Shown: piece by piece, positions 1 through 64,000 of the stretch | Layout: each line of letters starts with the position of its first letter | Position numbering within the stretch: position 1 is the first letter of the stretch | Source: an uncultured virus (IMG/VR IMGVR_UViG_3300025034_000006) | Lineage: Duplodnaviria > Heunggongvirae > Uroviricota > Caudoviricetes | Direction: 5' to 3' (one strand) | Virus record (IMG/VR): IMGVR_UViG_3300025034_000006 | DNA: 64,000 nucleotides | The notes under the pieces: generated by a model | Databases searched by the model: none | What the model saw: only the letters and a program-made list of their open reading frames with translations | What the model was told of the DNA's origin: nothing | Program-made: the position numbers and the translations under genes

Positions 1-1149
1 GGTCAGGTAGAAGTCAACATCCCCGGTGGAGGCGGCGGCGGCGCTGTGGCGATCGAAGATGAAGGGGTGGAAGTCATCTCCGAGGCTTCGCGCCTGAACT
101 TTACCGGCGACGGTGTTACCGTTACCGATTCAGGTGCAGGTGAAGTCGAGATCAACGTCACCGGTGGTTCCGGCGGTGGGGTTGTAGGTAGCTCTTTGGC
201 GAACCCACCTAGTATCCGGGCAACCAGCGCGGCACAGGCTTTCAACGCAAATTCCGTTGTGGTCAATTGGCCGAGCGGGACGGTGGCTGGTGATTTGGTT
301 CTTATTTTCACAGGACATGGCTGGGAAACCTTAGCACCTGTTGGTTGGTCACAATACGCAAACCTTATTGGAACAGGATCAAACGGTGCTGTGCTTGGAC
401 GCATCATGACACCTGCTGATATATCGTCCGGGTCTGTGACCGTAACTTTTGGAGGCTCGTTCAACGGCGTGGTCCAAGCAGTCAGCATCGTTGGTAGCAC
501 AGTGGCCGGTATTCGCAGCGTAACTGGGTTCCGAAGTGGTTCGGCTGCATCTACCATTCCTTTGAATGGTGATAGTTCTTCTGACCGAGATTTGGCACTT
601 GGTTTTGCCTTCAATCGAGCAGCTTCAAACAACAGCTTACCAGCAAACTGGACGACATTGGCGTCTGTCAACGCCGCTAATGGCTCAAGCGTTTTTGGTC
701 GTATTTCGAACAACCCACCGGTCATAATCCAAGACAACGCCACTTCTTCCGCCACCGGCCCCGGACGATACTCAGCAGTTGTCTCTCTAATTGGTGTGGT
801 GACCTCCACCTTATTGGACTTCGATATTTCTTCGTATTTCCAAGGTGTTCCTCCGGGTCTTTTCGAAGTGTTCACCTACACCGCTACACGGGACTTCACG
901 CTCCCAATCAATTTCGAAGGATCGTTCGCTTACGCAAATATCACACCCATCGGTCCTGTGACTTTCCAGATCAAGAAGAATGACACGGTTATCGGAACCG
1001 TAAGCTTCGCTTTTGGAGAAAATACAGGAACATTCGTAGCCGCTGAGGGTGCATCGTTTGTTGCTGGAGACCGTTTGTCAGTGGTTAGTCCATCTGATGT
1101 TAGTGAATTAGCTAACCTTTCGGTGAGTTTCGCAGGAACAAGAGTATGA
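1..1149 (+). CDS. Tail/tail-fibre-associated structural protein, 5' end outside window
   Basis: Frame is open from base 1; Gly/Ser/Thr/Val-rich beta-type sequence with a repeated G(Q/E)VE(V/I)N..GGxGGG unit; overlaps the next start (ATGA). Confidence 0.6.
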   Translation, partial: GQVEVNIPGGGGGGAVAIEDEGVEVISEASRLNFTGDGVTVTDSGAGEVEINVTGGSGGGVVGSSLANPPSIRATSAAQAFNANSVVVNWPSGTVAGDLVLIFTGHGWETLAPVGWSQYANLIGTGSNGAVLGRIMTPADISSGSVTVTFGGSFNGVVQAVSIVGSTVAGIRSVTGFRSGSAASTIPLNGDSSSDRDLALGFAFNRAASNNSLPANWTTLASVNAANGSSVFGRISNNPPVIIQDNATSSATGPGRYSAVVSLIGVVTSTLLDFDISSYFQGVPPGLFEVFTYTATRDFTLPINFEGSFAYANITPIGPVTFQIKKNDTVIGTVSFAFGENTGTFVAAEGASFVAGDRLSVVSPSDVSELANLSVSFAGTRV

Positions 1150-2183
1150 TTTACGAGTTAATTGGTTTTGACGAGTTCGAGACACTTGAAGATGTTCAAA
1201 GGACTTTTTCAACTGTAGGTGCAGGCTGCTCGTTGGTAACCGATACAGAATCTGGGAGAGGAAAAGCCCTCCGGATCGTTTCCGGTGGTGGCTCGGTTCT
1301 CGTCCCTGTATCCCCGCCGCCTTTGACAGTAATGGGTGCTTCTTTCCGTGTCCGTGTCATAAGCATGGAAAGTCAATCGAACCGACGCATCCTGTATCGC
1401 GTAGAGCGTGATGGTGTTGCTCAATACTCTTTACAGATGGATAACATCGGTAGACTTTATACGACCACAGCCGGTGGAACAGGTAATCCCAACGTGACAT
1501 ACCCTGTCCCGCTGGTTTTTGGGCAGTGGTATCATATCGAAGTCAAAGGTAGGTCAGCCGACTTCGGAGTCGATGGTGGATTCTTTGAAGTAAAGCTCAA
1601 CGGAAAAACCATCATTTACATCGAAAGAGACACAAACAACGTAAACGGTGCGGTTTCGGTGGATTCAGTGAGGCTAAACCTAGCTTTTGCTTTCGGTGGT
1701 GTGGTTGATATTGATGATATTACCTTATGGGATGAAACTGGTGACGAGAACAATGACTTCCTAGGGGATGTCGAAGTTGAGACTTTGTTCGCAAATGCGG
1801 ACGGGACCATCACCGGGTGGACTCCCAACACCGGAACGGCGTGGGAAGCTGTGGACGATACCAGCGAGGATGGCGACACCACTTACATCTCAAGCTCAAC
1901 TGTGGGGGGCTCAGCTTCCTTCGGAGTCACTGACTTAGCCAGCAACCCTACCGAGGTCTTGGCGGTGAAGGTCTTCGGTATAGCTCGTAAAGATGGATTA
2001 GGTGACCGGGCAATTAAGCTAGGTGTGGTCAGTAACGGGATCGTGTCGGAAGGTTTGGAGACAACATTATCGACCAGCTATGGGCCTGTGATAGCTGTGT
2101 TCAATAGAGACCCTGATGGTGATGTAACTTGGACACCTCTTTCTGTAAATGCATTACAACCACGAGTTAGTTTGACACTATGA
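1146..2183 (+). CDS. Virion structural protein with concanavalin/LamG-like region
   Basis: 345 aa; GQWYHIEV motif typical of LamG-like folds; lies in tail operon. Confidence 0.55.
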   Translation: MIYELIGFDEFETLEDVQRTFSTVGAGCSLVTDTESGRGKALRIVSGGGSVLVPVSPPPLTVMGASFRVRVISMESQSNRRILYRVERDGVAQYSLQMDNIGRLYTTTAGGTGNPNVTYPVPLVFGQWYHIEVKGRSADFGVDGGFFEVKLNGKTIIYIERDTNNVNGAVSVDSVRLNLAFAFGGVVDIDDITLWDETGDENNDFLGDVEVETLFANADGTITGWTPNTGTAWEAVDDTSEDGDTTYISSSTVGGSASFGVTDLASNPTEVLAVKVFGIARKDGLGDRAIKLGVVSNGIVSEGLETTLSTSYGPVIAVFNRDPDGDVTWTPLSVNALQPRVSLTL

Positions 2184-5100
2184 CGGCACGCGTTACTCAG
2201 ATTGGCATCCAAGGGCTCGTAAAGGGCGATCCTGACGCACGTCTGGCTCAGATCGGTGTGCAGAGCCTTGTCAAGAATATCCCCGACGTGCGCGTCAGCC
2301 AATTGGGTATCAAGGCGCTTGCCCGGAATAATAAAAACGCCGACGAAATTGAACCCACCACACGACTCCTGCAAGCCACGACCAGTGCCTCGTTAGGTAT
2401 TCCCGGTGATCCTTACTACAACAAAGTCTCTCTTCTTCTCCAAGCGGATAAGGGGTTTCGGGACCTGTCGAAATACAATGACTATGTGAACGGAGATAGG
2501 GGGTTTTTGTTCATCCGGGACACGCCGGCTAAGTTCCTAAAGGCATTTGAATCTGTCTCCAGTAACACCATGGGAATCCGTTACGATCGCAATCCAGAGC
2601 GGTTCGATTTCGGACGCGGGGCTTTTACCATTGAGGGCTGGATCAATCGTCCGGCGTTTAGCGGTTTCCGCTATATCATGGGTAACTGGTATCTGAAAAC
2701 GGAGCGTTCTTGGTTCATTGGGACCAACAACAACGCCCTGACTTTCAGAGCCTCGATCGATGGGACGGAAGCCAACTTCTTCAATCTCGAAGGAGCGGAC
2801 TTACCAGCCAATACGTGGACTCACATCTGCGTAGAGCGCGACATCGAGGGGACGGTCCGTATGTATGTCAACGGTCAAACCGTGGCAACTGGGACTTTTC
2901 CAAATGAAATCCGAAAGGTTGATACTAAGCTGATCTTGATGGGTAGAAACCACTCATCGTCTATTGGTGGTATGAATAATTTTGAGGGCTTATTGGATGA
3001 TTTCCGGGTAACAAAGGGGGTTGCTCGGTATGCTTCTGATGCCGGGTTTGTCATTCCAACAGCCCCGAATCCGATTGGCCCTGTTGACTACGAGCCATTC
3101 AATACCGATCCTTTCTGGGATAAGACTACGTGTGTCCTCGATCCTTTCGATGGTGCTGCTATTGATTACAAGCGCGGAGCCACGATCACTGGTTTAACCG
3201 CAAGTAGCTTACAATTCAGCGGCGTCGGAACCATAGCGCATGTGGACGGACAATGGAACTTTGGTGGGCGGACGGAGCCTTTCACCTTTGAAGTCGATAT
3301 TGGTTGGAATAGTTCTTCGGGTAACAGTGTCGTTCAGATTATTTGTCCGGGCAACTGGCACCTCGCTACCGGAACTTCTGTTATAGCCTTTCGCGTCTGG
3401 AATGGGACATCTTTTGTTGAGGTGTTTTCGTGGCCCAACATAGATGCTGACTGGTATTTCCCCAGAGCCACTGAAACCACAATAATTACCCGTGACGAGA
3501 TGGGGGTTTATCGGTTCTACCAGCAGGGTAAATACATGGGTAGCGCCGTGGCTCCATTTGCACCTGACACACCGACGGCTGATTTGACCATCAATGCTGA
3601 CTCGGCTCGCGTAATCCGCTGCTTGCGGATGACGTGGGACGCCGTTCGTTACCGGGAAGAAGACTTCATCAATAGCCCGATCGCGGATTTACCGCCCCCG
3701 CGTAGTGGGCCGGCTTATGCCGCCCCGATCCTCCCGGATGCGACATACCCCTATGACTTGGCATTCCCTGATCCCAAGGACGGAGCAGTAACTTGGCGGA
3801 GCGTTGTCGGTGCCAGCCCGTCCCCTAGGACTATCCATACTTCTGGTGTTCTTTACGAAGAAGACCCGAATGATCGCTGGCGTTGGGCTACAGGAAATTC
3901 TTCCACCACATTGTTGGATTATCATAGACTCCTTATCCCTGTTCAATATCTTGATGACATTGATGCAGGTGGAGTCTTCCTTGAATACTCCGCACTAGCG
4001 GCTGCCCCTTTCGATCACGCTGGGAACGGCACCCTCGTGGCGCTCGCGTTGGATAAGAATAGTCAAATGCTAAACGCATCCAGCAGCGACGCTGTTGTGA
4101 CGGATAAGACTTTCAAGAACACGCAAGGGGCTATGTTCCTACCAGTGGGAACCCGGACCGTTGAGGTGGGTATCCTAGCTGGGTTGAGTGCTTTCCAAGG
4201 TAACTACGTCATGAGCCGCATCTCTGCCCGTCTCGTTGACGGGTTTGAGGATGCTCGCGAATATCTCAGCAAACCGACTCAGTTGATGGGCTCGATCATC
4301 AAGACTGACAATACGGAATGGACCGACGCTCGCGGCGGCACCATTATCGATACAGCAAACCTGAGTTGGCTGGCTACTTCGCTGACCACAACCCAGAGGG
4401 TGATGGACCTTCGGTGTGTGGATGATCTTCCGAGCAGCTACTTCACCAGCATCGACAACGGACTGGCGGCTTTTCGTTTTAAGGCTATCGCAACTCAGAA
4501 TGAGGTCGATGATTTTGGGTGGGCCTATGTCGAGTTTCTGGATGTGTCAGATCAAGTAGTCGGCCGCCGGGTTTTCAGTTCACCTAACCCACGGGTTGCA
4601 TCGCCAAGGTTTGTGGGTCTCAATGTCGATTGTCCGATCCCGGTCGGTGCCCGTAAGGTCGTCATGGCTATCATGGGCTCGATGAATTATGGCGAAGTCG
4701 TGAATGGCACCAACCAGATCAATTTCCCGACGAACTTCCACGAGGCATATTGCTACATCCCGGCGTCAGGGGAGATGCCAGTAATCCCGGTCCCGCCGAC
4801 TCCGGCAGGGGATGAGCATTGGGATAACGTAGTCTGCCTTCTGTCTACCCGTAATGGGGTGATCGAGAATCTGGGTAACCCCCGATACAGAGAACACATC
4901 GCTCCGGTCGGTGTGTCCGTAGCCTCGATCGATTCTCCATTCGGAGACACAGCCATAGCGTCCAACTTGTCTCTGGTGACAGGTAATTCGTTCTATGTCG
5001 AAGTCAAACTGGCTGACTTTGAAGGAGGGGCCTTTGGTCCCCAGATGACTTTCGAGGGCTGGTTCTACAGAACTCATCCAGTTAACACAGCGTTACCGAG

Positions 5101-5539
5101 TATCGGTATTCACAACCAGTTAAACGGTAATAACGGCGCTATTGATGGCGCGACTACTGGTATCCTGATGGATGGTGTGACGACGACAAACGTCCAAAGC
5201 ATCATCGATCAGTGGTATCACATCGCCTATTGTCGTGACGAAACTGGTAGAGCGGTTCTGTTCGTAAACGGCGAACGTCAGAATATCGGTAGAACCGCGT
5301 TTGCAACGTTGTGGAACCGGGTTTTCCGGATCGGCCAATGGAATGTCGCATCCAATGTTTTCGGATGGTGCGGGTATTACGACGAAATTCGGATTACCAA
5401 AGACGTTGAACGATACACCGAAAACTTCACACCTCCGGGCAATCGTTACCCGACCAAGCTGCCTTCTGGGTCGCTTTTGTTGAATGGCGAAACCGGGCGC
5501 TTGCTACTCTCCGGAGACACTGGTGGAATCCTTACCTAA
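2180..5539 (+). CDS. Large tail fibre / receptor-binding protein with LamG-like domains
   Basis: 1119 aa; repeated FTIEGW...WTHI...LDDFRVTKGVARY and MTFEGW...WYHIAY...YDEIRITK modules. Confidence 0.7.
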   Translation: MTARVTQIGIQGLVKGDPDARLAQIGVQSLVKNIPDVRVSQLGIKALARNNKNADEIEPTTRLLQATTSASLGIPGDPYYNKVSLLLQADKGFRDLSKYNDYVNGDRGFLFIRDTPAKFLKAFESVSSNTMGIRYDRNPERFDFGRGAFTIEGWINRPAFSGFRYIMGNWYLKTERSWFIGTNNNALTFRASIDGTEANFFNLEGADLPANTWTHICVERDIEGTVRMYVNGQTVATGTFPNEIRKVDTKLILMGRNHSSSIGGMNNFEGLLDDFRVTKGVARYASDAGFVIPTAPNPIGPVDYEPFNTDPFWDKTTCVLDPFDGAAIDYKRGATITGLTASSLQFSGVGTIAHVDGQWNFGGRTEPFTFEVDIGWNSSSGNSVVQIICPGNWHLATGTSVIAFRVWNGTSFVEVFSWPNIDADWYFPRATETTIITRDEMGVYRFYQQGKYMGSAVAPFAPDTPTADLTINADSARVIRCLRMTWDAVRYREEDFINSPIADLPPPRSGPAYAAPILPDATYPYDLAFPDPKDGAVTWRSVVGASPSPRTIHTSGVLYEEDPNDRWRWATGNSSTTLLDYHRLLIPVQYLDDIDAGGVFLEYSALAAAPFDHAGNGTLVALALDKNSQMLNASSSDAVVTDKTFKNTQGAMFLPVGTRTVEVGILAGLSAFQGNYVMSRISARLVDGFEDAREYLSKPTQLMGSIIKTDNTEWTDARGGTIIDTANLSWLATSLTTTQRVMDLRCVDDLPSSYFTSIDNGLAAFRFKAIATQNEVDDFGWAYVEFLDVSDQVVGRRVFSSPNPRVASPRFVGLNVDCPIPVGARKVVMAIMGSMNYGEVVNGTNQINFPTNFHEAYCYIPASGEMPVIPVPPTPAGDEHWDNVVCLLSTRNGVIENLGNPRYREHIAPVGVSVASIDSPFGDTAIASNLSLVTGNSFYVEVKLADFEGGAFGPQMTFEGWFYRTHPVNTALPSIGIHNQLNGNNGAIDGATTGILMDGVTTTNVQSIIDQWYHIAYCRDETGRAVLFVNGERQNIGRTAFATLWNRVFRIGQWNVASNVFGWCGYYDEIRITKDVERYTENFTPPGNRYPTKLPSGSLLLNGETGRLLLSGDTGGILT

Positions 5540-5551
5540 AAGGAAATTGAA

Positions 5552-6139
5552 ATGGCTGATAAAGACACATTAGCATTAGACGTAGCGGGCCTGCTGGATG
5601 GCTCAGAGCAGGTTCACATCGTTCAGGACGGGGAGAGCGTGAGGACGAGTGCCGGCGACATTGCCGCTCTCGCGGGCGATCCCGGATCGGTATTTGGTCC
5701 TAAGTGGGAGATCGCTTTCCAGTGGACGTGGACGACTAACGTCACGATGGTCGATGCAAACAATCTGGGCGATTACAAAGAACTGATTGTTATCTGTAAA
5801 GATATTTCAACCAGTGCTTCTGTTCTTCGTTTGTTACAGCTTAGCACCAATAACGGAGTGAGCTACTTTTCTGGTGCAACTGACTACACTCTTCTGGCGA
5901 ATACAGGAACCCTGACCAACAGGAATAATGCCGCCAGCCATGTCAGAACCAACAACGGTCAAAGAACGATTTTCATGCGCCTGCCGACTAACATCGATGG
6001 GGCTATCAAGGTTATCCAGAGCAACGAAGGTAACGTTATTTTCCAAGCCAGCAACGCGAAGGTGGATGCCGTTCGGCTCCTGCTCAGCGCTGCTGGGAAC
6101 ATCACCGGCGGATCGATGATGATCCTCGGTCTGCGATAA
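5552..6139 (+). CDS. Tail-associated protein
   Basis: 195 aa with SD; last gene of structural block; no family recognised. Confidence 0.45.
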   Translation: MADKDTLALDVAGLLDGSEQVHIVQDGESVRTSAGDIAALAGDPGSVFGPKWEIAFQWTWTTNVTMVDANNLGDYKELIVICKDISTSASVLRLLQLSTNNGVSYFSGATDYTLLANTGTLTNRNNAASHVRTNNGQRTIFMRLPTNIDGAIKVIQSNEGNVIFQASNAKVDAVRLLLSAAGNITGGSMMILGLR

Positions 6140-6151
6140 GAAAGAGATACC

Positions 6152-6985
6152 ATGCAAGTCAAAAACCACATCCTCGAAGGCGTGCGCGTCGTGCGGTCTC
6201 CCAACATCTCCGGGTTCATGACACCGACTGGTGCAATCATGCACTACACCGCCAGTTTCAATGCCGATAGTGCAATTCGAACCTTGACAAATCCGGCTGC
6301 CAAGGTATCTGCACATTTGGTGATCGATACTGATGGAACGATCACGCAGCTTGTCCCCTTCAACCGGGTTGCATGGCACGCCGGACCGTCGAAGCTGGCT
6401 GGCCGGACCGGATGCAACAACTTCACGATCGGGTTCGAGTTCGTTAATCCGGGATTTTTCCGGATCGCCAAGGACGGCACAATCATGGATTGGGAAGGCA
6501 AGCGACCCGTCCCGAAGGCAACGTTGGACCGTTTCGATCTCAGTCTACGTGCGCCAAACCGCCGTGTGGGAGGCGGGACTTTTGTCTGGCCGGGGTATTC
6601 CAAGGCCCAGATCAACGCCGGCCTCGAAGCTCTCAAGGCCATCAAGGAGGCTTACGGTATCACACTGATCGCCGGTCATGAAGACATCGACACACGGGGC
6701 TGGAAGACCGATCCGGGCCCGGCTTTCCCGATGGGTGATTTCAAGGCCGTCATCCATGGCGGCGAAGATCGCGCCGATGGGATGCAGCCGGCTAAGAGCC
6801 GCTTCCTTGTCAACACCCCGCGCCTCAACGTCCGGGCCGCACCCAACGGATCAGGCGCGATCCTGACTACCCTGTCGGGCGGCTCTGAGGTGGTGGTGAT
6901 CGAAGACCTCGGAGCGTGGAGTCATGTCGAATACGCTCCGGGAAAACGCGGCTACCTTGCAGATCAATTCCTCAAGAAAGGGTAA
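6152..6985 (+). CDS. Endolysin: N-acetylmuramoyl-L-alanine amidase with C-terminal SH3-like domain
   Basis: HYTA, SAHLVI, AWHAG, GHEDI, KTDPGPAF amidase_2 motifs; LNVRAAP SH3b motif. Confidence 0.9.
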   Translation: MQVKNHILEGVRVVRSPNISGFMTPTGAIMHYTASFNADSAIRTLTNPAAKVSAHLVIDTDGTITQLVPFNRVAWHAGPSKLAGRTGCNNFTIGFEFVNPGFFRIAKDGTIMDWEGKRPVPKATLDRFDLSLRAPNRRVGGGTFVWPGYSKAQINAGLEALKAIKEAYGITLIAGHEDIDTRGWKTDPGPAFPMGDFKAVIHGGEDRADGMQPAKSRFLVNTPRLNVRAAPNGSGAILTTLSGGSEVVVIEDLGAWSHVEYAPGKRGYLADQFLKKG

Positions 6986-6988
6986 ACC

Positions 6989-7423
6989 ATGCCACTTGTT
7001 TCAATCCCGACTTGGGCAGCCGCAAAGCTCTTTTTCAAGAGCAAGAAGTTCCTGATCCCGGCCGCCATCATCACCTTGCTGTTGGCGATCGGGGGCGGCA
7101 CCTACCTCTATCTGAATCACCAACAGAAAGAGGCTGTCTCAGCAGCCGTCGAAGCAGCCGATTCCAACGCTACGATCCAGACCTACGAAACCAAGGAAAC
7201 CATCAACACCCGCACGATCGAAGTGGACCGCCGCTTCGAAGACCTCCAGCGGCAGACCATCAAGGATTACGCCAATGTCCGAAACCAAATCGAAGATGCC
7301 CCGGTTGAAGAGCGCGATGCTCAAGCCCCTCCTTTGCTCATTGATACTCTCAATGAGCTTGACCGCCTGCGCCAGCAGAGAAACACGGGTGGAGTTCCTG
7401 ACGCCGACGTTCCGGTCGGATGA
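6989..7423 (+). CDS. Inner-membrane spanin (Rz-like)
   Basis: N-terminal TM helix then coiled-coil; directly follows endolysin. Confidence 0.75.
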   Translation: MPLVSIPTWAAAKLFFKSKKFLIPAAIITLLLAIGGGTYLYLNHQQKEAVSAAVEAADSNATIQTYETKETINTRTIEVDRRFEDLQRQTIKDYANVRNQIEDAPVEERDAQAPPLLIDTLNELDRLRQQRNTGGVPDADVPVG

Positions 7424-7619
7424 ACTGGTCTGCATGGATGCACCGGCCGGCCAGCTTCCATCTGACACGGCGCTGGTGACCGCAATCGAGCGGGTTGTCG
7501 GAATCGACGAAGCTGGTGAAGACTGCCGCCAGCGCCTCGACCGGGTGAAAACCAAGATCGAAATCTTCAACGAGGTGGTAGCGGCAATCAACGCCGGTAA
7601 AGACCCGAAAAAAGATTGA
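7317..7619 (+). CDS. Outer-membrane lipoprotein spanin (Rz1-like)
   Basis: Signal peptide with lipobox LTAC; overlaps 3' end of Rz-like gene in another frame. Confidence 0.75.
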   Translation: MLKPLLCSLILSMSLTACASRETRVEFLTPTFRSDELVCMDAPAGQLPSDTALVTAIERVVGIDEAGEDCRQRLDRVKTKIEIFNEVVAAINAGKDPKKD

Positions 7620-7646
7620 CAATCACCGCCATTCTGAATATACAGT
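7616..7646 (+). promoter_or_regulatory. Sigma70-type promoter for thyX
   Basis: TTGACA then TATACA 17 nt later; ACCGCCATTCT motif in spacer. Confidence 0.6.
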
Positions 7647-7735
7647 CCGCCTTGCAAGAGCGAACGGCGGGGGAACGTCACTCACCCTCCGGGGTCACAC
7701 GTCCCGCCAAGTAGCTCCCGTCCTTAGGAAACCCA

Positions 7736-8605
7736 ATGACCTCTGTGATTCTCTCCCCGCTGGTCAGCGCGACCATCCTTGCCGACTCCATCTCGCCCGC
7801 CGGCGTCCGTCTGACGACCATGGAACTGGTCTACCCCCGCTTCATTCACTCTGAACTGATGACCCACCGCGTGTTCTCCCGGAACGCTTCATCGAGCCGC
7901 GCTATCCCGACCAAGCGTGCGATCAAGATGATCCGGGAGAACCCGGCCGTGCCCGCTTCGTGGCGTATGAACCAGCCGGGTATGCAGGGCTACGAAGTCG
8001 CTTCCGAAGAGACCACGCTGGCTGCCCAGACGATCTGGCTCGCCGCGATGGAAGATGCGATCCGTCACGCCGAAGCGATGGATGCATTGGGCATCCACAA
8101 GCAAGTGGTCAACCGCATCACAGAGCCGTTCGCTCACATCAAGGTCGTCCTCACGAGCGTTTACTGGGGCAACTGGGATGGCCTTCGCCGGCATGGTGCC
8201 GCTGACCCCACTATCTGTGCGCTGGCCGAAGCGATTCACGAAGCACGAACCAACTCGGTCCCGCAAGACCTGCCGATGGGTGAATGGCACCTGCCCTACA
8301 TCACCAAGGAAGAGCTTGCGATCCACGGCATCAATCTGTGCAAGAAGATCAGCACCGCCCGGTGCGCCCGTGTGAGCTACAACAACCACGACGGCACCAA
8401 GACGACGCCCGAAGCGGACCTCAAGCTGCACGATATGCTGCTGGTCGATCAGCCGATCCACGCCAGCCCGGCCGAGCATCAGGCGACTCCTGACCAACGC
8501 CGGTTCAATGGATGGGATAAACCCGAACTTCATGGCAACCTTGCCGGCTGGATTCAGTATCGCAAGACGCTGACCGGTGAAAACATGGACGCCATTATCG
8601 GTTAA
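7736..8605 (+). CDS. thyX: Flavin-dependent thymidylate synthase
   Basis: ELMTHRVFSRNASSSR ThyX signature; HASPAEH. Confidence 0.9.
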   Translation: MTSVILSPLVSATILADSISPAGVRLTTMELVYPRFIHSELMTHRVFSRNASSSRAIPTKRAIKMIRENPAVPASWRMNQPGMQGYEVASEETTLAAQTIWLAAMEDAIRHAEAMDALGIHKQVVNRITEPFAHIKVVLTSVYWGNWDGLRRHGAADPTICALAEAIHEARTNSVPQDLPMGEWHLPYITKEELAIHGINLCKKISTARCARVSYNNHDGTKTTPEADLKLHDMLLVDQPIHASPAEHQATPDQRRFNGWDKPELHGNLAGWIQYRKTLTGENMDAIIG

Positions 8606-8677
8606 CCACTGCAATTCTGACTTGACAGACAGGCCCGCCTCCTTCACTGGAAGTGGGCCTTTCTAATTGGAGACTGA

Positions 8678-10804
<2,127 letters not shown>

Positions 10805-10961
10805 GGTTCGGAGACATCGTGACGATCCCGAAGCACTCTGATCCAGAGGAACGATTCGTGGTGCTGAACAGCTTCAACGGAATGTTGTTGGTGGCGTCTG
10901 GTCGAAACACCTCGTTCTTCACCCGAGAAACAAACTGCGTATTGTTGGAGGTGACGGACTG

Positions 10962-11192
10962 ATGGCTACGATCAACGTCGGTGAAGACGATTTCCTCGCG
11001 GTCGCTTTGGCAGCCGCCAGCGCCAAGGACGAAGGCGATATGGATCAGGCACGAGCGCTCGACAAGATCGCCCGCAAGATCAACGCCAGTCTGTCTTCGG
11101 CCGCGACCAAGCAATATCGCTGGCTGGGCGGTTCCACGAAACGTGAGCCCCTGCGTTGGCAGGATGTTCCTTCAACCATAGGAGAAAACTAA
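10962..11192 (+). CDS. Hypothetical protein
   Basis: SD plus ATG, tightly packed in operon. Confidence 0.55.
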   Translation: MATINVGEDDFLAVALAAASAKDEGDMDQARALDKIARKINASLSSAATKQYRWLGGSTKREPLRWQDVPSTIGEN

Positions 11193-11413
11193 TGACGCTG
11201 ATCATCAGCTCAAAGGAGATAATGCCCACCTTCAAGGTCCGGGAGCCTGAGAAGGGCCCGCCGATCTTCGCAGGAGATGTGTTCGATCACCCGACCTACA
11301 CCGCTGTCGTCGTCGAAGATGTCACGATCGATGAACGCTCGATGCCGCGTGAGCGCGTCGTAACCTTCCGCGCCGCCACCCGGCAGGAACTCGAAGAGAA
11401 TGGATACATCTGA
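11192..11413 (+). CDS. Hypothetical protein
   Basis: TAATG coupling, AGGAG SD. Confidence 0.55.
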   Translation: MTLIISSKEIMPTFKVREPEKGPPIFAGDVFDHPTYTAVVVEDVTIDERSMPRERVVTFRAATRQELEENGYI

Positions 11414-11624
11414 TGCCGATCCCCGCTGCTCCGCCGTCGTCAAGCGCAACCAAGCTGGTTACGTCATGACCGTCCTTGCCATCTTCCCGACCTCAGAAGA
11501 GGCGTGGGAGTGGGCTCAGAACGCCAATGAGTGGTATGGTGCGGATCACCCGCTCACACCATTGACGATCATGGATGACATCCTGTCCAGCCCGCCTAAG
11601 TTCCCTGTGGAAGCCATGCGGTGA
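11400..11624 (+). CDS. Hypothetical protein
   Basis: Overlapping operon packing. Confidence 0.5.
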   Translation: MDTSDADPRCSAVVKRNQAGYVMTVLAIFPTSEEAWEWAQNANEWYGADHPLTPLTIMDDILSSPPKFPVEAMR

Positions 11625-12286
11625 AACCCGCTGGCGCTCCTCCCAAGGACCTCGGACTGGTAGCTCTCACACCCAGCGAGATGATGTTCTGGATGTATCT
11701 TCCGGTGTCCGAACCGGGGAATATGCTGGCGCTCGTGCCACATAACCTCAGACAGTTCGACCCCATCCTTTCGGCTGTGCGCGCTGACGATCCGGACCGA
11801 TGGATGGACAGCTACGTCTATCTGACCGCGAAGACACTCTGGGTGGAAGGTGGATACATCGGCAACCGACCCGGCTGGCACATCGATGGCTACGGGACGG
11901 ATGATGTGAACTACATCTAGTCTGACCGGGCCCCGACGGTGTTTCTCATCCAGCAAAACCGCTGGATGCTGTCCGAGGACTGCGACGAGTCGTTGCGCCA
12001 GATGGCAAAGATCGGCCGCTATGCCGAAGCCTTCGACCACGTAGGTCTCCGCACCTACCCGGACAAGCACTTGCTCCGTCTGGACAACACGGTTCTGCAC
12101 AGATCACCCACCGGATTCGAGGCTGGGATGCGGACCTTCGTGAAGGTCTCCCTGAGCCGGGATCGCTACAACCTCAAAGGCAATTCGGTGAACCACCTCT
12201 TGCCTGAGACTCACTGGCCTCTTGTCGATCGACAGGAAGTCCGCAACCACCCGGCGTTCAAGAACTCCGACTTCATCAAGGATTGA
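11621..12286 (+). pseudogene. 2OG-Fe(II) oxygenase-like gene interrupted by in-frame TAG at 11918-11920
   Basis: ORFs 11621-11920 and 11939-12286 share a frame; joined protein has WHIDG (HxD), VLHRSP and RTFVKVS motifs. Confidence 0.65.
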
Positions 12287-12618
12287 TCATGGGATACCAT
12301 CTCTTTCTTGATGATGTTCGTATGCCCGGTGATGTTACTTGGGTAGAAATCCCGCCGGCTCGATACGTGATCGTCAGGAGCTACGATGAGTTCCGATCCT
12401 GCATTGGTGAGTTCGGGCTACCAGTTCATATCTCTTTCGACAACGACCTCGCCGACGGTGATAAGGAAGGGATTCACTGCGCTAAATGGCTGGTCGATGA
12501 GATCATGGATGGACGCCTGACTGGTGACTTTACCTACACCATTCATTCGAAGAACCCGGTTGCAGCCGAATGGCTTAACGGATTCCTAAACAACTTCTTC
12601 ACACATTGGGAGCCGTGA
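12283..12618 (+). CDS. Cyclic-phosphate-processing receiver-like domain protein
   Basis: LFLDDVR, ISFDNDL, IHSKNP motifs. Confidence 0.7.
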   Translation: MIMGYHLFLDDVRMPGDVTWVEIPPARYVIVRSYDEFRSCIGEFGLPVHISFDNDLADGDKEGIHCAKWLVDEIMDGRLTGDFTYTIHSKNPVAAEWLNGFLNNFFTHWEP

Positions 12619-13238
12619 TGGGATATATTATTCAACAAGCAAACGAGGCGTTCCAGCGGAATCATTATTCGTCCGATGCGATCTTCTTTTTCGACTTCGA
12701 TGGCGTTCTCGCCACGCAGTGCGAGGAGAAGATTTTCCGAATGGATGAACGTCCAATGGAGCGTCGTCGGTTGGAGGAGAAAGCCCCCTTTGCGTCTGTA
12801 GATGCAGCCCTCTATCCTAGCACCAACTACCTTCGGCACATGGTCTACCAAGGGTATGCGTGGGGATCGGTCCCAGACGCCCACGAGGAGGCCACCAGCT
12901 TCGCTCGATCGCTGAGTGACAGTGGTGACCCATATTTCATCGTTACGGCACGTAGCGGGCTTTGGGCGGTCCGTAGGCTGCTCGATTTTACCCAACAGCA
13001 GTTGATCTACCCTCAAGAGGTCTTCTGTCTCGGCCGGGCATCCAAGGCGCTCTTGCTGGCAGAGCTTCGCAAGGATTGGCCCGATCGTCAGTTCGTGTTC
13101 TTCGAGGACTCCGATCACCACATCGAAGCCTGCCGGGCTCTGGCTGATCCGCTTCTGGAGATCGTAAAGATCGAGTGGCCGACCTGCACCAAGAACGCCG
13201 AAGCCCTGTGCGACGCTTACCTCGGACCGGTGATGTAG
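12618..13238 (+). CDS. HAD-superfamily phosphatase
   Basis: FFFDFDGVLA motif I, IVTAR motif II, FFEDS motif IV. Confidence 0.75.
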   Translation: MGYIIQQANEAFQRNHYSSDAIFFFDFDGVLATQCEEKIFRMDERPMERRRLEEKAPFASVDAALYPSTNYLRHMVYQGYAWGSVPDAHEEATSFARSLSDSGDPYFIVTARSGLWAVRRLLDFTQQQLIYPQEVFCLGRASKALLLAELRKDWPDRQFVFFEDSDHHIEACRALADPLLEIVKIEWPTCTKNAEALCDAYLGPVM

Positions 13239-13477
13239 TGGATGCGCTGGGATACCTGTGTCTTGGCTACTTGGTGATCGGAATGGTTCTGATAGCTGCC
13301 GGGTATATCCTCACGCCCCTCATCGAATACGATGGTGACAACAACATCCTGTTCCATCTCGGCGACTTCGCTGAGGATGTTATGGGACAACTTACGGCCG
13401 GCTATTTGCTTGCGCTGCCGATCATCATGGTCATCTGCTGCTACCTGACCGGTAGGGCACTCGGAGAACTCGCATGA
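13238..13477 (+). CDS. Small membrane protein
   Basis: Two hydrophobic segments; start uncertain. Confidence 0.45.
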   Translation: MDALGYLCLGYLVIGMVLIAAGYILTPLIEYDGDNNILFHLGDFAEDVMGQLTAGYLLALPIIMVICCYLTGRALGELA

Positions 13478-13643
13478 AACGTTTCCTGATCAATCTCTGG
13501 CGGCAGCACAAGGACCCGCTCTATTGCCGCAAGTGTGAGCGCTGGAATATGCGGCTCCCATGGCGCGATGGGAACTGGGCCTGTGTTCGCTGCGAGCTTA
13601 CCCCGCCCCATCAATCGATCGATCACTTCATGGCCCGGTAATC

Positions 13644-13680
13644 AAAAAGGCCCGCTGGATCGCTCCAGCGGGCCTTTCCC
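13644..13680. terminator. Bidirectional intrinsic terminator
   Basis: AAAAAGGCCCGCTGGA-TCGC-TCCAGCGGGCCTTT between convergent genes. Confidence 0.8.
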
Positions 13681-13698
13681 AAAGCGTGCCAACGCTTA

Positions 13699-14454
13699 TT
13701 ACTGAGGGCGAAGCGTCGAGACGACTGCACCCAAAATCTTGAGGTCCTTGGCGGCGACTTCCTGCTTGTCACCCCGCGAGCCTTCGACCATGACCTTGCT
13801 CGACTTGGCAAAAGACGGGGCGATGCGGATCACTTCCATACCGCCGTTGACTTCGATCACGTAGGTATCGAACTCGTTCGAGACGGACTGGACGCTGGAG
13901 TCCACGAACAGGCGAGTGTCCTGACGCAAGCCGAACGCATCGGCATTGTGACCGAGGACGTAGACCTTGAGCGTGCGGACGCTTTCCACGTAACTCTCGG
14001 CCAGCGATCGCGGCATCGCGAAAGTTCCACTGTTGTAGGAACCATCCCGGCCGAAAGTGATCTCGTCCACATTGACGGTCGCTTCGGCCGCATTCATGTC
14101 GCCGACGGCCTTGACGCCGTGTTCCCCGAATGCGAGGAAGGATGGCGAGACCTTGAGGACCCGCGCCAGTGCTTCGACGATCGGGATCGGCGGCATGATT
14201 GTGTTGCGTTCGTAAGCGACGATGGTGCCACGGCACTTGTCGGCCGCCTTGGCGAGTTGATCCTGCGTCACATTTTCACGCAGTCGGGCATAGGCCAGTC
14301 GCCCGCCCAGTGATCCGAGATCGAGATCGCTGTCAGAACCAGCGAGATCAGAGCGGCGTGCAACAGCAGGCACAGCGTGCATCTGGATTTTTGCTTTGGA
14401 CTTCCCGGTGACACGTCCGCCGGGAGGCTTCGTAAGGGTTGCGTGAGCAGCCAT
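13699..14454 (-). CDS. XRE-family HTH transcriptional regulator
   Basis: RLAYARLRENVTQDQLA...IVAYERN HTH; GGAG SD before ATG at 14454. Confidence 0.8.
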   Translation of the reverse strand: MAAHATLTKPPGGRVTGKSKAKIQMHAVPAVARRSDLAGSDSDLDLGSLGGRLAYARLRENVTQDQLAKAADKCRGTIVAYERNTIMPPIPIVEALARVLKVSPSFLAFGEHGVKAVGDMNAAEATVNVDEITFGRDGSYNSGTFAMPRSLAESYVESVRTLKVYVLGHNADAFGLRQDTRLFVDSSVQSVSNEFDTYVIEVNGGMEVIRIAPSFAKSSKVMVEGSRGDKQEVAAKDLKILGAVVSTLRPQ

Positions 14455-14587
14455 GTCTAGTTTCTCCATTTGTTTCGGTGATTCGCTTACTAGGGCAAAG
14501 ACCGATTCGGTGTCAAGCGAAAATGCAGTCAAGATCATTTAGAATGTTCTCAACTGCATTTTTGACCCGTCAAATAGGAGGAATATA

Positions 14588-14851
14588 TCAGGATTCCAAG
14601 ACGGACCAATCTTTTGACAGATCGCTGTATCCGCCTAACCGCTTCCCTACTGGATCAGTCAGACTGGCGTCCTGATCCATGATAAAGACCTGAGGCACAG
14701 TGTTTGTTCCGGTCTTCTGATAAAAATCCTGACGGAGCGAATCATCGGTCAGATCGACTTCGGTGTAGGTATAGCCACGCTTCACAAGCTCCATCTTGAG
14801 GAGCGAGCAAAACGGGCACCCGAGCTTGGAGTAGACGACGATCTGCATCAC
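14588..14851 (-). CDS. Glutaredoxin
   Basis: CPFC, TVPQVF, GGYSDL; next to RNR genes. Confidence 0.9.
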   Translation of the reverse strand: MMQIVVYSKLGCPFCSLLKMELVKRGYTYTEVDLTDDSLRQDFYQKTGTNTVPQVFIMDQDASLTDPVGKRLGGYSDLSKDWSVLES

Positions 14852-15858
14852 GCGTTATCCTCGAACTTGGAAACGAAGTTCCACGTATTCTCATCCCAGC
14901 CGGTCACGCCGCCCTTGGCATACTCGGTCGATCGGCCTTCGAAGAAGTTGGTGTGCGTGTGGGCAGCCATCATCTCGTCGATCCAGTCGAGTGGGTTTTC
15001 CTTCTGGCGGTAGATCGGCTTGAGACCCAACTGGATCATGCGGCGATCGGCCGTGTAGCGGATGTAGGTCTTGGTCTCCTCGGCCGTGATGCCGGCGACC
15101 TCGCCCATGGCGAACATGAGGTCGATGAAGCGGTCTTCGAGCCGCACCATGTCCTTGGCGATCTGGCGGATGGCTGCCTTGACATCTTCGTTCCAGAGCT
15201 TCGGGTTCTCCTTGATCATGGTGTGGAAGAGCTTGAGCATACATTCGACGTGCAGAGTCTCGTCACGCAGCGACCACTCAACGATGGTGGACATGCCCTT
15301 CATCAGGTTGCGGCGCTTGAAGCTCAGCAGGACAGCGAAGCTGGAGAAAAGCTGCATACCTTCCCCGAAGGCCGAGAACACCGCCAGATCGAGCGCCAGA
15401 CGCTCACGCGGGGTGAACCGCCGGCCGTCAGTCCCTTCGGTCCGATCAGCGAACATATACTCGTGTTTCTCAGCCATCTCGGCGTATTCGGCAAAGGCGC
15501 TGTAATCGGACTCCGGCATCCCGACCGTATCGATCAACTGAGAATACGAGTGGATGTGGTTGGCTTCCTGCGTCGCAATTGCCGAGAGCATCATGCGAAT
15601 CTCGGTCGGCTTGAACATCGGGATGTAGACATCAAGGTAGCCGTGCGTGATGTCTTCATCACCCTTGGTGAAGAAGCGGAAAAGCTGGGTGAGAAGATTC
15701 TTCTCGGATGGGGTGAGCTTTGAGTTCCAGTCATGCACATCCTCTTGAAGAGGAACTTCGGATGGAAGCCAATGAGTCTTCTGCAACATATCGTAAGCTT
15801 CGAACGCCCACGGAAACTGGAAAGGCTTGTATGCAGCGCTCTTCTTAAAAATGGACAT
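14848..15858 (-). CDS. nrdB: Ribonucleotide reductase class Ia beta subunit
   Basis: EANHIHSY, EGMQLFSSF, RDETLH, NFFE..Y motifs. Confidence 0.95.
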   Translation of the reverse strand: MSIFKKSAAYKPFQFPWAFEAYDMLQKTHWLPSEVPLQEDVHDWNSKLTPSEKNLLTQLFRFFTKGDEDITHGYLDVYIPMFKPTEIRMMLSAIATQEANHIHSYSQLIDTVGMPESDYSAFAEYAEMAEKHEYMFADRTEGTDGRRFTPRERLALDLAVFSAFGEGMQLFSSFAVLLSFKRRNLMKGMSTIVEWSLRDETLHVECMLKLFHTMIKENPKLWNEDVKAAIRQIAKDMVRLEDRFIDLMFAMGEVAGITAEETKTYIRYTADRRMIQLGLKPIYRQKENPLDWIDEMMAAHTHTNFFEGRSTEYAKGGVTGWDENTWNFVSKFEDNA

Positions 15859-16342
15859 CTTTCCAAATCTTTCTTGTCTTAATGCGAGAAATCACTGTGG
15901 CATCTATGCCGTAATCTCTTGCTATTTCTTTTTGCTTGTCTCCGCTTGCTAGGCGGCGTTTAATTTGAGATACATCGACTTCGGTAAGCTTTGCTTGGGT
16001 ATGTTGTTCGCCTTTCATAGCGGCGAAGCCAAGAGTTCTTCCTTTTTCAGCTTTGTCATCCATGTTGTCCTTGTTCGTGCCTTCGAACAAATGCTCTGGA
16101 CGAACACATGCAGGGTTATCGCAACGATGGCAGGCTTGGAGATTACCTAGGGGACCGTGTAAACGCTCGTAAGCGAAGCGATGAGCCCTAGCGTTCTTCT
16201 GTTTCTCACCGTCCCAGAACAACCCGTAGCCGTCCTTGTCCAATGATCCTTGCCACTCCCAACAACCAGTTTCTGACACTTTGAACATAGCGTCGAAACG
16301 TTCATTGTTGGTGAGACCGCGCTGTCCTTGGAAGCTGGTCAC
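15845..16342 (-). CDS. HNH homing endonuclease
   Basis: CWEWQG, RAHR, CHRCDNPACVRPEHL; lower GC; between nrdA and nrdB. Confidence 0.85.
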   Translation of the reverse strand: MTSFQGQRGLTNNERFDAMFKVSETGCWEWQGSLDKDGYGLFWDGEKQKNARAHRFAYERLHGPLGNLQACHRCDNPACVRPEHLFEGTNKDNMDDKAEKGRTLGFAAMKGEQHTQAKLTEVDVSQIKRRLASGDKQKEIARDYGIDATVISRIKTRKIWKDVHF

Positions 16343-16575
16343 AGCCGGTAGCGGTGTTCTCGGGCGATGATCCGGCGCGGCCAGACAGCGGTGTTCCCGC
16401 CCACATGGAAGGAACCGTCGGGGTTGACTTGGGTGACCTCGTAGTCACCGGGTGGGATGATGCAGTCGGGCTCATCTCCAAGCGTCACGATGTCACCGAC
16501 GACGGGGAGGAAGTCGGGATCGATACCCATCAGTAGGTCTCCGGCATGATGGTATGCAGATCGGTGATTTGACAC
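16339..16575 (-). CDS. Hypothetical protein
   Basis: Operon packing; start uncertain. Confidence 0.45.
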   Translation of the reverse strand: MSNHRSAYHHAGDLLMGIDPDFLPVVGDIVTLGDEPDCIIPPGDYEVTQVNPDGSFHVGGNTAVWPRRIIAREHRYRL

Positions 16576-16817
16576 CCCCGAATCTCACCACTTTCGGTAT
16601 AGAGCATAACGTGATTTTGACGGTGAATCTGAGCATAGACCCTCCCCCAAATGGTGCGCTTGAGACGAGGAGTCCGCCCCGGCTTGATGTGGCTGGGGTG
16701 GGGCTGGTGGGGGTATTCGTAACCGACTACCCGACCCACCAGATCGCCCTTGAAATCGGGAAAAGCATCAGCATAGCTATCGAGAAAATTATCCTTCACA
16801 GGCGAGGCATCCTTCAT
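16530..16817 (-). CDS. Hypothetical protein
   Basis: Operon packing. Confidence 0.4.
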   Translation of the reverse strand: MKDASPVKDNFLDSYADAFPDFKGDLVGRVVGYEYPHQPHPSHIKPGRTPRLKRTIWGRVYAQIHRQNHVMLYTESGEIRGCQITDLHTIMPETY

Positions 16818-18555
16818 CTTCGGGCATGACCATTTCCAGCGCAGCCACCTTGGTGTTCATGTTCTCAGCTTTCTTGGGAGCCTTGGACCGCACATAATAC
16901 ATACTTTTGCTACCACCGGCCCAAGCCATGAAGTGCAGTTCGAGCATGTAGTCGGCGTCCACGAATGCGGGCACCGAGATGTTAAGGCTAACGCCCTGAT
17001 CGACGTAGCCGGAACGATCGTTCGCCATCTGAATGGTCAGGCGCTGGTCGGTCTCGAAGGCGGTGGCGAACACAGCCTTTTCCTGATCGGTCAGGAAGTC
17101 CAGATGCTGGACCGAACCTTCGTGGAGCAGGATGTCCTTCCAGACTTCCTTGGTGTTCTTGCCCTTGGTTTCGAGCAGGCGAACCAGCGACGGATTCTTA
17201 ACGGTGTGCGAACCGGTCAGAGTCTTGTGGATGAAGATGTTCTCCGGCCACTGTTCGATGGACGGCGAGATCGGACCCTGCGGCACGAAGATCGACGACG
17301 AAGCATTCGGAGCCACAGCCATGCGGTGGGAGAAGCGATGCCCGGTGCCGGCCATGTCTGGCGCTTCACCGCGTTCAGCACCGAGCTTGAGCGAAGCCGC
17401 GATCGTCTTCTTCTGCAAGTCTTCGAACATCATCACGTTGTAGGCGCGAGCAAGGTCACTGCCCCACACGATCCCGTGATCCTGCAAGTAGGTGTGGAGG
17501 CCCATGCCGCCCAGACCGACCGACCGCTCGTTCTTTGCTGAGGCGACAGCACGCCACAGTTCCGGAGGAGCCTTCGCGATGAAGTCATCCAGCGTGTTGT
17601 CGAGCATCCGCATGAGGTCTTCGATGAAGAGCGGGTGATCCTTCCACTCATCGTAGGCCGCGAGGTTCGGACTCGACAGGCAGCAGACCGCTGTGCGATC
17701 TTCGGCCGTCGGAAGCATGATCTCCGTGCAGAGATTCGAGTGATTGATCTTGAGGCCCTTGTCCTTGAGAGGCTGGGGCAGCGCACGATTGGCGGTGTCC
17801 TTGAACAGGATGAAGGGCTCGCCGGTCTGGTGGCGCGTCTCGACGATCTTCCGCATCAGAGCGCGGGCGTTGACCGTCTTCTTGATCTCGCCGGTCTTCG
17901 GGCTGCGGAAGTTCCACTCAGCATCGGCCAGACAGGCGCGCATGAAGTCGTCTGTGATGTTGATGGCGTGGTGAAGGTTCAGTGCCTTGCGGTTTGCGTC
18001 ACCACCCGACGGCTTGCGAAGCTCAAGGAACTCATCCGTTTCCGGGTGCGAGATGTCGAGATAGGCGCAGTAGCTACCGCGCCGGGTCTTACCCTGCGAG
18101 AACGCCAGCATGTAGCGATCGAGGATGCAGACAAACGGGATGCCGCCGGACGACGCCGAACCCTTGGATGTGCCTTCCGCGCCGCGCACAGCGATGTAGC
18201 CACCAACACCACCACCGAGGCTGGAGAGCCACGAAGTCTCTTCGTAGTGGGCGTTGATGCCCTTGCGGCTGTCGGCCATGTAGTTGAGGTAGCAGGAGAT
18301 CGGAAGACCGCGCTCGGTGCCGCCATTGGAGAGTAGCGGGGTGGCGAACATGAACCAGCCCTTGGAAGCATAATCGTAGAGTCGCTGGGCATGTGCGGCG
18401 TCATCGGCGAAGGCTGCCGAGGCGCGGGCGAACGCATGTTGAGGACTGGTCTCCCCTTCAACCATGTAGCGATCTTGTAGGGTTTCAATGGCGTGCGGAG
18501 CGAGCAGAGCGTCGCGCCCGAGATCGATAATGACCTCGTTCGGGGAGACTGGCAT
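16789..18555 (-). CDS. nrdA: Ribonucleotide reductase class Ia alpha subunit
   Basis: PISCYL, SNLCTEI, VAPNASSS, SMYYVRS, C-terminal CLACEG; start moved to ATG 18555 downstream of a promoter. Confidence 0.95.
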   Translation of the reverse strand: MPVSPNEVIIDLGRDALLAPHAIETLQDRYMVEGETSPQHAFARASAAFADDAAHAQRLYDYASKGWFMFATPLLSNGGTERGLPISCYLNYMADSRKGINAHYEETSWLSSLGGGVGGYIAVRGAEGTSKGSASSGGIPFVCILDRYMLAFSQGKTRRGSYCAYLDISHPETDEFLELRKPSGGDANRKALNLHHAINITDDFMRACLADAEWNFRSPKTGEIKKTVNARALMRKIVETRHQTGEPFILFKDTANRALPQPLKDKGLKINHSNLCTEIMLPTAEDRTAVCCLSSPNLAAYDEWKDHPLFIEDLMRMLDNTLDDFIAKAPPELWRAVASAKNERSVGLGGMGLHTYLQDHGIVWGSDLARAYNVMMFEDLQKKTIAASLKLGAERGEAPDMAGTGHRFSHRMAVAPNASSSIFVPQGPISPSIEQWPENIFIHKTLTGSHTVKNPSLVRLLETKGKNTKEVWKDILLHEGSVQHLDFLTDQEKAVFATAFETDQRLTIQMANDRSGYVDQGVSLNISVPAFVDADYMLELHFMAWAGGSKSMYYVRSKAPKKAENMNTKVAALEMVMPEDEGCLACEG

Positions 18556-18666
18556 GAGTTTTGGGTGTCCGTAGATGAAGTGAAAACGGCCGCACAGTAT
18601 AGCGAAAATGTCGGTGGTGATCAAGGAGTAAATTTGCTGTGCAGCAAATATACCGCTTGACACGAA

Positions 18667-19284
18667 TTAGTGCTGGAGGACGGTGGAGAGACCCTTGGCT
18701 ACGCTGAACCGAGGAAGCGCCAGACCAGTTCCGTAGACCCAACGACCGAACTCTGGGTGGACCCGTTCACCGTAGGAGCCGATCTCAATCTCGGCGAGTT
18801 CCAGATCGAAGCCAATGTCAGTGGCAACAATATCCGGATCGATCCCACTCAGGACACCGACCACTTCGCGGGCGTCATGCATGACGCGATCGACAGTCGC
18901 ATCTTCGACAGTGACGAAGAGTTCGGCCTTCATGAATCCAGTCTGGTAGAAGATGTTCTGGACTGGCTCATGGCGGAAACAAGGTGTCACACCGATGTAT
19001 GCGCCGGGCTTGAGACCCATGGACAAAAAGCCTTGCTCGGCAGACCCCACGAGGTAGTGGGCTTCTTCGAAGGCATCAGTCGCGCCGATCCATTTACCAT
19101 CATGGTCGCGGTGGTCAAAACGGGGACCGGCAACGTAGACAGGAAACTCCGGCGGTAAGGTGGCGCGGATCGGTGCCTCAGGCACTAGCCAAGGGACTTC
19201 CTTGTAGACGTAGCCGCGTTTCTGATACTCCGTGACCGCCCGGCCGAGTAGCGCGTAGTCGATCATGGGTGTCATATCAGTCAT
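18667..19284 (-). CDS. Stand-alone class II aminoacyl-tRNA synthetase-like catalytic domain
   Basis: GSAEQ, PCFRHE (motif 2), FMKAEL, GTGLALPR (motif 3); about 205 aa with no tRNA-binding domain. Confidence 0.7.
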   Translation of the reverse strand: MTDMTPMIDYALLGRAVTEYQKRGYVYKEVPWLVPEAPIRATLPPEFPVYVAGPRFDHRDHDGKWIGATDAFEEAHYLVGSAEQGFLSMGLKPGAYIGVTPCFRHEPVQNIFYQTGFMKAELFVTVEDATVDRVMHDAREVVGVLSGIDPDIVATDIGFDLELAEIEIGSYGERVHPEFGRWVYGTGLALPRFSVAKGLSTVLQH

Positions 19285-19516
19285 CGTCCTCTTGGTCTTC
19301 GTCGCCGAAATCGTCTGGCCCCATGATGAAGTCGCTGCACATCTCGCAAAGCTGGGTGCATTCATCGACCCACGGACCGGTATCACCACACTCCATGCAT
19401 TCGTCAGGATCGGGAATCCGTTCGAGGACCTTACCGTCCTTGTCAACAAGGAACCGACCCTCAGCCGTCTCGACGATCTCGGGATAGAAAACCGGTTGGG
19501 CCTTGATCTCAGTCAT
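19277..19516 (-). CDS. Small Cys-containing acidic protein
   Basis: CxxC...CxxxCxxC; start re-assigned. Confidence 0.45.
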   Translation of the reverse strand: MTEIKAQPVFYPEIVETAEGRFLVDKDGKVLERIPDPDECMECGDTGPWVDECTQLCEMCSDFIMGPDDFGDEDQEDDD

Positions 19517-19868
19517 CACAGTTCTCCTGCCTCGCGGCAAACTCAGGGCAAAGCTCAGCGACCTTGCGATGCTGATCGTATCGGTAATCCGCCCACGGAT
19601 CATCTTCACCACCAACGAGACGGACAAAGCCGGTCTGCTCGTTGACCACACGGGCTCGGGTATATCGCTCGCCCTGCCCATCGTCACGAAAGACGTGATA
19701 ATCCGGCGTTTCGATCCCGGCGTCTTCCATCTCGACCAGAAGCGCTTCGAAGCGCTTGCGCCATTCCATGGGCATGACTTGCAGTGCGAGCTTGGGCAGC
19801 ACCAAGTAAGGCGTCCGGGCAAGCCGAAGATCGAACGGACACTGCTCCATGACCATGGCCTCAGCCAT
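19509..19868 (-). CDS. Hypothetical protein
   Basis: YLVLPKLALQVMP phage-type ORF; start uncertain. Confidence 0.5.
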   Translation of the reverse strand: MAEAMVMEQCPFDLRLARTPYLVLPKLALQVMPMEWRKRFEALLVEMEDAGIETPDYHVFRDDGQGERYTRARVVNEQTGFVRLVGGEDDPWADYRYDQHRKVAELCPEFAARQENCDD

Positions 19869-20154
19869 CACGGTTCTCCCGCACACCCGACTCGAAAGCC
19901 CGCTTGGTGACAGCCGCCATCGCGGCAAGGTCTGCAAGGGTCACAGTCGGGTGATGCTTTACCAGCCACCCTTCGATCGCTCCGATCACATCGGAGAGTT
20001 CGACCAGCGCCATGATCTGGACGTTCTGGTCAAGAGCATCGGCGAACTCGTCGATCTCTTCGTAAATCTTGGAGTCCTCACCGAACACACCGCGAGCGAT
20101 CACAGCCTTGTGATAGCCCAGCAGGGCGTCGATGGTCTCATCGGGATCAGCCAC
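19861..20154 (-). CDS. MazG-like all-alpha NTP pyrophosphatase
   Basis: KIYEEIDE...VELSDV ExxE/ExxD pattern. Confidence 0.55.
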   Translation of the reverse strand: MADPDETIDALLGYHKAVIARGVFGEDSKIYEEIDEFADALDQNVQIMALVELSDVIGAIEGWLVKHHPTVTLADLAAMAAVTKRAFESGVRENRDG

Positions 20155-21006
20155 GCTTCTTCATCCTCTTGCGAAATGCACGGTTCTCGACAGCCATTGC
20201 CTTGCGTCGCTGGGCCCGGTTCAAGCCTGCGTATCGGGGATCGATGTTGTCAACGAAAGTCAAACCGGACTTCATGTCGAACAAAGCGCCAGTGGAATCC
20301 CACTCGTCAAATCCATAGGATTCCATGTCCATGTGAGTGATCACTTGCCGGCTACCACATCGATCACTACGGCGAGACCAACAGCAGCGAGCAGAAGGAT
20401 CGCGGTGGCCTGAATCCAAGAAAGCTTTCTATCCATTTTCTTTCCCCTGTTTTCAAGTCACCGCATATCCATAATGGCGGTGGTTGTCAATCGAAAGTTA
20501 ATCGATTCGATGAATCCGCGCACCGGGAACGGCACGTTCAATCATCAGGGCGACTTCTTCGACATCGGCCGAAAGGTCCAGCGATGCAATCACACCGAAC
20601 TGACCGAAGGCGACCAACTTGGTCTCTTGCTGGGTGGCGTCCGGACAAAGAGCAAACAATGCCCGGCCGTCAATGAAGTAGGGTCCGTTGTCCTTGTCAA
20701 CGAAGCGGAGAAGGTCCATCACTTGTCCACTTCGAAGGTGCGCTCATACGTCTCGGCGGGATTTTCCTCGGCGTATTTGCGGCTGACAAACCGGCCCGTG
20801 ATGGCCGAGACGAAGCGCTTGAAGCGCCGGCGGAGATTGAAGCGGCTCATGAGCCGATATACTTCAAGAGAGCTTTGATGATCAGGACAGCGATGGTGAT
20901 GACGACACCAATACCACCCAGCCACATCAGAATCGCAACGCAGCCGATCGTGGCCTGAGCCTTCTCAAAACTGTTCATGGGCATGTAATAATTTCCTTGT
21001 TGAGGA

Positions 21007-21576
21007 TTACGCCTTGTCGGCGCGGTTCTGGGCATCGGCGTCGGTGTATTTCATCCCGGCGTAGCGGACGCTGAGCTTGGCGATGTTCTGGTCCAGAACC
21101 GTCTCAAGCTTGACGCCGGAGAGTGAGCGCATGGTGATGAGTTGGCATTCCATACGGAACAGGGCCACAGTCAGAGCATCCCGATCGAGCGGCTTGTTGT
21201 AGACAACATGCTTCTTGACTTGATCGAGGATTTGGCTGGCAGCCATGTTGATCAGAGCCGCGACGACCATCGGCTGGTCCGACTGGTAGAAATCGAACCG
21301 CTGCTCGTAAAGGAACTCACGCGTGATGCCGACGTTGGTGCGAAGCTGCTGGAGATAGAACTCCATGTCGCCCATTTCTTCGATCAGGTTTTCCAGATCG
21401 AGTTCGGTGCGGTCGCTCAGTTCGAAGCTGAAAAGAGCCTCGGTGATCTCACCAGCCTCACCGGAGATGCCGGTGGCAGCGTGCCACATATCGACCTTTT
21501 CAGGGGTCAACGATGCAAGGATGTCGTTGCCGGGCTTCGCCAGTGCGGCAACGAGTTCGGGGTGCGTCAGATTCAA
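21007..21576 (-). CDS. MazG-like nucleotide pyrophosphohydrolase
   Basis: GEAGE...EEMGD, NIAKLSVRY; TTG start after AAGGAA. Confidence 0.75.
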   Translation of the reverse strand: MNLTHPELVAALAKPGNDILASLTPEKVDMWHAATGISGEAGEITEALFSFELSDRTELDLENLIEEMGDMEFYLQQLRTNVGITREFLYEQRFDFYQSDQPMVVAALINMAASQILDQVKKHVVYNKPLDRDALTVALFRMECQLITMRSLSGVKLETVLDQNIAKLSVRYAGMKYTDADAQNRADKA

Positions 21577-21586
21577 GGCGAGTTCC

Positions 21587-22087
21587 TTAGGCTGCGATCG
21601 AAGAGGGAGCGGAATCCGCGTTGGCGATTTTCGCCGACCCGTTCTGGGCCACGTATTCCTCAGCGAATTTCCAGACCGCGTTGCGGAAATCCACATCAGT
21701 AAGAAGGTAACGCATGTAGGTGCCAACGACCTGAGCCGTGGTAGGAAGGCTGTGACCGGTCGGATCACCGCCTTCGTTATCCAGCGAGACGTTGTAACGA
21801 CCGGTAGTGAGGTCCTTATCGATCAAGGAGATCGTCATCTTGGCAGGCTGTTCGGTCATCGGCATTTCCGGGTTGTCCCGCGTCATGCTGTCAATCAGGT
21901 CGCGACCGAAGGCGACAACGCCATCCGCAAACTCTTCGGTGGCAACAATCGTATTCAGATAGAACGCCGTGAAATATGCGGCGGTAGCCTGTCCGTCATC
22001 GATCTCGGTTCCAGATGCCGAGAAATCAACCTTGTAGGTGGCCGCTGCAAGATCAATGTCGCTAACAGTCAAGGTGACGAATGCCAT
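21587..22087 (-). CDS. Hypothetical protein with two internally similar halves
   Basis: LTVSDIDL...TAA and ISLIDKDL...TTA repeats; GGAG SD. Confidence 0.55.
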   Translation of the reverse strand: MAFVTLTVSDIDLAAATYKVDFSASGTEIDDGQATAAYFTAFYLNTIVATEEFADGVVAFGRDLIDSMTRDNPEMPMTEQPAKMTISLIDKDLTTGRYNVSLDNEGGDPTGHSLPTTAQVVGTYMRYLLTDVDFRNAVWKFAEEYVAQNGSAKIANADSAPSSIAA

Positions 22088-22141
22088 AATAAGTTACTCC
22101 AGTTACAGGCAAAGTTATCCTCCAGAAGAAGGACATGCCTT

Positions 22142-22729
22142 CTACAGGAGACGCAGCTTGTCGAGAAAGCGCATCTGGAACTCTTGGATCGCGTAGGGCT
22201 CTTGGCCCGGCGCGGCCCGCCGATTGGTGATTTTTTGACCTGCTGGGAGCTTCGCAATCAATTCGTCAATCAGAGCTTCGGATTCGTGTTCCCCCTCAAT
22301 GGGCTTGATCCAGTCGGCCGTGATGCCAAAGCATACACCACCGGCGGCTTCAACGGCCCGCATTTCATTGGGGAAGCGCACATCAGTGATCACGGTGTCC
22401 CGTCCACTGGTGAGCCCTATCGCAGTGCTGATCCAGAGATCATCTGCGATGAGTTGGCGACCCCATTCCGTCCCCAAAGTCTGCATCGCAAACCTTGGTG
22501 TTTGACCCGAAAGGTAGGAAGTCGGCATCTCTTTGAGATCGCCTTCTACCATTCGTTCGACAGTCTGAGCATCAAGACCACGATAGGTCAAGAAACATCT
22601 CAGCATGTCTTTCAAGGCCCCCGCAAACTTGACGTTCTGGTAACCCTGAGACAGCAGCACGAGGGCCGCTGTATCTTTGCCTGATCCCTTCCGACCTAGT
22701 AGGCCGATGAGCTTCGGTGCCGATGTCAT
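22142..22729 (-). CDS. Deoxynucleoside monophosphate kinase
   Basis: GRKGSGKDT, QTLGTEWGR, ITDVRFPNE, HESE. Confidence 0.9.
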   Translation of the reverse strand: MTSAPKLIGLLGRKGSGKDTAALVLLSQGYQNVKFAGALKDMLRCFLTYRGLDAQTVERMVEGDLKEMPTSYLSGQTPRFAMQTLGTEWGRQLIADDLWISTAIGLTSGRDTVITDVRFPNEMRAVEAAGGVCFGITADWIKPIEGEHESEALIDELIAKLPAGQKITNRRAAPGQEPYAIQEFQMRFLDKLRLL

Positions 22730-22837
22730 GCTTCTGATACTTTCTCTAACATGGCGCAAGTGGTCACGGTAGTCCGTGCAAAATTAGCGCTGAGTTGATG
22801 GAACCTGATAGTCAAACTGGCGGTTTTAAGCCATTTC

Positions 22838-24166
22838 TCATGCGACAATGACCAGTCGTTCTGCCGCACGAGTGATGGCCGTGTAGAGCCATTTGTCGGC
22901 ATCTTCCCGGAACGAACCCGAATCATCGTGAACGATCACTTCATCCCACTGACTGCCTTGCGCCTTGTGGCAAGTGATCGCCCAGCCGAAGTCAAGCTGG
23001 TGGTCATTGATTCGCGAACGGAAGGCCCGGTCCTTGGTCGTGGTGGCGAAGTTCTTGACGCGGCCGAAATGCTCTTCCAGAAGTCCTTGGTAGCAGAACA
23101 TCGAATAGGCTTTGCCTTCCTCATCGCGAATCTTCGCAAGGAAACGGTCGGCACCATCAGCAGCCATTCCGTGATCCTCAGCGGAGAAAACTTGTGTCCC
23201 GTTGACGAGATTCGGATAGGTCCGACTGTTGCGGCACATGATCAGCGGCTCACCCTTGTGGGGCAAGGTATCGAGAAAGCCGCCTTCCTTGCGCATCTTG
23301 CTGGTCTGCTTCCAACGGTTCTTGTTGGTGCCGACGATCACCTGAGCATCCCGATCCAGATCGAGTGTGTAGATGTCCTTTTTCGCCGGCACGATCAGAA
23401 CACCGTTACCGTAGTCACCATAGTCACCCCGCTGGCCCTTGCGAACCAGAGTGGCAAGGTGGATGATCGGGTTGTCGGCAGCCTGCCGGTGGACTTCGGT
23501 CAGGAAGGCATCCGGGGAACCATTGAGAAAGCCGGGGTCTTCACCAACCGGTGGAAGCTGGCCGGGATCACCCATCACGAGGATGGGAATCTCGAAGTCC
23601 ATGAGGTCTTCGGCCATCTGCTCACCGACCATGGAGCCTTCGTCCACCACAATGAGGTGGATGTCAGACTGCACGAGACGCGAGTCGGGGTTGAGTGAGA
23701 AGCGGAGATCGTTCAGATCGTAGGCGCGATCGAGGTCACGGGTGAGGATGTGAATCTTCTTCTCGGCTTCGTGGAGATCAGCCTTCAAGTTGCCCGACGG
23801 CGGAGCTACGCTACCAGCCTTGAGCATGGTGACGAAGGTCTTCATCTCAGCCAACTCGCGCTCCAGCGCCTCGGCCTTCTGCGGCTTTGGCGTGTAGATC
23901 AGCGAGTGGATTGTCGAAGGGTAGACGTTGATGCCTTGAGCCCGGAGCTTGGTTCCCATGACCTTGGCGGCCTTACCAGTCGGCGCACAGAAGGCCACCT
24001 GTTCAGGATCAAGCCCAAGGGCGTCTAGGATGTCAGGCAGGATGGTGGACTTACCGGTGCCTGCAAATCCACACATCACGAACACCTGCTTCATCGCGGT
24101 GCTGTTCTTGAACCATTCGCGGATGCGGCGCACGGCGTCTCCCTGCTGTGGGGAAAGCTCGAACAT
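22838..24166 (-). CDS. SF1B helicase (RecD2/Dda-like)
   Basis: GFAGTGKST, VDEGSM, GDPGQLPPV, HKAQGSQW, YTAITRA. Confidence 0.9.
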   Translation of the reverse strand: MFELSPQQGDAVRRIREWFKNSTAMKQVFVMCGFAGTGKSTILPDILDALGLDPEQVAFCAPTGKAAKVMGTKLRAQGINVYPSTIHSLIYTPKPQKAEALERELAEMKTFVTMLKAGSVAPPSGNLKADLHEAEKKIHILTRDLDRAYDLNDLRFSLNPDSRLVQSDIHLIVVDEGSMVGEQMAEDLMDFEIPILVMGDPGQLPPVGEDPGFLNGSPDAFLTEVHRQAADNPIIHLATLVRKGQRGDYGDYGNGVLIVPAKKDIYTLDLDRDAQVIVGTNKNRWKQTSKMRKEGGFLDTLPHKGEPLIMCRNSRTYPNLVNGTQVFSAEDHGMAADGADRFLAKIRDEEGKAYSMFCYQGLLEEHFGRVKNFATTTKDRAFRSRINDHQLDFGWAITCHKAQGSQWDEVIVHDDSGSFREDADKWLYTAITRAAERLVIVA

Positions 24167-24464
24167 TGGAGTTCCTTAGTCGAAGGTGACCTTGACTTTG
24201 TAATTGACATGCTCACCGTTTACCCGGTGAAGGGTATAGGCAATCACTGTAAACAACATCATCAAGATGAAGGGCACAATGATCGATACCACCGTCACCG
24301 GGTAAGACAGGAGTCTGAGGATCAGCTTGAACGCAAACCGCCCCGCTCCCTTGACTTTCTCAGGCTCGTTAATCCAGTAAAGGAGGGTCCCGGCGAAAAG
24401 CACGAGAATGCTGAGAGCGAGCATGAGGGTCTGGAGAGAGGAGTCGGTCAGGACCATAGCGTGA

Positions 24465-24788
24465 TCAGTCAGCCTTCGCGGCAGCCGACGTGGGTGTCGG
24501 AGCTTCGCTCGCGGTGGTGCGAATCTCGAACAGTGCGAGACCCGACGACAGGAGATCACGGAACTCCTGTTCGGCGATCACGAGCGAGCCACGACCACCG
24601 ACGTTCACCGTGTAGGTGACAGTCGGAACGTTGGGACCGAAGATCGCTTCGATGAACACATTACGGCCCGGTCCTTCGATCAAGGCGGCCTGAATGAAGA
24701 TGCCCGGATGCTTTTCGTAGGGCTGGGTAATCGACGCCTCGGGAAGACGCGTGATGAAATCGAAAGGGTTGGCGACCTGATTGGTCAT
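24465..24788 (-). CDS. Hypothetical protein
   Basis: AGGAG SD, 107 aa. Confidence 0.5.
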   Translation of the reverse strand: MTNQVANPFDFITRLPEASITQPYEKHPGIFIQAALIEGPGRNVFIEAIFGPNVPTVTYTVNVGGRGSLVIAEQEFRDLLSSGLALFEIRTTASEAPTPTSAAAKAD

Positions 24789-24857
24789 GCTCTGTCTCCT
24801 GTGAGTGATGGGCGATGGGGAGGCGCAGAGGCGTGGGTGCGCCTCCCCATCTAACCG

Positions 24858-25901
24858 TTAGTCGAAGTTGCGGACCCGGCGACCACCACCGGCGGCACCA
24901 CGACCACGACGGGGAGCGGGAGCTTCCTCCTCTTCCTCTTCGACCGGAGCAGCGGCAGCCCGACCACGGCGGGGAGCAGGAGCTTCTTCCTCCTCTTCCT
25001 CGACCGGAGCAGCAGCCTTACGACCACGACGCGGAGCAGGAGCTTCGGGCTCGTCTTCCTCCTCTTCTTCTTCGACAGGAGCAGCGGCACGGCGACCACG
25101 GCGCGGAGCAGGGGCTTCTTCCTCCTCCTCTTCCTCAACCGGGGCAGCAGCGCGACGACCACGGGCCGGAGCCGGTGCTTCCTCTTCCTCTTCTTCCTCG
25201 GGCGGCGGAGCGATCGCCTTCTTCTTCTTGGCGGCCGGTGCCGGCTCTTCGAAGTCGTCTTCGTCGTCGTAATCACCGTCACCAGTGAGCCCGGCCAGTT
25301 CTTCGGCCGTCATCCAGCCAACGATCTTGAGAACCGGCGACCATTTGATCTTGCCGTGCTTCTTGACCTTGGGCACGTAGGATTCCGCACCGAGTTCGAT
25401 GATCGGAAACTCGCCGGGGTGCTGGGCAAACACGCGACCGTAAGCGGCCGAGAGCTTGCGAAGCTGGCGGACCTGACCACCGGTGGAAGTCTTCCAGAGC
25501 AGCGGGGTGCCGACGGCTTCGTCCTGATCGTCGGTGCCATAGCTCTCCAGAACGAGGCTGATGGAAGCGGCTTCGCGCCAACCATCGTCATCGTCATAGG
25601 GTCCATGATCTTCCAGTTCATGTTCCATCGGCGGCTTGCCATCGACCACGGGAACGAGGATTTCTTCCTCGACCGCGCTCTCGACCCAGCACATCCAGCC
25701 GAACGCGAGGGTTCCCATGTCACCGACGACGCGGCTCTTTGCGGGAAGGTCTTCGTCGTCCTGACCGAACGACCAGCGGCCGTCGTTGCCATTGAACTTG
25801 AGGTAGGCACCGTCTGCCACACCCTTGCCGGCTTCCGCCCAAGGGTTTGCACCGGTGGTAGCGACATCACGGCCGCCGGACTGAGGAACAAGCTGTCCCA
25901 T
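24858..25901 (-). CDS. Probable single-stranded DNA-binding / annealing protein with long repetitive tail
   Basis: YLKFNG...PVLKIVGW core typical of phage SSB-like proteins; acidic repeat tail; replication context. Confidence 0.6.
   Translation of the reverse strand: MGQLVPQSGGRDVATTGANPWAEAGKGVADGAYLKFNGNDGRWSFGQDDEDLPAKSRVVGDMGTLAFGWMCWVESAVEEEILVPVVDGKPPMEHELEDHGPYDDDDGWREAASISLVLESYGTDDQDEAVGTPLLWKTSTGGQVRQLRKLSAAYGRVFAQHPGEFPIIELGAESYVPKVKKHGKIKWSPVLKIVGWMTAEELAGLTGDGDYDDEDDFEEPAPAAKKKKAIAPPPEEEEEEEAPAPARGRRAAAPVEEEEEEEAPAPRRGRRAAAPVEEEEEEDEPEAPAPRRGRKAAAPVEEEEEEAPAPRRGRAAAAPVEEEEEEAPAPRRGRGAAGGGRRVRNFD
24885..25205 (-). repeat. Coding tandem repeat, about five units of E(6-8)-APAP-RRGR-xAAAPV
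   Basis: Visible in DNA (~60-66 nt units) and in the translation. Confidence 0.9.
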
Positions 25902-25954
25902 AGTTACTCCATTTTTAGAGGGGGTTTCCGGGCGACCCGCCCGGCGAGGGCAGA

Positions 25955-26245
25955 TTAGTCCTTGAGGACGCTCTTGAGCTTGGCGAGGACCTTGGCCGCT
26001 TCGACAGCCTTGTCGATGTCGGCGCGAACTTCATCGATCGCCTTGTCCGCTTCTTCACGGATGCTGCTGATCTGGGCTTCGGCGTCGGACAGCACGTCTT
26101 CGATCCGCTCTTCGAGAGCGTTCACGGTTTCGTCGTTCTGAGCGAGGAAGATGTCGAGCTTGGCATCAAGCGCGACCACGAAGGCGACAAGCGAGTCGCT
26201 GCTGCGTGCGATGAAACGCAGCAGCCAAGAGTTGAGTGTGTTCAT
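25955..26245 (-). CDS. Coiled-coil hypothetical protein
   Basis: Heptad-rich; follows a promoter at 26321. Confidence 0.55.
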   Translation of the reverse strand: MNTLNSWLLRFIARSSDSLVAFVVALDAKLDIFLAQNDETVNALEERIEDVLSDAEAQISSIREEADKAIDEVRADIDKAVEAAKVLAKLKSVLKD

Positions 26246-26349
26246 GTCGGGAGAACCTTTCGGAAGGTGATTCGGTATTGGTTGTTCAGAGGCATTCTAG
26301 CTACACACCGTTAAGGTTAATGTCAAGCCAAAATGTCGGTGGTGGATAA

Positions 26350-26598
26350 TTAAGCGACGAAGGGCGGCTGACCATCCTTGGACTTCCACGAGATACCGAG
26401 GTAGCCGCGCTCGGGGCGATGGGTCACACCGTCCTTATCGACAACCCGGTGCCCGCCGTCGGCAAGCAGGTAGAGTGTCACTGGCCGGTTGATGCGGAAC
26501 TTTGCACCATTGGCGTAGCTGTAGGTCCGGTAGTCTTCCGAGGAAATATCCACGATCGTCCACGGGGTGATGTCGGGATCAACCGCACTGGTATCCAT
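26350..26598 (-). CDS. Hypothetical protein
   Basis: Operon packing. Confidence 0.55.
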   Translation of the reverse strand: MDTSAVDPDITPWTIVDISSEDYRTYSYANGAKFRINRPVTLYLLADGGHRVVDKDGVTHRPERGYLGISWKSKDGQPPFVA

Positions 26599-26599
26599 G

Positions 26600-27661
26600 T
26601 TATGCGTCCTTGAGTTTGACGGTCAGGCGCTCGTATCCGTTGCCTTCGCGTTGGTAATCATCGATGCTCTTCCCCAAGTCTTGGAGATCAGCGGCAAGCG
26701 AAAGAGTGTCGAGCGACTTCTTGCCCGCACACCACGAGTTGCTGATGGTGAAACGGTCATCACCAACACCCTTGGTATCGTGTTCACGGAGAATTTCCTT
26801 GATCTCTGCTTCGATCACCTTCTTCTCGTGTTCTGCTTCCTTGGCGGTAGCAGCAAATTCCTTCTGCCGGCCGGCAAGCAGCACCAGACGATCGAGGATC
26901 GCCGGGTCTTCGATCTTGCGCTTGGCCTTGGGGAAGTTCTCACCGGTGGTGAAGGCGCACTCCTGTGTGAACTCACACAGATTGCACTCACCACTAATCT
27001 TGCCCTCAGCCATCAGATCGGCCGGGTTCTCAGCCGCGAAGATCATCTTGGCGCGCTGCTTGGCAGCCTCGTAGATTTTCGGATCGCGTTTGACGACGTA
27101 GGGACGGATGTCCGAAAGCCACGATGCGTTGAAGTAGACGATCACCGCATACTCCGGTCGGAACTCAGTGAGTTCGTGGATGAGGCCCATCTGGACCTGA
27201 ACCTGACCGACGTGGATTTCCTTGGCTTCCTTGATGTTGGCGCGGGGATCGAACGACTTGTATTCGATCACCAAATCCTCGGACAGGATGTCATCGATAC
27301 CAAGCTGAGCCAGCGCATCCGGATCGAGCCCGGTTGCCAGACCGTCCGGTGTTGCTGACAGGCGGCCCTTACGAAGGGTTTCCTGTTCATCACCGGCGTA
27401 GAGCAGTTCCGCGCCTTCGGTCATGATCGCTTGTGTCGCTGGGACAGCGAAGAAGTTTTCGATGATGTCACCGCGCTTGGCGGCACCCCAGTCTTGTTCG
27501 TGATCGTCATCCGGATCATACTGGAACTTCTTGAAGTGGACCTTCCTCAGGCAAGAGAAAGCTTCCGACGCACCGACCGATGCGTTGCGGTCATACTTCC
27601 ATTCCTTCTCGTTGGAATCCGAGAAGGCTTGGAACATGCCATCGAAATTGAGCGCAGCCAT
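26600..27661 (-). CDS. PD-(D/E)XK exonuclease, Cas4/RecB-like
   Basis: ATPDG, IEYKS, QVQVQMG; N-terminal Cys and C-terminal CxxCxxxxxC. Confidence 0.8.
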   Translation of the reverse strand: MAALNFDGMFQAFSDSNEKEWKYDRNASVGASEAFSCLRKVHFKKFQYDPDDDHEQDWGAAKRGDIIENFFAVPATQAIMTEGAELLYAGDEQETLRKGRLSATPDGLATGLDPDALAQLGIDDILSEDLVIEYKSFDPRANIKEAKEIHVGQVQVQMGLIHELTEFRPEYAVIVYFNASWLSDIRPYVVKRDPKIYEAAKQRAKMIFAAENPADLMAEGKISGECNLCEFTQECAFTTGENFPKAKRKIEDPAILDRLVLLAGRQKEFAATAKEAEHEKKVIEAEIKEILREHDTKGVGDDRFTISNSWCAGKKSLDTLSLAADLQDLGKSIDDYQREGNGYERLTVKLKDA

Positions 27662-28185
27662 TACACCACCATCTCAGTCTTGAGCCCATACTTGCGGCTC
27701 GTTAGGTTGAACTTCTGGGCGACACAGGAGCCGGCGTGGAGATCGAAGCAACGGGCCAGTCGGAAGACATAGACCACCACTTCGTTGAGGTTTCGGTTCA
27801 GGTCTTCGAGTGAGCCACGAGCGCCTACCATTCCGAAGCGTTCGCGCTCTTGTTTCTTGATCGTGTTGGAGACCATTCCGACCTGAATCGCCAGATCGAG
27901 CATGATGTCCTTCGGCATACCGAACAACGGAATTTCCGGCTCCAGATTGAGTTCGAGATCGCAGCGCAGAGCAATGAGATCGCAGCAGATAATCACATCA
28001 CCAATCTCTTGGATGAGCGCTTCCTGATCGGAGCCGCCGAAAAGAATATCGGTAGCCGCTTCGATCAGTTCACCAGCTTCACCGGCAAGCTCATTGCCCG
28101 CATAGGACAGGGTGATGTCGCCGCCGGTATCCCACTCAGCTTGGCGAGCGCGATTGGCATCACGTAGATTGGTGAACTGGGTCAT
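27661..28185 (-). CDS. MazG-like nucleotide pyrophosphohydrolase
   Basis: ELAGEAGE...QEIGD, KFNLTS. Confidence 0.75.
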   Translation of the reverse strand: MTQFTNLRDANRARQAEWDTGGDITLSYAGNELAGEAGELIEAATDILFGGSDQEALIQEIGDVIICCDLIALRCDLELNLEPEIPLFGMPKDIMLDLAIQVGMVSNTIKKQERERFGMVGARGSLEDLNRNLNEVVVYVFRLARCFDLHAGSCVAQKFNLTSRKYGLKTEMVV

Positions 28186-28694
28186 CACTCGTCCTCATCT
28201 TCTTCGTCATCGTCGGCGTCGAAATCGGACTCACCAAACATGATGTCCTCATGCCGACCACGAAACTTCGCAAAGTCCTTGAACAGTTCGAGCAGCGGGA
28301 TGAAGTTCTGGATGACATCCATGGTGGGATCGGTGGCGACCATACTCTCGGCGTGGTAGCGTTCGGTGACATCGATCTCGCCGTCTTGGAATATCACCAG
28401 AACTGGTTCATCCTCGGCACCTTCGTTGACCGTTTCCGAGATGGTGAAATAGATCACACCATCTGACACATCGAGATCATCTTCGTCGCCCATTTCGAAG
28501 TGGATCATCACGAGGACGAATACTTCGGAGAACGCGTGATGGCTGTGGAAGCTATCGTTACCTTCTTGGATCGCATCCACGTCACCAGCGAATGCGACTT
28601 CCCAGTCACCATTTTCGTAGACGACCACGACTGGCGTGCCCGGCAGATCAGCGGCTGGAATTGTTGTATTGAGAGTGAGCAGTGATGCGGTCAT
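28185..28694 (-). CDS. Acidic hypothetical protein
   Basis: Two similar PV(V/L)V..(E/Q)(N/D)G(D/E) modules. Confidence 0.5.
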   Translation of the reverse strand: MTASLLTLNTTIPAADLPGTPVVVVYENGDWEVAFAGDVDAIQEGNDSFHSHHAFSEVFVLVMIHFEMGDEDDLDVSDGVIYFTISETVNEGAEDEPVLVIFQDGEIDVTERYHAESMVATDPTMDVIQNFIPLLELFKDFAKFRGRHEDIMFGESDFDADDDEEDEDE

Positions 28695-29068
28695 TAGAGG
28701 ACTCCCAACCCCTTGGCCGTGCTGAGGACGATGGTCCGGAACAGGCGGTCCTTGAACTGCTGCTCTGGCGGTAGCTCTTCGAACGGAACCATGCAGGGGT
28801 GCGTCTTGGCTTCCGGGTCCTTGACCTCGCCGTAGACCCAGCCATCGGTGACCTTCTCACGCATCCACGATTCATGGCTGGCGCTATCACCAGCGTCCGG
28901 GTTGCCGACCACGAAGCGCACACCGGCGATCGCGGAATCCTGCTGCCACTTGGGAGCGTCTTCCCATGCTGGTTGGCTGGTGTCGCCATTGTATTCGCAC
29001 CATGCGCGATTGGCTTCGTGACATACCCGTGCGAGATTGACAGCAGCGGTGCCGGAAATATAACCCAT
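28694..29068 (-). CDS. RyR-domain protein
   Basis: HESWMREK..DGWVYG..KD...KTHPCMVPFEELP...KD. Confidence 0.85.
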   Translation of the reverse strand: MGYISGTAAVNLARVCHEANRAWCEYNGDTSQPAWEDAPKWQQDSAIAGVRFVVGNPDAGDSASHESWMREKVTDGWVYGEVKDPEAKTHPCMVPFEELPPEQQFKDRLFRTIVLSTAKGLGVL

Positions 29069-29530
29069 TGTGTTTACCTTAATGCTGGAGATTTATGAGC
29101 CGTCGTCGTCGCGGATCAGGTGGAATGAAGCCTGCTCTTGCGTCTTGAAGGTACCTCGAAGAGCGTGGGTGAACAAGCTCCGGAAGTAGAAAGTGCCACG
29201 CTGATGGCCGTTGTATTGGTCGGGGACCTCGAACACCTGCCCGATCGGGAAGTGTAGTTCGGGATCGATACGGGAGAGATTATTCGACACGGATCATGTC
29301 CCAATCATCGTAGCCGAGAACGGCTGGGATAATACGAACAGTCTGCAACGCCGCATCGACAGCGGAACGAAGAGACTGGTTGTGGAAACTGTAGCTCTGC
29401 GTGACGGTCTCGATAGCGACCCGTGCGATTGCCTCAGCTTCATCTTCATCGGTGGTTATGCCCAAACACTTCCACCCTTCGCCGTTGGGGTTACGACACA
29501 TCACAGCCCAAACGCTCTCTTGCACGATCA

Positions 29531-30253
29531 TCAGGCAGCTTCTCCCAGCGCCATGAACTCCTCGTAGAGAGCCGGGGTGATCTTGCCGGCTCGTTCCAGC
29601 CGTCGGACTTCCTTGTCGAAGGCACCCAGCGCGACCAGTTCATGGAACACCTTACGGGTCCACGAAATATCGACGATAGCGGAGTGAGCGTTTTCCATCT
29701 CGACGCCGAAGAAGAAGGGAACCGCTTCCTCCAGCTTGGGCCACTTGTAGTTGGTGCTACCGACCCGGACGACTCCCTTCTTGGGAATCTTGCAGATCGG
29801 TGTGGCGGTCTTCATCGTGCAGAGGAAGGGCGATCCGGCGAAGACATCACTCGGCGTCTTGTGGTTCGGTCGGAGGCGAGCGTATTCACCTTCCATCACC
29901 TTGGTATCGAAGGCGGTGTTGTGACAAACGATCAGGTCGGCATGTTCCGCTGCGATGATGAACATCTCGACCGCATCGGCGATCGGGATACCCTGCTCTT
30001 CGCACATCTCGGGCGTGATGCCGGTGACTTCCATAGCCTTGTGTGAGATGATCGAAGGCGGAAGTTCGCCGGTGGGGTCTTCGTGGAGATACCAGTTGTC
30101 GGGCTTGATGAGGGCGTCGAGCGTGATGACATCAACGCCGTGGCGTTCGAGGATGAAACCAAGCTGCGTGATATTCGGCTGGTGGGTCTCACCAGTCTCG
30201 GGGTCCTTCCGGGGTAGGCCGGTGGATTCCACGTCGAAGAAGAGGATGTTCAT
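29531..30253 (-). CDS. DEDDh 3'-5' exonuclease (DnaQ-like)
   Basis: FDVESTG, HNTAFD, AHSAIVD. Confidence 0.9.
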   Translation of the reverse strand: MNILFFDVESTGLPRKDPETGETHQPNITQLGFILERHGVDVITLDALIKPDNWYLHEDPTGELPPSIISHKAMEVTGITPEMCEEQGIPIADAVEMFIIAAEHADLIVCHNTAFDTKVMEGEYARLRPNHKTPSDVFAGSPFLCTMKTATPICKIPKKGVVRVGSTNYKWPKLEEAVPFFFGVEMENAHSAIVDISWTRKVFHELVALGAFDKEVRRLERAGKITPALYEEFMALGEAA

Positions 30254-30322
30254 GTCGGGGAGAACCTTGTTGTCCAGACTGCGTTATGTCAAACTGTCTG
30301 TGATGTCAAGTGAAAATGGCGG

Positions 30323-30670
30323 TCAGCGCGAAAAAGGTGGCTGGGCAGGGTCGTAGGCCGGGCCTATCGGGGAGCGAATAGGTGAGCCCTCCGGCGAGCG
30401 GACAATCGGCCCCGGTGTGATGTCCACACCTGAAATGGGGAAATCGATCACCAGCTTGGGGATAGGCATGTTGAGTTCGCGGAGCTTCTTGAGCCCTTCG
30501 ATCAAAGCATCCACTTGCTCCCCGGTGAGAACCAAGCATCCTTCGGTCTGGCCGGAAGCAACCGATCTGATTTCAAACAGACCGGCCCCATCAACGTTCG
30601 GGCTGAGTGCGAGGTAATCACCGCTATCATCATCGTAGAGACGCAAGGCATATTCGGTGGTGAGCTTCAC
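30323..30670 (-). CDS. Hypothetical protein
   Basis: Operon packing. Confidence 0.45.
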   Translation of the reverse strand: MKLTTEYALRLYDDDSGDYLALSPNVDGAGLFEIRSVASGQTEGCLVLTGEQVDALIEGLKKLRELNMPIPKLVIDFPISGVDITPGPIVRSPEGSPIRSPIGPAYDPAQPPFSR

Positions 30671-30854
30671 AGGAAATACTCCAGAAGAAAGATGATCAGG
30701 CCCACCACAGCCGCAACGAACAGTGCGACAAGTTTACTGGGCGTGCTACGAGAACAATCCGGATAATCGGACCACCCATGTGGATTGGTAAGGCTCAGAT
30801 TATACAGAAGATACAAGGCAAGCCCTGCGACGACGATAACGATGGCAGGTTCGG

Positions 30855-31334
30855 TCATTGTGTTTCCTTAATGTTACTTTCGCTGTAGCTATGACGTTCT
30901 CTGAACGGACGTTCGTAACTTCCTCGGATCACAACATAGTCTCCGGGGATATACCCATTGCATTTATACCGGCTACGGGGTTCAGGATTATTTGAACCCA
31001 AAGCGATATGTCTTTTCCCTATCAGTTTATCAATAGGAAAGCACCATAGATGAGTTCCGACTACCCATAGTTCATCGATCTCATCAGGAGTGTATCCATT
31101 AAGATGAGATTTAGTTAGAAGTGGGCATCTCTCGTAAGCAAAGTGACCATCACCAAACTTAGACCACTGCGCTGTCTTTACCTGCACACGCACAGCCTTA
31201 CCTTCTTTAATGTATACGAGGTCGGCTCGGGACTGGGATGCGATTGACATATGGACATCAAAACCTTTAGCTGCCAGATGGGAGGCAACTAAAAGTTCTG
31301 ATGCTAATCCTAAAGCGGCTGTATCACGAAGCAT
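30855..31334 (-). CDS. PD-(D/E)XK endonuclease, probable homing endonuclease
   Basis: SELLV...ADLV...VQVKT; AT-rich; start overlaps polymerase stop. Confidence 0.75.
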   Translation of the reverse strand: MLRDTAALGLASELLVASHLAAKGFDVHMSIASQSRADLVYIKEGKAVRVQVKTAQWSKFGDGHFAYERCPLLTKSHLNGYTPDEIDELWVVGTHLWCFPIDKLIGKRHIALGSNNPEPRSRYKCNGYIPGDYVVIRGSYERPFRERHSYSESNIKETQ

Positions 31335-33649
31335 TAGTGTGTCTCGTGCCAAGCATAACCACACGAAGCTGACGCGTCAACTGGAAGAGCAAAGTTAAGG
31401 TAATTACCAGCTTCTAATGCAGCCTTGACACAGACTTCCATGACTTTTTCTTCAAGACCTTCTCTACAAGCAATTTGAATCTCATCGTGGACCCAAGCGC
31501 AGAATACGAAATCTTTGTCCCAACCATATTCAAGACCTTCTTCATATAGCATATCTTCCACAAAGATCAGCCACCAGTTGGCGATCGTGGCACCCATGCC
31601 TTGCAGGTCGGTGTTGAGAGCCGCGTGCTTGGAGCGCACGAACAGACGACGGCCATCCAGACCTTCGAGGAACTTACGTCCGGCTTGACGCTGGATGTCA
31701 CGGATCACCTTGTTCAGGGCCGGCAAGTTCTTGAGGAACTTCTGCTTGAGTTCCTTACCAATCTTTGCCTGTTGAACTGGGCTTGAAAGAGGAGAAATAA
31801 TCTTACCAATCTTCTCGTCGCCCGCCCCATAGAGGAAGGCGTAGATAAAGGTCTTGGCCGTGTCACGCATATCCAGCCCGGCGAGGCGCTGGTTTTCAGA
31901 GTGGATGTCACCTTCGAGCAGAACCTGCCCGTAAGCACCACCGTCATACTTCGCCATTTCATGTGCGAGGCAGCGAAGCTCGATACCAGCCAAGTCAGAC
32001 CCGACAAGCTTGAAGCCTTCATAGACCGTAAACAGCGAGCGGCACTCGTAGCCCCAGCCGCCCTTGAGCCCGAGAATGATGACTTCGACGATCAGATCGC
32101 CATCATCATCACGCTTGAAGAACGGCTCGCCATTTTCATCAACGGACTGAGCAAGCTCCTGCCAGTTATCGCAGCGCCGTCCCTTGTGCATCACAAGCAC
32201 CGGACCACCCTTGAAGATGGCATTCGGGCGGATGATACCGGTCGGCTTGGTGATCGGCTTGAGCGCAGTGATCTTGGGCTTTTTCTTGCGGACGGCCGGG
32301 ACCTGTGCAAGGTTCGGGAATGCGTGCGTCGCACGGGTGGTGACCGCGCCGCATGGGTTGACGTAGGCGTGGATGCACCCGGTGGTAGGATTGTAGACCT
32401 TGAGCCACGCCTGCTTGCCGTCAGCCAACTGGCCCATCAGCTTGCGGATCGCGAGCAGATCGGCAAGGTCTTCGGCGACCGGGAACTTCTCGACGATCCG
32501 GCGAAGGATCACGTCGTTCGCTTTGACGTTACCCTTCTCGGTATAGTCCTCATCCTCAGGCTCCCAACCAAGCTCTTGCAGTCGGTCGGTAATCTGGGGG
32601 CGTGATGTCGGCTTGAACTCCTGCCAGATGATCGGCGTGAAGTGTGCCCCGGCGCTGTAACGAGCGCGGAGCGGGTCCTTGAAGTTCAGTGCATCCTTTG
32701 GTTTGGTCTCGGGGTAGCCATACCACCGGCGGTCAGGGACCAGTTCATCCATCTCGGCGCGTTGCTTGGCGATCGCTTCGCTGGCCGACAGATTGGAATC
32801 GAACTTGATCTCAGCGGTTCCCCAGAAGTCAGGGAACTCGCCGCCGTTGACGTTCCGGCCGATCGGTGCTGTGTCCATCCGCTTCTTCGGGATGAAACGA
32901 CCGGGGAAGGAGATCGCGAGCTTGGCTTCGAGATTGGCTTGCTCGACCGTGAGTTCTCCGGCCAGCATCTTGGCGCGTGGTGCGTCGAATGGGAATCCGT
33001 TCTCCTGCTGCCGGGCCATGAGATCACCGAGACGGTGCTGCACATAGACAGCATCAGGGGAAGCCTCGCGGCTCTCGATCATCTTGACCAGAAGGCAGGT
33101 GACCTCTACGTCATTGACGCAGTATTCTTCCAGTTCTTCGGTCCACGTCCCCCAGACCCAGAGACGCATTTCCTCGGAGTCCTTGAGGTAACCCCGTTCG
33201 AGACCGATCGCTTCTTTGATCGCCTTGTAGTCGCCCTTATACATGCCGAGACGTTGGCCCCAGCTATCGAGCGTGTGCTTGCCGATCAGCTTACCTTCGA
33301 GCTTGCCGCCTTCGAACAGACGGAAGTCCTTGTCCTTCTGGTCGGGGAACATCAGACGAGCGAGGATCAGCGTGTCGCGGATACGTGCTTGCGGCTGGTA
33401 TCCGAAGAGGATTTCCAGCATGGGAATGTCGTAGGCCACGATGTTGTGGCCCCAGATTTCCTCAGCGTCGTCGAGCAGCGCGAACAGCTTGTGGATCGTG
33501 TCCTCGCGCTTGTTCTTGCGGAACACCCACCGCTGGCCGGTGTCATAATCTCGGACCGCGACGCAATGGCAGACCGTGACTTGCTCAAGCAGGCCATCGG
33601 TTTCCGCGTCGAATACGAGACGACGATATTTTTTCGGCTTGAGCTTCAA
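31334..33649 (-). CDS. polA: Family A DNA polymerase (T7-like) with 3'-5' exonuclease
   Basis: FDAETDG exo I, DLAGIELR motif A, RDTAKTFIYAFLYG motif B, WVHDEIQ motif C. Confidence 0.95.
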   Translation of the reverse strand: MKLKPKKYRRLVFDAETDGLLEQVTVCHCVAVRDYDTGQRWVFRKNKREDTIHKLFALLDDAEEIWGHNIVAYDIPMLEILFGYQPQARIRDTLILARLMFPDQKDKDFRLFEGGKLEGKLIGKHTLDSWGQRLGMYKGDYKAIKEAIGLERGYLKDSEEMRLWVWGTWTEELEEYCVNDVEVTCLLVKMIESREASPDAVYVQHRLGDLMARQQENGFPFDAPRAKMLAGELTVEQANLEAKLAISFPGRFIPKKRMDTAPIGRNVNGGEFPDFWGTAEIKFDSNLSASEAIAKQRAEMDELVPDRRWYGYPETKPKDALNFKDPLRARYSAGAHFTPIIWQEFKPTSRPQITDRLQELGWEPEDEDYTEKGNVKANDVILRRIVEKFPVAEDLADLLAIRKLMGQLADGKQAWLKVYNPTTGCIHAYVNPCGAVTTRATHAFPNLAQVPAVRKKKPKITALKPITKPTGIIRPNAIFKGGPVLVMHKGRRCDNWQELAQSVDENGEPFFKRDDDGDLIVEVIILGLKGGWGYECRSLFTVYEGFKLVGSDLAGIELRCLAHEMAKYDGGAYGQVLLEGDIHSENQRLAGLDMRDTAKTFIYAFLYGAGDEKIGKIISPLSSPVQQAKIGKELKQKFLKNLPALNKVIRDIQRQAGRKFLEGLDGRRLFVRSKHAALNTDLQGMGATIANWWLIFVEDMLYEEGLEYGWDKDFVFCAWVHDEIQIACREGLEEKVMEVCVKAALEAGNYLNFALPVDASASCGYAWHETH

Positions 33650-33983
33650 GGGGACTACCTATCGGAGGAAGGTTTTGTTAACCACAAAACGCCGTCACTG
33701 TCAATTCAAAATGTCGGTCACGGACAGCAGCGAGGCGATCCGCCGCAGACATTTGCGTAGTGACCAAACTCGAAGTCCTCGGGTTCTTCCGGCCATTCGG
33801 TTGCCTTATCGCAGACGTTGCAGCAGAAGAACAGGATACCATTGTCCTCCCACAATCCGTCTGGGAGTTCATCAGGCGTAGAGGTCTGGGTCATCATCGT
33901 TTCCGTTCATAGCAGACAAGATAATGAAAGCACAGACGATGATGCTCACCCAGAGCAAGGCGTCCGTGATCTTTTCAATGAGT

Positions 33984-34523
33984 TCAAATGTCGAGGGCAA
34001 GTTGGCCTCCATCAGTAAAGTCGTGTTCTTCTTCGTCCACCGGATCATCGTATTTGATGTAGCCGGCATTGATCGACATATTGCGGCCGATCTCCTCGAA
34101 GAAGCCGTGGTAGCCGTAATCGTGGCAAACGACTTGACCGTTAAGCATTCCGAAATTGGCGTAGTGGATGTCGTGGAGAACCGACGGGATGACACCGCCT
34201 CTTGTCCGCATCAGGGCTGCCTTGAAGTCCTTGTCGCACTTGAAGGGCTCTGTCCGTCTCTGGGTTAAGACATTCCCGTAGGGATCGATGTCTACGCAAG
34301 GTGCGAACCAGTCAGAGATCGGCCATTCCTTCATCTCCTGCCAGACCAGCCATTCGGTCTGGTTGTGGAATGTCCGGGCGGTGGTCTCGACTTTCATCAC
34401 AAGCGTCGGGTCATGGATAACCTCGTAGACTTCACGAGATGCCCCAGCGCCAATGCATTTTCCCAAGAACATTGTGAGGATGGAGTTCTTGAGCGGGTCC
34501 ACGTAATTCCAAGGATTGCTCAT
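33984..34523 (-). CDS. Minimal protein-kinase-like protein
   Basis: IGAGASREVY, VMKVE, HDIHYANFG, HDYG. Confidence 0.7.
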   Translation of the reverse strand: MSNPWNYVDPLKNSILTMFLGKCIGAGASREVYEVIHDPTLVMKVETTARTFHNQTEWLVWQEMKEWPISDWFAPCVDIDPYGNVLTQRRTEPFKCDKDFKAALMRTRGGVIPSVLHDIHYANFGMLNGQVVCHDYGYHGFFEEIGRNMSINAGYIKYDDPVDEEEHDFTDGGQLALDI

Positions 34524-34611
34524 CGGTCTCTTGGTTCCTCCATGACATCCATAAGCATCTCATCGATCTCGACGATGCTGGACAATCCGTTGTCCATCTG
34601 GATGGCGATAA

Positions 34612-36246
34612 TCATGCGTGGAACCTTCCCTTGTTGAGCGTGATGATCGTCCGCTTGCCGTTTTGATACGTGATGATGTGGCTGTGCGACCACGACGAAG
34701 GGCCCTTGTTGTAACCCATGTCGAGGCTACCAGAGACGCCACCAACGTAGGCACCATCGCGGATGGCCGGGCTGTGGGTGTGGCCGGTATTCGACTTACG
34801 GCCTGATCGGCTGATCGCCAGCGGCGAACCCCGCGACCCGTTTGGTCCAAGGTGGCCGTGCATACCGCATTCGATGTCGCCGCAGATGATGAAAGACTGA
34901 TCTTCGTTGCAGAACACAACGTCCTCAGGTGTTCCCATCTCCCGCATGACTTGCTGGAACACGTCCGGCGAACTGTTCCCGGCCTGCATCTCCATGTAGA
35001 GCCACTTCTGGCAACTCAGGAAGAACAAGGCGTTCTCAGGATCATCACGATAGTCGGCCGTCTTGAGCCACTTGAGAAGGGCTTGGTCGTGGTTGGATTC
35101 CACAATCACTGACGTGCAGTCATCCCGATGAATTTGCTTGATGAACTCAGCGCAGCCATTCAAAGCCAACTGGACATTGTTGTTCTGTCCGCCGCGAGTG
35201 TGGGCAGCAAACCGGAAGTGGTGGTCCTTGATGTTGTGGTGGTTGCGCGGCGAGAAGTCGCTGAGGTCGTGGAAGAACTCATACTTCGGCCGCAGCCGGT
35301 GGATCAGCGGCAGCGGGCGCGGATCGTGTGGGTCTCGGAAATTGTCGATGTCCCAAGCTTCCTGCGACGGGACATGGTATCCCCACGTCAGCATGGCGAC
35401 TTCGTGATCCAGCTTTTCGTGGTGAATGTCACCATAGCTGATCGCTTCGACGCGGTGATTGGTCGTCACACCTTGGCTGGTGACATAGCGATCGAGATCG
35501 TAGAACGAGCCATTCTCAAGATCGGTGGTCAGCAGGTGCCGGCAGTAGGTAGCACCGTCCGGAGTCATCTCGACCAGCACGGCACCAATCTGGTGGTGGA
35601 AGGTGGCCTTGATACCGGCCTTCTTGCGGACGTAGTTCGGTAGCGTGACCGAACCCGTGGTCATCAACTGCTTGGCACGCTCGTGCTTCATCGTCGCCAC
35701 CGATTCCAACTGGACCTTCGGGTGCGGGAAGACGCCCCAGCGAGCGCGGGTGTAGGTGGCGAAACCAGACAGTGGGGTAACAGCCGTCGGTAGCGTGTTC
35801 ATCTCGCCGCAGAAATCCACTTCGTCGCCCAGCCGCACGCGGTCATGAACGATGAAGTCATCCACAGACGGGTGGAAGCCGACTTTGGATGAACGGGTGT
35901 CGTGATCCTCGAACAGCTTCTTGCTGTAGGTGAACCCTGAAACGATGATCTCACATTCGCCCAGCCAGTGGGCGTAGACATTTAGCGCGTTCCAGAAGTC
36001 CTCGTGGATGTCCGAACTGTCTTGAGCCGAAGTCAGGATGAAATAGCGAGTGTGATCCAGCGGTTCGTAAACCGTCGGCCGGAGCGGACGGTTCGATGAG
36101 AACACGAACTCGATCTGTTCACCGAGGTCTTCCTGCACTGCAATGTTTCGCTTCATGCGATAACGCAGTGTGGACTCGGCGATGTTGAGGGCGCGGGCAG
36201 CCGGGCGGATACCGCCGTGCTGGGCGACCAGTTCAAGATATTCCAT
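34612..36246 (-). CDS. HTH plus calcineurin-like metallophosphoesterase protein
   Basis: N-terminal HTH; GDIH, HDLSDF, SNHD, MHGH, GHTH motifs. Confidence 0.7.
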   Translation of the reverse strand: MEYLELVAQHGGIRPAARALNIAESTLRYRMKRNIAVQEDLGEQIEFVFSSNRPLRPTVYEPLDHTRYFILTSAQDSSDIHEDFWNALNVYAHWLGECEIIVSGFTYSKKLFEDHDTRSSKVGFHPSVDDFIVHDRVRLGDEVDFCGEMNTLPTAVTPLSGFATYTRARWGVFPHPKVQLESVATMKHERAKQLMTTGSVTLPNYVRKKAGIKATFHHQIGAVLVEMTPDGATYCRHLLTTDLENGSFYDLDRYVTSQGVTTNHRVEAISYGDIHHEKLDHEVAMLTWGYHVPSQEAWDIDNFRDPHDPRPLPLIHRLRPKYEFFHDLSDFSPRNHHNIKDHHFRFAAHTRGGQNNNVQLALNGCAEFIKQIHRDDCTSVIVESNHDQALLKWLKTADYRDDPENALFFLSCQKWLYMEMQAGNSSPDVFQQVMREMGTPEDVVFCNEDQSFIICGDIECGMHGHLGPNGSRGSPLAISRSGRKSNTGHTHSPAIRDGAYVGGVSGSLDMGYNKGPSSWSHSHIITYQNGKRTIITLNKGRFHA

Positions 36247-36252
36247 GGGACC

Positions 36253-36993
36253 TCAGTTCAGAACGAGCGGGCCGGACTTCGGCTGGCCGGGCTTGGGTGC
36301 AAAATCGGGATGGGAGTAAGCGATGCCGGCAGCACCGGCCTTGTGACGCCAGTCCCAGACGAACCACGAATAGTTGTGGCGCGGCGATCCGGTGGAGCCA
36401 GCAACCCAGCGCGGGCGCTTGGAGACCACGATTTTCTTGTGGAAGGGTGGGAGACCGAACAGTGGCATACGCCCCTTCGAGCAGTCGTATTCGTTCCGCA
36501 GGAACATCGCGACTTGACCCTTGACCGGCTGCATGAGCTTGAGGGCGTGCTTGATGAACTCTTCCGGGAGATCACCGGCGTAGGGTGGATTGGAAACGAT
36601 CGCCTTGATCGAGGGATCAGGCAGCTTGTCCATCTTGAGGAAGTCACCGATCGTGAAGCGATCTTCGTAACCATAATCGATGATGTCGCTCGACCAGACA
36701 GTGTGGCCGAAGTCCGTCAGACGCTGCGAGATGTCACCCTTGCCGGCCGCGCATTCCCAAACGTTGGGATGGATGTTGACGTGCTGGAGAAGGCAGTCCA
36801 CGTTCTCCGGCGGCGTGCAGTAATGATCTGCTTCGATCCGCTCGTATCCGGAGTCGCCAAGCATGGCGGCGTCCTTCTTCTCCAGCGCCTTGCGTCGGAT
36901 CATTTCCTCGGCGATCGCGAGAGGAACGCCCATTCCCATTGCGATCTCCTCAGCGGTTCCTTCGCGCCAGTTCAGTTCAGGTAGCGATGTCAT
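36253..36993 (-). CDS. DNA N6-adenine/N4-cytosine methyltransferase
   Basis: YCTPP, WECAAGKG SAM-binding motif, VSNPPY catalytic motif. Confidence 0.8.
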   Translation of the reverse strand: MTSLPELNWREGTAEEIAMGMGVPLAIAEEMIRRKALEKKDAAMLGDSGYERIEADHYCTPPENVDCLLQHVNIHPNVWECAAGKGDISQRLTDFGHTVWSSDIIDYGYEDRFTIGDFLKMDKLPDPSIKAIVSNPPYAGDLPEEFIKHALKLMQPVKGQVAMFLRNEYDCSKGRMPLFGLPPFHKKIVVSKRPRWVAGSTGSPRHNYSWFVWDWRHKAGAAGIAYSHPDFAPKPGQPKSGPLVLN

Positions 36994-36994
36994 G

Positions 36995-37522
36995 TTATTC
37001 CTCGGAACTCAGCGTGGTCATCATGACACCCGCTTCTTGAAAAATGGCGCGTGTCGCGGCGAGGCTGGTTCCCCACCGTTCAAGCTGTTCTGGTGTGGGC
37101 TCAGGGCTCACAACGCGGGTGATCCCAGCCTGCACGACGAAGACGGCGCACCGGTCACAGGGAGTGAACGTGCAGTAGAGAGTGCAGCCATCCACCGGCC
37201 CATGGGCATTGAGAATGGCGTTCATTTCCGCGTGAACGATGCGGCTGTATTTGGTCTCCCGATCCTCATAGAGAGACGGGTGATCTGACATGCCACGGGG
37301 GAAGCCGTTATAGCCGACGCTGATGACCGTGTTGTTGGGCCGGACGATCACAGCCCCCACCTTGGTGGAAGGGTCCTTGCTGGCTGTGGCGATGTATTGT
37401 GCCATGCCGAGATAGAACTGATCCCACTTGTCGATGCGGTAGGCTCGGCGCATGATCTCGTCTTCGTAATCGAAGCGAGGGTCTACATCGCTCCGGCCGA
37501 TCGGTGGGGGACAGCAGTTCAC
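36995..37522 (-). CDS. dCMP deaminase
   Basis: SKDPSTKVGA, HAEMNA, PCDRC. Confidence 0.9.
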   Translation of the reverse strand: MNCCPPPIGRSDVDPRFDYEDEIMRRAYRIDKWDQFYLGMAQYIATASKDPSTKVGAVIVRPNNTVISVGYNGFPRGMSDHPSLYEDRETKYSRIVHAEMNAILNAHGPVDGCTLYCTFTPCDRCAVFVVQAGITRVVSPEPTPEQLERWGTSLAATRAIFQEAGVMMTTLSSEE

Positions 37523-37769
37523 TTGGCGGCCTTGTTGGCGATGTCCAGCTTCACTTCGGGCGGCAAGCCGTCCATCACCGCCTTGACCATGCGGTCCACC
37601 TTCTGTTCCAGCAGCCGGATTCCGGGAGTAGGGACACGCGACTTGTCCGCTTCCTCGTAAACCTTAACGATCGCATCGGACAGCATGGTGAGGTCGTCAG
37701 TGCGGGAGATGTCGGCGTCGATGATCGCGCCCTCGGGGAGAATGGGCGATGCGAGGCGGATATGGATGT

Positions 37770-38537
37770 TCACAGGAGAAATCCTCTCTTGGTGTATTCC
37801 AAAGGCTCGTAGTTGCCTTCGGTTTCGATGATGGTCTGGTAGCGGCGAATGAAGCGGTCCTTGGCTTCCTTGGCCGACCAAACACGGAACTCTGGAACCA
37901 CGTTGTGGATCGAGATTCGGGGGTGGTCTTGCTCGTTGGTGTATGGCACCACCGGTGGCCCCATGAGTTCGTCCCGTTCAAGAAACACCATCATATTGTC
38001 CACACGGCGGACGCATTCCCGGATCGCTTGATCCACCGGGCAACGGAGTTCTTCGATGATATGCTCCATCAGGGCATCTTCGCCGTCCTTGTATCCGTTG
38101 ACCGAATACTTGACCGGGCGAACCAGATCAGCGAACCCATACCCTTCTGGCGCGTCATGGATCAGGCCGTATAGAGCCGGTGAACCGGACAGTGACCAAT
38201 CCCACTTGGGGACCAGTTTCTTGCGGTTCAGGGCGCAAATGTCAGCGACGTGAACCGAGTGCTGGGCAACCGAGTAGCGGACAGGATCACCGTAGCGATC
38301 GGCAGTCTGGCCGCCCCAGCGGGGCATCACAGCCAACGTATGAGCGATCGTCTCGATGTCGATCTCGTTGCCCGGATGCTTCGGCTGGAGCGGCCAGAAG
38401 TAGCGCCCCTTGTAGATTTGGATCGCCCCTTCGAGGCTCGATACCTTGGCTACTGCCCGGTTGCGATTGATCCGGGCTTGCCACTGGCTGTCAGAGAGAC
38501 ACACAGAAGGCTTCGCCTGTGTCGGGTGGTTGAGCAT
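37770..38537 (-). CDS. HD-domain hydrolase (YfbR-like 5'-deoxynucleotidase)
   Basis: YSVAQHSV, LIHDAPE, D..RPVK. Confidence 0.8.
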   Translation of the reverse strand: MLNHPTQAKPSVCLSDSQWQARINRNRAVAKVSSLEGAIQIYKGRYFWPLQPKHPGNEIDIETIAHTLAVMPRWGGQTADRYGDPVRYSVAQHSVHVADICALNRKKLVPKWDWSLSGSPALYGLIHDAPEGYGFADLVRPVKYSVNGYKDGEDALMEHIIEELRCPVDQAIRECVRRVDNMMVFLERDELMGPPVVPYTNEQDHPRISIHNVVPEFRVWSAKEAKDRFIRRYQTIIETEGNYEPLEYTKRGFLL

Positions 38538-38616
38538 GTGGGGTTTTCCTTGGTCGGGATGGACACTGTTAAGCAGAAATGCCGGTCAGTGTCAAGCGAT
38601 AATGTCGGTGCCTGCC

Positions 38617-38937
38617 TCAGTAACCCGGAGCCGGGGTGTGCAGAAGACCGTCCACATAAAGACGCGGCGTCTCGACATCGACCGACAGAACAGCGAACGA
38701 ATTGTCGAGAGCAGAGGACGACATTGCGCACGGAGTCACGTTGTCTGTGATGTAGGTGATCTTGGCGATCGCCGCTCGGCCGGTGTATTGACCAGTCCGG
38801 GGATCGAACTCACGCAGCAGCATCCGATCGCCGATGGCATAATCCCGATCGCGCTTGTCCCGCATGTCGTGCTTCTTGCGTCCCACGATCATCTCTTCGA
38901 AGAACCACGGCCACGACTTCACTTCGTAATCATATTC
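38617..38937 (-). CDS. ASCH/DUF3850-like protein
   Basis: VKSWP.FF...GRKK...R..DRDY.IGD...LRE. Confidence 0.75.
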   Translation of the reverse strand, partial: EYDYEVKSWPWFFEEMIVGRKKHDMRDKRDRDYAIGDRMLLREFDPRTGQYTGRAAIAKITYITDNVTPCAMSSSALDNSFAVLSVDVETPRLYVDGLLHTPAPGY

Positions 38938-38954
38938 CATATCAGTTTCCTTCC

Positions 38955-39128
38955 TCATTCATAATCTGCAATGATCTTGGCGACTTCATCCTCATCGTAG
39001 AGGACTTCGCACTCGCAATCACATTCCGGACAGAACCCAAGGTCCATCGGCATGGGACGGGTCGGGTGTTCGTTCAACTCGGTCACTGGACCAATCCAGC
39101 CGCATTGACCACATTCAGTGAACCACAT
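38955..39128 (-). CDS. Small zinc-finger-like protein (57 aa; below ORF-track cutoff)
   Basis: Hand translation MWFTECGQCGWIG...FCPECDCECEV. Confidence 0.55.
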   Translation of the reverse strand: MWFTECGQCGWIGPVTELNEHPTRPMPMDLGFCPECDCECEVLYDEDEVAKIIADYE

Positions 39129-39131
39129 AGG

Positions 39132-40940
39132 TCATCTTCCCATCTTCATTGTTGGTTCGATACCATCCACACCTTCTTGGATCATCGAAATACGATCCAC
39201 CAGTGTCTGGATGGTCAAGGCGTCGATGGTGCCATCAACGACCAAGAAGTGAATCAGCACGTTGTGTTCAAGGCCGATCCGGTGGGCCCGGTCTTCGCAC
39301 TGTTCCATGTCGCCGGGAACCGACCACATCTCCACGAACACGACGACGGTGGCTTCCGTCAGAGTGTGGCCGACGCCGCCGGCCTTGAGGTTGCACAAGA
39401 TGACATTGCATTCTGGATCGGGAGCGATCCGGGCATCCTTGTCACCTTGGAATCGCAGCTTCTCAGCTTCGACTTTCTTGGCACCCATCCCACCAACGAT
39501 CCGGGCGGCCGTGGGGAACTTAGCGTGAAGTTCCGAGATCACGTCCTTGTGGATCGCGAAAACGATTACCTTCTCACCGGCGTCTACGAGCCGCTGGATG
39601 TGTTCGGCCGCCATCGGCACCTTGGACAGCGCGAGATCACGGCGTGCCTCTGAGTAGGCCGCAAAGCCCGGTGCAAGCTCCCCTACGTCAAGGTCGTCGA
39701 TCTCCGGCGCATCGAAGCCTTGAGGCAGGATGGTCGCCATTGTGTCGAGGATAAGAGCCGGGTCCACTTCTTCGAGGACCAGCTTCTTGTTGTATTCGAT
39801 CCCGGTGTTGGCCGCGTCGAGCATGGCGAGCGCGTCGGTGAACTTGTCACGCTCGGTCTTGATGGTCTTCTTCAAGCCCTCAGGCGGAAAGACGATCACC
39901 TGTCTCGTCTTGCTGGGTAGGTCTTTCAGCACGTTGCTCTTGAGGCGGCGAATCATGAACGCCCGGCGAAGCTTCTCGTTGAGTTCGGACAGGTTCGAAC
40001 CACCGGTGGCTTGTAAGCCGAACGGAGACATCACACCATCGCAATACGTCATGGCGAAGTCTTCCCAGCACTTCCCCAGACCCTCAGGATCGAAGTCGCG
40101 GATCATCGTCCACATATCCTTCGGCTGCTTCATCATCGGAGTCCCGGTGAGCATCAGCCGAATGTTCGCTGGTAGGCAGGGAAGCTTCCGGGTGCTACCC
40201 ACCCGTTGTTTCATCCGCTCATATTTACGCTTCCACTTCTCTGTCCTCGGGTCGAAGAACCAAGTCCCAAAGATGGCCTGAGTTCTCTTGGAGTTCCCAT
40301 TGGACAGATACTGGGCTTCATCACAAACCAAGATGTCCCAATGTTCTGCCCACAACTTCTCCCGGTTCTTGTGGAGAATGTCGTAGTTGATGATGACGAA
40401 ATCGGTATCCGGAACATCAGAGCCGGCGGCGACGCCCACGGTGAGGTCCTTGTCCACCAACCACTTCAACATCTCCTTGAGCCAGTTCAGCTTCAAGGTC
40501 GAGGGACATACGATAATCCCATTGGTGAGCCCGAGATGGTTGATCAGGCCGATCGCTTGGATCGTCTTACCAAGCCCCGGACTATCCCCAATCAGGGTGT
40601 CATCACGCTCAGCGGCATAGAGGATACCAGCCTTCTGGTAAGGTAAATAATCCAGCACCTCCCCTTTGTGATTGACCAGATGCGGCCGGGCAATGTCCGC
40701 TTCGGCGAACATGGAATAGGAGGCGTTCATCGCCTCTTCCAGTTCGGTCAGCTTAGCATCAAGATCATTCCACAACTCGTCGGAGTCAGACCATTCGATA
40801 TACTCGGCCGCTTTACGCCAGTCCGTTGTGGTGTAGAACCTGTTGCGCCGATCGAATATCCAACCGGCATCACGAAGCTCGGCCCAACGAGACTCGCGGG
40901 ACGTGATGATGTAGCGGTCGTGGGATTGTGAAAGCTCCAC
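39132..40940 (-). CDS. SNF2-family (HARP/SMARCAL1-like) helicase
   Basis: DSPGLGKT, DEAQ, LTGTP, QCEDRAHRIG. Confidence 0.9.
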   Translation of the reverse strand: MELSQSHDRYIITSRESRWAELRDAGWIFDRRNRFYTTTDWRKAAEYIEWSDSDELWNDLDAKLTELEEAMNASYSMFAEADIARPHLVNHKGEVLDYLPYQKAGILYAAERDDTLIGDSPGLGKTIQAIGLINHLGLTNGIIVCPSTLKLNWLKEMLKWLVDKDLTVGVAAGSDVPDTDFVIINYDILHKNREKLWAEHWDILVCDEAQYLSNGNSKRTQAIFGTWFFDPRTEKWKRKYERMKQRVGSTRKLPCLPANIRLMLTGTPMMKQPKDMWTMIRDFDPEGLGKCWEDFAMTYCDGVMSPFGLQATGGSNLSELNEKLRRAFMIRRLKSNVLKDLPSKTRQVIVFPPEGLKKTIKTERDKFTDALAMLDAANTGIEYNKKLVLEEVDPALILDTMATILPQGFDAPEIDDLDVGELAPGFAAYSEARRDLALSKVPMAAEHIQRLVDAGEKVIVFAIHKDVISELHAKFPTAARIVGGMGAKKVEAEKLRFQGDKDARIAPDPECNVILCNLKAGGVGHTLTEATVVVFVEMWSVPGDMEQCEDRAHRIGLEHNVLIHFLVVDGTIDALTIQTLVDRISMIQEGVDGIEPTMKMGR

Positions 40941-41104
40941 GACTTAACCAGCGATACGGAAACGATGCTCTTCGATCCCGTCTTCCCAACAGGTGCTGAT
41001 GCCGACGCATTCTGGCATGATCATCGCATATATGCGATCAACCAACGCTACTGCCGCCGGGTTGTCTGGATCGTGTTGGAGCGTGATGGTGTGGTGTGCC
41101 TCAC

Positions 41105-41599
41105 TCACGTAACCAGCCCATCGTAAAAAGCGAACACCGCATTCAGGTCGATGTCGAGGTCGATCACTTCCACATTTTCTTCATCGACATAGCGCTTGGT
41201 CATCAGAAAATGACCCAAGTTGCTCGTGATGTGACGGGTATCGGAAACGCTCAGAGCGCCGGCGTCGGCCAGCATCTCCAAAATCATCAACAGCAGGGTT
41301 GTCTTCCCGCTCATCTGATTTGCTGCGATAGCGATCGAGATACCAGCTTTCTGTTGCTGCTGGATGTTCTTTCGCTGTGCCTCGGTCGGGAAGGGACTGG
41401 CGTGCGGCGGGAAGTCCTTTGCCTTGTTGGCGTCGGTCATCTCTTCTTCGATGATAGCGAAGCGGTTTTCGAGAGATGCTTCCAGCATCGCTTTATGGCG
41501 AGCCGCATAGCGCTGGGCCCAGAGGTCGTCACGCATCTTGTTTACCAGCGCGTGGCAGTAGTCTTCGATGTCCTGATCGGTGAAAGCGGCGATGTCCAT
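41105..41599 (-). CDS. Hypothetical protein
   Basis: AGGAG SD; SGKTT segment. Confidence 0.5.
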   Translation of the reverse strand: MDIAAFTDQDIEDYCHALVNKMRDDLWAQRYAARHKAMLEASLENRFAIIEEEMTDANKAKDFPPHASPFPTEAQRKNIQQQQKAGISIAIAANQMSGKTTLLLMILEMLADAGALSVSDTRHITSNLGHFLMTKRYVDEENVEVIDLDIDLNAVFAFYDGLVT

Positions 41600-42085
41600 A
41601 AGTTCTCCTGATTCGGTTACCAGCTAGACGAATTAGCTTGCACTGTCAACTCAAAATTGCTATGGTGCGAACTCAGAATGTCGGTGAGTTCTCCATGAAG
41701 ATCGTAAAAGGTTCGGTTATTTCTTCCACCCCACTCCCCACGGATTGGGATGAAGACGCTTGCCTGTGTCAAGGTAAGGTCCCGGAAGACAAGCGGATCG
41801 ACGTGGTGGAACGCATCTATGACGAGAAGCGCGAGAAGCACCGCTGGAAGGTGTATGTCCGCTACCACCAAGACTGTCCAGTTCACGGATGCCACCGCAA
41901 GGAGACTGCGTAATGCCACGAGGTTTGAGCCCCACCAAGTGCAACGAAATCGAACGGGATGGGGTCATCCCTGATGAGTGCCGTTTCCTGAACCCAACCC
42001 TTCACTTCTGCCCCGACTGGCAGGGTGCCTTGATCGACTCCTCCGATCCTGAATATGAGCGGTGTGCATGTCCGAAGGCCCGGTA

Positions 42086-42454
42086 ATGACCTTGGAAGAA
42101 ATCCACGATGCGCTGATCACCGATCACCGTGCGAACGGACCTGATGGTTGCTCGAACATCGATCGTATCAGATTTATCGGCGAAACCATGCAGCCGCAGG
42201 TGATCGACCTGACTGTGGACTATGACTTCACATTGGTAGTCGAGGAAGAGAGTCCGATCTTGGTGGCGGCGGTGAAACATCTGGCGCTTCTGAAACTGGA
42301 CTACATCAACCGGCTTTATGATCATTGCCACATGATGAAAGAGGTGTATGACGCTGAGGCAGCCAAGCTGATCCTCGCCGTGCGCCGCATTGACCATCAT
42401 CTTTCCTATTTGGAAGAAGGTCTACCCACCCCACCATTCTCGGTGTTCTCGTAG
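42086..42454 (+). CDS. Hypothetical protein
   Basis: TAATG coupling with an upstream small Cys-rich ORF. Confidence 0.5.
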   Translation: MTLEEIHDALITDHRANGPDGCSNIDRIRFIGETMQPQVIDLTVDYDFTLVVEEESPILVAAVKHLALLKLDYINRLYDHCHMMKEVYDAEAAKLILAVRRIDHHLSYLEEGLPTPPFSVFS

Positions 42455-42542
42455 GTCCAGTAGTTTTTCCACTTATTTGTTGACACGAATCGCGAATCGC
42501 CTTAACTCGCGATTACCGAAAGCAACAAAGGAGTGAAACACT

Positions 42543-43169
42543 ATGGCTATCAAGCGTGCCAAGACCTTCGATGAGAAGCAGTTCTATCGGCTGCTTACTC
42601 ACATCGAAACCCACAGCGTCATGCCCAAGCGTGACAAGCTGATTGTGGCTCTGTCATTCAAGGCCGGGCTGCGTGTCGGTGAGATCGCCAAGATCAAGAT
42701 CAGCGCGATGACCGATGTCGATGGCGCTATCGCCAAGCAGATCAACATCTTTTCCGATGTTGGTAAGAAGCAGCGGATGCGTGACATCCCGATGAACCCC
42801 CTGATCAGAACCTGTCTGGAAGAGTTCCGCGAGGAATATCCCAACGCCAAGTTCGTTGCGATTTCTTCGCAGCCCTTCCGTTGGATTCTGGCACGGGGCC
42901 GGCCGATCCCGAAAGATGCTGAGTTCAAGCAGATGTCCCCGGAAGCCTTGAAGACTTACTATCTCAAGATGCTCAAGTCGTTCGGGTTCGAAGGCGCTTC
43001 CACTCACTCGGGTCGCCGAACTTTTGGAACCCAGCTTGCCCGAACAGCTAACGCTCACCACTGCTCACTTCGTGACGTTCAGCGGTTGATGGGTCACGCT
43101 CGGATGGAAACTACCGAAGCGTATATCGAACTCACCGAAGATGCATCTGCGATGGTGATGGCACTCTAA
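42543..43169 (+). CDS. Tyrosine recombinase, catalytic domain only
   Basis: GLRVGE, HSGRR, LMGH, TEAY (R-H-x-x-R-H-Y). Confidence 0.9.
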   Translation: MAIKRAKTFDEKQFYRLLTHIETHSVMPKRDKLIVALSFKAGLRVGEIAKIKISAMTDVDGAIAKQINIFSDVGKKQRMRDIPMNPLIRTCLEEFREEYPNAKFVAISSQPFRWILARGRPIPKDAEFKQMSPEALKTYYLKMLKSFGFEGASTHSGRRTFGTQLARTANAHHCSLRDVQRLMGHARMETTEAYIELTEDASAMVMAL

Positions 43170-43243
43170 CAAACTTTTTTCTTGACCAACTAGGTGGAGC
43201 GTCATAGAGAACGAATCACCGACAACAAATGGAGGATACAGAC

Positions 43244-43810
43244 ATGACGAATGCAGTGAAAACCCCCGCCCGTGGGCGCAAGAAGATCGATCAGGCAGCC
43301 CTCGACGCTGCGAACGAAGCCTCCAAGGCACTGAGCGAGAAGCAGCAGCAGGCCGCTTCGAAGCCCCGTGCCAAGGCGGCTCCCAAGACCCGCGCCAAGG
43401 CCGCTACTGGTCTGGGCAAGCAGCGTCAGGCAGATGCCGCTGCTCCGGTGATGGAAAAGCAGGGGGCTTCGGCTTCCGGTAAGTCCGCTCCGGTCGAAGA
43501 GCTTCGCGGCGGCACCAAGCAGGTGCTGATCACCGAAGCTGTGATGGTCGGACGTTCCGGCCGGCCGGCTGGTGTCGAGGAATACCCGTTCGGCGAGCTT
43601 CCGCCCGCCTACAAGGATGAGAACGGACAGATCGTTGGTCTCTCGTTCTTCATCCCGATGACTGACAAGGCCGAGGGCAAGCTTTCTGCTGCCCGCAAGC
43701 GCCACAAGTGCCTGTTCTGGAGCCGCACGGTTTACGAGCAGGTCAATGGCAAGGGCCCCAAGGTCGAAGGTCTTCGCATCTGGCGTGGCACGCCTGACAT
43801 CAAGGCGTAA
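43244..43810 (+). CDS. Basic Ala/Lys-rich protein, possibly DNA-binding
   Basis: GGAGG SD; histone-like N-terminus; ends GLRIWR. Confidence 0.55.
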   Translation: MTNAVKTPARGRKKIDQAALDAANEASKALSEKQQQAASKPRAKAAPKTRAKAATGLGKQRQADAAAPVMEKQGASASGKSAPVEELRGGTKQVLITEAVMVGRSGRPAGVEEYPFGELPPAYKDENGQIVGLSFFIPMTDKAEGKLSAARKRHKCLFWSRTVYEQVNGKGPKVEGLRIWRGTPDIKA

Positions 43811-43820
43811 CCACGCAAAC

Positions 43821-43853
43821 GGAAGGGCCGTCACGAAGGTGGCGGCCCTTTCC
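43821..43853 (+). terminator. Intrinsic terminator
   Basis: AAGGGCCGTCAC/GTGGCGGCCCTT hairpin followed by TCCTT. Confidence 0.7.
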
Positions 43854-43931
43854 TTATAGTGAGAGCCAAATAATTTTCACTGACTGTCATTTTTATGTTG
43901 ACACTGACAGTGAGAATCGGTAATTCGGCCC

Positions 43932-44150
43932 TCCAACGTCTGCTCCATGGTTTTCCGAGGGGCAGGAACAGCCGGAGTCACTCTGACCCCGCAGCGTCGA
44001 ACTTGGGCGCGAGCGAGTCATTGGCCGGTCTGGTGCGGATACGTTTCGTGTCAAGGGCGGGTAGAACGGGGGAAGCCCCGAGATCACCGGCCCCCAGCAC
44101 GATAGGCCAAGCCAGCGCAAGTGGTCCTGTCACGCGGTAAGTCATGGAAT
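43932..44150 (+). ncRNA. Unassigned structured RNA (~215 nt)
   Basis: Own promoter TTGACA(43898)-17-TAATTC; TCCATGG/TCATGGA closing pair; no credible ORF. Confidence 0.45.
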
Positions 44151-44209
44151 ATCTCGACGAGTTGATTTGATTAAGTGTTGACACGAATCGAATCACCTAA
44201 TAGAGAGAC

Positions 44210-44771
44210 GGAATGCCAGCCTGATGGCGATAGTGTGAGGCAACTCACATAAAGGGGGTAAGGCCACTTAACCCCGCCGGTCCCGATCGGTCAATTCAGG
44301 CAAGCGCAGTCAGGTCCGCGAGGACCGCTTCACCGGGATAACCTTGCAAACTTAGCATAGTTGGTAATGCAAACGACTCTTAATCGTGAGATCGGTGGTT
44401 CAAACCCACCAGTCTGCTCCAAACGCAAAGATTGCCACGACTGCATGTGAAAGACGCCTAATGCCATAGAGGCTTGCCTCAATGTGGCCCGACCTGATCT
44501 CGCAAGGTGATGGTTGGTTGGTGGAAGAAGTTTCGTTGGGCCCGCAAGCCCTTAATGGCTGGAGACAGTCAGCGGAATCGAAACTGCCGAATATCATGCA
44601 GTGTCACCGCAAATGCCAGCGGTCCCGTGAGAACCGGGAGAAAAAGGCGGCGTTGGTCTGGAACTGAGCTACCGCAAGGGGCTTGGTGGATAAGTCGGGA
44701 AGGTGACTCGCAAGGTCACTATAATCTGACGAATGACGGATCGTAGCGGGTGTAATCTCAACCTGCTTCCA
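44210..44771 (+). ncRNA. GOLLD-like large structured RNA with embedded tRNA
   Basis: Promoter at 44178; many GNRA-capped hairpins; long-range pairs CTGCATG/CATGCAG and GTTTCG/CGAAAC; internal tRNA; family call from architecture only. Confidence 0.5.
44346..44421 (+). tRNA. tRNA-Lys(CTT), inside the large RNA
   Basis: Cloverleaf, loop CTCTTAA, TTCAAAC, CCA. Confidence 0.85.
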
Positions 44772-44780
44772 TTTTTCGAT

Positions 44781-44953
44781 TTCTATGTTGGCCCAGCAAA
44801 GAAGGTTAGCTACCTTCCCCTCGGTTCCCGCAGGTCAGGTCGATCCCAGCAATTCTCGAATGCAGACGGATCGTCGAAGCATCAGGTCCAGTAATTCGAG
44901 CCGTGGCTTGATCGCATTGGGCGTCGCTGCAAACCCGCTGGGTCATCATAGAA
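44781..44953 (+). ncRNA. Rod-like RNA (~173 nt), 6S-like size and shape
   Basis: Nested pairs TTCTATG/CATAGAA, TGGCCCAGC/GCTGGGTCA, CTCGAAT/ATTCGAG. Confidence 0.45.
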
Positions 44954-44960
44954 AACGATA

Positions 44961-45129
44961 GCCCGGAGTAACCGCCACAACAGATTGGTAGCTTCCATGG
45001 AAAGTTGTCGGGAGTTGGTCAGGGATGTTTAGGTGAAGTCGCCTTCGAAAGCGGCGCGGTGGATCGGAAAGCAGGGTTGATCTCCTGTGGAACGATAGGC
45101 CAGTGGTTCGACTCCACCTCCGGGCTCCA
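44961..45129 (+). ncRNA. tRNA-like RNA with ~130-nt body
   Basis: 8-bp acceptor GCCCGGAG/CTCCGGGC, T arm GTGG-TTCGACT-CCAC, ends TCCA. Confidence 0.6.
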
Positions 45130-45136
45130 TAACGCT

Positions 45137-45276
45137 TCACTCGTAATGAAGCTTCTCAGCGGAATGTCGGCGGTCACGCGACCTAACCGGCGATCCGTGG
45201 GTTTACACTGAACCGGCGGAAGGAAGGGCGTAGTGAACCCGGCCGAGCTTCGAGAGGCCCCATTACGAGTGATCCA
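45137..45276 (+). ncRNA. Structured RNA with 12-bp terminal stem and NCCA end
   Basis: TCACTCGTAATG/CATTACGAGTGA followed by TCCA. Confidence 0.55.
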
Positions 45277-45278
45277 TT

Positions 45279-45402
45279 TGTGATCGGGCCGGCGGCACCA
45301 GATAGGTTTAAGGCGAGTGGACTCCCGTCGAACGGAGACGACAGACCCGGATAAAAACCGTGTATGGGTGTTGCTAGTGCTTTGGCCGCCGGCCTGATCA
45401 CA
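45279..45402 (+). ncRNA. Structured RNA closed by 18-bp stem
   Basis: TGTGATCGGGCCGGCGGC/GCCGCCGGCCTGATCACA. Confidence 0.5.
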
Positions 45403-45408
45403 GATGTT

Positions 45409-45494
45409 TCACTTGCAACAAGGGAGGCGGGCACCGTCGGGAAACCGGGACGGATGATTCGCGAACTTTAGTCCGCTCTCCTTGTTGCGAGTGA
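45409..45494 (+). ncRNA. Long hairpin RNA
   Basis: TCACTTGCAACAAGG...GCGGGC pairs with GTCCGC...CCTTGTTGCGAGTGA. Confidence 0.45.
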
Positions 45495-45682
45495 TGTTCG
45501 AGTTTTTCTCACTTCCCTGTCCGCAGGGGTGACCCGGTAGGTAACCAAGGGTGGTTCGAATATCCTCGCATTTAGTTCCTGTGGGTTCCATGGAGCCCCT
45601 TGAATCCTCAAGCAGGTGACAGAGAGTTAAAGGAGCCGCCCTGCTCCGAAACCAGATAAAATGGGTGAGTGCAATTTTTTAG

Positions 45683-45711
45683 TTGACATTCGAATCGGAT
45701 GTCGTTACACT
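45683..45711 (+). promoter_or_regulatory. Promoter of tRNA operon 1
   Basis: TTGACA-17-TACACT with CGAATCG in spacer. Confidence 0.8.
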
Positions 45712-45763
45712 TCGATCATCAAGACCGGGATGTTCCGGCCAAACAGGATTTCAGAGTTCAACC

Positions 45764-45853
45764 ATGTTCAACGTAGTCGCCATGAATAACCCAGCAGCAC
45801 CGGCCATTATGGTCCCGGTCGCGATGGCGTGCGAACAGATGGTTGGTGGCTAG
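45764..45853 (+). CDS. Leader peptide 1 MFNVVAMNNPAAPAIMVPVAMACEQMVGG
   Basis: Between promoter and terminator; 22 of 28 post-start codons are N/V/A/M/P/I. Confidence 0.8.
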   Translation: MFNVVAMNNPAAPAIMVPVAMACEQMVGG

Positions 45854-45882
45854 GCCACTTCACTCTCCAAGCAGTTATCTCG

Positions 45883-45919
45883 ATCGGGGGCCATGGCAAC
45901 ATGGCCCCCGATTTCGTTT
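45883..45919 (+). terminator. Attenuator terminator 1
   Basis: Perfect 13-bp stem ATCGGGGGCCATG-GCAA-CATGGCCCCCGAT followed by TTCGTTT. Confidence 0.85.
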
Positions 45920-45995
45920 CAGGGTCTAGCTCAGTTGGAAGAGCGTCCGGTTTGGGACCGGAAGGCCGTAGGTTCGAGCCCTACGATCCTGACCA
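45920..45995 (+). tRNA. tRNA-Pro(TGG)
   Basis: Canonical cloverleaf, CCA. Confidence 0.95.
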
Positions 45996-46007
45996 TTTCA
46001 AGAGTAT

Positions 46008-46086
46008 CAGGCGGTAGGGGAGTCTGGCCGTCCCTACCTCCCTCGGACGGAGGGGATCGCAGGTTCGAATCCTGCCCGCCTGACCA
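46008..46086 (+). tRNA. tRNA-Pro(CGG)
   Basis: Cloverleaf, loop CTCGGAC, CCA. Confidence 0.9.
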
Positions 46087-46092
46087 AGTTAT

Positions 46093-46163
46093 AGCAGAGC
46101 CTCAGTGGGGGCGGGGCCTCATAAGCCTTTGACCCGGTGGCGCACATCCACCCTTTGCTACCA
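46093..46163 (+). tRNA. tRNA-Met(CAT), atypical (short D arm, T loop CGCACAT)
   Basis: Acceptor AGCAGAG/CTTTGCT, loop CTCATAA, CCA. Confidence 0.7.
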
Positions 46164-46301
46164 GATAGGTGACCCAGCCACCTCCTCGTCGATCGCCGAG
46201 ATCGTCAGGTGCCCCGCACGATCAGCGGAGCTAGTAAAACCACTGGGACGTTTCGAACCGTCTCGTTGAGACGCGTCTAAGCCGGAGTAATTAACCGGCG
46301 T

Positions 46302-46412
46302 ATGCGGGGCGGTTGTAGAACGAGGAGGACGCCGGTTCGAATCCGGCCACCGGGGCAAGGCTCCGGTGTAGCTCAGGTGGTTAGAGCGCCTTGTTGATTT
46401 CGTCCCCGGCAT
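46302..46412 (+). ncRNA. YrlA-like Y RNA / circularly permuted tRNA-like element
   Basis: Order is T arm, looped acceptor hairpin (CACCGG/CCGGTG), D arm; closed by AACGAGG/CCTTGTT. Confidence 0.7.
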
Positions 46413-46442
46413 CCGTCAAATCGGATGGGACAAAGAGTTTGT

Positions 46443-46518
46443 TGGTGATTAGCTCATTCAGGAGAGCGCTGGTGTCACATACCAGAGGCGGCAGGGGCAG
46501 AGCCTGCATCACCAACCA
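46443..46518 (+). tRNA. tRNA-Val(CAC)
   Basis: Cloverleaf, atypical T loop GGCAGAG, CCA. Confidence 0.85.
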
Positions 46519-46519
46519 T

Positions 46520-46597
46520 CCACGGATAGCTCAGTTGGTAGAGCGGCCGACCGATAATCGGCGTCTTGCGCAGGTTCGAGCCCTGCTCTGTGGACCA
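46520..46597 (+). tRNA. tRNA-Ile(GAT)
   Basis: Cloverleaf, loop CCGATAA, CCA. Confidence 0.9.
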
Positions 46598-46744
46598 GTT
46601 ACCAAACCCTTGACGGGGTGAGGACGCAGGGGTTAGTCTCCCTGTAAGAGCGAGACTAATAGACCGAACATTCGGCCGGCGGATGAGTTGACGACTCGCA
46701 CTCCCGGTTGATCAGTAGGTTGAGGTCTCGCTACCAGTTTATGT

Positions 46745-46828
46745 TCGGTGGTGACAGAGTGGTAATGTGCCCGGCTGTTAACCGGTGTCCCCGAAAGGGC
46801 GGAGGTTCGACCCCTCCCCGCCGAGCCA
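46745..46828 (+). tRNA. tRNA-Asn(GTT) with long variable arm
   Basis: U1-A72, G73, loop CTGTTAA, CCA. Confidence 0.85.
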
Positions 46829-46843
46829 ATTTAGGAGAAGTGA

Positions 46844-47152
46844 GTGGAACGCTACAACATCAGCTACGATCGACCCGGACGAAAACTCCGGGAGACCGAT
46901 CCGGGCCCGTCTGATACCACATGGAAAGGTGTCCGGGAACATTGGTCGAGATCGCATGATGGGCAGTTTCTCTCGGACTATCAGGAAGGTGTCGCACTGG
47001 CCCAAGCGGATTTGACCGCTGATAACCGGGACAATCGCGACGCGCTCTTGGCGGTAGAGGTAGCAGATCGCGGACTTGGCTGGGAAGCCCAGCGCGATGG
47101 TTACCTCGACACGATCGGCGAAGGAAAATACGTCGCTCGTTTGGATTTTTAA
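46844..47152 (+). CDS. Hypothetical protein within tRNA operon
   Basis: AGGAG SD plus GTG. Confidence 0.55.
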   Translation: MERYNISYDRPGRKLRETDPGPSDTTWKGVREHWSRSHDGQFLSDYQEGVALAQADLTADNRDNRDALLAVEVADRGLGWEAQRDGYLDTIGEGKYVARLDF

Positions 47153-47541
47153 TGACAGAGATGAACGTCTTATGTCTGACTTGCCAAACGGAATTGACTG
47201 GTAAACAGACCAAGTTTTGCTCACGAGCATGTCAGAACAAAAACGGTAATGTGAGGAATCAACTCTACGAAAAACAACAAGCCCGAGGCTTGAAAAGAAA
47301 AATGGAGTTGATAAACCTTCGAGGAGGTGGTTGTGAAGAATGTGGTTACAGAGATAATCTAGCTGCTTTGTGTTTTCATCATACAGATGAGACTTCAAAA
47401 GGTTTCGAGCTTACTTTAAGAGAGCTTTCGAATCACAAAGAAGAAACTATAATGAAAGAGTTCGCCAAATGTGTTGTGTTATGTCATAATTGCCATATCG
47501 AACACCACAATCCGAGCCTGAATGGCTGGTATAAGAAATAA
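47152..47541 (+). CDS. HNH endonuclease, probable homing endonuclease in the tRNA cluster
   Basis: CEECGY...LCFHH...LCHNCHIEHH; AT-rich. Confidence 0.85.
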   Translation: MTEMNVLCLTCQTELTGKQTKFCSRACQNKNGNVRNQLYEKQQARGLKRKMELINLRGGGCEECGYRDNLAALCFHHTDETSKGFELTLRELSNHKEETIMKEFAKCVVLCHNCHIEHHNPSLNGWYKK

Positions 47542-47543
47542 TT

Positions 47544-47617
47544 GATCCTGTAGCTTAGTGGTCTAAAGCTCTCTCCTCATAAGAGATGAAACGTAGGTTC
47601 AAATCCTACCGGGATTA
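47544..47617 (+). tRNA. tRNA-Met/Ile2(CAT), no encoded CCA
   Basis: Cloverleaf, loop CTCATAA. Confidence 0.85.
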
Positions 47618-47618
47618 C

Positions 47619-47693
47619 GCTTCGTTAGCTCACCAGTAGAGCGCTGCCGTGACAAGGCAGAGGTAGGAGGGGCAGCACCTTCACGAAGCACCA
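47619..47693 (+). tRNA. tRNA-Val(GAC)
   Basis: Cloverleaf, T loop GGCAGCA, CCA. Confidence 0.85.
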
Positions 47694-47699
47694 CAGTTT

Positions 47700-47777
47700 G
47701 GGGTCGCATGTTCCAAGGGAAGGCGACGGACCCTTGCAAGGTCTGTGAGGTGGGTTCGATTCCCACCGGCTCCACCA
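47700..47777 (+). tRNA. tRNA-Ala(TGC)
   Basis: G3-U70 pair, loop CTTGCAA, CCA. Confidence 0.9.
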
Positions 47778-47839
47778 TACTTGACACGGCCAAAATTTGG
47801 CCTATTGTCGGCCGAAGCAATCATGCTAAAGGAACCGAC

Positions 47840-48016
47840 ATGAACACTTTGTATAGCTGGAAAATCCGCCGGGCTGGTGCTGGTATGACCATCACTCATT
47901 CGTGCGGTAAGATCGTCAACGTCGCTGACATCGAAGCCAAGGGTGACCGGATCATTGCCACCACGGCGACTGGGGCTGAGTTCGAATTGGCGACGCCGCC
48001 CCTCCTCGCAGGGTAA
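47840..48016 (+). CDS. Small hypothetical protein
   Basis: TTGACA at 47781, AAGGA SD, ATG. Confidence 0.55.
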   Translation: MNTLYSWKIRRAGAGMTITHSCGKIVNVADIEAKGDRIIATTATGAEFELATPPLLAG

Positions 48017-48045
48017 ATTAAAAATACGCCAGTGTGATTTTTGTG

Positions 48046-48074
48046 TTGACATAACGAATCGAATCACATATAGT
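48046..48074 (+). promoter_or_regulatory. Promoter of tRNA operon 2
   Basis: TTGACA-17-TATAGT with tandem CGAATC. Confidence 0.85.
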
Positions 48075-48127
48075 TCGGCTTCAACAACGGACACAGTGTC
48101 CACCAAACAGGATTTTGAGTAACTGCT

Positions 48128-48190
48128 ATGACCTACGGATTTACCAAACGAGATCGCCGGAGAGGCGAAGAACGAGGTTTCACCTCGTAA
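48128..48190 (+). CDS. Leader peptide 2 MTYGFTKRDRRRGEERGFTS
   Basis: 14 of 19 post-start codons are K/R/D/G/E/F; 5' UTR shares CCAAACAGGATTT..GAGT with leader 1. Confidence 0.8.
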   Translation: MTYGFTKRDRRRGEERGFTS

Positions 48191-48226
48191 CCCGGTAGTG
48201 CGTAGAGCTATCGGTGTCGTTTTGAC

Positions 48227-48302
48227 GGACCTTTAGCTCAGTAGGTAGAGCAGGCGGCTCTTAACCGCAAGGTGGTAGGTTCAAGCCCTACAAGGTCCAC
48301 CA
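48227..48302 (+). tRNA. tRNA-Lys(CTT)
   Basis: Canonical cloverleaf, CCA; lies upstream of terminator 2. Confidence 0.95.
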
Positions 48303-48320
48303 AAACGACATCGATTTTTG

Positions 48321-48358
48321 AACGCCCTACCGGTCGCCCGGTGGGGCGTTTTTCGTTT
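48321..48358 (+). terminator. Attenuator terminator 2
   Basis: 13-bp stem AACGCCCTACCGG-TCGC-CCGGTGGGGCGTT followed by TTTCGTTT. Confidence 0.85.
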
Positions 48359-48377
48359 CCCGGCTGGTTCTTGGCAT

Positions 48378-48453
48378 GGACCGGTAGCTCAGTAGGCAGA
48401 GCGCGGGACTTTTAATCTTGAGGTCGTGGGTTCGAACCCCACTCGGTCTACCA
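48378..48453 (+). tRNA. tRNA-Lys(TTT)
   Basis: Canonical cloverleaf, CCA. Confidence 0.95.
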
Positions 48454-48479
48454 AGAATATCAATAGTTTACGACTAGAT

Positions 48480-48554
48480 GCGGGTGTAGCTCAGTGGTAG
48501 AGCGCCTGCTTGCCAAGTAGAAGGTCGCGGGTTCGATCCCCGCTACCCGCTCCA
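48480..48554 (+). tRNA. tRNA-Gly(GCC)
   Basis: Canonical cloverleaf, CCA. Confidence 0.95.
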
Positions 48555-48582
48555 GTCGAAGTTGTTAGTGATGAGTGATGAT

Positions 48583-48658
48583 GCAGCCGTAGCTCAGCGG
48601 TAGAGCGGGAGGCTTCCACCCTCCGTCAGCGCGGGTTCGATCCCCGCCGGCCGCTCCA
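48583..48658 (+). tRNA. tRNA-Gly(TCC)
   Basis: Cloverleaf, loop CTTCCAC, CCA. Confidence 0.9.
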
Positions 48659-48670
48659 TCACTTATTATT

Positions 48671-48745
48671 GGCCGTGAAGCCCAACGGTTGGGCAGCGGA
48701 TTGTCTATCCGAAGGTTGCGGGTTCGAATCCCGTCACGGTCGCCA
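48671..48745 (+). tRNA. tRNA-Asp(GTC)
   Basis: Cloverleaf, G73, CCA. Confidence 0.9.
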
Positions 48746-48748
48746 GTT

Positions 48749-48858
48749 TGCAGTATCGTCTAATCCCCGACAACGGGGACAGAGTGTCATGACCTCTGGG
48801 ACTAGGATGGCCGGGCGAAGAACCGGAAGATGTCGGTTCGATCCCGGCTGCTGCGCCA
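48749..48858 (+). ncRNA. tRNA-like RNA with two hairpins inserted in the D loop and an 8-nt anticodon-position loop
   Basis: GCAGTA/TGCTGC acceptor, GTCGG-TTCGATC-CCGGC T arm, CCA. Confidence 0.6.
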
Positions 48859-48916
48859 GTTAACCGGTCAGATATGACCTACAAGCCCGTCTTGTGTGCC
48901 ATATATGACCATATGA

Positions 48917-48990
48917 GGCCCTATCCTCTATGGGTAAGAGTCCACCCTCTCACGGTGAGAAACCGGGTTCGAGCCCCGGTAGGGCCTCCA
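48917..48990 (+). tRNA. tRNA-Glu(CTC)
   Basis: Loop CTCTCAC, CCA; near-duplicate of 49095-49168. Confidence 0.9.
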
Positions 48991-49009
48991 TGAATTAGTT
49001 TACGAGTTC

Positions 49010-49086
49010 GGTCTGGAAGCTCAACTGGAAGAGCAACCGCCTACGAAGCGGAAGGTTGATGGGTTCGACTCCCTCGCAGACCACCA
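49010..49086 (+). tRNA. tRNA-Arg(ACG)
   Basis: Loop CTACGAA, CCA. Confidence 0.9.
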
Positions 49087-49094
49087 ATTTATAT

Positions 49095-49168
49095 GGCCCT
49101 ATCCTCTATGGGTAAGAGTCCGCCCTTTCACGGCGAGAAACCGGGTTCGAGCCCCGGTAGGGCTACCA
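49095..49168 (+). tRNA. tRNA-Glu(TTC)
   Basis: Loop CTTTCAC, CCA. Confidence 0.9.
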
Positions 49169-49179
49169 GATAAGTCAGT

Positions 49180-49255
49180 GCCGCTTTAGCTCAACTGGAG
49201 AGAGCGCGGGCGTCCGAAGCCCAAGACCGGGGTTCGAGTCCCTGAGGCGGCACCA
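49180..49255 (+). tRNA. tRNA-Arg(CCG)
   Basis: Loop GTCCGAA, CCA. Confidence 0.9.
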
Positions 49256-49261
49256 GAGATT

Positions 49262-49336
49262 GCAGGAATAGCTCAGTGGTAGAGCGGTAGGTTGAAAACC
49301 TACGCGTCGGTGGTTCGAACCCATCTTCTTGCACCA
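49262..49336 (+). tRNA. tRNA-Phe(GAA)
   Basis: Canonical cloverleaf, CCA. Confidence 0.95.
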
Positions 49337-49343
49337 GATCACC

Positions 49344-49413
49344 GCCCCCGCCGAGGCGGGCCATGAGCCTTCTAAGCTCTAAGGCGTCGGTTCGACTCCG
49401 GCCGGGGGCTCCA
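49344..49413 (+). tRNA. tRNA-Arg(TCT), short D arm
   Basis: Loop CTTCTAA, T arm, CCA; 70 nt. Confidence 0.75.
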
Positions 49414-49453
49414 CGCCCAGATCAAAAAAAAACACCGTCAGCAAAAATAAGTG

Positions 49454-49482
49454 TTGACTCCTTTAACTTCCTTCCATATACT
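49454..49482 (+). promoter_or_regulatory. Promoter of tRNA operon 3
   Basis: TTGACT-17-TATACT; ATG begins 8 nt downstream, so the mRNA is probably leaderless. Confidence 0.85.
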
Positions 49483-49489
49483 TCGCAGC

Positions 49490-49573
49490 ATGTTCACACA
49501 GACCGCCTTGCAAAGCCTTACGGGCTCCTTACTATGCTGGCATAGCCAGTATAGTTCCCTGTCACCCTTCTAA
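49490..49573 (+). CDS. Leader peptide 3 MFTQTALQSLTGSLLCWHSQYSSLSPF
   Basis: 21 of 26 post-start codons are T/Q/L/S/C/W/H/Y. Confidence 0.8.
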   Translation: MFTQTALQSLTGSLLCWHSQYSSLSPF

Positions 49574-49608
49574 GGGAGCAGCCCTGACGCGCTGCTCTCT
49601 TTCCAAGA

Positions 49609-49705
49609 GGAGCGGTGGCAGAGTCTGGGTTATTGCGGCGGTCTCGAAAACCGTTGGACCATCGAGAGATGTGTTCCGTGGGTTCAAATCCCACTCGCTC
49701 CTCCA
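49609..49705 (+). tRNA. tRNA-Ser(CGA)
   Basis: Long variable arm, loop CTCGAAA, CCA; lies upstream of terminator 3. Confidence 0.9.
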
Positions 49706-49715
49706 GCATTTTCAG

Positions 49716-49754
49716 AGCGTCAGAGCCCACCGGGTTCTGGCGCTATTTTCGTTT
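49716..49754 (+). terminator. Attenuator terminator 3
   Basis: 13-bp stem AGCGTCAGAGCCC-ACC-GGGTTCTGGCGCT followed by ATTTTCGTTT. Confidence 0.8.
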
Positions 49755-49767
49755 CATCACAAGTTTC

Positions 49768-49860
49768 GGGTGATCTTCCCCCTGCCGGCCTGTAACCCCG
49801 GTGCCGTTTCAGAACGTGGGGGACGGATGGCGAGAGGTTCGAGTCCTCGGTCACCCACCA
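49768..49860 (+). tRNA. tRNA-Tyr(GTA), non-canonical (8/4 stems, no D arm)
   Basis: GGGTGATC/GGTCACCC acceptor, loop CTGTAAC, GAGG-TTCGAGT-CCTC, ACCA. Confidence 0.65.
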
Positions 49861-49904
49861 TTTTAGGAGAATACCTGTGAATACAGGAGCTTAATAAGAG
49901 TTAC

Positions 49905-49988
49905 GTGAGCGTGGCTTCATAGGGAATGGTATACCTTGCCGGCTCAGACCCGGTAGCTTTGGGAGTTCGAGTCTCCCCGCTCACACCA
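49905..49988 (+). tRNA. tRNA-Leu(CAG), atypical
   Basis: Loop CTCAGAC; short variable loop; extra bases before D arm. Confidence 0.8.
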
Positions 49989-49996
49989 ACTTAAAT

Positions 49997-50079
49997 CCGC
50001 GATTGGCGAAATTGGTAAACGCAGCGTCTTGAGAGGGCGTGGCCTAGGCTTCCCGGTTCAAGTCCGGGATCGCGGACCA
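49997..50079 (+). tRNA. tRNA-Leu(GAG)
   Basis: Loop TTGAGAG, variable arm, CCA. Confidence 0.9.
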
Positions 50080-50093
50080 ACACAACAAGCTAC

Positions 50094-50178
50094 GGGTGCG
50101 TGGCGACAGGGGAATTGGTAGACTCACCGGACTTAAAATTCGGCCGCTTTGTGGGTTCGAGTCCCACCGCACCCACCA
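50094..50178 (+). tRNA. tRNA-Leu(TAA), atypical
   Basis: Loop CTTAAAA; short variable loop; extra bases before D arm. Confidence 0.8.
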
Positions 50179-50193
50179 GATATGAAGTTCAAT

Positions 50194-50268
50194 GCCGGTT
50201 TAGCTCAGTGGTAGCAGCAGCGCCTTTGTAACGCGAAGACGAGGGTTCGATTCCCTCATCCGGCTCCA
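50194..50268 (+). tRNA. tRNA-Thr(TGT)
   Basis: Loop TTTGTAA, CCA. Confidence 0.85.
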
Positions 50269-50290
50269 GATAATGTTCCACGGTTTAGGT

Positions 50291-50364
50291 GTGGCCGAGG
50301 CAGAGATGGATGATGCGCCGGCTTGTGATGCCGGAGATGGCGGGTTCGAATCCCGCCGGTCACC
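50291..50364 (+). tRNA. tRNA-His(GTG)
   Basis: Loop TTGTGAT, C73, no encoded CCA. Confidence 0.85.
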
Positions 50365-50382
50365 CCTAAGCCGTGGAACAAT

Positions 50383-50457
50383 TGCCCGATCGACTAATTG
50401 GCAAGTCGCTCGACTCTGAATCCTGAAATGTAGGTTCGACCCCTGCTCGGGCATCCA
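50383..50457 (+). tRNA. tRNA-Gln(CTG)
   Basis: U1-A72, loop CTCTGAA, CCA. Confidence 0.85.
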
Positions 50458-50472
50458 ATTATGGAGTTAGTT

Positions 50473-50721
50473 ATGGAAGTTCTTGACGAACAAACTGACC
50501 AACCTGATGCCCCTTCGGCTAATGGTAAGTCAGCGCCCTTTGAAGGCGAAGACGTTGGTTCGATCCCAACAGGGGCATCCAAAAATTTAGCTCCGATCCA
50601 TCGCTGCACTGTGCGGCAGATCGGGGAGTTCACGTTTGTTCTGGTTGAACCTGATGGTTCCCTGTTCAACGTGGTCGAAGAGATCGATCGTCAGTTTATG
50701 GCTGGAGGTTGTAACAAGTAA
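50473..50721 (+). CDS. Hypothetical protein whose frame spans tRNA-Gln(TTG)
   Basis: GGAG SD plus ATG; frame is open through the tRNA. Confidence 0.45.
   Translation: MEVLDEQTDQPDAPSANGKSAPFEGEDVGSIPTGASKNLAPIHRCTVRQIGEFTFVLVEPDGSLFNVVEEIDRQFMAGGCNK
50508..50581 (+). tRNA. tRNA-Gln(TTG)
   Basis: U1-A72, loop CTTTGAA, CCA. Confidence 0.9.
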
Positions 50722-50722
50722 C

Positions 50723-50798
50723 GCCGTTTGAGCAAGCTGGGACTGCACTCCCTTGGTAGGGGAGAGAAGAGTCGGTTCGATTCCGACAAACGGCTCCA
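50723..50798 (+). tRNA. tRNA-Thr(GGT)
   Basis: Loop TTGGTAG, CCA. Confidence 0.85.
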
Positions 50799-50804
50799 AT
50801 TAGA

Positions 50805-50892
50805 GGAGGGTGCCGAGGTCGGCTCCTCAACTGGCTTGCTAAGCCGGGGTGACCCTTCGGGGTCAGGGGTTCGATGCCTCCACCTTCCTCCA
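50805..50892 (+). tRNA. tRNA-Ser(GCT), 8/4 type
   Basis: 8-bp acceptor, 4-bp T stem, long variable arm, CCA. Confidence 0.8.
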
Positions 50893-50900
50893 CAACATAT

Positions 50901-50988
50901 GGAAAGCGCGTGGGTCGGCTCCCTAATCAGCTTGGAACGCTGTCGTGACCCTTCGGGGTCAGGGGTTCGATGCCCCCGCTTTCCTCCA
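50901..50988 (+). tRNA. tRNA-Ser(GGA), 8/4 type
   Basis: 8-bp acceptor, 4-bp T stem, same variable arm as the previous tRNA. Confidence 0.8.
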
Positions 50989-51026
50989 CATACGTTGAAG
51001 CATATATCCACCCGATAATATATGCT

Positions 51027-51069
51027 TTGACATATCATGTGAAATCGCTTAGTTCACATGATATGTCAA
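51027..51069. repeat. Perfect 17-bp inverted repeat starting with TTGACA on both strands
   Basis: TTGACATATCATGTGAA-9nt-TTCACATGATATGTCAA. Confidence 0.9.
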
Positions 51070-51073
51070 TCAA

Positions 51074-51159
51074 GCCGCCTTGGCCGAGTCTGGTAAGGCA
51101 CCCGGTTGCAACCCGGAGGTTCCGAAAGGACGCAGGTTCAAATCCTGTGGGCGGCTCCA
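51074..51159 (+). tRNA. tRNA-Cys(GCA) with long variable arm
   Basis: Loop TTGCAAC, U73, CCA. Confidence 0.85.
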
Positions 51160-51173
51160 GATTATGAGGTGAA

Positions 51174-51509
51174 ATGAACGTAGACGATTTTTATGCTGAG
51201 TGCGCTGTGATCCTTGGAGTTCCCCACGAGGGCGAAGAGTTCACCCACTACAAGCGGACCCGCTGGAACAACCGGCGGCCCGGCCGAGGACGTTTTCCCG
51301 GTGCTGGTTTGATCCGCGTGTTCGGCGATGTCGTCCACATCAATATCCGTTTCCCAGTGGTCGCCCGGCAGACGATCACCGGGCTCCCCGAAGCGTTAGA
51401 TTATCTTCGCGGTCGGGTTGGCACTATGGGAGTGTCGTCTAATGGTAAGACAGCGGATTCCAAACCCGCTGACGTGGGTTCGATTCCTACCTCTCCCGCC
51501 ACACCGTAA
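51174..51509 (+). CDS. Hypothetical protein whose 3' end spans tRNA-Trp
   Basis: GAGGTG SD plus ATG; RTRWNNRRPG.GRFPG.G segment. Confidence 0.65.
   Translation: MNVDDFYAECAVILGVPHEGEEFTHYKRTRWNNRRPGRGRFPGAGLIRVFGDVVHINIRFPVVARQTITGLPEALDYLRGRVGTMGVSSNGKTADSKPADVGSIPTSPATP
51428..51501 (+). tRNA. tRNA-Trp(CCA)
   Basis: Loop TTCCAAA, G73, CCA. Confidence 0.9.
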
Positions 51510-51577
51510 TTTTCGATTGACAATCGTTGGCTTTTATCTTAACGATGTGTCTCTCAAAAATGTAGGTGGAATAACTA

Positions 51578-52156
51578 ATGGAATTTTCTGCTCGCCAGCA
51601 AACATTCGGCATCAGCCAGCTACAGCGCTTGCTTGGTAAGAGTTCGCAGGACGTTGAGCGTTTCGCCTCTTACAGTGGATGGCCCGGCTTGACCGGACAG
51701 ATGGTGACCGTGGATGTCTCCGGCGCTCTCAACATGATGGTTCACTCCACAGCGGCCGACTTCGGTGTCGAACGCAACGTGGTTGGTTCTTGGCTTCCGG
51801 GTCTGCGGACCGGGGCTCTCATGGTTCTGGGGCGGAATGTGGACAACTGGACCGTCAACGCCACTCCTGAGGAACAGAACCGATTCTTCGCCAGCCTCTT
51901 CGGCGAGCAATCGAAGGTCAATGATTTCGTTGCCACCACCCTTGGCTGTCACTCGGGCTCGGCCAAGCGCCAGATGCGCTTCCACTCTGCGACCGACGTA
52001 GAGCTTCTGTCGGAAGCAGAGTTTCTGGCCGGATACAGTTCACGATCGCCGCGCTTCGTGATCGATTCGCGAGCCCTCGCTGACCGGCTGTCGGCCATTT
52101 CGCAACCGCTCTTTGTTGCCAGCGTCAAGGTGACTTCGCCCTCGCCCTATCTCTGA
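51578..52156 (+). CDS. Hypothetical protein
   Basis: Own TTGACA promoter; 192 aa. Confidence 0.6.
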   Translation: MEFSARQQTFGISQLQRLLGKSSQDVERFASYSGWPGLTGQMVTVDVSGALNMMVHSTAADFGVERNVVGSWLPGLRTGALMVLGRNVDNWTVNATPEEQNRFFASLFGEQSKVNDFVATTLGCHSGSAKRQMRFHSATDVELLSEAEFLAGYSSRSPRFVIDSRALADRLSAISQPLFVASVKVTSPSPYL

Positions 52157-52216
52157 TTTTCGACGCGCTCTCAATTTTCAGTTGACAGTGATGTGCGAAT
52201 CGCTTATTCTTCTCCT

Positions 52217-52608
52217 CGTCAAGTGCTTCGGCATGAAGACTACGGTCGTAGAAGGCCATCTAAGTCAAGCGGAGACCCGAGGGCAGAACTCGGCACCTCC
52301 ACCAAAGACCCCTGCGGCCGCCTGAAACGCGGTCAGGGTGACGATCCGCCTAGGCTCTGGACGACGGTCCTTTGTAAGGCAGCGGGGTTCTTTGATGGGG
52401 GTGAATTTAGGATCGATCCGTAAGGCCGATGTGGAGAAGCGCCCCGTTTAGATACCGCCCGTATGCGGATCAAATTCATCAACTGTCAACGACAATGATG
52501 TGGTCGTCGCCAGCGAAGAGATTCGTCTCGCCGCGTAAGCGACAAAATCCCTAGGGCCTCACACCTCTAGGTGGCGCGTGGTCCCGAGCGTAGCAACAGT
52601 TTCGGGAC
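52217..52608 (+). ncRNA. ssrA: Two-piece circularly permuted tmRNA
   Basis: Acceptor piece ends CACCTCC-ACCA at 52304; spacer hairpin; coding piece starts GGGGGTG at 52397 (G3-U70); tag frame 52485-52538 VNDNDVVVASEEIRLAA*. Confidence 0.9.
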
Positions 52609-52609
52609 A

Positions 52610-52801
52610 ACATCTTTTTCGCCAACGTCTCGTCCTACTGTTCTAGGCGGTCGAAAGCGAGGGTCACGGCTGAGCGGCCCGGCTGATATTCTGGTTCGAA
52701 TCCGGAACAGGGGGATGTAAACCTCCTAGCCATGGTGGGAAGGCGCGGGCGTCTGGGTTCGAATCCCAGCCCAAACGTCGGGGCGTTGGCGAAAGAGATG
52801 T
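52610..52801 (+). ncRNA. Y-RNA-like RNA with two T-arm hairpins
   Basis: ~23-bp closing stem; GTCGAAAG motif; two GGTTCGAATCC loops; D-arm-like TAGCC..GG..AGGC. Confidence 0.6.
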
Positions 52802-52857
52802 AAAATAGTTATTGACGAACCGGACGAATCATCCTATTTGTTTGTCATCGAGTTTAT

Positions 52858-52962
52858 CGGGGAAGTGGCCTTAACCAGTGGCCGAAGCACGAGAAGAGAT
52901 CGCCGGGTGCCCGGAGGATTGTTGAGGATCGTGTGGACGGGTTCGTAGCCCGGCCCCCGCCA
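52858..52962 (+). ncRNA. tRNA-like RNA ending in CCA
   Basis: Promoter TTGACG at 52812; CGGGG/CCCCG ends; CGGG-TTCGTAG-CCCG T-like arm. Confidence 0.45.
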
Positions 52963-53017
52963 GTTACCGCCGGGAGATGAAGGTCTGTCTCCAACTCGCT
53001 GTGAAGCTCCCGGCATT

Positions 53018-53049
53018 GGCCCGGCCGTCGCAAGATGGCCGGGCCTTTC
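53018..53049 (+). terminator. Intrinsic terminator
   Basis: GGCCCGGCCGTC-GCAA-GATGGCCGGGCC-TTT. Confidence 0.75.
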
Positions 53050-53177
53050 GATTCATGCGGAAATTATTTTCGTCCGTAGCTGTCCACAACCGTCCAGTGT
53101 GTCCAAGGTGCGACATTCTTGCTTGACATGACGGCAATTCTAGCTTAACCATGGCGCTCTTCTGGAGATAGCGCTAC

Positions 53178-53624
53178 ATGACGACCATAGCTTACCGCTC
53201 GGGCCTGCTGGCTGCCGATACATTGATCTCCTACACCAGTATCACCAACGGCTCCCGCGAGAAGATCGCCAAGTGTGGTGGGTTCACCGTTGCCCTCGCT
53301 GGTCCGGCATGGCTTCGACGACCTCTGGAAGCTTGGTGTGCTGGTGGTTGCCCTGAGGATGACGTTCCTCAAGTTCTGCTCGATCACGGTAACGACTTCT
53401 CGGCCCTGATCATCGACAACACCACCGGCGATCTCTTCGAGTTCGATAACGGTTATCTACTCCCCATCTTTGCCGATTACACCGCAATCGGTTCTGGCGC
53501 TCTACTGGCGCTAGGTGCCATGGCTCATGGAGCCTCCGCTGAGGAAGCCGTCGAAGCGGCATCCAAGCACGATAAGAACACAGGCGGCCCGGTGACCAGC
53601 CTGTCCTTTTCCCTCACAGCATAA
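53178..53624 (+). CDS. Ntn-hydrolase / HslV-like peptidase subunit
   Basis: N-terminal TTIAY, LAAD, AIGSG, D..TGG. Confidence 0.75.
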   Translation: MTTIAYRSGLLAADTLISYTSITNGSREKIAKCGGFTVALAGPAWLRRPLEAWCAGGCPEDDVPQVLLDHGNDFSALIIDNTTGDLFEFDNGYLLPIFADYTAIGSGALLALGAMAHGASAEEAVEAASKHDKNTGGPVTSLSFSLTA

Positions 53625-53632
53625 GGTCACCA

Positions 53633-56600
53633 ATGACCCCCTACACCCAACTCATTCACGACCTGATGGGTCGTGCATCTGGAGCCGTCACCGTCGAAGC
53701 AGCCGACGGGAGCTATATCACCAGCGATGACCTTCTCGAAGTCGGTGCGTTCGCTTCCCATGCCGATGACCCGTGGATTGATCTCGTCACCGACGAAGGC
53801 TTTGCCGTGGGCGTCTTCGTAGCTGGTAACCCGGAAGTCGTCGTTCCTCAGCCGTCCTTCGATGTCGATGGCGGAATGATCTACATGATCGACGGTGATC
53901 CGATCCCCGGCATGAAGCAGGGCCTGCATATGTGCCCTCTCAGCGTCTTCATGCATAAGGGCAAGCCTGACTTCGACGGGTTGAACTGGTATCTCCCGGA
54001 AGACCTCGACCTGAAAACGCCGGGATCGGATCGCCAGATCACCCTCATGACTGGTCGTCGCCGCGACGAAGGCCAAGGCAAGTGGAAAGAGATTTCCAGC
54101 ACCTTCGGCCAGTTCGAAACTGTGCTGCAAGATCACAAGGAAGGGCAGAAAGACGGTCCCTGCTTCTTACAAGGGAAGTCGGCCAACGGCGCTCGCAAAG
54201 CTGTTGCCATGATCGAGAACCACATCCTTGGGGTCGATCTCGATTCGGGCGCTCCCTTGACGGATGTGATGGAGACCATCCAGAAGTATGGTCTGGAAGC
54301 CGTCATCTACACGACTCACAGCCACCTCAAGGACACCAGTGTCATCAAGCGCGACCACTTCATCAAGTGGAACGAGGAAGGTGAGGTTGATGAAGAGGCT
54401 GTTCGCGATTACCTGATCAAGGTCAAGGGCACTTTGCCTCAGATCGTTGACGATCTGGAGATCATCGACGACGCCCACCACACCGAAGAGGGTGTGGTCA
54501 TCCTCGTCAAGCACAAGCCGATGCCCAAGTTCCGGGCGGTGTTCCCGCTCAAGGAAGCTTTCGTCTTCGCCAAGCGTGGTGGTTCCCAGAAGGATGCCAT
54601 CAACGAGTGGAAGGAGCGCTATGCCGGCTTCTGCACCGAACTGGGCTTGTTCTTCGACGAGAAGTGCGTCGATCCCGCACGCTTGTTCTATCTGCCTCGC
54701 CACCCATCCAAGAGCAAAAATCACGGCTCTTGGTTGGTAGTGGGTGAACCCCTCGATCTCGACAAGTTCGATCGTGTGAAAATGAAGCGCGGGCGCACCG
54801 GTAAGCGCAGTGCTGTCTCCAGTAATGCGTTCACGGACGCGGCCGGCGGCGCTGGCTATGACGACGAAGACGACGCCGATCGCTACATCACCTCTTGCGG
54901 TTTCAACCTCAAGGGATGGTCGATCAAATATGCCAAGCGCTTCGAAGTCCAGACCATGATCGAAGAAGTGGTTGGTGGTGACTTCGTTCGCGAATCCCGT
55001 GGTAACAAGCCGGGTGTCCATGTCGAATGTCCTTTCGAAGCTGAGCATTCAAGCTTTGGTGGTGGCGGCACCTTCGTGGTCAATGCGTCCGACAATCTGG
55101 ACGACGGATACGATGGTGGTTTCACCTTCACCTGCGTTCACAATTCGTGCGCCGGCCGGGATCGTCTCGATTATCTCAAGGAGATGATCGAACAGGAACT
55201 GATCACGGTTGCTGATCTCAAGAACAAGGACTTCCTGTTCGAACTGGAAGAGGACGAAGAGGAAGAAGATGTTCCGGCTCAGCGTGAGAAGCCGAAGAAG
55301 CACACCCGTCAGACAGATGCGGAACACCGGGAAGAGCATGAGGATCAGATCAACGATGATGACTTCGGTGATGACGAAGACTCGATGCTCAAGGCGTTCA
55401 ACCGGCGCTACGCGGTGATCCGCACCAGTGGTGGGGTCCGCATTCTTGTGGAGCCCCGGACGCCGGAAGATGATGTCGTTTTCGAAAGCCAGAACGACGT
55501 GGCGCTCTACGAGAAGAACCGCATCATCTGGGTGACAGAAGGTAAGCAAACCCGCAAGGTCGAAGCATTCAAGCAGTGGCTTGAGTGGGAGAAGCGTCGC
55601 ACCTATCGGAACGTCGTGTTCGCGCCGGGCGAGAAGACCCCGAAGGATGTTTACAATCTGTTTCAGGGTTGGCCTTTTGAAGCTGTCCCCACCTCGTGGG
55701 AAGAGGTTCTGGACAACAAGGACAAGCCGGTCGCGGGTGACTGGTCGATGCTGCGTGGTCACATCTACGAGAACATCTGCGAATCGAACGATGCCTATTT
55801 CGAGTGGCTGATGACATGGATCGCCATGCTTTTCCAGAAGCCTCAGGCAAAGCCCGGTTCAACGGTGGTTATCACCGGTAAGAAGGGGACTGGTAAGTCC
55901 ACGCTGTTCGATTACATCAACCAGCTTCTCGGTCGGTGTGGGATCACTGTGTCCCAGCGTAAGCAGATCGTCGGCCAGTTCAACGGTCACCTTGCCACCA
56001 CCTTGCTGATGGTCTGTGAAGAAGCCTTCTGGGCGGCCGATCCGCAAGCCGAAGGTGTCCTCAAGGACATGATCACCAACAAGTCGGTGCTGATCGAAAA
56101 GAAGGGCTACGATCCGATCCAGTCGCGGAATTACACGCGGCTGGCGCTGATCTCGAACAACGAATGGGTTGTTCCGGCGTCTCTCAAGGACGAACGTCGC
56201 TTCTTCGTGCTGCGATGCTCCGACGCGGTGCAGGGCAATATCCAATTCTTCGAGGACATGCGCGAGCAGATGGAAAAGAAGGGTGGTCTCGAAGCCATGC
56301 TCTATGATCTCCTCCACTGGGAACCTGTGGGCGGAACCTTCTCGACCTTGTTCACGCCGCCGGCAACTGCATATCTCCAGCAGCAGCAGATCGAGTCGCT
56401 GTCTGGTGTGCAGAAGTTCATGCTCGAACTGGTCAAGTCCGGGGTCTATGAAACCCACGATGACAAGGTGACGCCGATCGAACTGAACACCGACACCGAG
56501 ACGACTGTCTACGCTGTGGACATGCGTGCGGCTGTGGAGGATTACGTTCGGTTCCAGTTCTCCTCGGACAAGGCCAAGACCAGCTACGACGACATCTCGG

Positions 56601-56785
56601 CTGTGGTCACCGACTGGTTCGGTGCCCGAGAAATCAAGATGAAGGTCGATGGTCAGGTAAACGGGAAGCGCACCTTCATCTTCCCGCCGCTGTCTGAGGT
56701 CCGTTCGAAGCTCAAGGAAAACAAGGGTCTGGATGTCGAGGCAATGACCGAAGAGGCGGTCAAATCGATCCGGCTGCGGTCGTAA
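53633..56785 (+). CDS. Primase-helicase (primase-like N-terminus, SF3/D5-like NTPase)
   Basis: VDLD, YTTHSH, FRAVFP, Zn motif CPF..EH/CVHNSC, GKKGTGKST, ERRF. Confidence 0.85.
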   Translation: MTPYTQLIHDLMGRASGAVTVEAADGSYITSDDLLEVGAFASHADDPWIDLVTDEGFAVGVFVAGNPEVVVPQPSFDVDGGMIYMIDGDPIPGMKQGLHMCPLSVFMHKGKPDFDGLNWYLPEDLDLKTPGSDRQITLMTGRRRDEGQGKWKEISSTFGQFETVLQDHKEGQKDGPCFLQGKSANGARKAVAMIENHILGVDLDSGAPLTDVMETIQKYGLEAVIYTTHSHLKDTSVIKRDHFIKWNEEGEVDEEAVRDYLIKVKGTLPQIVDDLEIIDDAHHTEEGVVILVKHKPMPKFRAVFPLKEAFVFAKRGGSQKDAINEWKERYAGFCTELGLFFDEKCVDPARLFYLPRHPSKSKNHGSWLVVGEPLDLDKFDRVKMKRGRTGKRSAVSSNAFTDAAGGAGYDDEDDADRYITSCGFNLKGWSIKYAKRFEVQTMIEEVVGGDFVRESRGNKPGVHVECPFEAEHSSFGGGGTFVVNASDNLDDGYDGGFTFTCVHNSCAGRDRLDYLKEMIEQELITVADLKNKDFLFELEEDEEEEDVPAQREKPKKHTRQTDAEHREEHEDQINDDDFGDDEDSMLKAFNRRYAVIRTSGGVRILVEPRTPEDDVVFESQNDVALYEKNRIIWVTEGKQTRKVEAFKQWLEWEKRRTYRNVVFAPGEKTPKDVYNLFQGWPFEAVPTSWEEVLDNKDKPVAGDWSMLRGHIYENICESNDAYFEWLMTWIAMLFQKPQAKPGSTVVITGKKGTGKSTLFDYINQLLGRCGITVSQRKQIVGQFNGHLATTLLMVCEEAFWAADPQAEGVLKDMITNKSVLIEKKGYDPIQSRNYTRLALISNNEWVVPASLKDERRFFVLRCSDAVQGNIQFFEDMREQMEKKGGLEAMLYDLLHWEPVGGTFSTLFTPPATAYLQQQQIESLSGVQKFMLELVKSGVYETHDDKVTPIELNTDTETTVYAVDMRAAVEDYVRFQFSSDKAKTSYDDISAVVTDWFGAREIKMKVDGQVNGKRTFIFPPLSEVRSKLKENKGLDVEAMTEEAVKSIRLRS

Positions 56786-56897
56786 AAATTCTAGGACAAA
56801 TTGTCCGGAAAGCCTTGACAGGCATTTTACCTGCCGCTAGAGACATCCTCGCTAAACGTGATTTGTCACTTTCTGGTTTTCAACAAAGGAGGTTGTC

Positions 56898-56906
56898 ATG
56901 AAGTAA
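56898..56906 (+). CDS. Minigene Met-Lys-stop upstream of rtcB
   Basis: AGGAGG (56887-56892), 5 nt, ATG AAG TAA. Confidence 0.6.
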   Translation: MK

Positions 56907-56996
56907 GCAGTTAGGCCGCCAACCCAATATGGCATTAGAGATATGATGGCCGCGCTAGGGTAACACCAGCGCGGCCTTAGAAAAAGGGAGACAGAC

Positions 56997-58238
56997 ATGC
57001 GTATCGATCAGATTACCGATTCATTGGGTAACAAGAAGCTGGTGAAGCTCTGGGAGCCGGAAGGCTATCCATTCGAGCCCGAAGCTGTCGAGCAGATCAA
57101 CAACATGGCCCGGCTCCCGTTCGTGTTCAAGCACGTTGCTGTGATGCCTGATGCCCACGCCGGCAAGGGCTCCACTGTGGGCACCGTTTTCGCTACAAAG
57201 GGCGCGATCGTCCCGGCTGCTGTCGGAGTTGACATCGGCTGCGGAATGATGGCCGTCCGCACCACCCTGACCGCAATCGATCTTCCGGACAGCCTCTCCC
57301 ATATCCGTGGAATGATTGAGGCTGCTGTTCCGCATGGTCGTGGGTCGATGGATCAGATTCGCAGTGGGCGTGATCCCGGCTCGTGGGGTAACCCGACGCC
57401 GCAAGCGCAGTCTCGCTGGAAGTCGCTGGCCGACCGCTACGATGCGATCGTCGCCAAGCACCCGAAGATTGCCCAGAAGCGTCACCCGGTGCATCACATG
57501 GGCACGTTGGGAACCGGCAACCACTTCATCGAAATCTGTCTGGACGAAGACCAGAACGTGTGGGTGATGCTCCACTCGGGCTCGCGTGGTATCGGCAATG
57601 CGATCGGCACCTACTTCATCAACAAGGCGAAGGAGGAGATGCACCGGTATCATATCGCGCAGTATCTGCCGGATGAAGACCTGTCGTATCTGGTCGAACA
57701 TACCGAGGTCTATGACGATTACGTCGAGGCTGTCGGCTGGGCTCAGGACTTCGCGATGGCAAACCGCCAGACGATGATGGATGCCGTGTTGGGCGTGATG
57801 CGTCAGACCCTGCCGCCGTTCCTGTCCGATCAGATGGCGATCAACTGCCACCACAACTACGTGACCAAGGAGCAGCACTACGGCGAGCCTGTGTTGGTGA
57901 CCCGTAAGGGTGCCGTGCAGGCTCGTGAGGGCACCATGGGGATCATTCCGGGGTCGATGGGCACCGGTAGCTTCATCGTCCGTGGTCTCGGCAACCATCA
58001 CTCGTTCCACTCGTGCAGTCACGGGGCTGGGCGCGTGATGAGTCGCACCAAGGCGAAGAAGCTGATCTCGATGGAGCAGCACGCTGAGGCGATGAAGGGA
58101 ATCGAAGCTCGCTTGGATGCAGATGTGCTGGACGAAAGTCCGGCCGCCTACAAGCCGATCGGCGCTGTGATGGATGCTCAGAGCGATCTCGTCGAGATCG
58201 TTCACCGGCTCCGTCAGGTTCTCAACGTCAAGGGTTGA
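56997..58238 (+). CDS. rtcB: RNA 3'-phosphate/5'-OH ligase
   Basis: MPDAHAG, VGVDIGCG, GNHFIE, HSGSRG, HHNY, SHGAGR, AYK. Confidence 0.95.
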   Translation: MRIDQITDSLGNKKLVKLWEPEGYPFEPEAVEQINNMARLPFVFKHVAVMPDAHAGKGSTVGTVFATKGAIVPAAVGVDIGCGMMAVRTTLTAIDLPDSLSHIRGMIEAAVPHGRGSMDQIRSGRDPGSWGNPTPQAQSRWKSLADRYDAIVAKHPKIAQKRHPVHHMGTLGTGNHFIEICLDEDQNVWVMLHSGSRGIGNAIGTYFINKAKEEMHRYHIAQYLPDEDLSYLVEHTEVYDDYVEAVGWAQDFAMANRQTMMDAVLGVMRQTLPPFLSDQMAINCHHNYVTKEQHYGEPVLVTRKGAVQAREGTMGIIPGSMGTGSFIVRGLGNHHSFHSCSHGAGRVMSRTKAKKLISMEQHAEAMKGIEARLDADVLDESPAAYKPIGAVMDAQSDLVEIVHRLRQVLNVKG

Positions 58239-58239
58239 G

Positions 58240-58533
58240 GTGGATAGCATTTCCGCGATCGTCAGCAGAGACCCAGACGCCGCATTGCTTTTCGCAATAA
58301 AGCTTCGGCGTCTGGGTTTTCCCGCTGAAACGTATGTGGCTTCGTCCACAAAAGGATACAAGAAAGCCGTAGGTAAGGCTATGAAACATGAAATGGCAAT
58401 TCTTCTTGACGAAGATGTTGCCATTGATACAGTCTTGGATGAACGTTACGATCTAAAAGAAGTGGACGTAATGAGTGTCATCATCGACAACATGGAGCAT
58501 TTACCACCTGCTCGATTGTGGCGTCATCTATAA
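58240..58533 (+). CDS. Hypothetical protein
   Basis: GTG just after rtcB stop; lower GC. Confidence 0.45.
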   Translation: MDSISAIVSRDPDAALLFAIKLRRLGFPAETYVASSTKGYKKAVGKAMKHEMAILLDEDVAIDTVLDERYDLKEVDVMSVIIDNMEHLPPARLWRHL

Positions 58534-58554
58534 ATCAATAACAGGGAGTATGAC

Positions 58555-58959
58555 ATGAATACCAAAGTGAAAGTAGGGTTGGCGGCTGTCGCTATCCTGA
58601 TCGGTGTCCCAGTCGCCATCTCGGCAATCGGCACCGTCAACAGCGTCGCCACCGCCCCCGGTCGCGTCGTCCAGAAGACGATGGAGACCAACAACATCAT
58701 CGACACTTACGAAGGATTCTTCGTGCGTAAGGGTCAGTATGATACCCGGCTCGGTCAGATCACCGAACACAAGACGATCATGTCGGAGAACACCGACCCC
58801 GCCGAAGCCGCCCGGCTGCGTATCGAACTGGCCGCCATGCGTCAGTCGTGTCGCGATCTCGCGGTGATATACAACGCGAACGCGTCGATGGCGAACAAGG
58901 AACTTTTCCGTTCCGACGATCTGCCGGCGGAACTCTCGGAGGCTGATTGTGATGCGTAA
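58555..58959 (+). CDS. Membrane-anchored hypothetical protein
   Basis: N-terminal hydrophobic helix; GGGAG SD. Confidence 0.65.
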   Translation: MNTKVKVGLAAVAILIGVPVAISAIGTVNSVATAPGRVVQKTMETNNIIDTYEGFFVRKGQYDTRLGQITEHKTIMSENTDPAEAARLRIELAAMRQSCRDLAVIYNANASMANKELFRSDDLPAELSEADCDA

Positions 58960-59451
58960 GCTCGCATTCGCGGCCGTCCTTGGCCTTTCCTTCATCCTCG
59001 CCGGCTGCGGTGAAAATCAGCCTGAAACCCCAAGAAGGCTCAGGCTCAGAAGGCTGAGGCCGCTGCGGCGTCTCTCCAGTTCACCGAGAACGCGGAAATC
59101 GACAACATCAAGCGTCGGCTCGAACTCACGAGCAAGCCGGGCGCGATCGGTTATATCGTTCTCCTGAACGAAGCTGGTCAGCCGATCCTCTACACCGGGG
59201 TCAAGGGCAAGGTCACCTCCTCAGGCAAGCGCCTCACCAGTCCTCAGCAGGGTGTCAGCATTCGATGCGGCGACTTCTGCTCGGAAGCTCTGGGTGATGG
59301 TCCTTCCGATGAAGGCACCTATGGATCGTCCGATCCCTACGTGTTCTTCTGGGATACCAACGGTGTCTACCACCAGTGGTCCGGTCGCTATCTCTACAGT
59401 GACAAACCCATCCGTCTCCGCGTCGAACCGCTGGTCATCAGCAGCCTGTAA
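58952..59451 (+). pseudogene. Lipoprotein gene with a frameshift at the C-run 59028-59031
   Basis: Lipobox LAGC; -1 frame continues about 140 aa (…KGKVTSSGKRLT…SDEGTYG…YLYSDKP) to TAA 59451. Confidence 0.75.
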
Positions 59452-59463
59452 GAAGGAACTATC

Positions 59464-59886
59464 ATGGAATCTCGAAATCTTTTCAGCCTCACGGCTGCCA
59501 TCGCTCTTCTCCTCGTTGTCGTGGTCGGCGGCGGTCTGGGTAGCTGTGCTGCCTACAACTCGGTCCGTGTCTGGAACGCTGAGACGGCCGGTGAAGCCGA
59601 ACTGGCTCAGGCAAGCTCGAACCGCCGCATCGCGGTGCTGGAAGCTCAGGCTCTGATGGACAGCGCCAAGCTCAAGGCAGATGCCGAAGTCGCTCGCGCT
59701 CGGGGTGTTGCCGAAGCCAACCGCATCGTGGCGGAAGGGCTGGGCGGTCCTGAGGGCTACCTTCGGTATCTCTACATCAACAACCTCGAAAATTCGAAGG
59801 GCCAGATCATCTATATCCCGACCGAAGCCGGGTTGCCGATTCTCGAAGCCAATCGTCTGCGCCCGGCCCCGGCCCCGGCCGAGTGA
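59464..59886 (+). CDS. Membrane protein with SPFH/band-7-like coiled-coil tail
   Basis: TM helix, AEA-rich coil, YLRYL..IYIPTEAGLPILEA. Confidence 0.7.
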   Translation: MESRNLFSLTAAIALLLVVVVGGGLGSCAAYNSVRVWNAETAGEAELAQASSNRRIAVLEAQALMDSAKLKADAEVARARGVAEANRIVAEGLGGPEGYLRYLYINNLENSKGQIIYIPTEAGLPILEANRLRPAPAPAE

Positions 59887-59915
59887 TCCAACTCCTCTAA
59901 CACAAGGAATCTACC

Positions 59916-60155
59916 ATGACTGAGCAAGCTGTAGACGATCGCCTTCGTCTCCTGATCGAGCGTATCGAGCGCCTCGAAGAAGAGAAGAAGGGAATCGCCG
60001 ACGACATCAAGGATGTCTATGCTGAGGCCAAGGCTGTTGGTTTCGATCCCAAGATCATGCGTATGATCGTGCGTCTCCGGAAGATGAAGCCGGACGATCG
60101 CAGCGAGCAGGACATGATCCTCGAAACCTACAAGAACGCGCTGGGCATGGCCTGA
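59916..60155 (+). CDS. gapR: GapR-like nucleoid-associated protein (DUF2312)
   Basis: [31 protein letters not shown]. Confidence 0.9.
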
Positions 60156-60625
60156 TGACTCAAGTCATCCTGTTCAGCGGCTGGTATAGCGCGGCGCTCT
60201 GCCGTGCATGTCCGGACTTGCTGTTCGTGTTCGGTGACAATATGCTTGGGTTCGGAAAGGGTGGTCAGGCGATCATTCGATCCGAACCCAACACCTTCGG
60301 AATCCCTACGAAGCGTAAACCTTCTATGGCTTCTGGGGCTTTCTTCATGGAGGGGAATGAGCGCGATCTTGATGCCGTCCTACTTAGTCTGGGGGACTTG
60401 TGGGATAAGCTCGAAGAAGGTCGCACTGTCGTTATCCCAATCAACCAAGAAGGGGAGATCAGTCTTGGCCTCGAAAGAGCCCGTCTCCGGCAAACCGCGC
60501 CGAGTATCTACGACACCATCAAAAACCACGTCAACGAAATGTGTGTCGCCCACCGCTGGACGAAAATCGAGAACGAAGAAGGACTCAAAACCTTTCAGGC
60601 TGCTCTCGGAGGACCCGAGAGTTAA
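60155..60625 (+). CDS. Conserved phage protein
   Basis: FVFGDN..G.GGQA.IR..PN.FGIPTK motif. Confidence 0.65.
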   Translation: MTQVILFSGWYSAALCRACPDLLFVFGDNMLGFGKGGQAIIRSEPNTFGIPTKRKPSMASGAFFMEGNERDLDAVLLSLGDLWDKLEEGRTVVIPINQEGEISLGLERARLRQTAPSIYDTIKNHVNEMCVAHRWTKIENEEGLKTFQAALGGPES

Positions 60626-60638
60626 CCTCCTACAATCC

Positions 60639-60938
60639 ATGGTTCAAAGCCTAGATCACTTTGAAAGGAAGGGATTAACGGCACGTCATCTCAAGGTATT
60701 TTTTGCGGTCGAGTTGTTCATAAGCATTTCACAGGCCCGGACCAAACCAGATGATAAGGGGATCGGTATGCTCCTCGGGATGCATGTCGAGGATTTCAGG
60801 AAGGAACTGGAAGAGCTTGTGGAGAATAGGTATCTCCATAGGATGCACCCAACCTACGGTGAGTTGATTTACACTTACAAAATAGGGTCTCTTGGTGGAA
60901 CATTGATGCGTAAAGTAGCTTCCCCAAGTCATCCCTAA
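60639..60938 (+). CDS. Possible winged-helix protein
   Basis: Helix-turn-helix-like pattern; start uncertain. Confidence 0.4.
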   Translation: MVQSLDHFERKGLTARHLKVFFAVELFISISQARTKPDDKGIGMLLGMHVEDFRKELEELVENRYLHRMHPTYGELIYTYKIGSLGGTLMRKVASPSHP

Positions 60939-61079
60939 CTATCCGAAACAGGTGAGAATGTCGGTGAACGAAGCGATCCTTCGTTCACCGACATTTTTGC
61001 TTGCCTAAGATGGAATTTCCTGCTATCATAGATGATCATTCGGTGCATTCCCACCGTCGCTCCCAGCAGGTGACATCAT

Positions 61080-61445
61080 ATGTTCCTAGTTTATCTGGCG
61101 GTGGTGTGCAGCGCCATGTCGTTCCTCACCGGTATCGTCATCATCGGCTCCGGTAAGGAGTTCCAGTATCAACCCAAGCATATCCTACAAGGACGCCGCG
61201 ACGCGCTCCTATACGTCTGGCTGATCTTCTCATCTATCTTCGCTCTGGCACACTGTGCCTCGCTGATTGAATACGGGATCACGGAAGATTGGCAATATCG
61301 ATTCAGTGACACCGGGCGATGGATGGCGATCCATTCCGGTGTAGGTGCCCTCCTTACTGCCGCCCACCTGTTCATTCGCCATGATCTTGAAGGTGGGGCT
61401 TCTTCACACATATTCCTTTGGGGTGCGCGTCGCCATGCCGTCTAG
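61080..61445 (+). CDS. Membrane protein (3 TM)
   Basis: Three hydrophobic segments. Confidence 0.55.
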   Translation: MFLVYLAVVCSAMSFLTGIVIIGSGKEFQYQPKHILQGRRDALLYVWLIFSSIFALAHCASLIEYGITEDWQYRFSDTGRWMAIHSGVGALLTAAHLFIRHDLEGGASSHIFLWGARRHAV

Positions 61446-61866
61446 CTTTTCGATCTTAGCTACCGATACCGATCTCCAGCACAGCATCTGGGTCGCTACC
61501 GGCGGCGCTATGTTAGTGCTTCTACAATCGATTCTTTCAGGAGAGCGTCGCGTGTGGTGGAAATTGCTTGCCTCTTGCATCATCGGTGGTAGCGCCGCTG
61601 CTCTTGTGGGTCACGCCTTTGAAGGCTCTTCGTGGGTCTACATCTACTGTGGTATCTCGGCGATCGTCGCTGAGAACATCATCTTCGGTCTGGTTAAGGC
61701 TTCCGAGCAGTTCAAGCAGAGCCCGATCTCCGTGTTTGCCCAGTTGTGGCGTGTTGTGATGCCGAGCTTCGGTAAGGTCACTGACAAGCCGGCTGATGCT
61801 CTCGACATCAACCCGGACACCGGCAAACCAGCCGATCGGAACAACGACACACCCGCTGTAGGCTAA
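61435..61866 (+). CDS. Membrane protein, holin candidate
   Basis: Three hydrophobic segments and a charged C-terminal tail. Confidence 0.45.
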   Translation: MPSSFSILATDTDLQHSIWVATGGAMLVLLQSILSGERRVWWKLLASCIIGGSAAALVGHAFEGSSWVYIYCGISAIVAENIIFGLVKASEQFKQSPISVFAQLWRVVMPSFGKVTDKPADALDINPDTGKPADRNNDTPAVG

Positions 61867-61895
61867 GAGCCACCAAAACCCACACCCCAGCGTTG

Positions 61896-61926
61896 ACGCC
61901 CCGGAAGAGATTCCGGGGCGTTTTTC
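61896..61926 (+). terminator. Intrinsic terminator
   Basis: ACGCCCCGGAA-GAGA-TTCCGGGGCGT-TTTT. Confidence 0.85.
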
Positions 61927-61981
61927 GTTGACAAATCTTCCGGTTCGTATATTTCATCTGGAACACCAACGAGGAGATCAC

Positions 61982-62449
61982 ATGATTCTTTCAAACCAAG
62001 TTCGCTGCCACAAGTGTGGTGACACCCCTTTCAGTTCCCATCGCCATGACTTTCGACATTGCCGTTGTGGCTCGATCGCGGTTGATGGTGGTATGAGCTA
62101 CCTCCGCCGGGCGGGTAACATCGATGCTTACGACGACATGAGCATCACCTTCCCAGATGAAGCCGCCCACAAGATCATCTATGCACTCAATCAGGTCATC
62201 GGTGACGAAGGCGATTATAGCCCGGCATCTTTGCTGCTGGTTGTTGCCCGCGCTCTGGAAGAAGAAGGTATCACCGTCGATCGCCATCGTGAGGAGCATG
62301 AAGGTGCAATCGATGAAGCCTTTGCGGCCGCTGTCGTATGGGCATCCCAGAACGGACGCAACGGACTGGGCGCTCTGTGTGCTGTGGCCCGTTACGTCCG
62401 CGACGCCGGCGGCATCTGGATGTTCAAGGAAGAGCCTGTCAATGCCTGA
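61982..62449 (+). CDS. Zn-ribbon-containing phage protein
   Basis: CHKCGD..S.HRHDF..C.CG..AVDGG..Y.RR. Confidence 0.7.
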   Translation: MILSNQVRCHKCGDTPFSSHRHDFRHCRCGSIAVDGGMSYLRRAGNIDAYDDMSITFPDEAAHKIIYALNQVIGDEGDYSPASLLLVVARALEEEGITVDRHREEHEGAIDEAFAAAVVWASQNGRNGLGALCAVARYVRDAGGIWMFKEEPVNA

Positions 62450-63077
62450 ACGTTTCTCTTGTGCTGACCTGCACTTCGGCCACAAGGGCATGGTCATGTT
62501 CACCAGTGGTGGTAAGCCGATCCGGCCGTGGGGAACTGCGGTAGGGAAGGTCAAGTTCGACGATCTCGATCCCGAAGTCCAAGCCGACATCATGCGCCGG
62601 GTCGAGGAAATGGACGAAGCCATGGTCGATAACTGGAACCGCGTCGTCGGTCCCAAGGACAAGGTGGAAGTGTTGGGTGATGCCGTGATCGGTCGGCAGC
62701 AAATTCACACCTTCGGTCGTCTCAACGGTCGCAAGCGTCTCCGCATGGGTAACCACGATGTGTTCGTCAAGAACAACAACCGGGACTATGCCCAGTATTT
62801 CGAGGAGATCACCGCCTATAAGGTCTTCGACGATCTGATCATGTCGCATATCCCGCTCCACCCGGAGTCGGTCAAGGAGCGCTGGAAGGCGAACGTCCAC
62901 GGACATCTTCACACCAAACGCGTGATGATGACGGTGCCGACGTGGTGGGGAGGTGCGCGTGAGGTGATCGATCCTCGCTATCTGTGCGTCTCGATGGAAC
63001 ATATCGACTACACACCCATTCCTATGGATGAGGTATATCGTCGTATCGAGGAACAGCAGGAGAATGCCCGTGGCTAA
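62442..63077 (+). CDS. Calcineurin-like metallophosphoesterase
   Basis: ADLHFGH, LGD, GNHD, SHIP, HGHLH. Confidence 0.9.
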   Translation: MPERFSCADLHFGHKGMVMFTSGGKPIRPWGTAVGKVKFDDLDPEVQADIMRRVEEMDEAMVDNWNRVVGPKDKVEVLGDAVIGRQQIHTFGRLNGRKRLRMGNHDVFVKNNNRDYAQYFEEITAYKVFDDLIMSHIPLHPESVKERWKANVHGHLHTKRVMMTVPTWWGGAREVIDPRYLCVSMEHIDYTPIPMDEVYRRIEEQQENARG

Positions 63078-63396
63078 GCTCAAGACGCCGGCTTCGGCCG
63101 TCATCGACTTCCGCGAGCGTCATCGCTTGGATCAAGCGGCGGTAGATCGCTTGTTCGGATTCTCGTCGGAAGGACGCGCTTGTCGCCGGTGGGAAGCCGA
63201 GGACGCTCCTTACTACGTCACGATCCTGATGGGATACGCTGACACCTACGGCCTTGCAAAGATGGAAGAGCTTGCGGCCAGCCGAGAACTTGAAGCTTGA
63301 CCGTCATAGTTTAATGTTCTAGCTTTGTCTCGAAGCTTGGTCCTCCTAGCTTTCGGTGGCCTCGCCCGTCGCTCTAGCAGCGGCGGGCGAAGTCAC

Positions 63397-63726
63397 TTAG
63401 ACTTCGCTGTCACCTCGGACCCACAGAGCCACGGGCGGTAGGTTGTTCCCTGACACCAACATCCGGATGGGCTCTCCCTTGTTGAGCAGGTGCAGTTCCT
63501 CAGCCGTGGGCCGCCACTCTGACATGAACGCCGGGTAGACTTCCTCGCCGCTGGGAAGCTGCGATCGCACGATCCGAACAGCCGGTTCGAACAGAATGTC
63601 GCCGGTGGCTCCGACGCGGCGAACAGCCAGCGTGCCGCAATCAGCTTCGTCCCAGTCGGTCGGCTTACCCATCCGGATGTAGTGATCCGGTGCGTCCGGG
63701 TGCGGTCCAATGTCGGTTGCTTGCAT
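63397..63726 (-). CDS. Hypothetical protein
   Basis: GAGGAG SD upstream; S.W.PT.EEL..L..G motif. Confidence 0.55.
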   Translation of the reverse strand: MQATDIGPHPDAPDHYIRMGKPTDWDEADCGTLAVRRVGATGDILFEPAVRIVRSQLPSGEEVYPAFMSEWRPTAEELHLLNKGEPIRMLVSGNNLPPVALWVRGDSEV

Positions 63727-63727
63727 G

Positions 63728-64000
63728 TCAGGTGTTCTCCTCATCATCGATCGGAATTTGGTCTTCGAAGGGACCGAACGATCCCATGTATTGCTTGGTC
63801 CACTTATCGCGATCCATGTCTCGCAACATATCGATGTATTCCTGAGGCCAGATGGAACGCGGTCTTGTGACCTCATCGTAAGCCTCGCGATATGCCTCTG
63901 GGAGAACCACAATCGGATTCTTGGTTGCGTCATTGACCGTCACGGTGAAGCCGGCCTTCATGAGCGCCCTGATCTCGTCGATTTGCCGGTTCTTTTCGGC
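63728..64000 (-). CDS. Hypothetical protein, probably truncated by the window end
   Basis: Frame is open to the window edge. Confidence 0.45.
   Translation of the reverse strand, partial: AEKNRQIDEIRALMKAGFTVTVNDATKNPIVVLPEAYREAYDEVTRPRSIWPQEYIDMLRDMDRDKWTKQYMGSFGPFEDQIPIDDEENT

Follow-up and report, generated by a model that had tools for sequence, protein, structure and literature searches.

Organization of the tRNA operons

Three tRNA operons lie on the plus strand of the window (the whole 64,000-nt stretch of viral DNA that was analyzed), with a promoter and a short ORF 5' of the terminator in each. Their features are as follows.

45683..45711, plus strand: promoter 1, -35 and -10 hexamers with a 17-nt spacer (10/12 consensus; position kept in 7 lineages)
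45764..45853, plus strand: leader ORF 1, 29 codons and stop (22/28 residues Pro, Met, Val, Ile, Asn, or Ala)
45805..45819, plus strand: candidate antiterminator strand, leader 1 codons 14-19, predicted to pair with the T1 5' arm before the 3' arm is transcribed
45846..45858, plus strand: small hairpin with the leader 1 stop codon in its loop (read from the lineage alignment, uncounted)
45883..45920, plus strand: terminator T1, hairpin 45883-45912 (13-14 bp stem, 4-nt loop, T-rich tail; RNAfold)
45920..47777, plus strand: array 1, tRNAs for Pro (two), Val, Ile, Asn, Met, Val, and Ala, with structured spacers and two ORFs in between
48046..48074, plus strand: promoter 2 (11/12 consensus positions)
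48128..48190, plus strand: leader ORF 2, 20 codons (14/19 residues Lys, Gly, Asp, Glu, Arg, or Phe)
48192..48203, plus strand: putative antiterminator 5' strand (region 2), starting 2 nt past the stop codon and pairing with 48322-48333
48210..48315, plus strand: tRNA-Lys(CUU) at 48227-48302 with a 15-bp flanking helix (48210-48224 with 48301-48315)
48320..48361, plus strand: terminator T2, hairpin 48320-48351 (14 bp, T-rich tail)
48378..49413, plus strand: array 2, tRNAs for Lys(UUU), Gly (two), Asp, an odd tRNA-like element, Glu (two), Arg (three), and Phe
49454..49482, plus strand: promoter 3 (consensus scan)
49490..49573, plus strand: leader ORF 3, 27 codons (21/26 residues Ser, Tyr, Leu, Thr, His, Gln, Cys, or Trp)
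49574..49599, plus strand: post-stop hairpin adjoining the leader 3 stop codon (9 pairs, 100% paired, 5 compensatory)
49609..49705, plus strand: tRNA-Ser(CGA), between leader 3 and T3 (ARAGORN)
49716..49754, plus strand: terminator T3, hairpin 49716-49744 (13 bp, T-rich tail)
49768..51501, plus strand: array 3, tRNAs for Tyr, Leu (three), Thr (two), His, Gln (two), Ser (two), Cys, and Trp, with two small ORFs

All three promoters claimed in the earlier note were recovered by a consensus scan (10-11 of 12 positions, 17-nt spacers), which gave 9 promoter-like sites in 43500-52500 compared with 4.2 +/- 1.8 in shuffles. Behind each promoter was the claimed ORF of 20-29 residues (29, 20, and 27 codons). 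A terminator consensus scan listed T2 and T3 and did not list T1, which was identified by RNAfold and a hairpin finder. T1 lies directly 3' of leader 1 and abuts tRNA-Pro (start 45920), and the tRNA following T2 begins at 48378. As no promoter fits between a terminator and the next tRNA, the arrays can be transcribed solely by terminator read-through. The proposed order of leader, terminator, and array held for operon 1, but in operons 2 and 3 tRNA-Lys(CUU) and tRNA-Ser(CGA) precede T2 and T3. Because of this position, both tRNAs would be made whether or not the terminators form.

ARAGORN assigned Pro (two), Ile, Asn, Met, and Ala to operon 1; Lys (two), Gly (two), Asp, Glu (two), Arg (three), and Phe to operon 2; and Ser, Leu, Thr (two), His, Gln (two), Cys, and Trp to operon 3. 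The tRNA-Val genes rest on Rfam (47619-47690) or manual reading (46443-46518). The tRNA-Tyr (about 49768-49860) is a manual reading of the fold, at a place where ARAGORN gives Tyr in phages L02 and XM05, and Leu-CAG and two further Ser tRNAs needed relaxed thresholds. The sets had been described as disjoint; this is true of the canonical tRNAs but not of the tRNA-like element in array 2, which has a CAU-type anticodon loop (48749-48857). A search of 43000-53000 for cis-regulatory RNA families, T-boxes included, gave nothing at E values up to 1 except chance matches of plastid UTR families on tRNAs.

Leader codons match the downstream arrays

The match between leader codons and arrays is far above chance. 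Our recount, with the initiator Met dropped, reproduced the claimed in-set counts of 22/28, 14/19, and 21/26, and each leader did contain every member of its own set. Between them the leaders sample all 20 amino acids, with 6-8 per leader. Cross-matching leaders (rows) to sets (columns) gave [22,4,2], [0,14,5], and [2,3,21], with the out-of-set residues of leader 1 confined to codon 2 and the tail. When leader composition was tested, as the earlier note had proposed, against random divisions of the 20 amino acids into sets of 6, 6, and 8, none of 2,000,000 reached the observed 57/73 (maximum 54, mean 24.5, sd 6.7). Binomial tails against long-ORF composition were 7e-7, 1.4e-3, and 1.5e-7 for leaders 1, 2, and 3. 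When all short ORFs starting with ATG were scored in the six frames of the window (364 ORFs), each leader ranked first or second for its own set.

At the level of individual codons, the Lys codon read solely by tRNA-Lys(CUU), which accounts for 87% of Lys codons in the long ORFs of the phage, is absent from leader 2 in 10/10 lineages, and the single Lys codon of this leader is AAA. Leader 3 lacks a cognate codon for the pre-terminator tRNA-Ser in 8/10 lineages. Avoidance of the codons of these two tRNAs is consistent with both escaping control. Glu(CUC) had no cognate leader codon in 9/9 lineages where it was called, and that for Arg(UCU) or Arg(CCG) was missing in some lineages. Leader codon diversity was not above that of ordinary genes.

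The match is retained among relatives

The three arrays and the same partition are kept in Erythrobacter phages L02 and XM05, Sphingobium phage Lacusarx, and IMG/VR contigs. We compared 27 leader copies from 7 (operon 1), 10 (operon 2), and 10 (operon 3) lineages; these form one clade with several near-identical members, such that independent observations are far fewer than 27. Arrays in related phages lacking a codon-matched ORF, which the earlier note had named as evidence against its reading, do occur (Lacusarx array 1 has no matched leader). The full amino-acid set was present in 27/27 leader copies. In-set residues numbered 19-22 of 27-30 for leader 1, 14-15 of 17-19 for leader 2, and 20-23 of 21-26 for leader 3. 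Across the 27 arrays, default ARAGORN calls fell outside their own operon's set in 2 of 245 cases, and gene order within arrays varied.

As judged from the alignments, leader substitutions between lineages stay inside the set. Summed over pairs of leader 3 sequences, the aligned residues differed at 312 positions; both belonged to the set at 200 of these and neither did at 10. The Cys, Trp, His, Tyr, and Gln codons of this leader are shuffled in order between lineages, with all of them kept. ORF length also varies, with the frame remaining open and its start and stop codons keeping their register relative to the helices that follow.

The expectation that leader codons co-vary with array content was borne out in Caulobacter phages of two other genera, whose leaders match a different tRNA set and are unrelated in sequence to those of the window. 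Bertelyvirus phages CcrBL9, C1, and RB23 have a 39-codon leader with 33/38 residues in the 8-amino-acid set of the array and 8/8 members present. Lys is encoded by AAG in this leader, and tRNA-Lys(CUU) lies behind it. The CcrColossus leader, likewise of 39 codons (29/38 in set), has no Trp codon and its array has no tRNA-Trp, so that codon and tRNA are gained or lost together. None of the RcXuper arrays had a matched leader, and one was also absent from the Bambus main array and from small Gly/Thr, Trp/Gly, and Glu/Asp arrays of Caulobacter phages.

Candidate antiterminators pair with the terminator 5' arms

A complement to each terminator 5' arm, as claimed, was present in the leader region of all three operons. 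Operon 2 is, on comparative sequence evidence, the best-supported switch among the three. Its predicted antiterminator helix begins 1-2 nt past the stop codon, encloses tRNA-Lys, and shares the T2 5' arm. Over 10 lineages, pairing holds in 97% of the cells for its 11 pairs, and in 2 of these pairs both sides have changed. The helix around tRNA-Lys(CUU) extends this antiterminator, and 8 of its 15 pairs are compensatory, i.e. changed on both sides. The operon 2 covariation score was reached by 0/500 shuffles, and slid controls were 37-46% paired. In the lineage alignment T2 is 98% paired with 2 compensatory pairs, and T3 is 95% paired with 5. Judged by such covariation, the terminators are real.

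When transcripts were cut before the terminator 3' arm, folding paired 48193-48203 with the T2 5' arm and 45805-45819 with the T1 5' arm. Masking a ribosome footprint over the antiterminator segment of either operon lowered this pairing. For operon 1, codons 14-19 were the predicted partner of the T1 5' arm in 6/7 lineages, even though the XM05 terminator sequence differs; the segment is invariant among the 7 lineages and showed no covariation. The hairpin around the leader 1 stop codon has a stem in every lineage, differing in sequence, and is also found in CcrBL9. A ribosome footprint at this stop codon leaves the antiterminator strand uncovered, so termination in operon 1 would need a putative fold-back.

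In operon 3 the leader ATG lies 7 nt past the -10 hexamer in 9/9 aligned lineages, and the message is therefore probably leaderless. A hairpin inside the leader (49532-49554) holds Cys, Trp, His, Ser, Gln, and Tyr codons and is 85% paired, with 4 compensatory pairs. Seven nucleotides in the loop of the post-stop hairpin (49584-49590) are invariant and can pair with 49717-49723 in the T3 5' arm. This pairing is kept in 62/63 cells and never varies, the one mismatch, in Lacusarx, being uncompensated; at 7 bp it was not above shuffles.

A model for attenuation of tRNA genes and its alternatives

Our sequence analysis suggests, with a probability of about 0.72, that three ribosome-mediated transcription attenuators gate the phage's own tRNA genes, with slow decoding of a leader leading to read-through into its array. 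The core of the earlier note, leader-peptide attenuation that samples the amino acids of its own array, survived all in-silico tests run. Under fast decoding, a ribosome would reach the stop codon and cover or unwind the antiterminator segment in operons 2 and 3 (the 12 nt past the leader 2 stop and the post-stop hairpin loop of leader 3). In operon 1, the segment (codons 14-19) would instead fold back onto the upstream half of the ORF. With the segment unavailable, the terminator would form and the array would be off. If any tRNA of the set were scarce or uncharged, the ribosome would stall inside the leader ORF, the free segment could pair with the emerging terminator 5' arm, and RNA polymerase would continue into the array. 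The new tRNAs would relieve the stall and close a negative feedback loop. The phage would thus probably make a tRNA set only when ribosomes run short of that set. Depletion of the tRNA pool could result from phage codon demand, host shut-off, or a tRNA-cleaving defense, and plain supply-and-demand feedback fits as well as the putative host anticodon nuclease trigger of the earlier note.

In the folding model, the terminator probability of the full transcript at equilibrium was insensitive to ribosome position; for this reason the attenuation model rests on kinetics. The distance from stop codon to terminator is about 130 nt in operons 2 and 3, and one or successive ribosomes would need to hold the site for seconds.

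Either sign of control is compatible with the equilibrium model, and the leaders might be translated and codon-matched, with a coupling that differs from classical attenuation, which we consider unlikely. Efficient translation might open the post-stop hairpin and promote read-through, so that tRNAs would be supplied only as long as translation proceeds. In operon 3, a ribosome terminating at the leader stop would melt hairpin 49574-49599 and could free both loop and 3' arm, and the operon 1 strand is free with a ribosome at the stop codon. In operon 2, however, the antiterminator begins so close to the stop that a terminating ribosome must cover the strand, and such feed-forward would shut off replacement tRNAs exactly at shortage. 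Leader translation might alternatively serve mainly to shield the tRNA precursor, itself untranslated, against Rho or RNases, but conserved intrinsic terminators with T-rich tails make Rho unneeded.

More doubtful still is a reading in which the short ORFs are untranslated and the structured 5' leaders act as RNase III, P, or E processing stalks, 5' stabilizers, or leaky terminators, the amino-acid match being a by-product of constraints on RNA sequence. The leaders are indeed highly structured with much invariant nucleotide sequence, the tRNA-Lys stalk resembles a processing substrate, and Shine-Dalgarno signals are weak (leaders 1 and 2). Structure alone, however, does not predict three ORFs with complete, mostly exclusive own-array sets, nor a match that persists in every copy through changed residue order, frames that stay open and in register through length changes, or unrelated Caulobacter phage leaders that match a different set. 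It is very improbable that the ORFs encode functional small peptides (e.g. acting on the translation apparatus) placed before the arrays for co-expression: those of CcrBL9, C1, and RB23 are annotated as hypothetical proteins and leader N-terminal residues are conserved between lineages, yet composition rather than sequence is conserved (the central residues of operon 3 are permuted), the peptides have 17-30 residues without a shared motif, and the array match and terminator switches would be left unexplained.

Relation to known systems

Leader-peptide attenuators of enterobacterial amino-acid operons include the multivalent thrL (Thr, Ile) and ilvL (Ile, Leu, Val), as well as trpL, hisL, leuL, and pheL; the pheL family is the subject of PMC3082878. 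The phage operons share their layout, in which a promoter and a short ORF with many regulatory codons precede an intrinsic terminator whose 5' arm can also enter an alternative helix. Stalling likewise would report a shortage of charged tRNA, and one leader can sense more than one amino acid. In contrast, the phage system would regulate tRNAs themselves and not biosynthetic enzymes. Its leaders sample 6-8 amino acids through single or few codons each, without runs, and the three partition all 20. A complete tRNA gene inside the antiterminator loop would escape control in two operons, and one leader is probably leaderless. The pheM/pheST attenuator also controls a part of the translation machinery that deals with the amino acid being sensed, but its target is a synthetase, its signal a single amino acid, and its setting cellular, not viral. 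T-box riboswitches similarly sense tRNA charging and use an intrinsic terminator upstream of translation-related genes; they bind uncharged tRNA directly and need no ORF, unlike the phage leaders.

Our literature searches turned up no description of attenuation control of tRNA genes; the general principle of leader-peptide attenuation is established (PMC1183508). In mycobacteria, leaderless poly-Cys short ORFs are Cys-responsive attenuators (bioRxiv 10.1101/834739). They too are 5' ORFs whose codon content sets downstream expression, but as presented in the accessible text they sense one amino acid and target protein genes. The bmrB leader of Bacillus subtilis bmrCD likewise uses ribosome-mediated transcription attenuation that reports translation rather than one amino acid (PMC4191407). 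There, the signal is ribosome-targeting drugs, and the accessible account involves neither a codon match to the products nor tRNA genes.

Phage tRNAs have been proposed as replacements for tRNAs cut by host defenses (eLife 2023, PMC10264068), and a PARIS preprint links them to a host tRNA-cutting defense (10.1101/2024.01.02.573894). In a term search of the accessible text of PMC10264068, none of terminator, promoter, attenuat-, and leader occurred. Both studies have in common with ours large phage tRNA sets that sustain translation when host tRNAs fail; to the extent of their accessible text, they address tRNA sequences and rescue, whereas the present operons concern regulation.

Organization of the three tRNA operons

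The window is a piece of phage genome, encoding a family A DNA polymerase, helicases, ribonucleotide reductase, an NAD-dependent ligase, an amidase and an integrase-family gene. Within its RNA-gene block (about 44.3 to 52.6 kb), a promoter scan placed one promoter-like site, matching 10-11 of 12 consensus positions, ahead of each of three tRNA arrays. An ATG-initiated leader ORF starts and stops between each promoter and its array. The leader ORFs stay open in 7, 10 and 10 lineages for operons 1, 2 and 3, respectively.

Elements of the three tRNA operons
45683, promoter-like site of operon 1
45764-45853, leader 1
45883-45912, terminator T1, found by RNA folding and a hairpin finder and not in the consensus terminator scan; abuts tRNA-Pro
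48046, promoter-like site of operon 2
48128-48190, leader 2
48320-48351, terminator T2, from the consensus terminator scan; behind tRNA-Lys(CUU) at 48227-48302
49454, promoter-like site of operon 3
49490-49573, leader 3
49716-49744, terminator T3, from the consensus terminator scan; behind tRNA-Ser(CGA) at 49609-49705

All three operons carry an intrinsic terminator between leader and array with no promoter behind it, and T2 and T3 show covariation. The T-rich tails lie 0, about 17 and about 14 nt from the next tRNA in operons 1, 2 and 3. As this leaves no room for a promoter, the arrays can be expressed by read-through only. The earlier note had described the order promoter, leader, terminator, array for all three units. 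This holds for operon 1, but in operons 2 and 3 the first tRNA (Lys-CUU and Ser-CGA, respectively) precedes the terminator.

The leader 3 ATG lies 7 nt past the -10 hexamer in all nine aligned lineages, so close that the operon 3 message is probably leaderless. Messages of this kind are common in Alphaproteobacteria. In most lineages, the 5' untranslated regions of leaders 1 and 2 (45740-45763 and 48104-48127) share a conserved motif following a covarying hairpin. The motif could serve ribosome binding or be recognized by a protein. A search of 43000-53000 against Rfam gave no T-box riboswitch hit at E values up to 1.

Leader composition matches the downstream arrays

Excluding the initiator Met, 22 of 28, 14 of 19 and 21 of 26 residues in leaders 1, 2 and 3 belong to the amino acid set of their own array, with off-diagonal counts of 0-5. 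Each leader includes every member of its own set. These counts and the codon match to the own array, as claimed in the earlier note, were reproduced exactly. In a permutation test, the 20 amino acids were split at random into sets of 6, 6 and 8; over 2,000,000 such partitions the total never reached the observed 57 of 73, with a maximum of 54, a mean of 24.5 and an sd of 6.7. When 364 short ATG ORFs from all six frames of the window were scored, leaders 1 and 3 ranked top for their own set and leader 2 ranked second. Binomial tails against long-ORF composition were 7e-7, 1.4e-3 and 1.5e-7 for leaders 1, 2 and 3. The match between leaders and arrays is thus real and highly non-random. The numbers of distinct codons (18, 15 and 22) are not above those of ordinary genes (null fraction at least as high: 0.89, 0.64 and 0.11), and the leaders lean weakly toward rarer synonymous codons (0.30, 0.07 and 0.016).

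The correspondence was also examined at the codon level, using simple wobble rules and ARAGORN anticodons with thresholds at 90%. Cognate codons were present in the window leaders for 6 of 6, 9 of 11 and 12 of 13 array anticodons in operons 1, 2 and 3. The consistent exceptions are the two tRNAs preceding terminators. The single Lys codon of leader 2 is AAA in all 10 lineages; this codon is not read by tRNA-Lys(CUU), and AAG makes up 87% of Lys codons in long ORFs. Similarly, the codon of the pre-terminator tRNA-Ser is absent from leader 3 in 8 of 10 lineages, though it is the commonest Ser codon (29%). Such avoidance fits a design in which the leaders would sense only those tRNAs located behind the terminator. 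Isoacceptor matching is imperfect: Glu(CUC) never has a cognate leader codon, and Arg(UCU) or Arg(CCG) has none in some lineages.

Conservation among relatives of the window phage

Relatives were found by megablast and pattern scans. Isolated relatives are the Erythrobacter phages vB_EliS-L02 (L02) and XM05 and the Sphingobium phage Lacusarx; IMG/VR contributed contigs L125, L126, L132, L135/L143, L136/L139 and L142, and a metagenome variant is L199. A 14-nt pattern scan of viral contigs was unspecific, returning at least 121 loci of which four were real (L059, L077, L079 and L090); L079 and L090 correspond to the window and Lacusarx. The metagenome scan gave 62 hits, of which 5 were real.

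The partition of amino acids among arrays is the same in all relatives, while gene order within arrays differs; L126 shows arrays 2 and 3 only. Just 2 of 245 default ARAGORN calls in 27 arrays were out of set: an odd call in L02 array 2 and a CAU-anticodon tRNA in L125 array 3. Leaders were identified in 7, 10 and 10 lineages for operons 1, 2 and 3, with in-set residues of 19-22 of 27-30, 14-15 of 17-19 and 20-23 of 21-26. No set member was missing from any of the 27 leader copies, which do not amount to 27 independent trials since many lineages are close relatives. The earlier note had expected codon-matched ORFs wherever relatives carry the same arrays. This was borne out by the 27 copies but not by array 1 of Lacusarx: no operon 1 leader was found in Lacusarx or L126, the best in-set fraction being 0.58, from a hydrophobic ORF far from the array. 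The leader ORFs of the window relatives are annotated in no GenBank record.

The divergent lineages are the most informative. The central peptide of leader 3 is rearranged among the window, L02/XM05, L125, Lacusarx and L126, with Cys, Trp, His, Tyr and Gln always present. At aligned positions that differ (distinct leaders, summed over pairs), both residues were in set in 200 of 312 cases and neither in 10. That order is shuffled while set content is kept means that selection acts on the codons present rather than on the peptide.

Two further observations concern individual relatives. In L132, leader 1 (4331-4420) has the rare Ile codon ATA in place of ATG at codon 7, and array 1 holds an extra CAU-anticodon tRNA call. 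If this is a lysidine-type tRNA-Ile, leader and array would have changed together here as well. A fourth leader was considered in L02 (L001 7607-7860) and L125 (reverse strand, oriented 10045-10300), where a hydrophobic, Leu-rich ORF of 37-38 codons with a promoter and a good Shine-Dalgarno site ends 4-5 nt before tRNA-Leu(UAA). We rejected it: having neither a TTA/TTG codon nor a terminator, this ORF is probably a small membrane protein co-transcribed with the tRNA.

Matched leaders in Caulobacter phages

A second family, independent of the first, was found in CcrBL9, a Bertelyvirus phage of Caulobacter. Its array (Pro, Thr, Lys(CUU), three Leu, His, Ala, three Ser and Trp) lies behind a 39-codon ORF annotated as a hypothetical protein. 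In this ORF, 33 of 38 residues fall within the eight-amino-acid array set and all eight members are present, against an in-set background of 0.40 in long frames and a maximum of 0.74 among 28 null ORFs of 30-50 codons. The same ORF occurs in the Bertelyvirus phages C1 and RB23. Here Lys is encoded by AAG, and tRNA-Lys(CUU) sits behind the leader. The leader region is strongly structured (z = -6.4); the stop codon lies in the loop of a hairpin, and tRNA-Pro is preceded by a terminator-like stem whose T tract is weak.

In CcrColossus, a Caulobacter phage of another genus, a 39-codon ORF that carries no annotation draws 29 of its 38 residues from its own array set. Of the nine out-of-set residues, six are Thr; at the place of the CcrBL9 tRNA-Thr, the CcrColossus record shows a pseudo-tRNA. 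The ORF contains no Trp codon, and the tRNA-Trp of CcrColossus is in a different array. Compared with CcrBL9, this pattern indicates that leader content follows array content. The co-variation between leader codons and array content foreseen in the earlier note was therefore found: the Caulobacter phages match a different set, and the Trp codon and tRNA-Trp go together.

Other arrays showed no matched leader. In Rhodobacter phage RcXuper none preceded any array, and in Brevundimonas phage Bambus the best ORF for the main array reached 13 of 27; none was found for small Gly/Thr, Trp/Gly/Gly and Glu/Asp arrays. A conserved 21-codon ORF does lie about 30 nt before the Glu/Asp mini-array of Caulobacter/Brevundimonas phages (L208 8861-8926, L212 2840-2905 and L213 3104-3169). 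It begins with the same residues as window leader 2 and contains two Glu and one Asp, with a weak set match (3 of 20); it is possibly a leader 2 homologue in reduced form.

Competing RNA structures

Of the three operons, operon 2 gives the clearest picture of a competing helix. The segment 48192-48203, twelve nucleotides beginning 2 nt past the stop codon, pairs with 48322-48333 in the T2 5' arm, and a 15-bp helix flanking tRNA-Lys prolongs this antiterminator stem. Across 10 lineages, the 11 pairs of the antiterminator helix are 97% paired with 2 pairs changed on both sides, and 8 of 15 pairs in the flanking helix are changed on both sides. None of 500 shuffles reached the covariation score, and sliding the partner reduced pairing to 37-46%. 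T2 is 98% paired, and the two structures are mutually exclusive. When the transcript was folded up to the terminator loop, before the 3' arm is made, the 5' arm was predicted to pair with 48193-48203. Of the ribosome footprints modelled, only those over the final two codons or the stop codon lowered this pairing.

In the corresponding fold of operon 1, the T1 5' arm pairs with a candidate antiterminator strand at 45805-45819 (codons 14-19), which is invariant. The same partner was predicted in 6 of 7 lineages, including XM05 with its different terminator sequence; in L125, the finder picked a wrong stem. By consensus folding, 45805-45819 can alternatively pair with the 5' half of the ORF, a fold-back with few compensatory pairs. 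Like trp, operon 1 thus offers competing 1:2, 2:3 and 3:4 pairings, although little covariation lies behind its scheme.

In operon 3, the stop codon is immediately followed by a hairpin that is 100% paired and has compensatory changes at 5 of its 9 pairs. The hairpin loop consists of a 7-mer that never varies and is complementary to a nearly invariant 7-mer of the T3 5' arm; elsewhere, both helices vary. This 7-mer pairing, a candidate antiterminator, holds in 62 of 63 cells but shows no covariation and does not exceed shuffles; the one mismatch in Lacusarx is not compensated. A second hairpin within ORF 3, built of Cys, Trp, His, Ser, Gln and Tyr codons, is 85% paired with 4 pairs compensatory. 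A 3-bp extension of this candidate antiterminator and an alternative pairing of ORF 3 codons 22-24 with the 5' arm of the post-stop hairpin were both poorly kept and were discarded. Candidates for an anti-antiterminator or pause hairpin are the predicted fold-back within ORF 1, a pairing of leader 2 codons 2-6 with the operon 2 antiterminator 5' strand suggested by MFE folding, and the post-stop hairpin of operon 3.

Full-transcript equilibrium folding with the footprint masked codon by codon barely moved the terminator probability (0.69-0.77, 0.13-0.46 and 0.78-0.82), a calculation that cannot decide a kinetic switch. In four wastewater runs labelled RNA-Seq (probably DNA), contig matches were mostly cross-matches of other organisms' tRNAs and carry no information on transcript ends or expression.

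Proposed mechanism and implications

Judged from sequence, the best explanation is that the three units are ribosome-mediated attenuators, to which we assign a probability of about 0.7. The sequence establishes the ORFs, their match to the arrays, the terminators, the competing helix of operon 2 and the absence of promoters behind the terminators; we infer leader translation, the sign of the response and its timing. A ribosome reaching the stop codon quickly would hide or unwind the antiterminator strand, allowing the terminator to form. Stalling at any in-set codon would leave this strand free, which lets the antiterminator form and transcription run into the array; the newly made tRNAs would then relieve the stall. 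Given the roughly 130 nt from the stop codon to T2 or T3, occupancy of the site would have to last for seconds, unless it is trapped in some other way.

More tentatively, the three leaders might constitute a multiplexed monitor of the tRNA pool, covering 20 amino acids and most isoacceptor families, in which loss of one tRNA induces only its replacement array. The same principle, with other partitions, might extend to at least two other phage genera; we regard this wider picture as possible but doubtful. Phage codon demand could cause such loss, as could host tRNA-cleaving defences such as anticodon nucleases. Known defences of this type include PrrC, RloC and PARIS-type enzymes. We hypothesize a counter-defence role. 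In excerpts of their genome papers, relatives are reported to encode an RtcB ligase, a CCA-adding enzyme and a peptidyl-tRNA hydrolase (PMC9127768, PMC5648845).

The proposed mechanism, attenuation, is a known one, which here would act on a new class of genes: tRNA genes. A full-text literature search outside subscription journals found no description of leader peptides or attenuators before tRNA genes. The excerpts of the L02 and Lacusarx genome papers (PMC9127768, PMC5648845) mention tRNAs 26 and 33 times and contain neither "leader" nor "attenuat", nor do these terms occur in an eLife paper on phage tRNAs and defence.

If our reading is correct, the phage would gauge, codon by codon, limitation by a given tRNA set and then supply exactly that set. 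Textbook attenuation of amino-acid operons would be extended to the adaptor molecules themselves, in the first case of a regulated product directly decoding its own sensor. Should it hold beyond the window clade, it would represent a general and so far undescribed level at which phages control translation. The reason for the dozens of tRNA genes in phages has been debated for decades, with codon compensation, late-infection supply and counter-defence as proposals; to our knowledge, how these genes are regulated has hardly been asked. Leader codon choice would tell which tRNAs a phage "worries about", making this open question testable. Leader-based reporters could read out in vivo tRNA depletion by host defence systems, and the units could provide a compact natural part for synthetic biology, sensing 6-8 amino acids per 20-30-codon ORF with a tRNA embedded in the antiterminator. 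Host-phage pairs available in culture are Caulobacter CB15 with CcrBL9, Erythrobacter with L02 or XM05, and Sphingobium with Lacusarx.

Other elements of the RNA-gene block

ARAGORN called 27 tRNAs in the window, all on the + strand; in the nearest record, all 27 tRNA hits fall within one 7-kb block. Rfam and relaxed ARAGORN added non-canonical tRNAs (Val at 47619-47690, Leu-CAG and two Ser), and manual reading of folds added Val at 46443-46518, Tyr at about 49768-49860 and Leu-UAA at 50094-50178. Non-canonical tRNAs, with D-loop insertions or unusual T arms, are numerous (49997-50178, 50805-50988 and others). Because default ARAGORN misses them, the published tRNA counts of relatives (24 and 29) may be too low.

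Array 2 contains an odd tRNA-like element (48749-48857), called by neither ARAGORN nor Rfam, with a CAU-type anticodon loop, a long hairpin replacing the D arm and a long variable region. A counterpart occupies the same place in L02 (L001 5274-5396). If charged with Met or Ile, it would break the strict partition. Array 1 holds structured non-tRNA spacers (46087-46442 and 46598-46744); 46306-46409 weakly matches YrlA, a Y-RNA-like family (37.5 bits against a gathering score of 69), and the remaining structured spacers matched no Rfam family. Two ORFs interrupt array 1 (46844-47541). The second (47152-47541), which may be a homing-endonuclease insertion, is AT-rich with a Cys/His pattern that appears HNH-like by eye; Pfam gave no hit for it at 1e-5. 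The interval separating array 1 from the operon 2 promoter contains a separate promoter-like site (47781) and a 58-codon ORF (47840-48016) matching no Pfam family.

Just upstream of the three operons, 44318-44764 resembles the large RNA GOLLD (RF02032, 122 bits against a gathering score of 150, E 2e-32). This element encloses a further tRNA-Lys(CUU) (44346-44421), and XM05 and several contigs also have a Lys(CUU) call there. Directly 3' of the arrays lie a promoter-like site at 52182 and a two-piece (permuted) tmRNA of alphaproteobacterial type at 52178-52609 (RF01849, 75.9 bits, over the cut-off).

Follow-up and report, generated by a model that had tools for sequence, protein, structure and literature searches.

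Leader-peptide attenuators that sense more than one amino acid control the enterobacterial ilvGMEDA, ilvBN and thr operons, and leader-peptide attenuation also acts at trp, his, leu and pheA. In the pheST (pheM) attenuator, it is a tRNA synthetase operon that is controlled through Phe codons. T-box riboswitches, too, are leader RNAs that tune translation-related genes to tRNA status through a choice between terminator and antiterminator, but they bind the uncharged tRNA directly and need no ORF. Here we describe a locus that resembles each of these systems in part and that lies in DNA of an uncultured virus of the Caudoviricetes (IMG/VR record IMGVR_UViG_3300025034_000006); the whole stretch analysed, 64,000 nucleotides, is referred to as the window. 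We think it likely that its unit 1 is a ribosome-mediated (leader-peptide) transcription attenuator that regulates tRNA genes and in which slow decoding leads to read-through. As in the leaders of the ilv and thr type, a short ORF close to the promoter has many codons for several amino acids and is accompanied by a terminator and an antiterminator that overlap and by a candidate fold of the ORF upon itself; the position of the ribosome makes the choice between the folds in those leaders and would do so here. Unlike in those leaders, the regulated genes are tRNAs rather than biosynthetic enzymes, they are located in a phage, and the proposed sensor samples six amino acids (eight in the sister unit 3), all of them present in every leader. 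The likeness to pheST is that leader-peptide attenuation would act on the translation machinery and not on a biosynthetic pathway, yet pheST controls a protein gene and senses one amino acid, whereas the phage product is the very class of molecule that is sensed as short. In contrast to a T-box, the proposed sensor here is an ORF, and no T-box or Rfam leader family is found among the 27 gathering-score matches in the window or among the 51 matches at E up to 1 between 43800 and 53000. Since the genes downstream of unit 1 are tRNAs and neither biosynthetic enzymes nor aminoacyl-tRNA synthetases, we regard the locus as a variant of leader-peptide attenuation rather than as a member of a described leader family. 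A search of the full-text literature, with most subscription journals outside its scope, returned no published case of leader-peptide attenuation of phage tRNA genes. The accessible part of the paper on vB_EliS-L02, a cultured relative, mentions tRNA 26 times and has no instance of leader, attenuat- or terminator.

Among the proteins encoded by the window, which is phage DNA, are a family A DNA polymerase, an SNF2-type helicase, a phage-integrase-family protein, a primase-like protein and an RtcB tRNA ligase. ARAGORN and Rfam together place at least 29 tRNA genes on the plus strand, from 44346 to 51501, and the three units considered below all lie on this strand. That the phage brings its own RtcB tRNA ligase and its own tmRNA was counted as context in favour of an attenuator of tRNA supply. 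The tmRNA is a permuted one (two-piece, alpha-type; 52178-52609) and has its own promoter-like site at 52182. A GOLLD-like RNA occupies 44318-44764 with an Rfam score of 122.1 bits (E 1.6e-32), which is below the gathering score of 150; it encloses a tRNA-Lys(CUU) (44346-44421), has a promoter-like site near 44178 and is followed, up to unit 1, by about 900 nt of non-coding and apparently structured RNA. Exact contigs at 44368-44739, in the GOLLD-like region, occur in an aquifer RNA run. In unit 1, a 173-nt contig from a public run spans 45789-45961; of the four runs, all available solely as contigs, three are probably DNA.

Relatives were gathered among cultured phages and IMG/VR contigs by means of the leader region, the neighbouring recombinase and conserved leader stretches. 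The leader region is 76% identical in Erythrobacter phage XM05 and 73% identical in vB_EliS-L02, both of which are cultured, and the tRNA array is built from the same three blocks in all these relatives. Eight distinct unit-1 leaders were compared, those of the window, L006, L007, L008, L002, XM05, L010 and L031. Since all of them share one partition of the amino acids, their agreement reflects shared ancestry in part and does not amount to independent trials. Sphingobium phage Lacusarx has the tRNA block of unit 1 without the unit-1 leader, so the leader is dispensable. No codon-matched ORF was found upstream of the tRNAs of Phaeobacter phage MD18 and Rhodobacter phage RcXuper, and phiCbK has no tRNA array beside its homologous recombinase.

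The unit-1 leader ORF (45764..45853) runs from an ATG at 45764 to a TAG stop at 45851-45853 and comprises 29 codons plus the stop. Its codons 3-22 (45770-45829) specify only Asn, Val, Ala, Met, Pro and Ile, as the preliminary description of this locus had stated, and translation of the ORF bears out the run of 20. In the background of the window (13,463 residues in the 36 ORFs of at least 200 aa), these six residues make up a fraction of 0.327, and the next longest in-set run among the 447 ATG ORFs of 15-60 codons on both strands is 8 residues, against 20 here. The match in composition is thus real and far beyond chance. It extends to the relatives: 168 of the 228 residues that follow Met1 in the eight unit-1 leaders are in the set, against the same background of 0.327, the longest in-set runs are 13-20 residues long and each of the eight peptides contains all six amino acids. 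In L010 the run is again 20 residues long, with its residues in another order, and from this it follows that the constraint is on which amino acids are present and not on the peptide sequence. Beyond codon 22, the tail of the peptide varies freely among the relatives. In all eight phages the reading frame stays open over 28-31 codons; stops interrupt one of the other two frames in eight of eight and the other in seven of eight. The ATG is conserved; an AGGA motif lies 15 nt before it, and a short GAG alone is found at the usual spacing. The ORF is presumably translated.

The amino acids served by the tRNA block that follows (45920..47777; ARAGORN and Rfam) are exactly the six of the leader run. 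ARAGORN calls Pro(UGG) (45920-45995), Pro(CGG) (46008-46086) and Met(CAU) (47544-47618) as well as Ile(GAU), Asn(GUU) and Ala(UGC) within the block, and Rfam adds two Val tRNAs above threshold, Val(CAC) (46443-46515; 40.4 bits) and Val(GAC) (47619-47690; 43.3 bits). Both Val tRNAs have T-loops off the usual consensus and are missed by ARAGORN even at low thresholds. The leader contains one CCA and two CCG codons, and the earlier claim that these match the pair of tRNA-Pro genes directly after the terminator holds. Two caveats made at the same time, that GTA lacks a Val(UAC) tRNA and that Val(CAC) lacks a GTG codon in the leader, are likewise correct; what had been overlooked is the second Val tRNA, whose GAC anticodon reads GTC, present three times in codons 3-22, and GTT, found at codon 27. 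On our reading of the wobble rules, the block offers a cognate anticodon for 17 of the 20 codons of the run, the exceptions being GTA and two GCC codons.

Block 1 holds more than tRNA genes. An element like a CAU anticodon arm (near 46118, in the region 46087-46300) comes right after Pro(CGG) in every phage. ARAGORN calls it as tRNA-Met in L007 and, at a lowered threshold, in L002 and Lacusarx, and does not call it in the window, where the region is longer. A weak YrlA-like (Y RNA-like) RNA lies inside the block at 46306-46409 (37.5 bits; gathering score 69), and the stretch 46220-46355 is matched by an exact RNA contig. At 46844-47541 the block is interrupted by two ORFs, 102 and 129 aa long, neither of which has a Pfam match. 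The second, which is visibly more AT-rich than its surroundings and has many Cys and His residues, may be a mobile insertion of the endonuclease type.

Upstream of the ORF, the unit-1 promoter (45683..45711) combines a -35 hexamer identical to the sigma-70 consensus with a 17-nt spacer and a -10-like hexamer and scores 10/12 in the promoter scan. The -35 hexamer and the 17-nt spacing are the same at the homologous place in all seven phages examined. Transcription would start about 46 nt before the ORF. A hairpin in the 5' UTR (45724..45739) is part of the MFE fold of six of seven phage leaders and absent from the window's own MFE fold, and the sequence of its stem varies between phages. It is followed by the conserved AGGA-containing motif (45745-45751), and the same layout of hairpin plus AGGA motif is found upstream of the unit-2 ORF. 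Within the ORF, region 1 (45767..45784; codons 2-7) contains the first sensor codons and can pair with codons 20-25 as an anti-antiterminator. This fold has 19 pairs in the seven-phage consensus, two of them with changes on both sides. A second hairpin inside the ORF (45799..45819; codons 12-19) is nucleotide-invariant and contributes the 5' half of region 2. Its pairing is seen in the consensus folds, with one A-U to G-C covariation, and the hairpin is kept even in L010 despite the differing peptide. It may act as a pause hairpin. A further, small hairpin that contains the stop codon (45845..45859), seen in MFE folds and in the alignment, is present in every relative with unrelated sequences.

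The ORF is followed by a hairpin that has the form of an intrinsic terminator (45882..45919), with a GC-rich 14-bp stem (45882-45895/45900-45913), a 4-nt loop and a U-rich tail that ends one base before tRNA-Pro. Its predicted dG is -29.4 in the window and ranges from -20.4 to -29.4 in all eight phages, in each of which a U-rich tail is present and the stem sequences differ. A simple consensus terminator scan did not list it, and we infer that it terminates transcription. The competing antiterminator would be formed by region 2 (45807..45833; codons 15-24) as the 5' strand and region 3 (45870..45895) as the 3' strand, the latter combining the terminator's 5' arm with the 12 nt upstream of it. 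The preliminary description had proposed a shorter pairing, between 45809-45821 and the 5' arm. This place is indeed the best upstream partner of the arm (dG -19.3), but the short form is reached by 14 of 300 shuffles and the true duplex is about twice as long: with the 12 nt added on the 3' strand it spans 24-27 nt and has an RNAduplex dG of -32.7, which none of 300 shuffles reaches in the window. In six of the seven phages first examined, the antiterminator has a dG of -31.0 to -36.5, again reached by none of 300 shuffles, and in L031 it has a dG of -30.8, reached by two of 300. XM05 and L031 form it from different sequences on both strands. The partner of the arm is codons 15-24 in seven of eight phages; in L010, no antiterminator better than shuffles was found (36 of 300 reach it). 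As for the self-folds of the ORF that had been listed earlier, the pairing of the CGCCAT type recurs in the seven-phage consensus fold, while the other two are particular to the window.

How the position of the ribosome would decide between these structures depends on whether the RNA is considered at equilibrium or as it emerges. At equilibrium, with a ribosome footprint placed at each codon, the terminator of the window keeps a probability of 0.96-0.98 at every A-site position, and a thermodynamic switch is therefore rejected. This type of folding was usable for five of seven phages (L007 and L010 were left out), and in XM05 an A site at codons 8-13 lowers the probability of the terminator from 0.69 to 0.01-0.09. 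Across all eight phages the terminator is favoured at equilibrium by 12.5-22.9 kcal/mol. Since the terminator wins at equilibrium, the switch of unit 1 can only be kinetic, in the manner of classical attenuators. While the transcript of the window is nascent and still lacks the 3' arm, an A site at codons 1-13 lets codons 15-24 pair with 12-13 of the 14 bases of the 5' arm. Only four arm bases pair with the A site at codons 15-17, and 7-10, partly with other partners, at codons 18-26. The pairing of the arm in the nascent transcript is worth 5.2-12.1 kcal/mol in the eight phages, and in the absence of a ribosome the antiterminator is more stable there than the fold between codons 2-7 and 20-25. 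The preliminary description would have been refuted by an antiterminator unable to compete with the terminator wherever on the ORF a ribosome stalls; the antiterminator does compete in the nascent transcript, with the A site at codons 1-13, and not at equilibrium. The same model indicates that in the window a stall at codons 15-19 covers the antiterminator strand, so only codons 3-13, approximately, can be inducing sensor codons, and a stall at the in-set codons 15-22, which lie inside that strand, should favour termination. The only Ile codon of the window leader, codon 15, is within this termination-favouring stretch, while L002, L007 and L010 have earlier Ile codons. The classical 1:2 / 2:3 / 3:4 switching that had been suggested for this locus is supported, with promoter, open frame, terminator and antiterminator present and conserved alongside a putative fold of the 1:2 type, and with a switch that would be kinetic.

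Taken in sequence, the proposed events would be as follows. A transcript begun at the host-type promoter, some 46 nt ahead of the 29-codon ORF, would be read by ribosomes that, when moving freely, cover codons 15-24 or allow the ORF to refold on itself behind them. The terminator could then form, and transcription would stop one base before tRNA-Pro. A ribosome that stalls at an early Asn, Val, Ala, Met or Pro codon (around codons 3-13) would instead leave codons 15-24 bare, and these could pair with the emerging 5' arm of the terminator, letting the polymerase continue into the tRNAs for Pro, Val, Ile, Asn, Met and Ala. Such an arrangement would constitute a negative feedback, as the set of tRNAs would be made when the decoding of just these amino acids is slow, and the two sister units may act likewise for the other two tRNA blocks.

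Sister unit 2 (48046..48359) consists of a promoter, a leader ORF of 20 codons (48128-48190), a 36-nt segment, tRNA-Lys(CUU) (48227-48302), a trailer and a terminator (48320-48351), and sister unit 3 (49454..49753) of a promoter, a leader ORF of 27 codons (49490-49573), a hairpin with an invariant loop that abuts the stop of the ORF, tRNA-Ser(CGA) (49609-49705) and a terminator (49716-49744). Their promoters, at 48046 and 49454, score 10-11/12. In both units the terminator comes after the first tRNA of the block, a geometry unlike that of unit 1, and strong terminators are found there in nine of nine phages for unit 2 and in eight of eight for unit 3. Of the 19 residues that follow Met1 in the unit-2 leader of the window, 14 are Lys, Gly, Asp, Glu, Arg or Phe, and in the unit-3 leader 21 of 26 are Ser, Tyr, Leu, Thr, His, Gln, Cys or Trp. 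When the phages are taken together, 119 of 149 residues of unit-2 leaders and 196 of 226 residues of unit-3 leaders are in their own sets. The unit-3 leader of the window is also spread over synonymous codons, with five Leu, four Ser and three Thr codons. Each of these two sets corresponds to the tRNAs behind its ORF, with the exception of Tyr in the window: neither ARAGORN nor Rfam calls a tRNA-Tyr in its third block. A stretch like a GUA anticodon arm lies at 49769-49860, where L002 and L007 have tRNA-Tyr. Each of the three window leaders ranks first of the 447 small ORFs for its own amino-acid set, none of the 25 distinct leader peptides of the three units lacks a member of its own set, and the three sets together partition the 20 amino acids.

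The 36-nt segment of unit 2 starts one base after the stop codon and has its partners in the trailer and in the terminator's 5' arm, with which it forms the antiterminator. This helix has a dG of -32.2 to -41.0, reached by none of 300 shuffles in any of nine phages. In the nine-phage alignment, 86.7% of 233 cells pair, versus 35-51% when the partners are slid, and 12 of the 26 pairs show changes on both sides, a score that none of 500 shuffles reaches. An earlier alignment of seven sequences had shown no covariation for the 11 distal pairs; with L031 and L032 added, two of the distal pairs have double changes, a value that 13 of 500 shuffles equal. The strand that captures the terminator begins 0-2 nt after the stop codon in all nine phages, and since it starts so close to the stop, only ribosomes that complete the ORF can mask it. 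A stall farther upstream leaves the strand free, so in unit 2 a stall would mean read-through, in agreement with unit 1. The attenuator of unit 2 (48191-48351) has tRNA-Lys(CUU) inside it, with the 5' leader and the 3' trailer of this tRNA forming the covarying helix of about 26 bp that includes the 5' arm of the terminator. The tRNA precursor would thereby be part of the switch, and cleavage by RNase P would sever its two strands.

Unit 3 appears to be built along similar lines with a weaker pairing. In five of eight phages, the loop of the hairpin is the best partner of the terminator's 5' arm. This candidate antiterminator is weak, being reached by 2-97 of 300 shuffles; in a second analysis (L021 left out, its terminator mis-detected) 6-228 of 300 shuffles reach it. 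The ATG lies 7 nt after the -10 hexamer in all eight phages, and on account of this short distance the unit-3 mRNA is probably leaderless. The hairpins that abut the stop codons in units 2 and 3 were also considered as terminators in their own right. This was rejected, as 36-191 of 200 shuffles match the best upstream partner in all 16 cases, and for unit 3 four of eight of these hairpins have no U tract.

It is conceivable that the switch has the opposite sign, such that a stalled or lagging ribosome lets the terminator form and tRNA synthesis stops on amino-acid shortage, as a cis-acting analogue of the stringent control of stable RNA. In the model, the antiterminator strand is indeed covered when a ribosome stalls with its A site at codons 15-19. 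This strand takes in eight of the 20 in-set codons (15-22), among them the only Ile codon, and the sensor cannot distinguish a missing tRNA from a missing amino acid. However, the first 11 in-set codons are upstream of the strand, and stalls there leave it free, with 12-13 of the 14 arm bases paired. Moreover, the sequestering strand of unit 2 comes right after the stop and could be masked only by ribosomes that finish the ORF, which again makes a stall a cause of read-through. We therefore consider the opposite sign unlikely, and we infer for unit 1 that a stall gives read-through rather than the reverse.

Alternatively, the ORF might not be translated at all, and the locus might be a structured 5' leader that serves the processing or the stability of the tRNA precursor. 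The lack of a clear Shine-Dalgarno sequence before the unit-1 ATG would fit such an RNA-only element, as would the presence of several conserved hairpins and the invariance of 45799-45819, which includes synonymous sites and thus points to a constraint on the RNA. Yet the frame is open in all eight phages, with changes in length that stay in frame (28-31 codons), L010 keeps a 20-residue in-set run in another order, and there are three leaders, each of which matches its own tRNA block, all of which makes an untranslated element quite improbable. The ORF might also encode a small hydrophobic peptide that acts in trans, its position before the tRNAs being incidental. Small membrane peptides often contain Ala, Val, Ile, Met and Pro, and leader peptides with functions in trans have been published (PMC7298713). 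Against this stand the absence of Leu from the peptide, the occurrence of Phe or Gly only outside the run, the three Asn residues inside it and the unconserved tail after codon 22. The sister peptides, in addition, are highly charged or polar and follow the same rule of composition, and a peptide acting in trans thus strikes us as very improbable.

Extending leader-peptide attenuation to the three units together leads to a more speculative scenario, towards which we lean slightly less than away from it. Perhaps the tRNAs for the 20 amino acids are divided over three operons that form a three-channel homeostat of tRNA supply, each gated by a test ORF that samples all of its amino acids. Any loss of host tRNA, be it by turnover, by shut-off or by an anticodon-nuclease defence, would then call forth just that replacement set, and in two of the channels the antiterminator would be a leader-trailer helix around the operon's first tRNA that abuts the stop codon. 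If this scenario holds, it would represent an attenuator architecture not previously described, in which the tRNA precursor is itself part of the switch. The attenuation of tRNA genes proposed here is open to direct testing, since the relatives vB_EliS-L02 and XM05 are cultured with Erythrobacter hosts, and codon-matched leaders of this kind could find use as small natural sensors of how much tRNA is available.

The reason for which phages carry tRNA genes is an open question, as is the way in which these genes are controlled. In the present phage they seem to be coupled to a direct read-out of how fast decoding proceeds for exactly those amino acids that they serve. If so, leader-peptide attenuation would extend from the supply of amino acids to the supply of tRNAs, and it would provide these phages with an on-demand answer to the depletion or cleavage of host tRNAs.

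Follow-up and report, generated by a model that had tools for sequence, protein, structure and literature searches.

The window, by which we mean the whole 64,000-nucleotide stretch of uncultured caudoviricete DNA that was analyzed (IMG/VR record IMGVR_UViG_3300025034_000006), contains on its + strand a block of tRNA genes that is preceded by a promoter, a short open reading frame (ORF), a further tRNA gene and an intrinsic terminator. The promoter (48046–48074) is of the sigma-70 type, with a −35 element at 48046–48051, a 17-base spacer and a −10 element at 48069–48074; it matches the consensus at 11 of 12 positions, is the best-scoring site between 43500 and 52500, and is expected to start transcripts at approximately position 48081. 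Predicted folds contain a hairpin of 5 pairs at the 5′ end of this transcript (48089–48101). The hairpin is followed by the leader ORF (48128–48190; 20 codons and a stop), by a gene for tRNA-Lys(CTT) (48227–48302; identified by ARAGORN and scoring 64.8 bits against the Rfam tRNA family), and by the terminator (48320–48358), which consists of a 14-pair stem (48320–48333 with 48338–48351) and a T-run (48349–48358). Beyond the terminator, ARAGORN recognizes 11 tRNA genes (48378–49413), specifically those for Lys (TTT), Gly (GCC and TCC), Asp (GTC), Glu (CTC and TTC), Arg (ACG, CCG and TCT) and Phe (GAA), together with an eleventh, unusual tRNA-like stretch at approximately 48750–48860; an ARAGORN search that allowed for introns revealed no additional tRNAs. 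We found no promoter-like site on the + strand between 48074 and 49454 that could serve these genes as their own. Because a stem of about −26 kcal/mol followed by a T-run stands between the sole promoter and the eleven tRNA genes, their expression requires conditional read-through. The original prediction described the locus as an attenuator, with a promoter, a short ORF, an antiterminator, a terminator and then promoter-less tRNA genes, and all of these parts are present, as is every coordinate and pairing that it named.

The element recurs in relatives, among which we distinguished 11 variants, three of them from cultured phages with known hosts (Sphingobium phage Lacusarx and the Erythrobacter phages vB_EliS-L02 and XM05). 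The hosts, all non-pathogenic, are Sphingobium sp. IP1 for Lacusarx, Erythrobacter litoralis DSM 8509 for vB_EliS-L02 and Erythrobacter sp. JL475 for XM05. The leader frame, the six amino acids that the leader shares with the tRNA genes of the unit, the terminator and the helix that competes with it are kept in all 11, and a −35/−10 pair, as judged by eye, occurs at the equivalent position in each. Loci whose switch is identical to that of the window (L005–L007, L010, L012, L019, L021, L024, L031, L034 and L039) were collapsed into it, and the nearest record (G001) is 100% identical to the window over 45600–50000 and is thus not independent. Five of the 12 metagenome loci (L029, L030, L035, L036 and L037) proved to be chance matches in unrelated DNA, containing neither a leader nor a tRNA, and were dropped. 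None of the 16 public sequencing runs listed contained half or more of the query words, and the four public runs that were examined held contigs, probably DNA, that were mostly tRNA look-alikes from other organisms.

The terminator is present in all 11 variants, with stabilities ranging from −14.7 to −28.4 kcal/mol, and its helix is paired in 97.4% of the alignment cells, with two pairs changed on both sides. One strand of its 5′ arm (48322–48333) is held in common with an antiterminator, the other strand of which (48192–48203, hereafter segment 2) begins one base past the stop codon of the leader ORF. As predicted, these two strands pair at 11 of 12 positions. Across the variants the antiterminator is paired in 87.9% of cells, as against 29–54% when the strands are slid relative to one another; both members of two pairs have changed, and equally good pairing arose in 9 of 500 shuffles. 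Segment 2 begins 0 or 1 base past the stop codon in 11/11 variants, and in L028 and Lacusarx one compensatory change in the antiterminator is matched in the 3′ arm of the terminator too. Both competing helices therefore covary, and they are also of near-equal stability, the two states differing by at most about 6 kcal/mol. Specifically, the antiterminated fold is lower in energy than the terminator fold by 1.5 to 6.2 kcal/mol in nine of the 11 variants, equal in one, and higher by 2.5 kcal/mol in one; L017, in which 4 of the 12 antiterminator pairs are lost, is the exception in that its terminator state is the more stable. When the 16 bases from the stop codon are barred from pairing, a mask that follows the footprint size of a ribosome, the terminator forms in all 11 variants. 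A residual G+C hairpin of 5 pairs (48335–48348; −9.9 kcal/mol) can form beside the T-run in the antiterminated state, and a counterpart of 4 to 6 pairs occurs in 10 of the 11 variants (−5.5 to −10.9 kcal/mol), vB_EliS-L02 being the one from which it is absent. Given the position of this hairpin beside the T-run, the 'on' state may still terminate in part.

Approximately 118 bases lie between the two antiterminator strands, and these include the whole tRNA-Lys(CTT) gene and a stem that clamps it. The proposal that this tRNA is nested between the antiterminator strand and the terminator is thus borne out (48227–48302), and so is the clamp, a stem of 15 pairs including one G-T pair, whose 5′ arm (48210–48224) and 3′ arm (48301–48315) were located in predicted folds, the latter starting within the encoded CCA end, on its final two bases. 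Antiterminator and clamp make up a helix that encloses the tRNA (48192–48224 with 48301–48333; 12 + 15 = 27 pairs, with one 6-by-6 internal loop), and this 27-pair architecture is found in 9/9 folds as well as in two cultured relatives. Five of the 14 aligned clamp pairs are changed on both sides, compensatory changes also accompany the conservation of the tRNA-Lys(CTT) cloverleaf in relatives, and of the 44 pairs in the RNAalifold consensus 17 are changed on both sides. Because MAFFT alignments misplace the clamp of L015, L025 and L028, the counts for the clamp were taken from RNAalifold and from single-sequence folds. When the 3′ arm of the terminator is left out, the minimum-energy fold of 9/9 variants consists of the segment 2:segment 3 pairing of the antiterminator, the clamp and the cloverleaf.

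Not all of the pairings that had been put forward fared as well. An alternative partner for the antiterminator strand had been seen within the ORF, and two 5-pair pieces can indeed be drawn between 48133–48145 and 48192–48205; we rejected this third pairing, which is absent from the predicted leader fold and involves a stretch of the ORF that differs in 8 of the 11 variants. Nor did we find a conserved hairpin involving the ORF that would correspond to the 1:2 hairpin of the trp leader. The conserved competitor is instead a local hairpin of 8 pairs (48192–48214), which has a T-rich run after it and engages segment 2 with the opening bases of the clamp's 5′ arm. It belongs to the terminator-state fold in the window and in L038, is kept in relatives as judged by eye rather than by formal count, and has one pair changed on both sides in L025; we consider it a candidate pause or holding hairpin, which may fill the 1:2 role outside the ORF. 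Within the ORF, the centroid fold contains two small hairpins (48154–48168 and 48172–48188, the second ending on the first base of the stop codon) that are paired in 97.8% and 95.2% of cells; no pair in either is changed on both sides, so that covariation neither supports nor refutes them. The hairpin at the 5′ end of the transcript is paired in 85% of cells, with two pairs changed on both sides. Finally, a segment that follows the terminator stem (48357–48364) pairs with codons 10–12 of the leader (48156–48163). This pairing is part of the full-length minimum-energy fold, the identical site is picked in 9/9 variants, and 97.2% of cells are paired compared to 22–63% when the strands are slid, with 24 of 500 shuffles being equally good; one of its pairs is A-T in four variants, G-C in four and G-T in one. 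A search of Rfam over 48040–48400 returned no cis-regulatory family at the gathering score or at E values up to 10.

The amino-acid composition of the leader mirrors the tRNA genes that follow it. Fourteen of the 19 codons after the start specify Lys, Arg, Asp, Glu, Gly or Phe, the amino acids of the tRNAs of the unit, whereas the share of this set in the gene background is 0.365 (binomial P 0.0011; by simulation, P 0.0011, or 0.0006 when all six amino acids are also required to be present), and among 354 short ORFs in the window only one, the leader itself, reaches this share. The match is specific to the reading frame, with 7/19 and 8/19 codons falling into the set in the other two frames of the window, and with 133/172 in the ORF frame of nine pooled variants as against 58/172 and 70/172 in the others; the third frame is interrupted by 5 stops across 4 variants. 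The ORF frame is open and begins with ATG in 11/11 variants, its length being 19, 20 or 21 codons, and the two length changes are each of exactly one codon. All six amino acids are present in every one of the 11 leaders, and in that of L017 the set accounts for 17 of 19 codons. Codons 2 to 6 vary among the variants, yet mostly remain within the set. Codons 7 to 18 are near-invariant in DNA across the 11 variants, and the variants therefore do not offer independent evidence for this region. We note that purines are abundant in the central portion of the ORF, which pairs with a stretch rich in pyrimidines after the terminator, and that part of the composition match could reflect RNA structure, since purine-rich RNA tends to encode Lys, Arg, Glu and Gly in any frame. 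Bearing on this confound, the off-frame shares are 34% and 41%, compared to a background of 36.5%.

At the level of codons, the original prediction held that each of the three Arg and two Gly tRNAs has its own codon in the leader, and as far as the window is concerned the correspondence is real: the leader codons match the ARAGORN anticodons for Lys (TTT), Arg (ACG, CCG and TCT), Gly (TCC and GCC), Asp (GTC), Glu (TTC) and Phe (GAA). We rejected full isoacceptor coverage as a designed feature, in that it is neither conserved nor beyond chance. With the peptide fixed and codons drawn from phage usage, all three Arg and both Gly classes were represented in 17% of 200,000 draws (P 0.17), and AGA occurs in the leader of only two of the 11 variants, being absent from the other nine despite a downstream tRNA-Arg(TCT) in L008, L009, L017 and vB_EliS-L02. 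The XM05 leader contains neither CGG nor AGA, though XM05 carries tRNA-Arg(CCG), and the Lacusarx leader contains CGG, while the Lacusarx record annotates only tRNA-Arg(ACG) in that unit; GGA or GGG is found in the leaders of 10 of the 11 variants. Neither AAG nor GAG occurs in the leader, as had been stated for the window, and the same is true of all 11 variants; at P 0.047, we take this as a hint only. The same applies to the preference of the leader for A-ending codons (7/19, versus 12.2% in genes; P 0.005). The property that is both matched and conserved is thus the set of six amino acids rather than the isoacceptors.

Two neighbouring units show the same kind of correspondence. Their leaders (45764–45853 and 49490–49573) match their own tRNA sets at 17/28 and 20/26 codons, cross-matches amount to 0 to 4 codons, and neither of the two neighbouring leaders is purine-rich. 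Among the leaders examined in six phages, moreover, 15/15 contain every amino acid of their own set. With respect to structure, the strand complementary to the terminator in the unit at 49454–49744 sits in the loop of a hairpin that starts on the stop codon. A plain minimum-energy fold of this unit shows no antiterminator, and the geometry is therefore not identical in all units.

A phage of sphingomonad bacteria thus appears to gate eleven tRNA genes by a leader-peptide switch in the style of the trp operon, and we put the probability that the element is a ribosome-mediated transcription attenuator gating the tRNA block at roughly two in three. We infer that the leader is translated and that its translation affects termination. 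Host RNA polymerase would start at the promoter (48046–48074) and transcribe the 20-codon leader, followed by tRNA-Lys(CTT) and the terminator. Were segment 2 (48192–48203) free when 48322–48333 emerges, the two strands, brought together by the folded tRNA and the 15-pair clamp, would pair, the 5′ arm of the terminator would be removed, and polymerase would run into the eleven tRNA genes. Were a ribosome instead to occupy the stop codon and so cover segment 2, the full terminator would form and tRNA-Lys(CTT) alone would be made. As for the direction of control, we propose that the ribosome would be held back, and the array turned on, whenever one of the six amino acids (Lys, Arg, Asp, Glu, Gly or Phe) is decoded slowly, such that sensing by a leader that favours rare A-ending codons would place the supply of tRNAs under negative feedback. 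The nested tRNA, for its part, would serve in two ways, as a product made constitutively and as a spacer and scaffold of about 110 bases; in its spacer capacity it may act as a timer that limits how long the ribosome can take over the leader. This scheme would require the ribosome to remain at the stop codon during the transcription of some 130 to 160 bases, which seems plausible. Because there is no conserved 1:2 hairpin, the default predicted for an untranslated leader is read-through, unlike that of trp.

We considered whether the element might instead act as RNA only, with a fixed partial terminator that determines how much tRNA-Lys(CTT) is made relative to the other tRNAs, with helices (that around the tRNA and that between 48156–48163 and 48357–48364) that serve RNase III or other enzymes of maturation as processing stalks in the manner of those beside rRNAs, and with an untranslated ORF whose composition follows from purine-rich structural RNA. 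Covariation of the 27-pair helix around the tRNA, retention of both intra-ORF hairpins, and the pairing of the leader with the stretch after the terminator, in which one pair covaries, would all fit such a module, and the residual hairpin could yield a constant level of partial termination. The ribosome binding site is also weak: upstream of the leader ATG we see by eye a 4-base purine motif at 15 bases or a 3-base one at 8 bases, which counts somewhat against a translated leader. In L028 the leader starts about 10 bases past the −10 box. Nonetheless we regard this explanation as unlikely, since it does not account for the frame-specific composition of the leader (133/172 versus 58/172 and 70/172), the occurrence of all six amino acids in 11/11 variants, the length changes of one codon, the adherence of codons 2 to 6 to the set although they vary and take no part in the pairing, or the neighbouring leaders that match their own sets and not each other's with no richness in purines. 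Furthermore, a stalk that shares a strand with a terminator is in effect an antiterminator, whatever else it may be.

Less probable again is that the leader is translated and governs read-through by a different logic, with efficient translation melting the hairpin at 48192–48214 to promote read-through, or else controlling the access of Rho, the stability of the transcript or the processing of tRNA-Lys(CTT). The hairpin beside the stop codon is conserved and leads into a T-rich run that resembles a pause site, and the differing geometry of the unit at 49454–49744 would also be in keeping with this idea. However, the strand that a terminating ribosome would cover is the antiterminator strand, and masking it yields the terminator in 11/11 variants; a switch that raised tRNA output only under fast decoding would amount to positive feedback, for which we see no use; and Rho is not needed where an intrinsic terminator is present. 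It is very improbable that the product of the ORF, a small peptide both basic and acidic, is functional in its own right and precedes the tRNA genes only by coincidence. Its residues 7 to 18 are conserved in the 11 variants, but their coding DNA is itself near-invariant and hence does not point to selection at the protein level; the variable part, moreover, swaps residues freely inside one amino-acid set, and each of three unrelated leader peptides reflects the composition of the tRNA set downstream of it.

Extending the leader-peptide attenuator to its neighbours, we tentatively raise the possibility of a complete decoding sensor, in which three leaders would together sample the tRNA sets of all 20 amino acids, each of them switching on exactly its own set. 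Two of the three units would have a functional tRNA gene incorporated in the switch as scaffold and delay line, with the race between ribosome and polymerase timed by the transcription and folding of the tRNA. We hold this extension to be less likely than not.

Leader-peptide attenuators are well known from enterobacterial amino-acid operons (trp, his, leu and pheA, and the multivalent thr and ilvGMEDA). The phage element resembles these in having a promoter-proximal short ORF that is rich in the sensed codons and a terminator with a 5′ arm that has an alternative partner upstream, in a strand covered by a ribosome at the stop codon, and it resembles the ilv and thr leaders in that several amino acids would be sensed together. 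It differs from them in gating tRNA genes rather than biosynthetic enzymes, in sensing six amino acids mostly by single codons and not by runs, in carrying a tRNA gene and a clamp helix between its antiterminator strands, in having no conserved 1:2 hairpin in the ORF, and in that three units split the tRNA sets among them. The pheST attenuator of E. coli, with its pheM leader, controls an aminoacyl-tRNA synthetase and senses one amino acid; like the phage switch, it subjects a gene of the translation apparatus to leader-peptide attenuation with sensed codons for the product's own amino acid, but it has no RNA gene inside. T-box riboswitches, which bind uncharged tRNA in trans and need no translation, likewise tie the choice between terminator and antiterminator to the state of the tRNA pool, whereas the phage tRNA is encoded in cis inside the switch. 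We rejected a T-box here, there being no Rfam match to one over 48040–48400 even at E values up to 10. In rRNA operons, long flanking helices enclose stable RNAs, as in rRNA processing stalks and around spacer tRNAs; the 27-pair helix encloses the phage tRNA in a similar way, but in the phage one sequence is both the 3′ strand of the stalk and the terminator's 5′ arm, with covariation in either pairing.

The control of tRNA genes is usually ascribed to their promoters, through growth rate and stringent control, and to processing. Our literature search found no description of a leader-peptide attenuator of tRNA genes or of a tRNA operon gated by a translated leader, and the portions of the genome papers on vB_EliS-L02 and Lacusarx available to us contain no word beginning with 'attenuat' or 'leader'. 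The presence of the element in three cultured phages with known hosts makes the idea directly testable. If it holds, phages would measure decoding speed directly and make tRNAs on demand, which would bear on the long-standing question of what tRNA arrays do for large phages and when they come into use, and the nested tRNA would be a new kind of attenuator part, a stable RNA that serves as spacer and scaffold. Were the complete decoding sensor to hold as well, these phages would have a set-by-set answer to a shortfall of host tRNAs, possibly including one caused by cleavage by host defence nucleases.

The window comes from a phage. Across 45600-50000 it matches an IMG/VR record (G001) at 100% identity, and the closest named genome, that of Erythrobacter phage XM05, shows 80% identity across 48029-48736. 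ARAGORN called 27 + strand tRNA genes within 44346-51501, and a consensus scan of 43500-52500 found a total of five promoter-like sites on this strand (at 45683, 47781, 48046, 49454, and 52182) and two long terminators (48320-48351 and 49716-49744). An alpha-type (alpha-proteobacterial, permuted) tmRNA gene detected with Rfam lies directly 3′ of the array at 52178-52500, with the promoter-like site at 52182 given as preceding it. At the other end of the array, a tRNA-Lys(CTT) gene at 44346-44421, distinct from the one described below, is followed by about 1.2 kb (44420-45680) that contains tRNA-like 3′ ends and no called gene. Cys/His-rich ORFs within the arrays (47152-47541 in the window, and about 1716-2090 in a relative, L017) look by eye like HNH homing endonucleases, and their positions differ between relatives.

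The unit studied here (unit 2) begins with a + strand promoter at 48046-48074 that matches 11 of 12 consensus positions, followed on the same strand by a 20-codon leader ORF (48128-48190) whose ribosome binding site appears weak by eye. The 5′ strand of the predicted antiterminator (48192-48203) begins one base past the stop codon and pairs at 11 of 12 positions with the 5′ arm of the terminator (48322-48333). Between these two strands lies a + strand tRNA-Lys(CTT) gene (48227-48302; called by ARAGORN, Rfam score 64.8 bits) enclosed by a 15-pair clamp (48210-48224 with 48301-48315), the inner end of which uses the final two bases of the tRNA-encoded CCA. The coordinates of the original prediction were all confirmed for this unit. 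ARAGORN places + strand genes for tRNAs Lys TTT, Gly GCC, Gly TCC, Asp GTC, Glu CTC, Arg ACG, Glu TTC, Arg CCG, Phe GAA, and Arg TCT downstream, to 49413, and the consensus scan found no + strand promoter-like site between 48074 and 49454. A tRNA-like acceptor and T arm with about 30 extra bases mid-stretch occurs at about 48750-48860, between tRNA-Asp and tRNA-Glu, where XM05 and L015 have a short spacer. We also note a 58-codon ORF (47841-48016) with its own promoter-like site (47781-47808), placed between unit 1 and the unit 2 promoter in the lineage of the window; it is not present in XM05, in which tRNA-Ala directly precedes the promoter.

Relatives gathered by pattern scans, a protein-anchored scan, and BLAST yielded eleven distinct versions of the switch: those of the window, L015, XM05 (L001), L008, L009, L038, L025 (which stands also for the identical L018, L020, and L032), L017 (primase 77% identical), and L028, and more distant copies in Sphingobium phage Lacusarx (L041) and Erythrobacter phage vB_EliS-L02 (L040). 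Five of 12 metagenome loci were chance matches and were excluded.

The leader was originally proposed to match the downstream tRNAs isoacceptor by isoacceptor. At the level of amino acids the match exceeds chance: of the 19 codons that follow the start codon, 14 specify Lys, Arg, Asp, Glu, Gly, or Phe, a set with a background share of 36.5% among 13,311 codons from 40 long ORFs of the window. In simulations, a random peptide has at least 14 of 19 residues in the set with P 0.0011, which falls to P 0.0006 when all six amino acids must occur as well; of the window's 354 short ORFs (15 to 45 codons, starting with ATG), the leader alone reaches this share. The isoacceptor-level match, by contrast, is no more than expected by chance, all three Arg and both Gly classes being covered in 17% of draws when the peptide was fixed and synonymous codons were drawn at phage usage. 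Nor is isoacceptor coverage maintained among the eleven variants, of which 2 contain AGA and 10 contain CGG; the XM05 leader has neither despite an Arg(CCG) tRNA, and the Lacusarx leader contains CGG while its record annotates only Arg(ACG) in the unit (from annotation, not ARAGORN). Weak hints of codon choice are the joint absence of AAG and GAG (P 0.047), which holds in all eleven variants, and a surplus of codons that end in A (7 of 19 versus 12.2%, P 0.005). The codons AAA, CGA, AGA, GGA, and TTT are minor in phage genes, each making up 6 to 20% of synonyms.

The ORF is kept in all eleven variants, with 20 codons in nine, 21 in L028, and 19 in Lacusarx, so that both changes of length preserve the frame. 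Across nine variants, 133 of 172 codons in the ORF frame belong to the set, compared with 58 and 70 of 172 in the other frames, the third of which carries 5 stops in 4 variants. The share is 15/18 in Lacusarx, 15/19 in vB_EliS-L02, and 17/19 in L017; codons 2 to 6 vary by lineage yet are still drawn from the set, and all six amino acids are present in every variant (three of these read by eye).

The strongest control for the codon match comes from the neighbouring units on the + strand. Unit 1 is of the same kind but has no nested tRNA: a promoter (45683-45711) is followed by a 29-codon leader (45764-45853) and a 13-pair terminator (about 45882-45912) directly 5′ of tRNA-Pro at 45920, and its 5′ untranslated motif resembles that of unit 2. 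Its leader matches its own downstream tRNA set at 17 of 28 codons (Pro, Ile, Asn, Met, or Ala; simulated P 8e-5), or 22 of 28 with Val counted. Unit 3 comprises a promoter (49454-49482), an ORF (49490-49573) that starts 7 bases past the −10 box and is thus probably leaderless, a nested tRNA-Ser(CGA) (49609-49705), and the terminator at 49716-49744; the spacing from −10 box to ORF start is identical in XM05, L015, and L017. Here 20 of 26 codons match the unit's own set (Ser, Leu, Thr, His, Gln, Cys, or Trp; simulated P about 3e-6). Matches of leaders to the tRNA sets of other units number only 0 to 4, and all 15 leaders examined contain every amino acid of their own set. A hairpin starts on the stop codon of unit 3; a plain fold of 49454-49744 did not contain an antiterminator, and by eye a loop contains 7 bases complementary to the terminator 5′ arm. 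Between them, the three units (45683-51501) seem to hold non-overlapping tRNA sets for all 20 amino acids, but only if Val in unit 1 and Tyr in unit 3, both read by eye, are counted. ARAGORN missed four tRNA-like genes, at 47619-47690, 49760-49870, 49905-49990, and 50103-50171; two of them score above the tRNA threshold in Rfam (43.3 and 29.3 bits). By eye, the four anticodon loops correspond to Val(GAC), Tyr(GTA), Leu(CAG), and Leu(TAA), and several of the genes have odd arms. Another such gene in L017 (2497-2595), missed by both ARAGORN and Rfam, reads by eye as ACG (Arg), with a reduced D arm and an expanded middle.

The terminator and its T-run are present in 11 of 11 variants (−14.7 to −28.4 kcal/mol); its helix is paired in 97.4% of alignment cells and has 2 pairs in which both sides have changed. 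When the terminator 3′ arm is omitted, the minimum-energy fold is alike in nine of nine variants, consisting of the antiterminator helix, an internal loop, the clamp, and the cloverleaf; RNAalifold gives 44 pairs for this stretch, 17 of them changed on both sides, including 5 of 14 clamp pairs. For the antiterminator, 87.9% of cells in alignment A4 are paired versus 29 to 54% with the partner slid, and 2 pairs are changed on both sides (equalled by 9 of 500 shuffles); one mid-helix mismatch is retained in all eleven variants. In both L028 and Lacusarx, a substitution at one position of the shared strand is accompanied by changes in its partners in the antiterminator 5′ strand and the terminator 3′ arm, as selection on both alternative pairings would produce. 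The energies of the two folds were compared over the stretch that starts at the stop codon and runs through the terminator stem: the antiterminated fold is favoured by 1.5 to 6.2 kcal/mol in nine of eleven variants, the two are equal in vB_EliS-L02, and the terminator fold is favoured by 2.5 kcal/mol in L017. The reach of a ribosome whose A site holds the stop codon was taken as 16 bases, and when the 16 bases beginning at that codon were barred from pairing, the terminator formed in every variant. The full-length transcript folds much better than its shuffles (z −6.94, 0 of 200). What is shown, then, is which parts are present and in what order, that the two helices exclude each other, and that both covary. 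The additional pairing originally proposed between 48192-48203 and 48133-48145 was not upheld.

A different pairing joins leader codons 10 to 12 (48156-48163) to 48357-48364, just past the terminator. It has 97.2% of cells paired, one pair being A-T in four variants, G-C in four, and G-T in one (equalled by 24 of 500 shuffles), and duplex prediction picked the site in nine of nine variants (−28 to −35 kcal/mol versus −22 to −25 for shuffles). The T-run can lengthen this helix through the leader purine run, and the helix may close a processing domain in read-through transcripts. Given this pairing, RNA structure could account for part of the purine-rich composition of the leader, which makes it rich in Lys, Arg, Glu, and Gly; both the frame test and the leaders of units 1 and 3 speak against structure as the full explanation. 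Because the terminator loop and first bases of the 3′ arm repeat part of the 5′ arm, sequestering that arm still leaves a small G+C hairpin (4 to 6 pairs), which persists beside the T-run in the antiterminated state of 10 of 11 variants (48335-48348 in the window), so read-through may never be complete.

The element is real, conserved, and structurally coherent. Its likeliest reading from sequence, with a probability of roughly two in three, is a predicted ribosome-read attenuator that gates tRNA genes and has a tRNA gene nested in its antiterminator. With fast decoding, a ribosome at the stop codon would cover 48192-48203 while RNA polymerase crosses the tRNA; the terminator would then form and only tRNA-Lys(CTT) would be produced. 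With slow decoding, a ribosome held at any codon of the set, the last of which is codon 18 (where a stalled ribosome would just clear 48192), would leave that strand free. The clamp 3′ arm would zip with its 5′ arm, displacing a short local hairpin (48192-48214), and the freed strand, held beside 48322-48333, would pair and permit read-through into eleven tRNA genes. The nested tRNA would be produced whichever way the switch is set, and would also act as a spacer, about 110 bases long, giving the ribosome time to complete 20 codons, which may explain how a 118-base gap between the antiterminator strands is tolerated. Unlike trp, this model predicts read-through without translation.

A T-box is ruled out, since an Rfam search that admitted hits with E as high as 10 gave no match. 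On the attenuator reading, the element would work like the leader-peptide attenuators of amino-acid operons, resembling among these the multivalent ilv and thr leaders. Unit 2 has five structural hallmarks of such attenuators; a pause or anti-antiterminator hairpin involving the ORF was not found. No account of tRNA genes controlled by leader-peptide attenuation turned up in full-text literature searches, and the available portions of the vB_EliS-L02 (PMC9127768) and Lacusarx (PMC5648845) genome papers contain no word beginning "attenuat" or "leader". The attenuator reading is testable in three cultured phage-host pairs.
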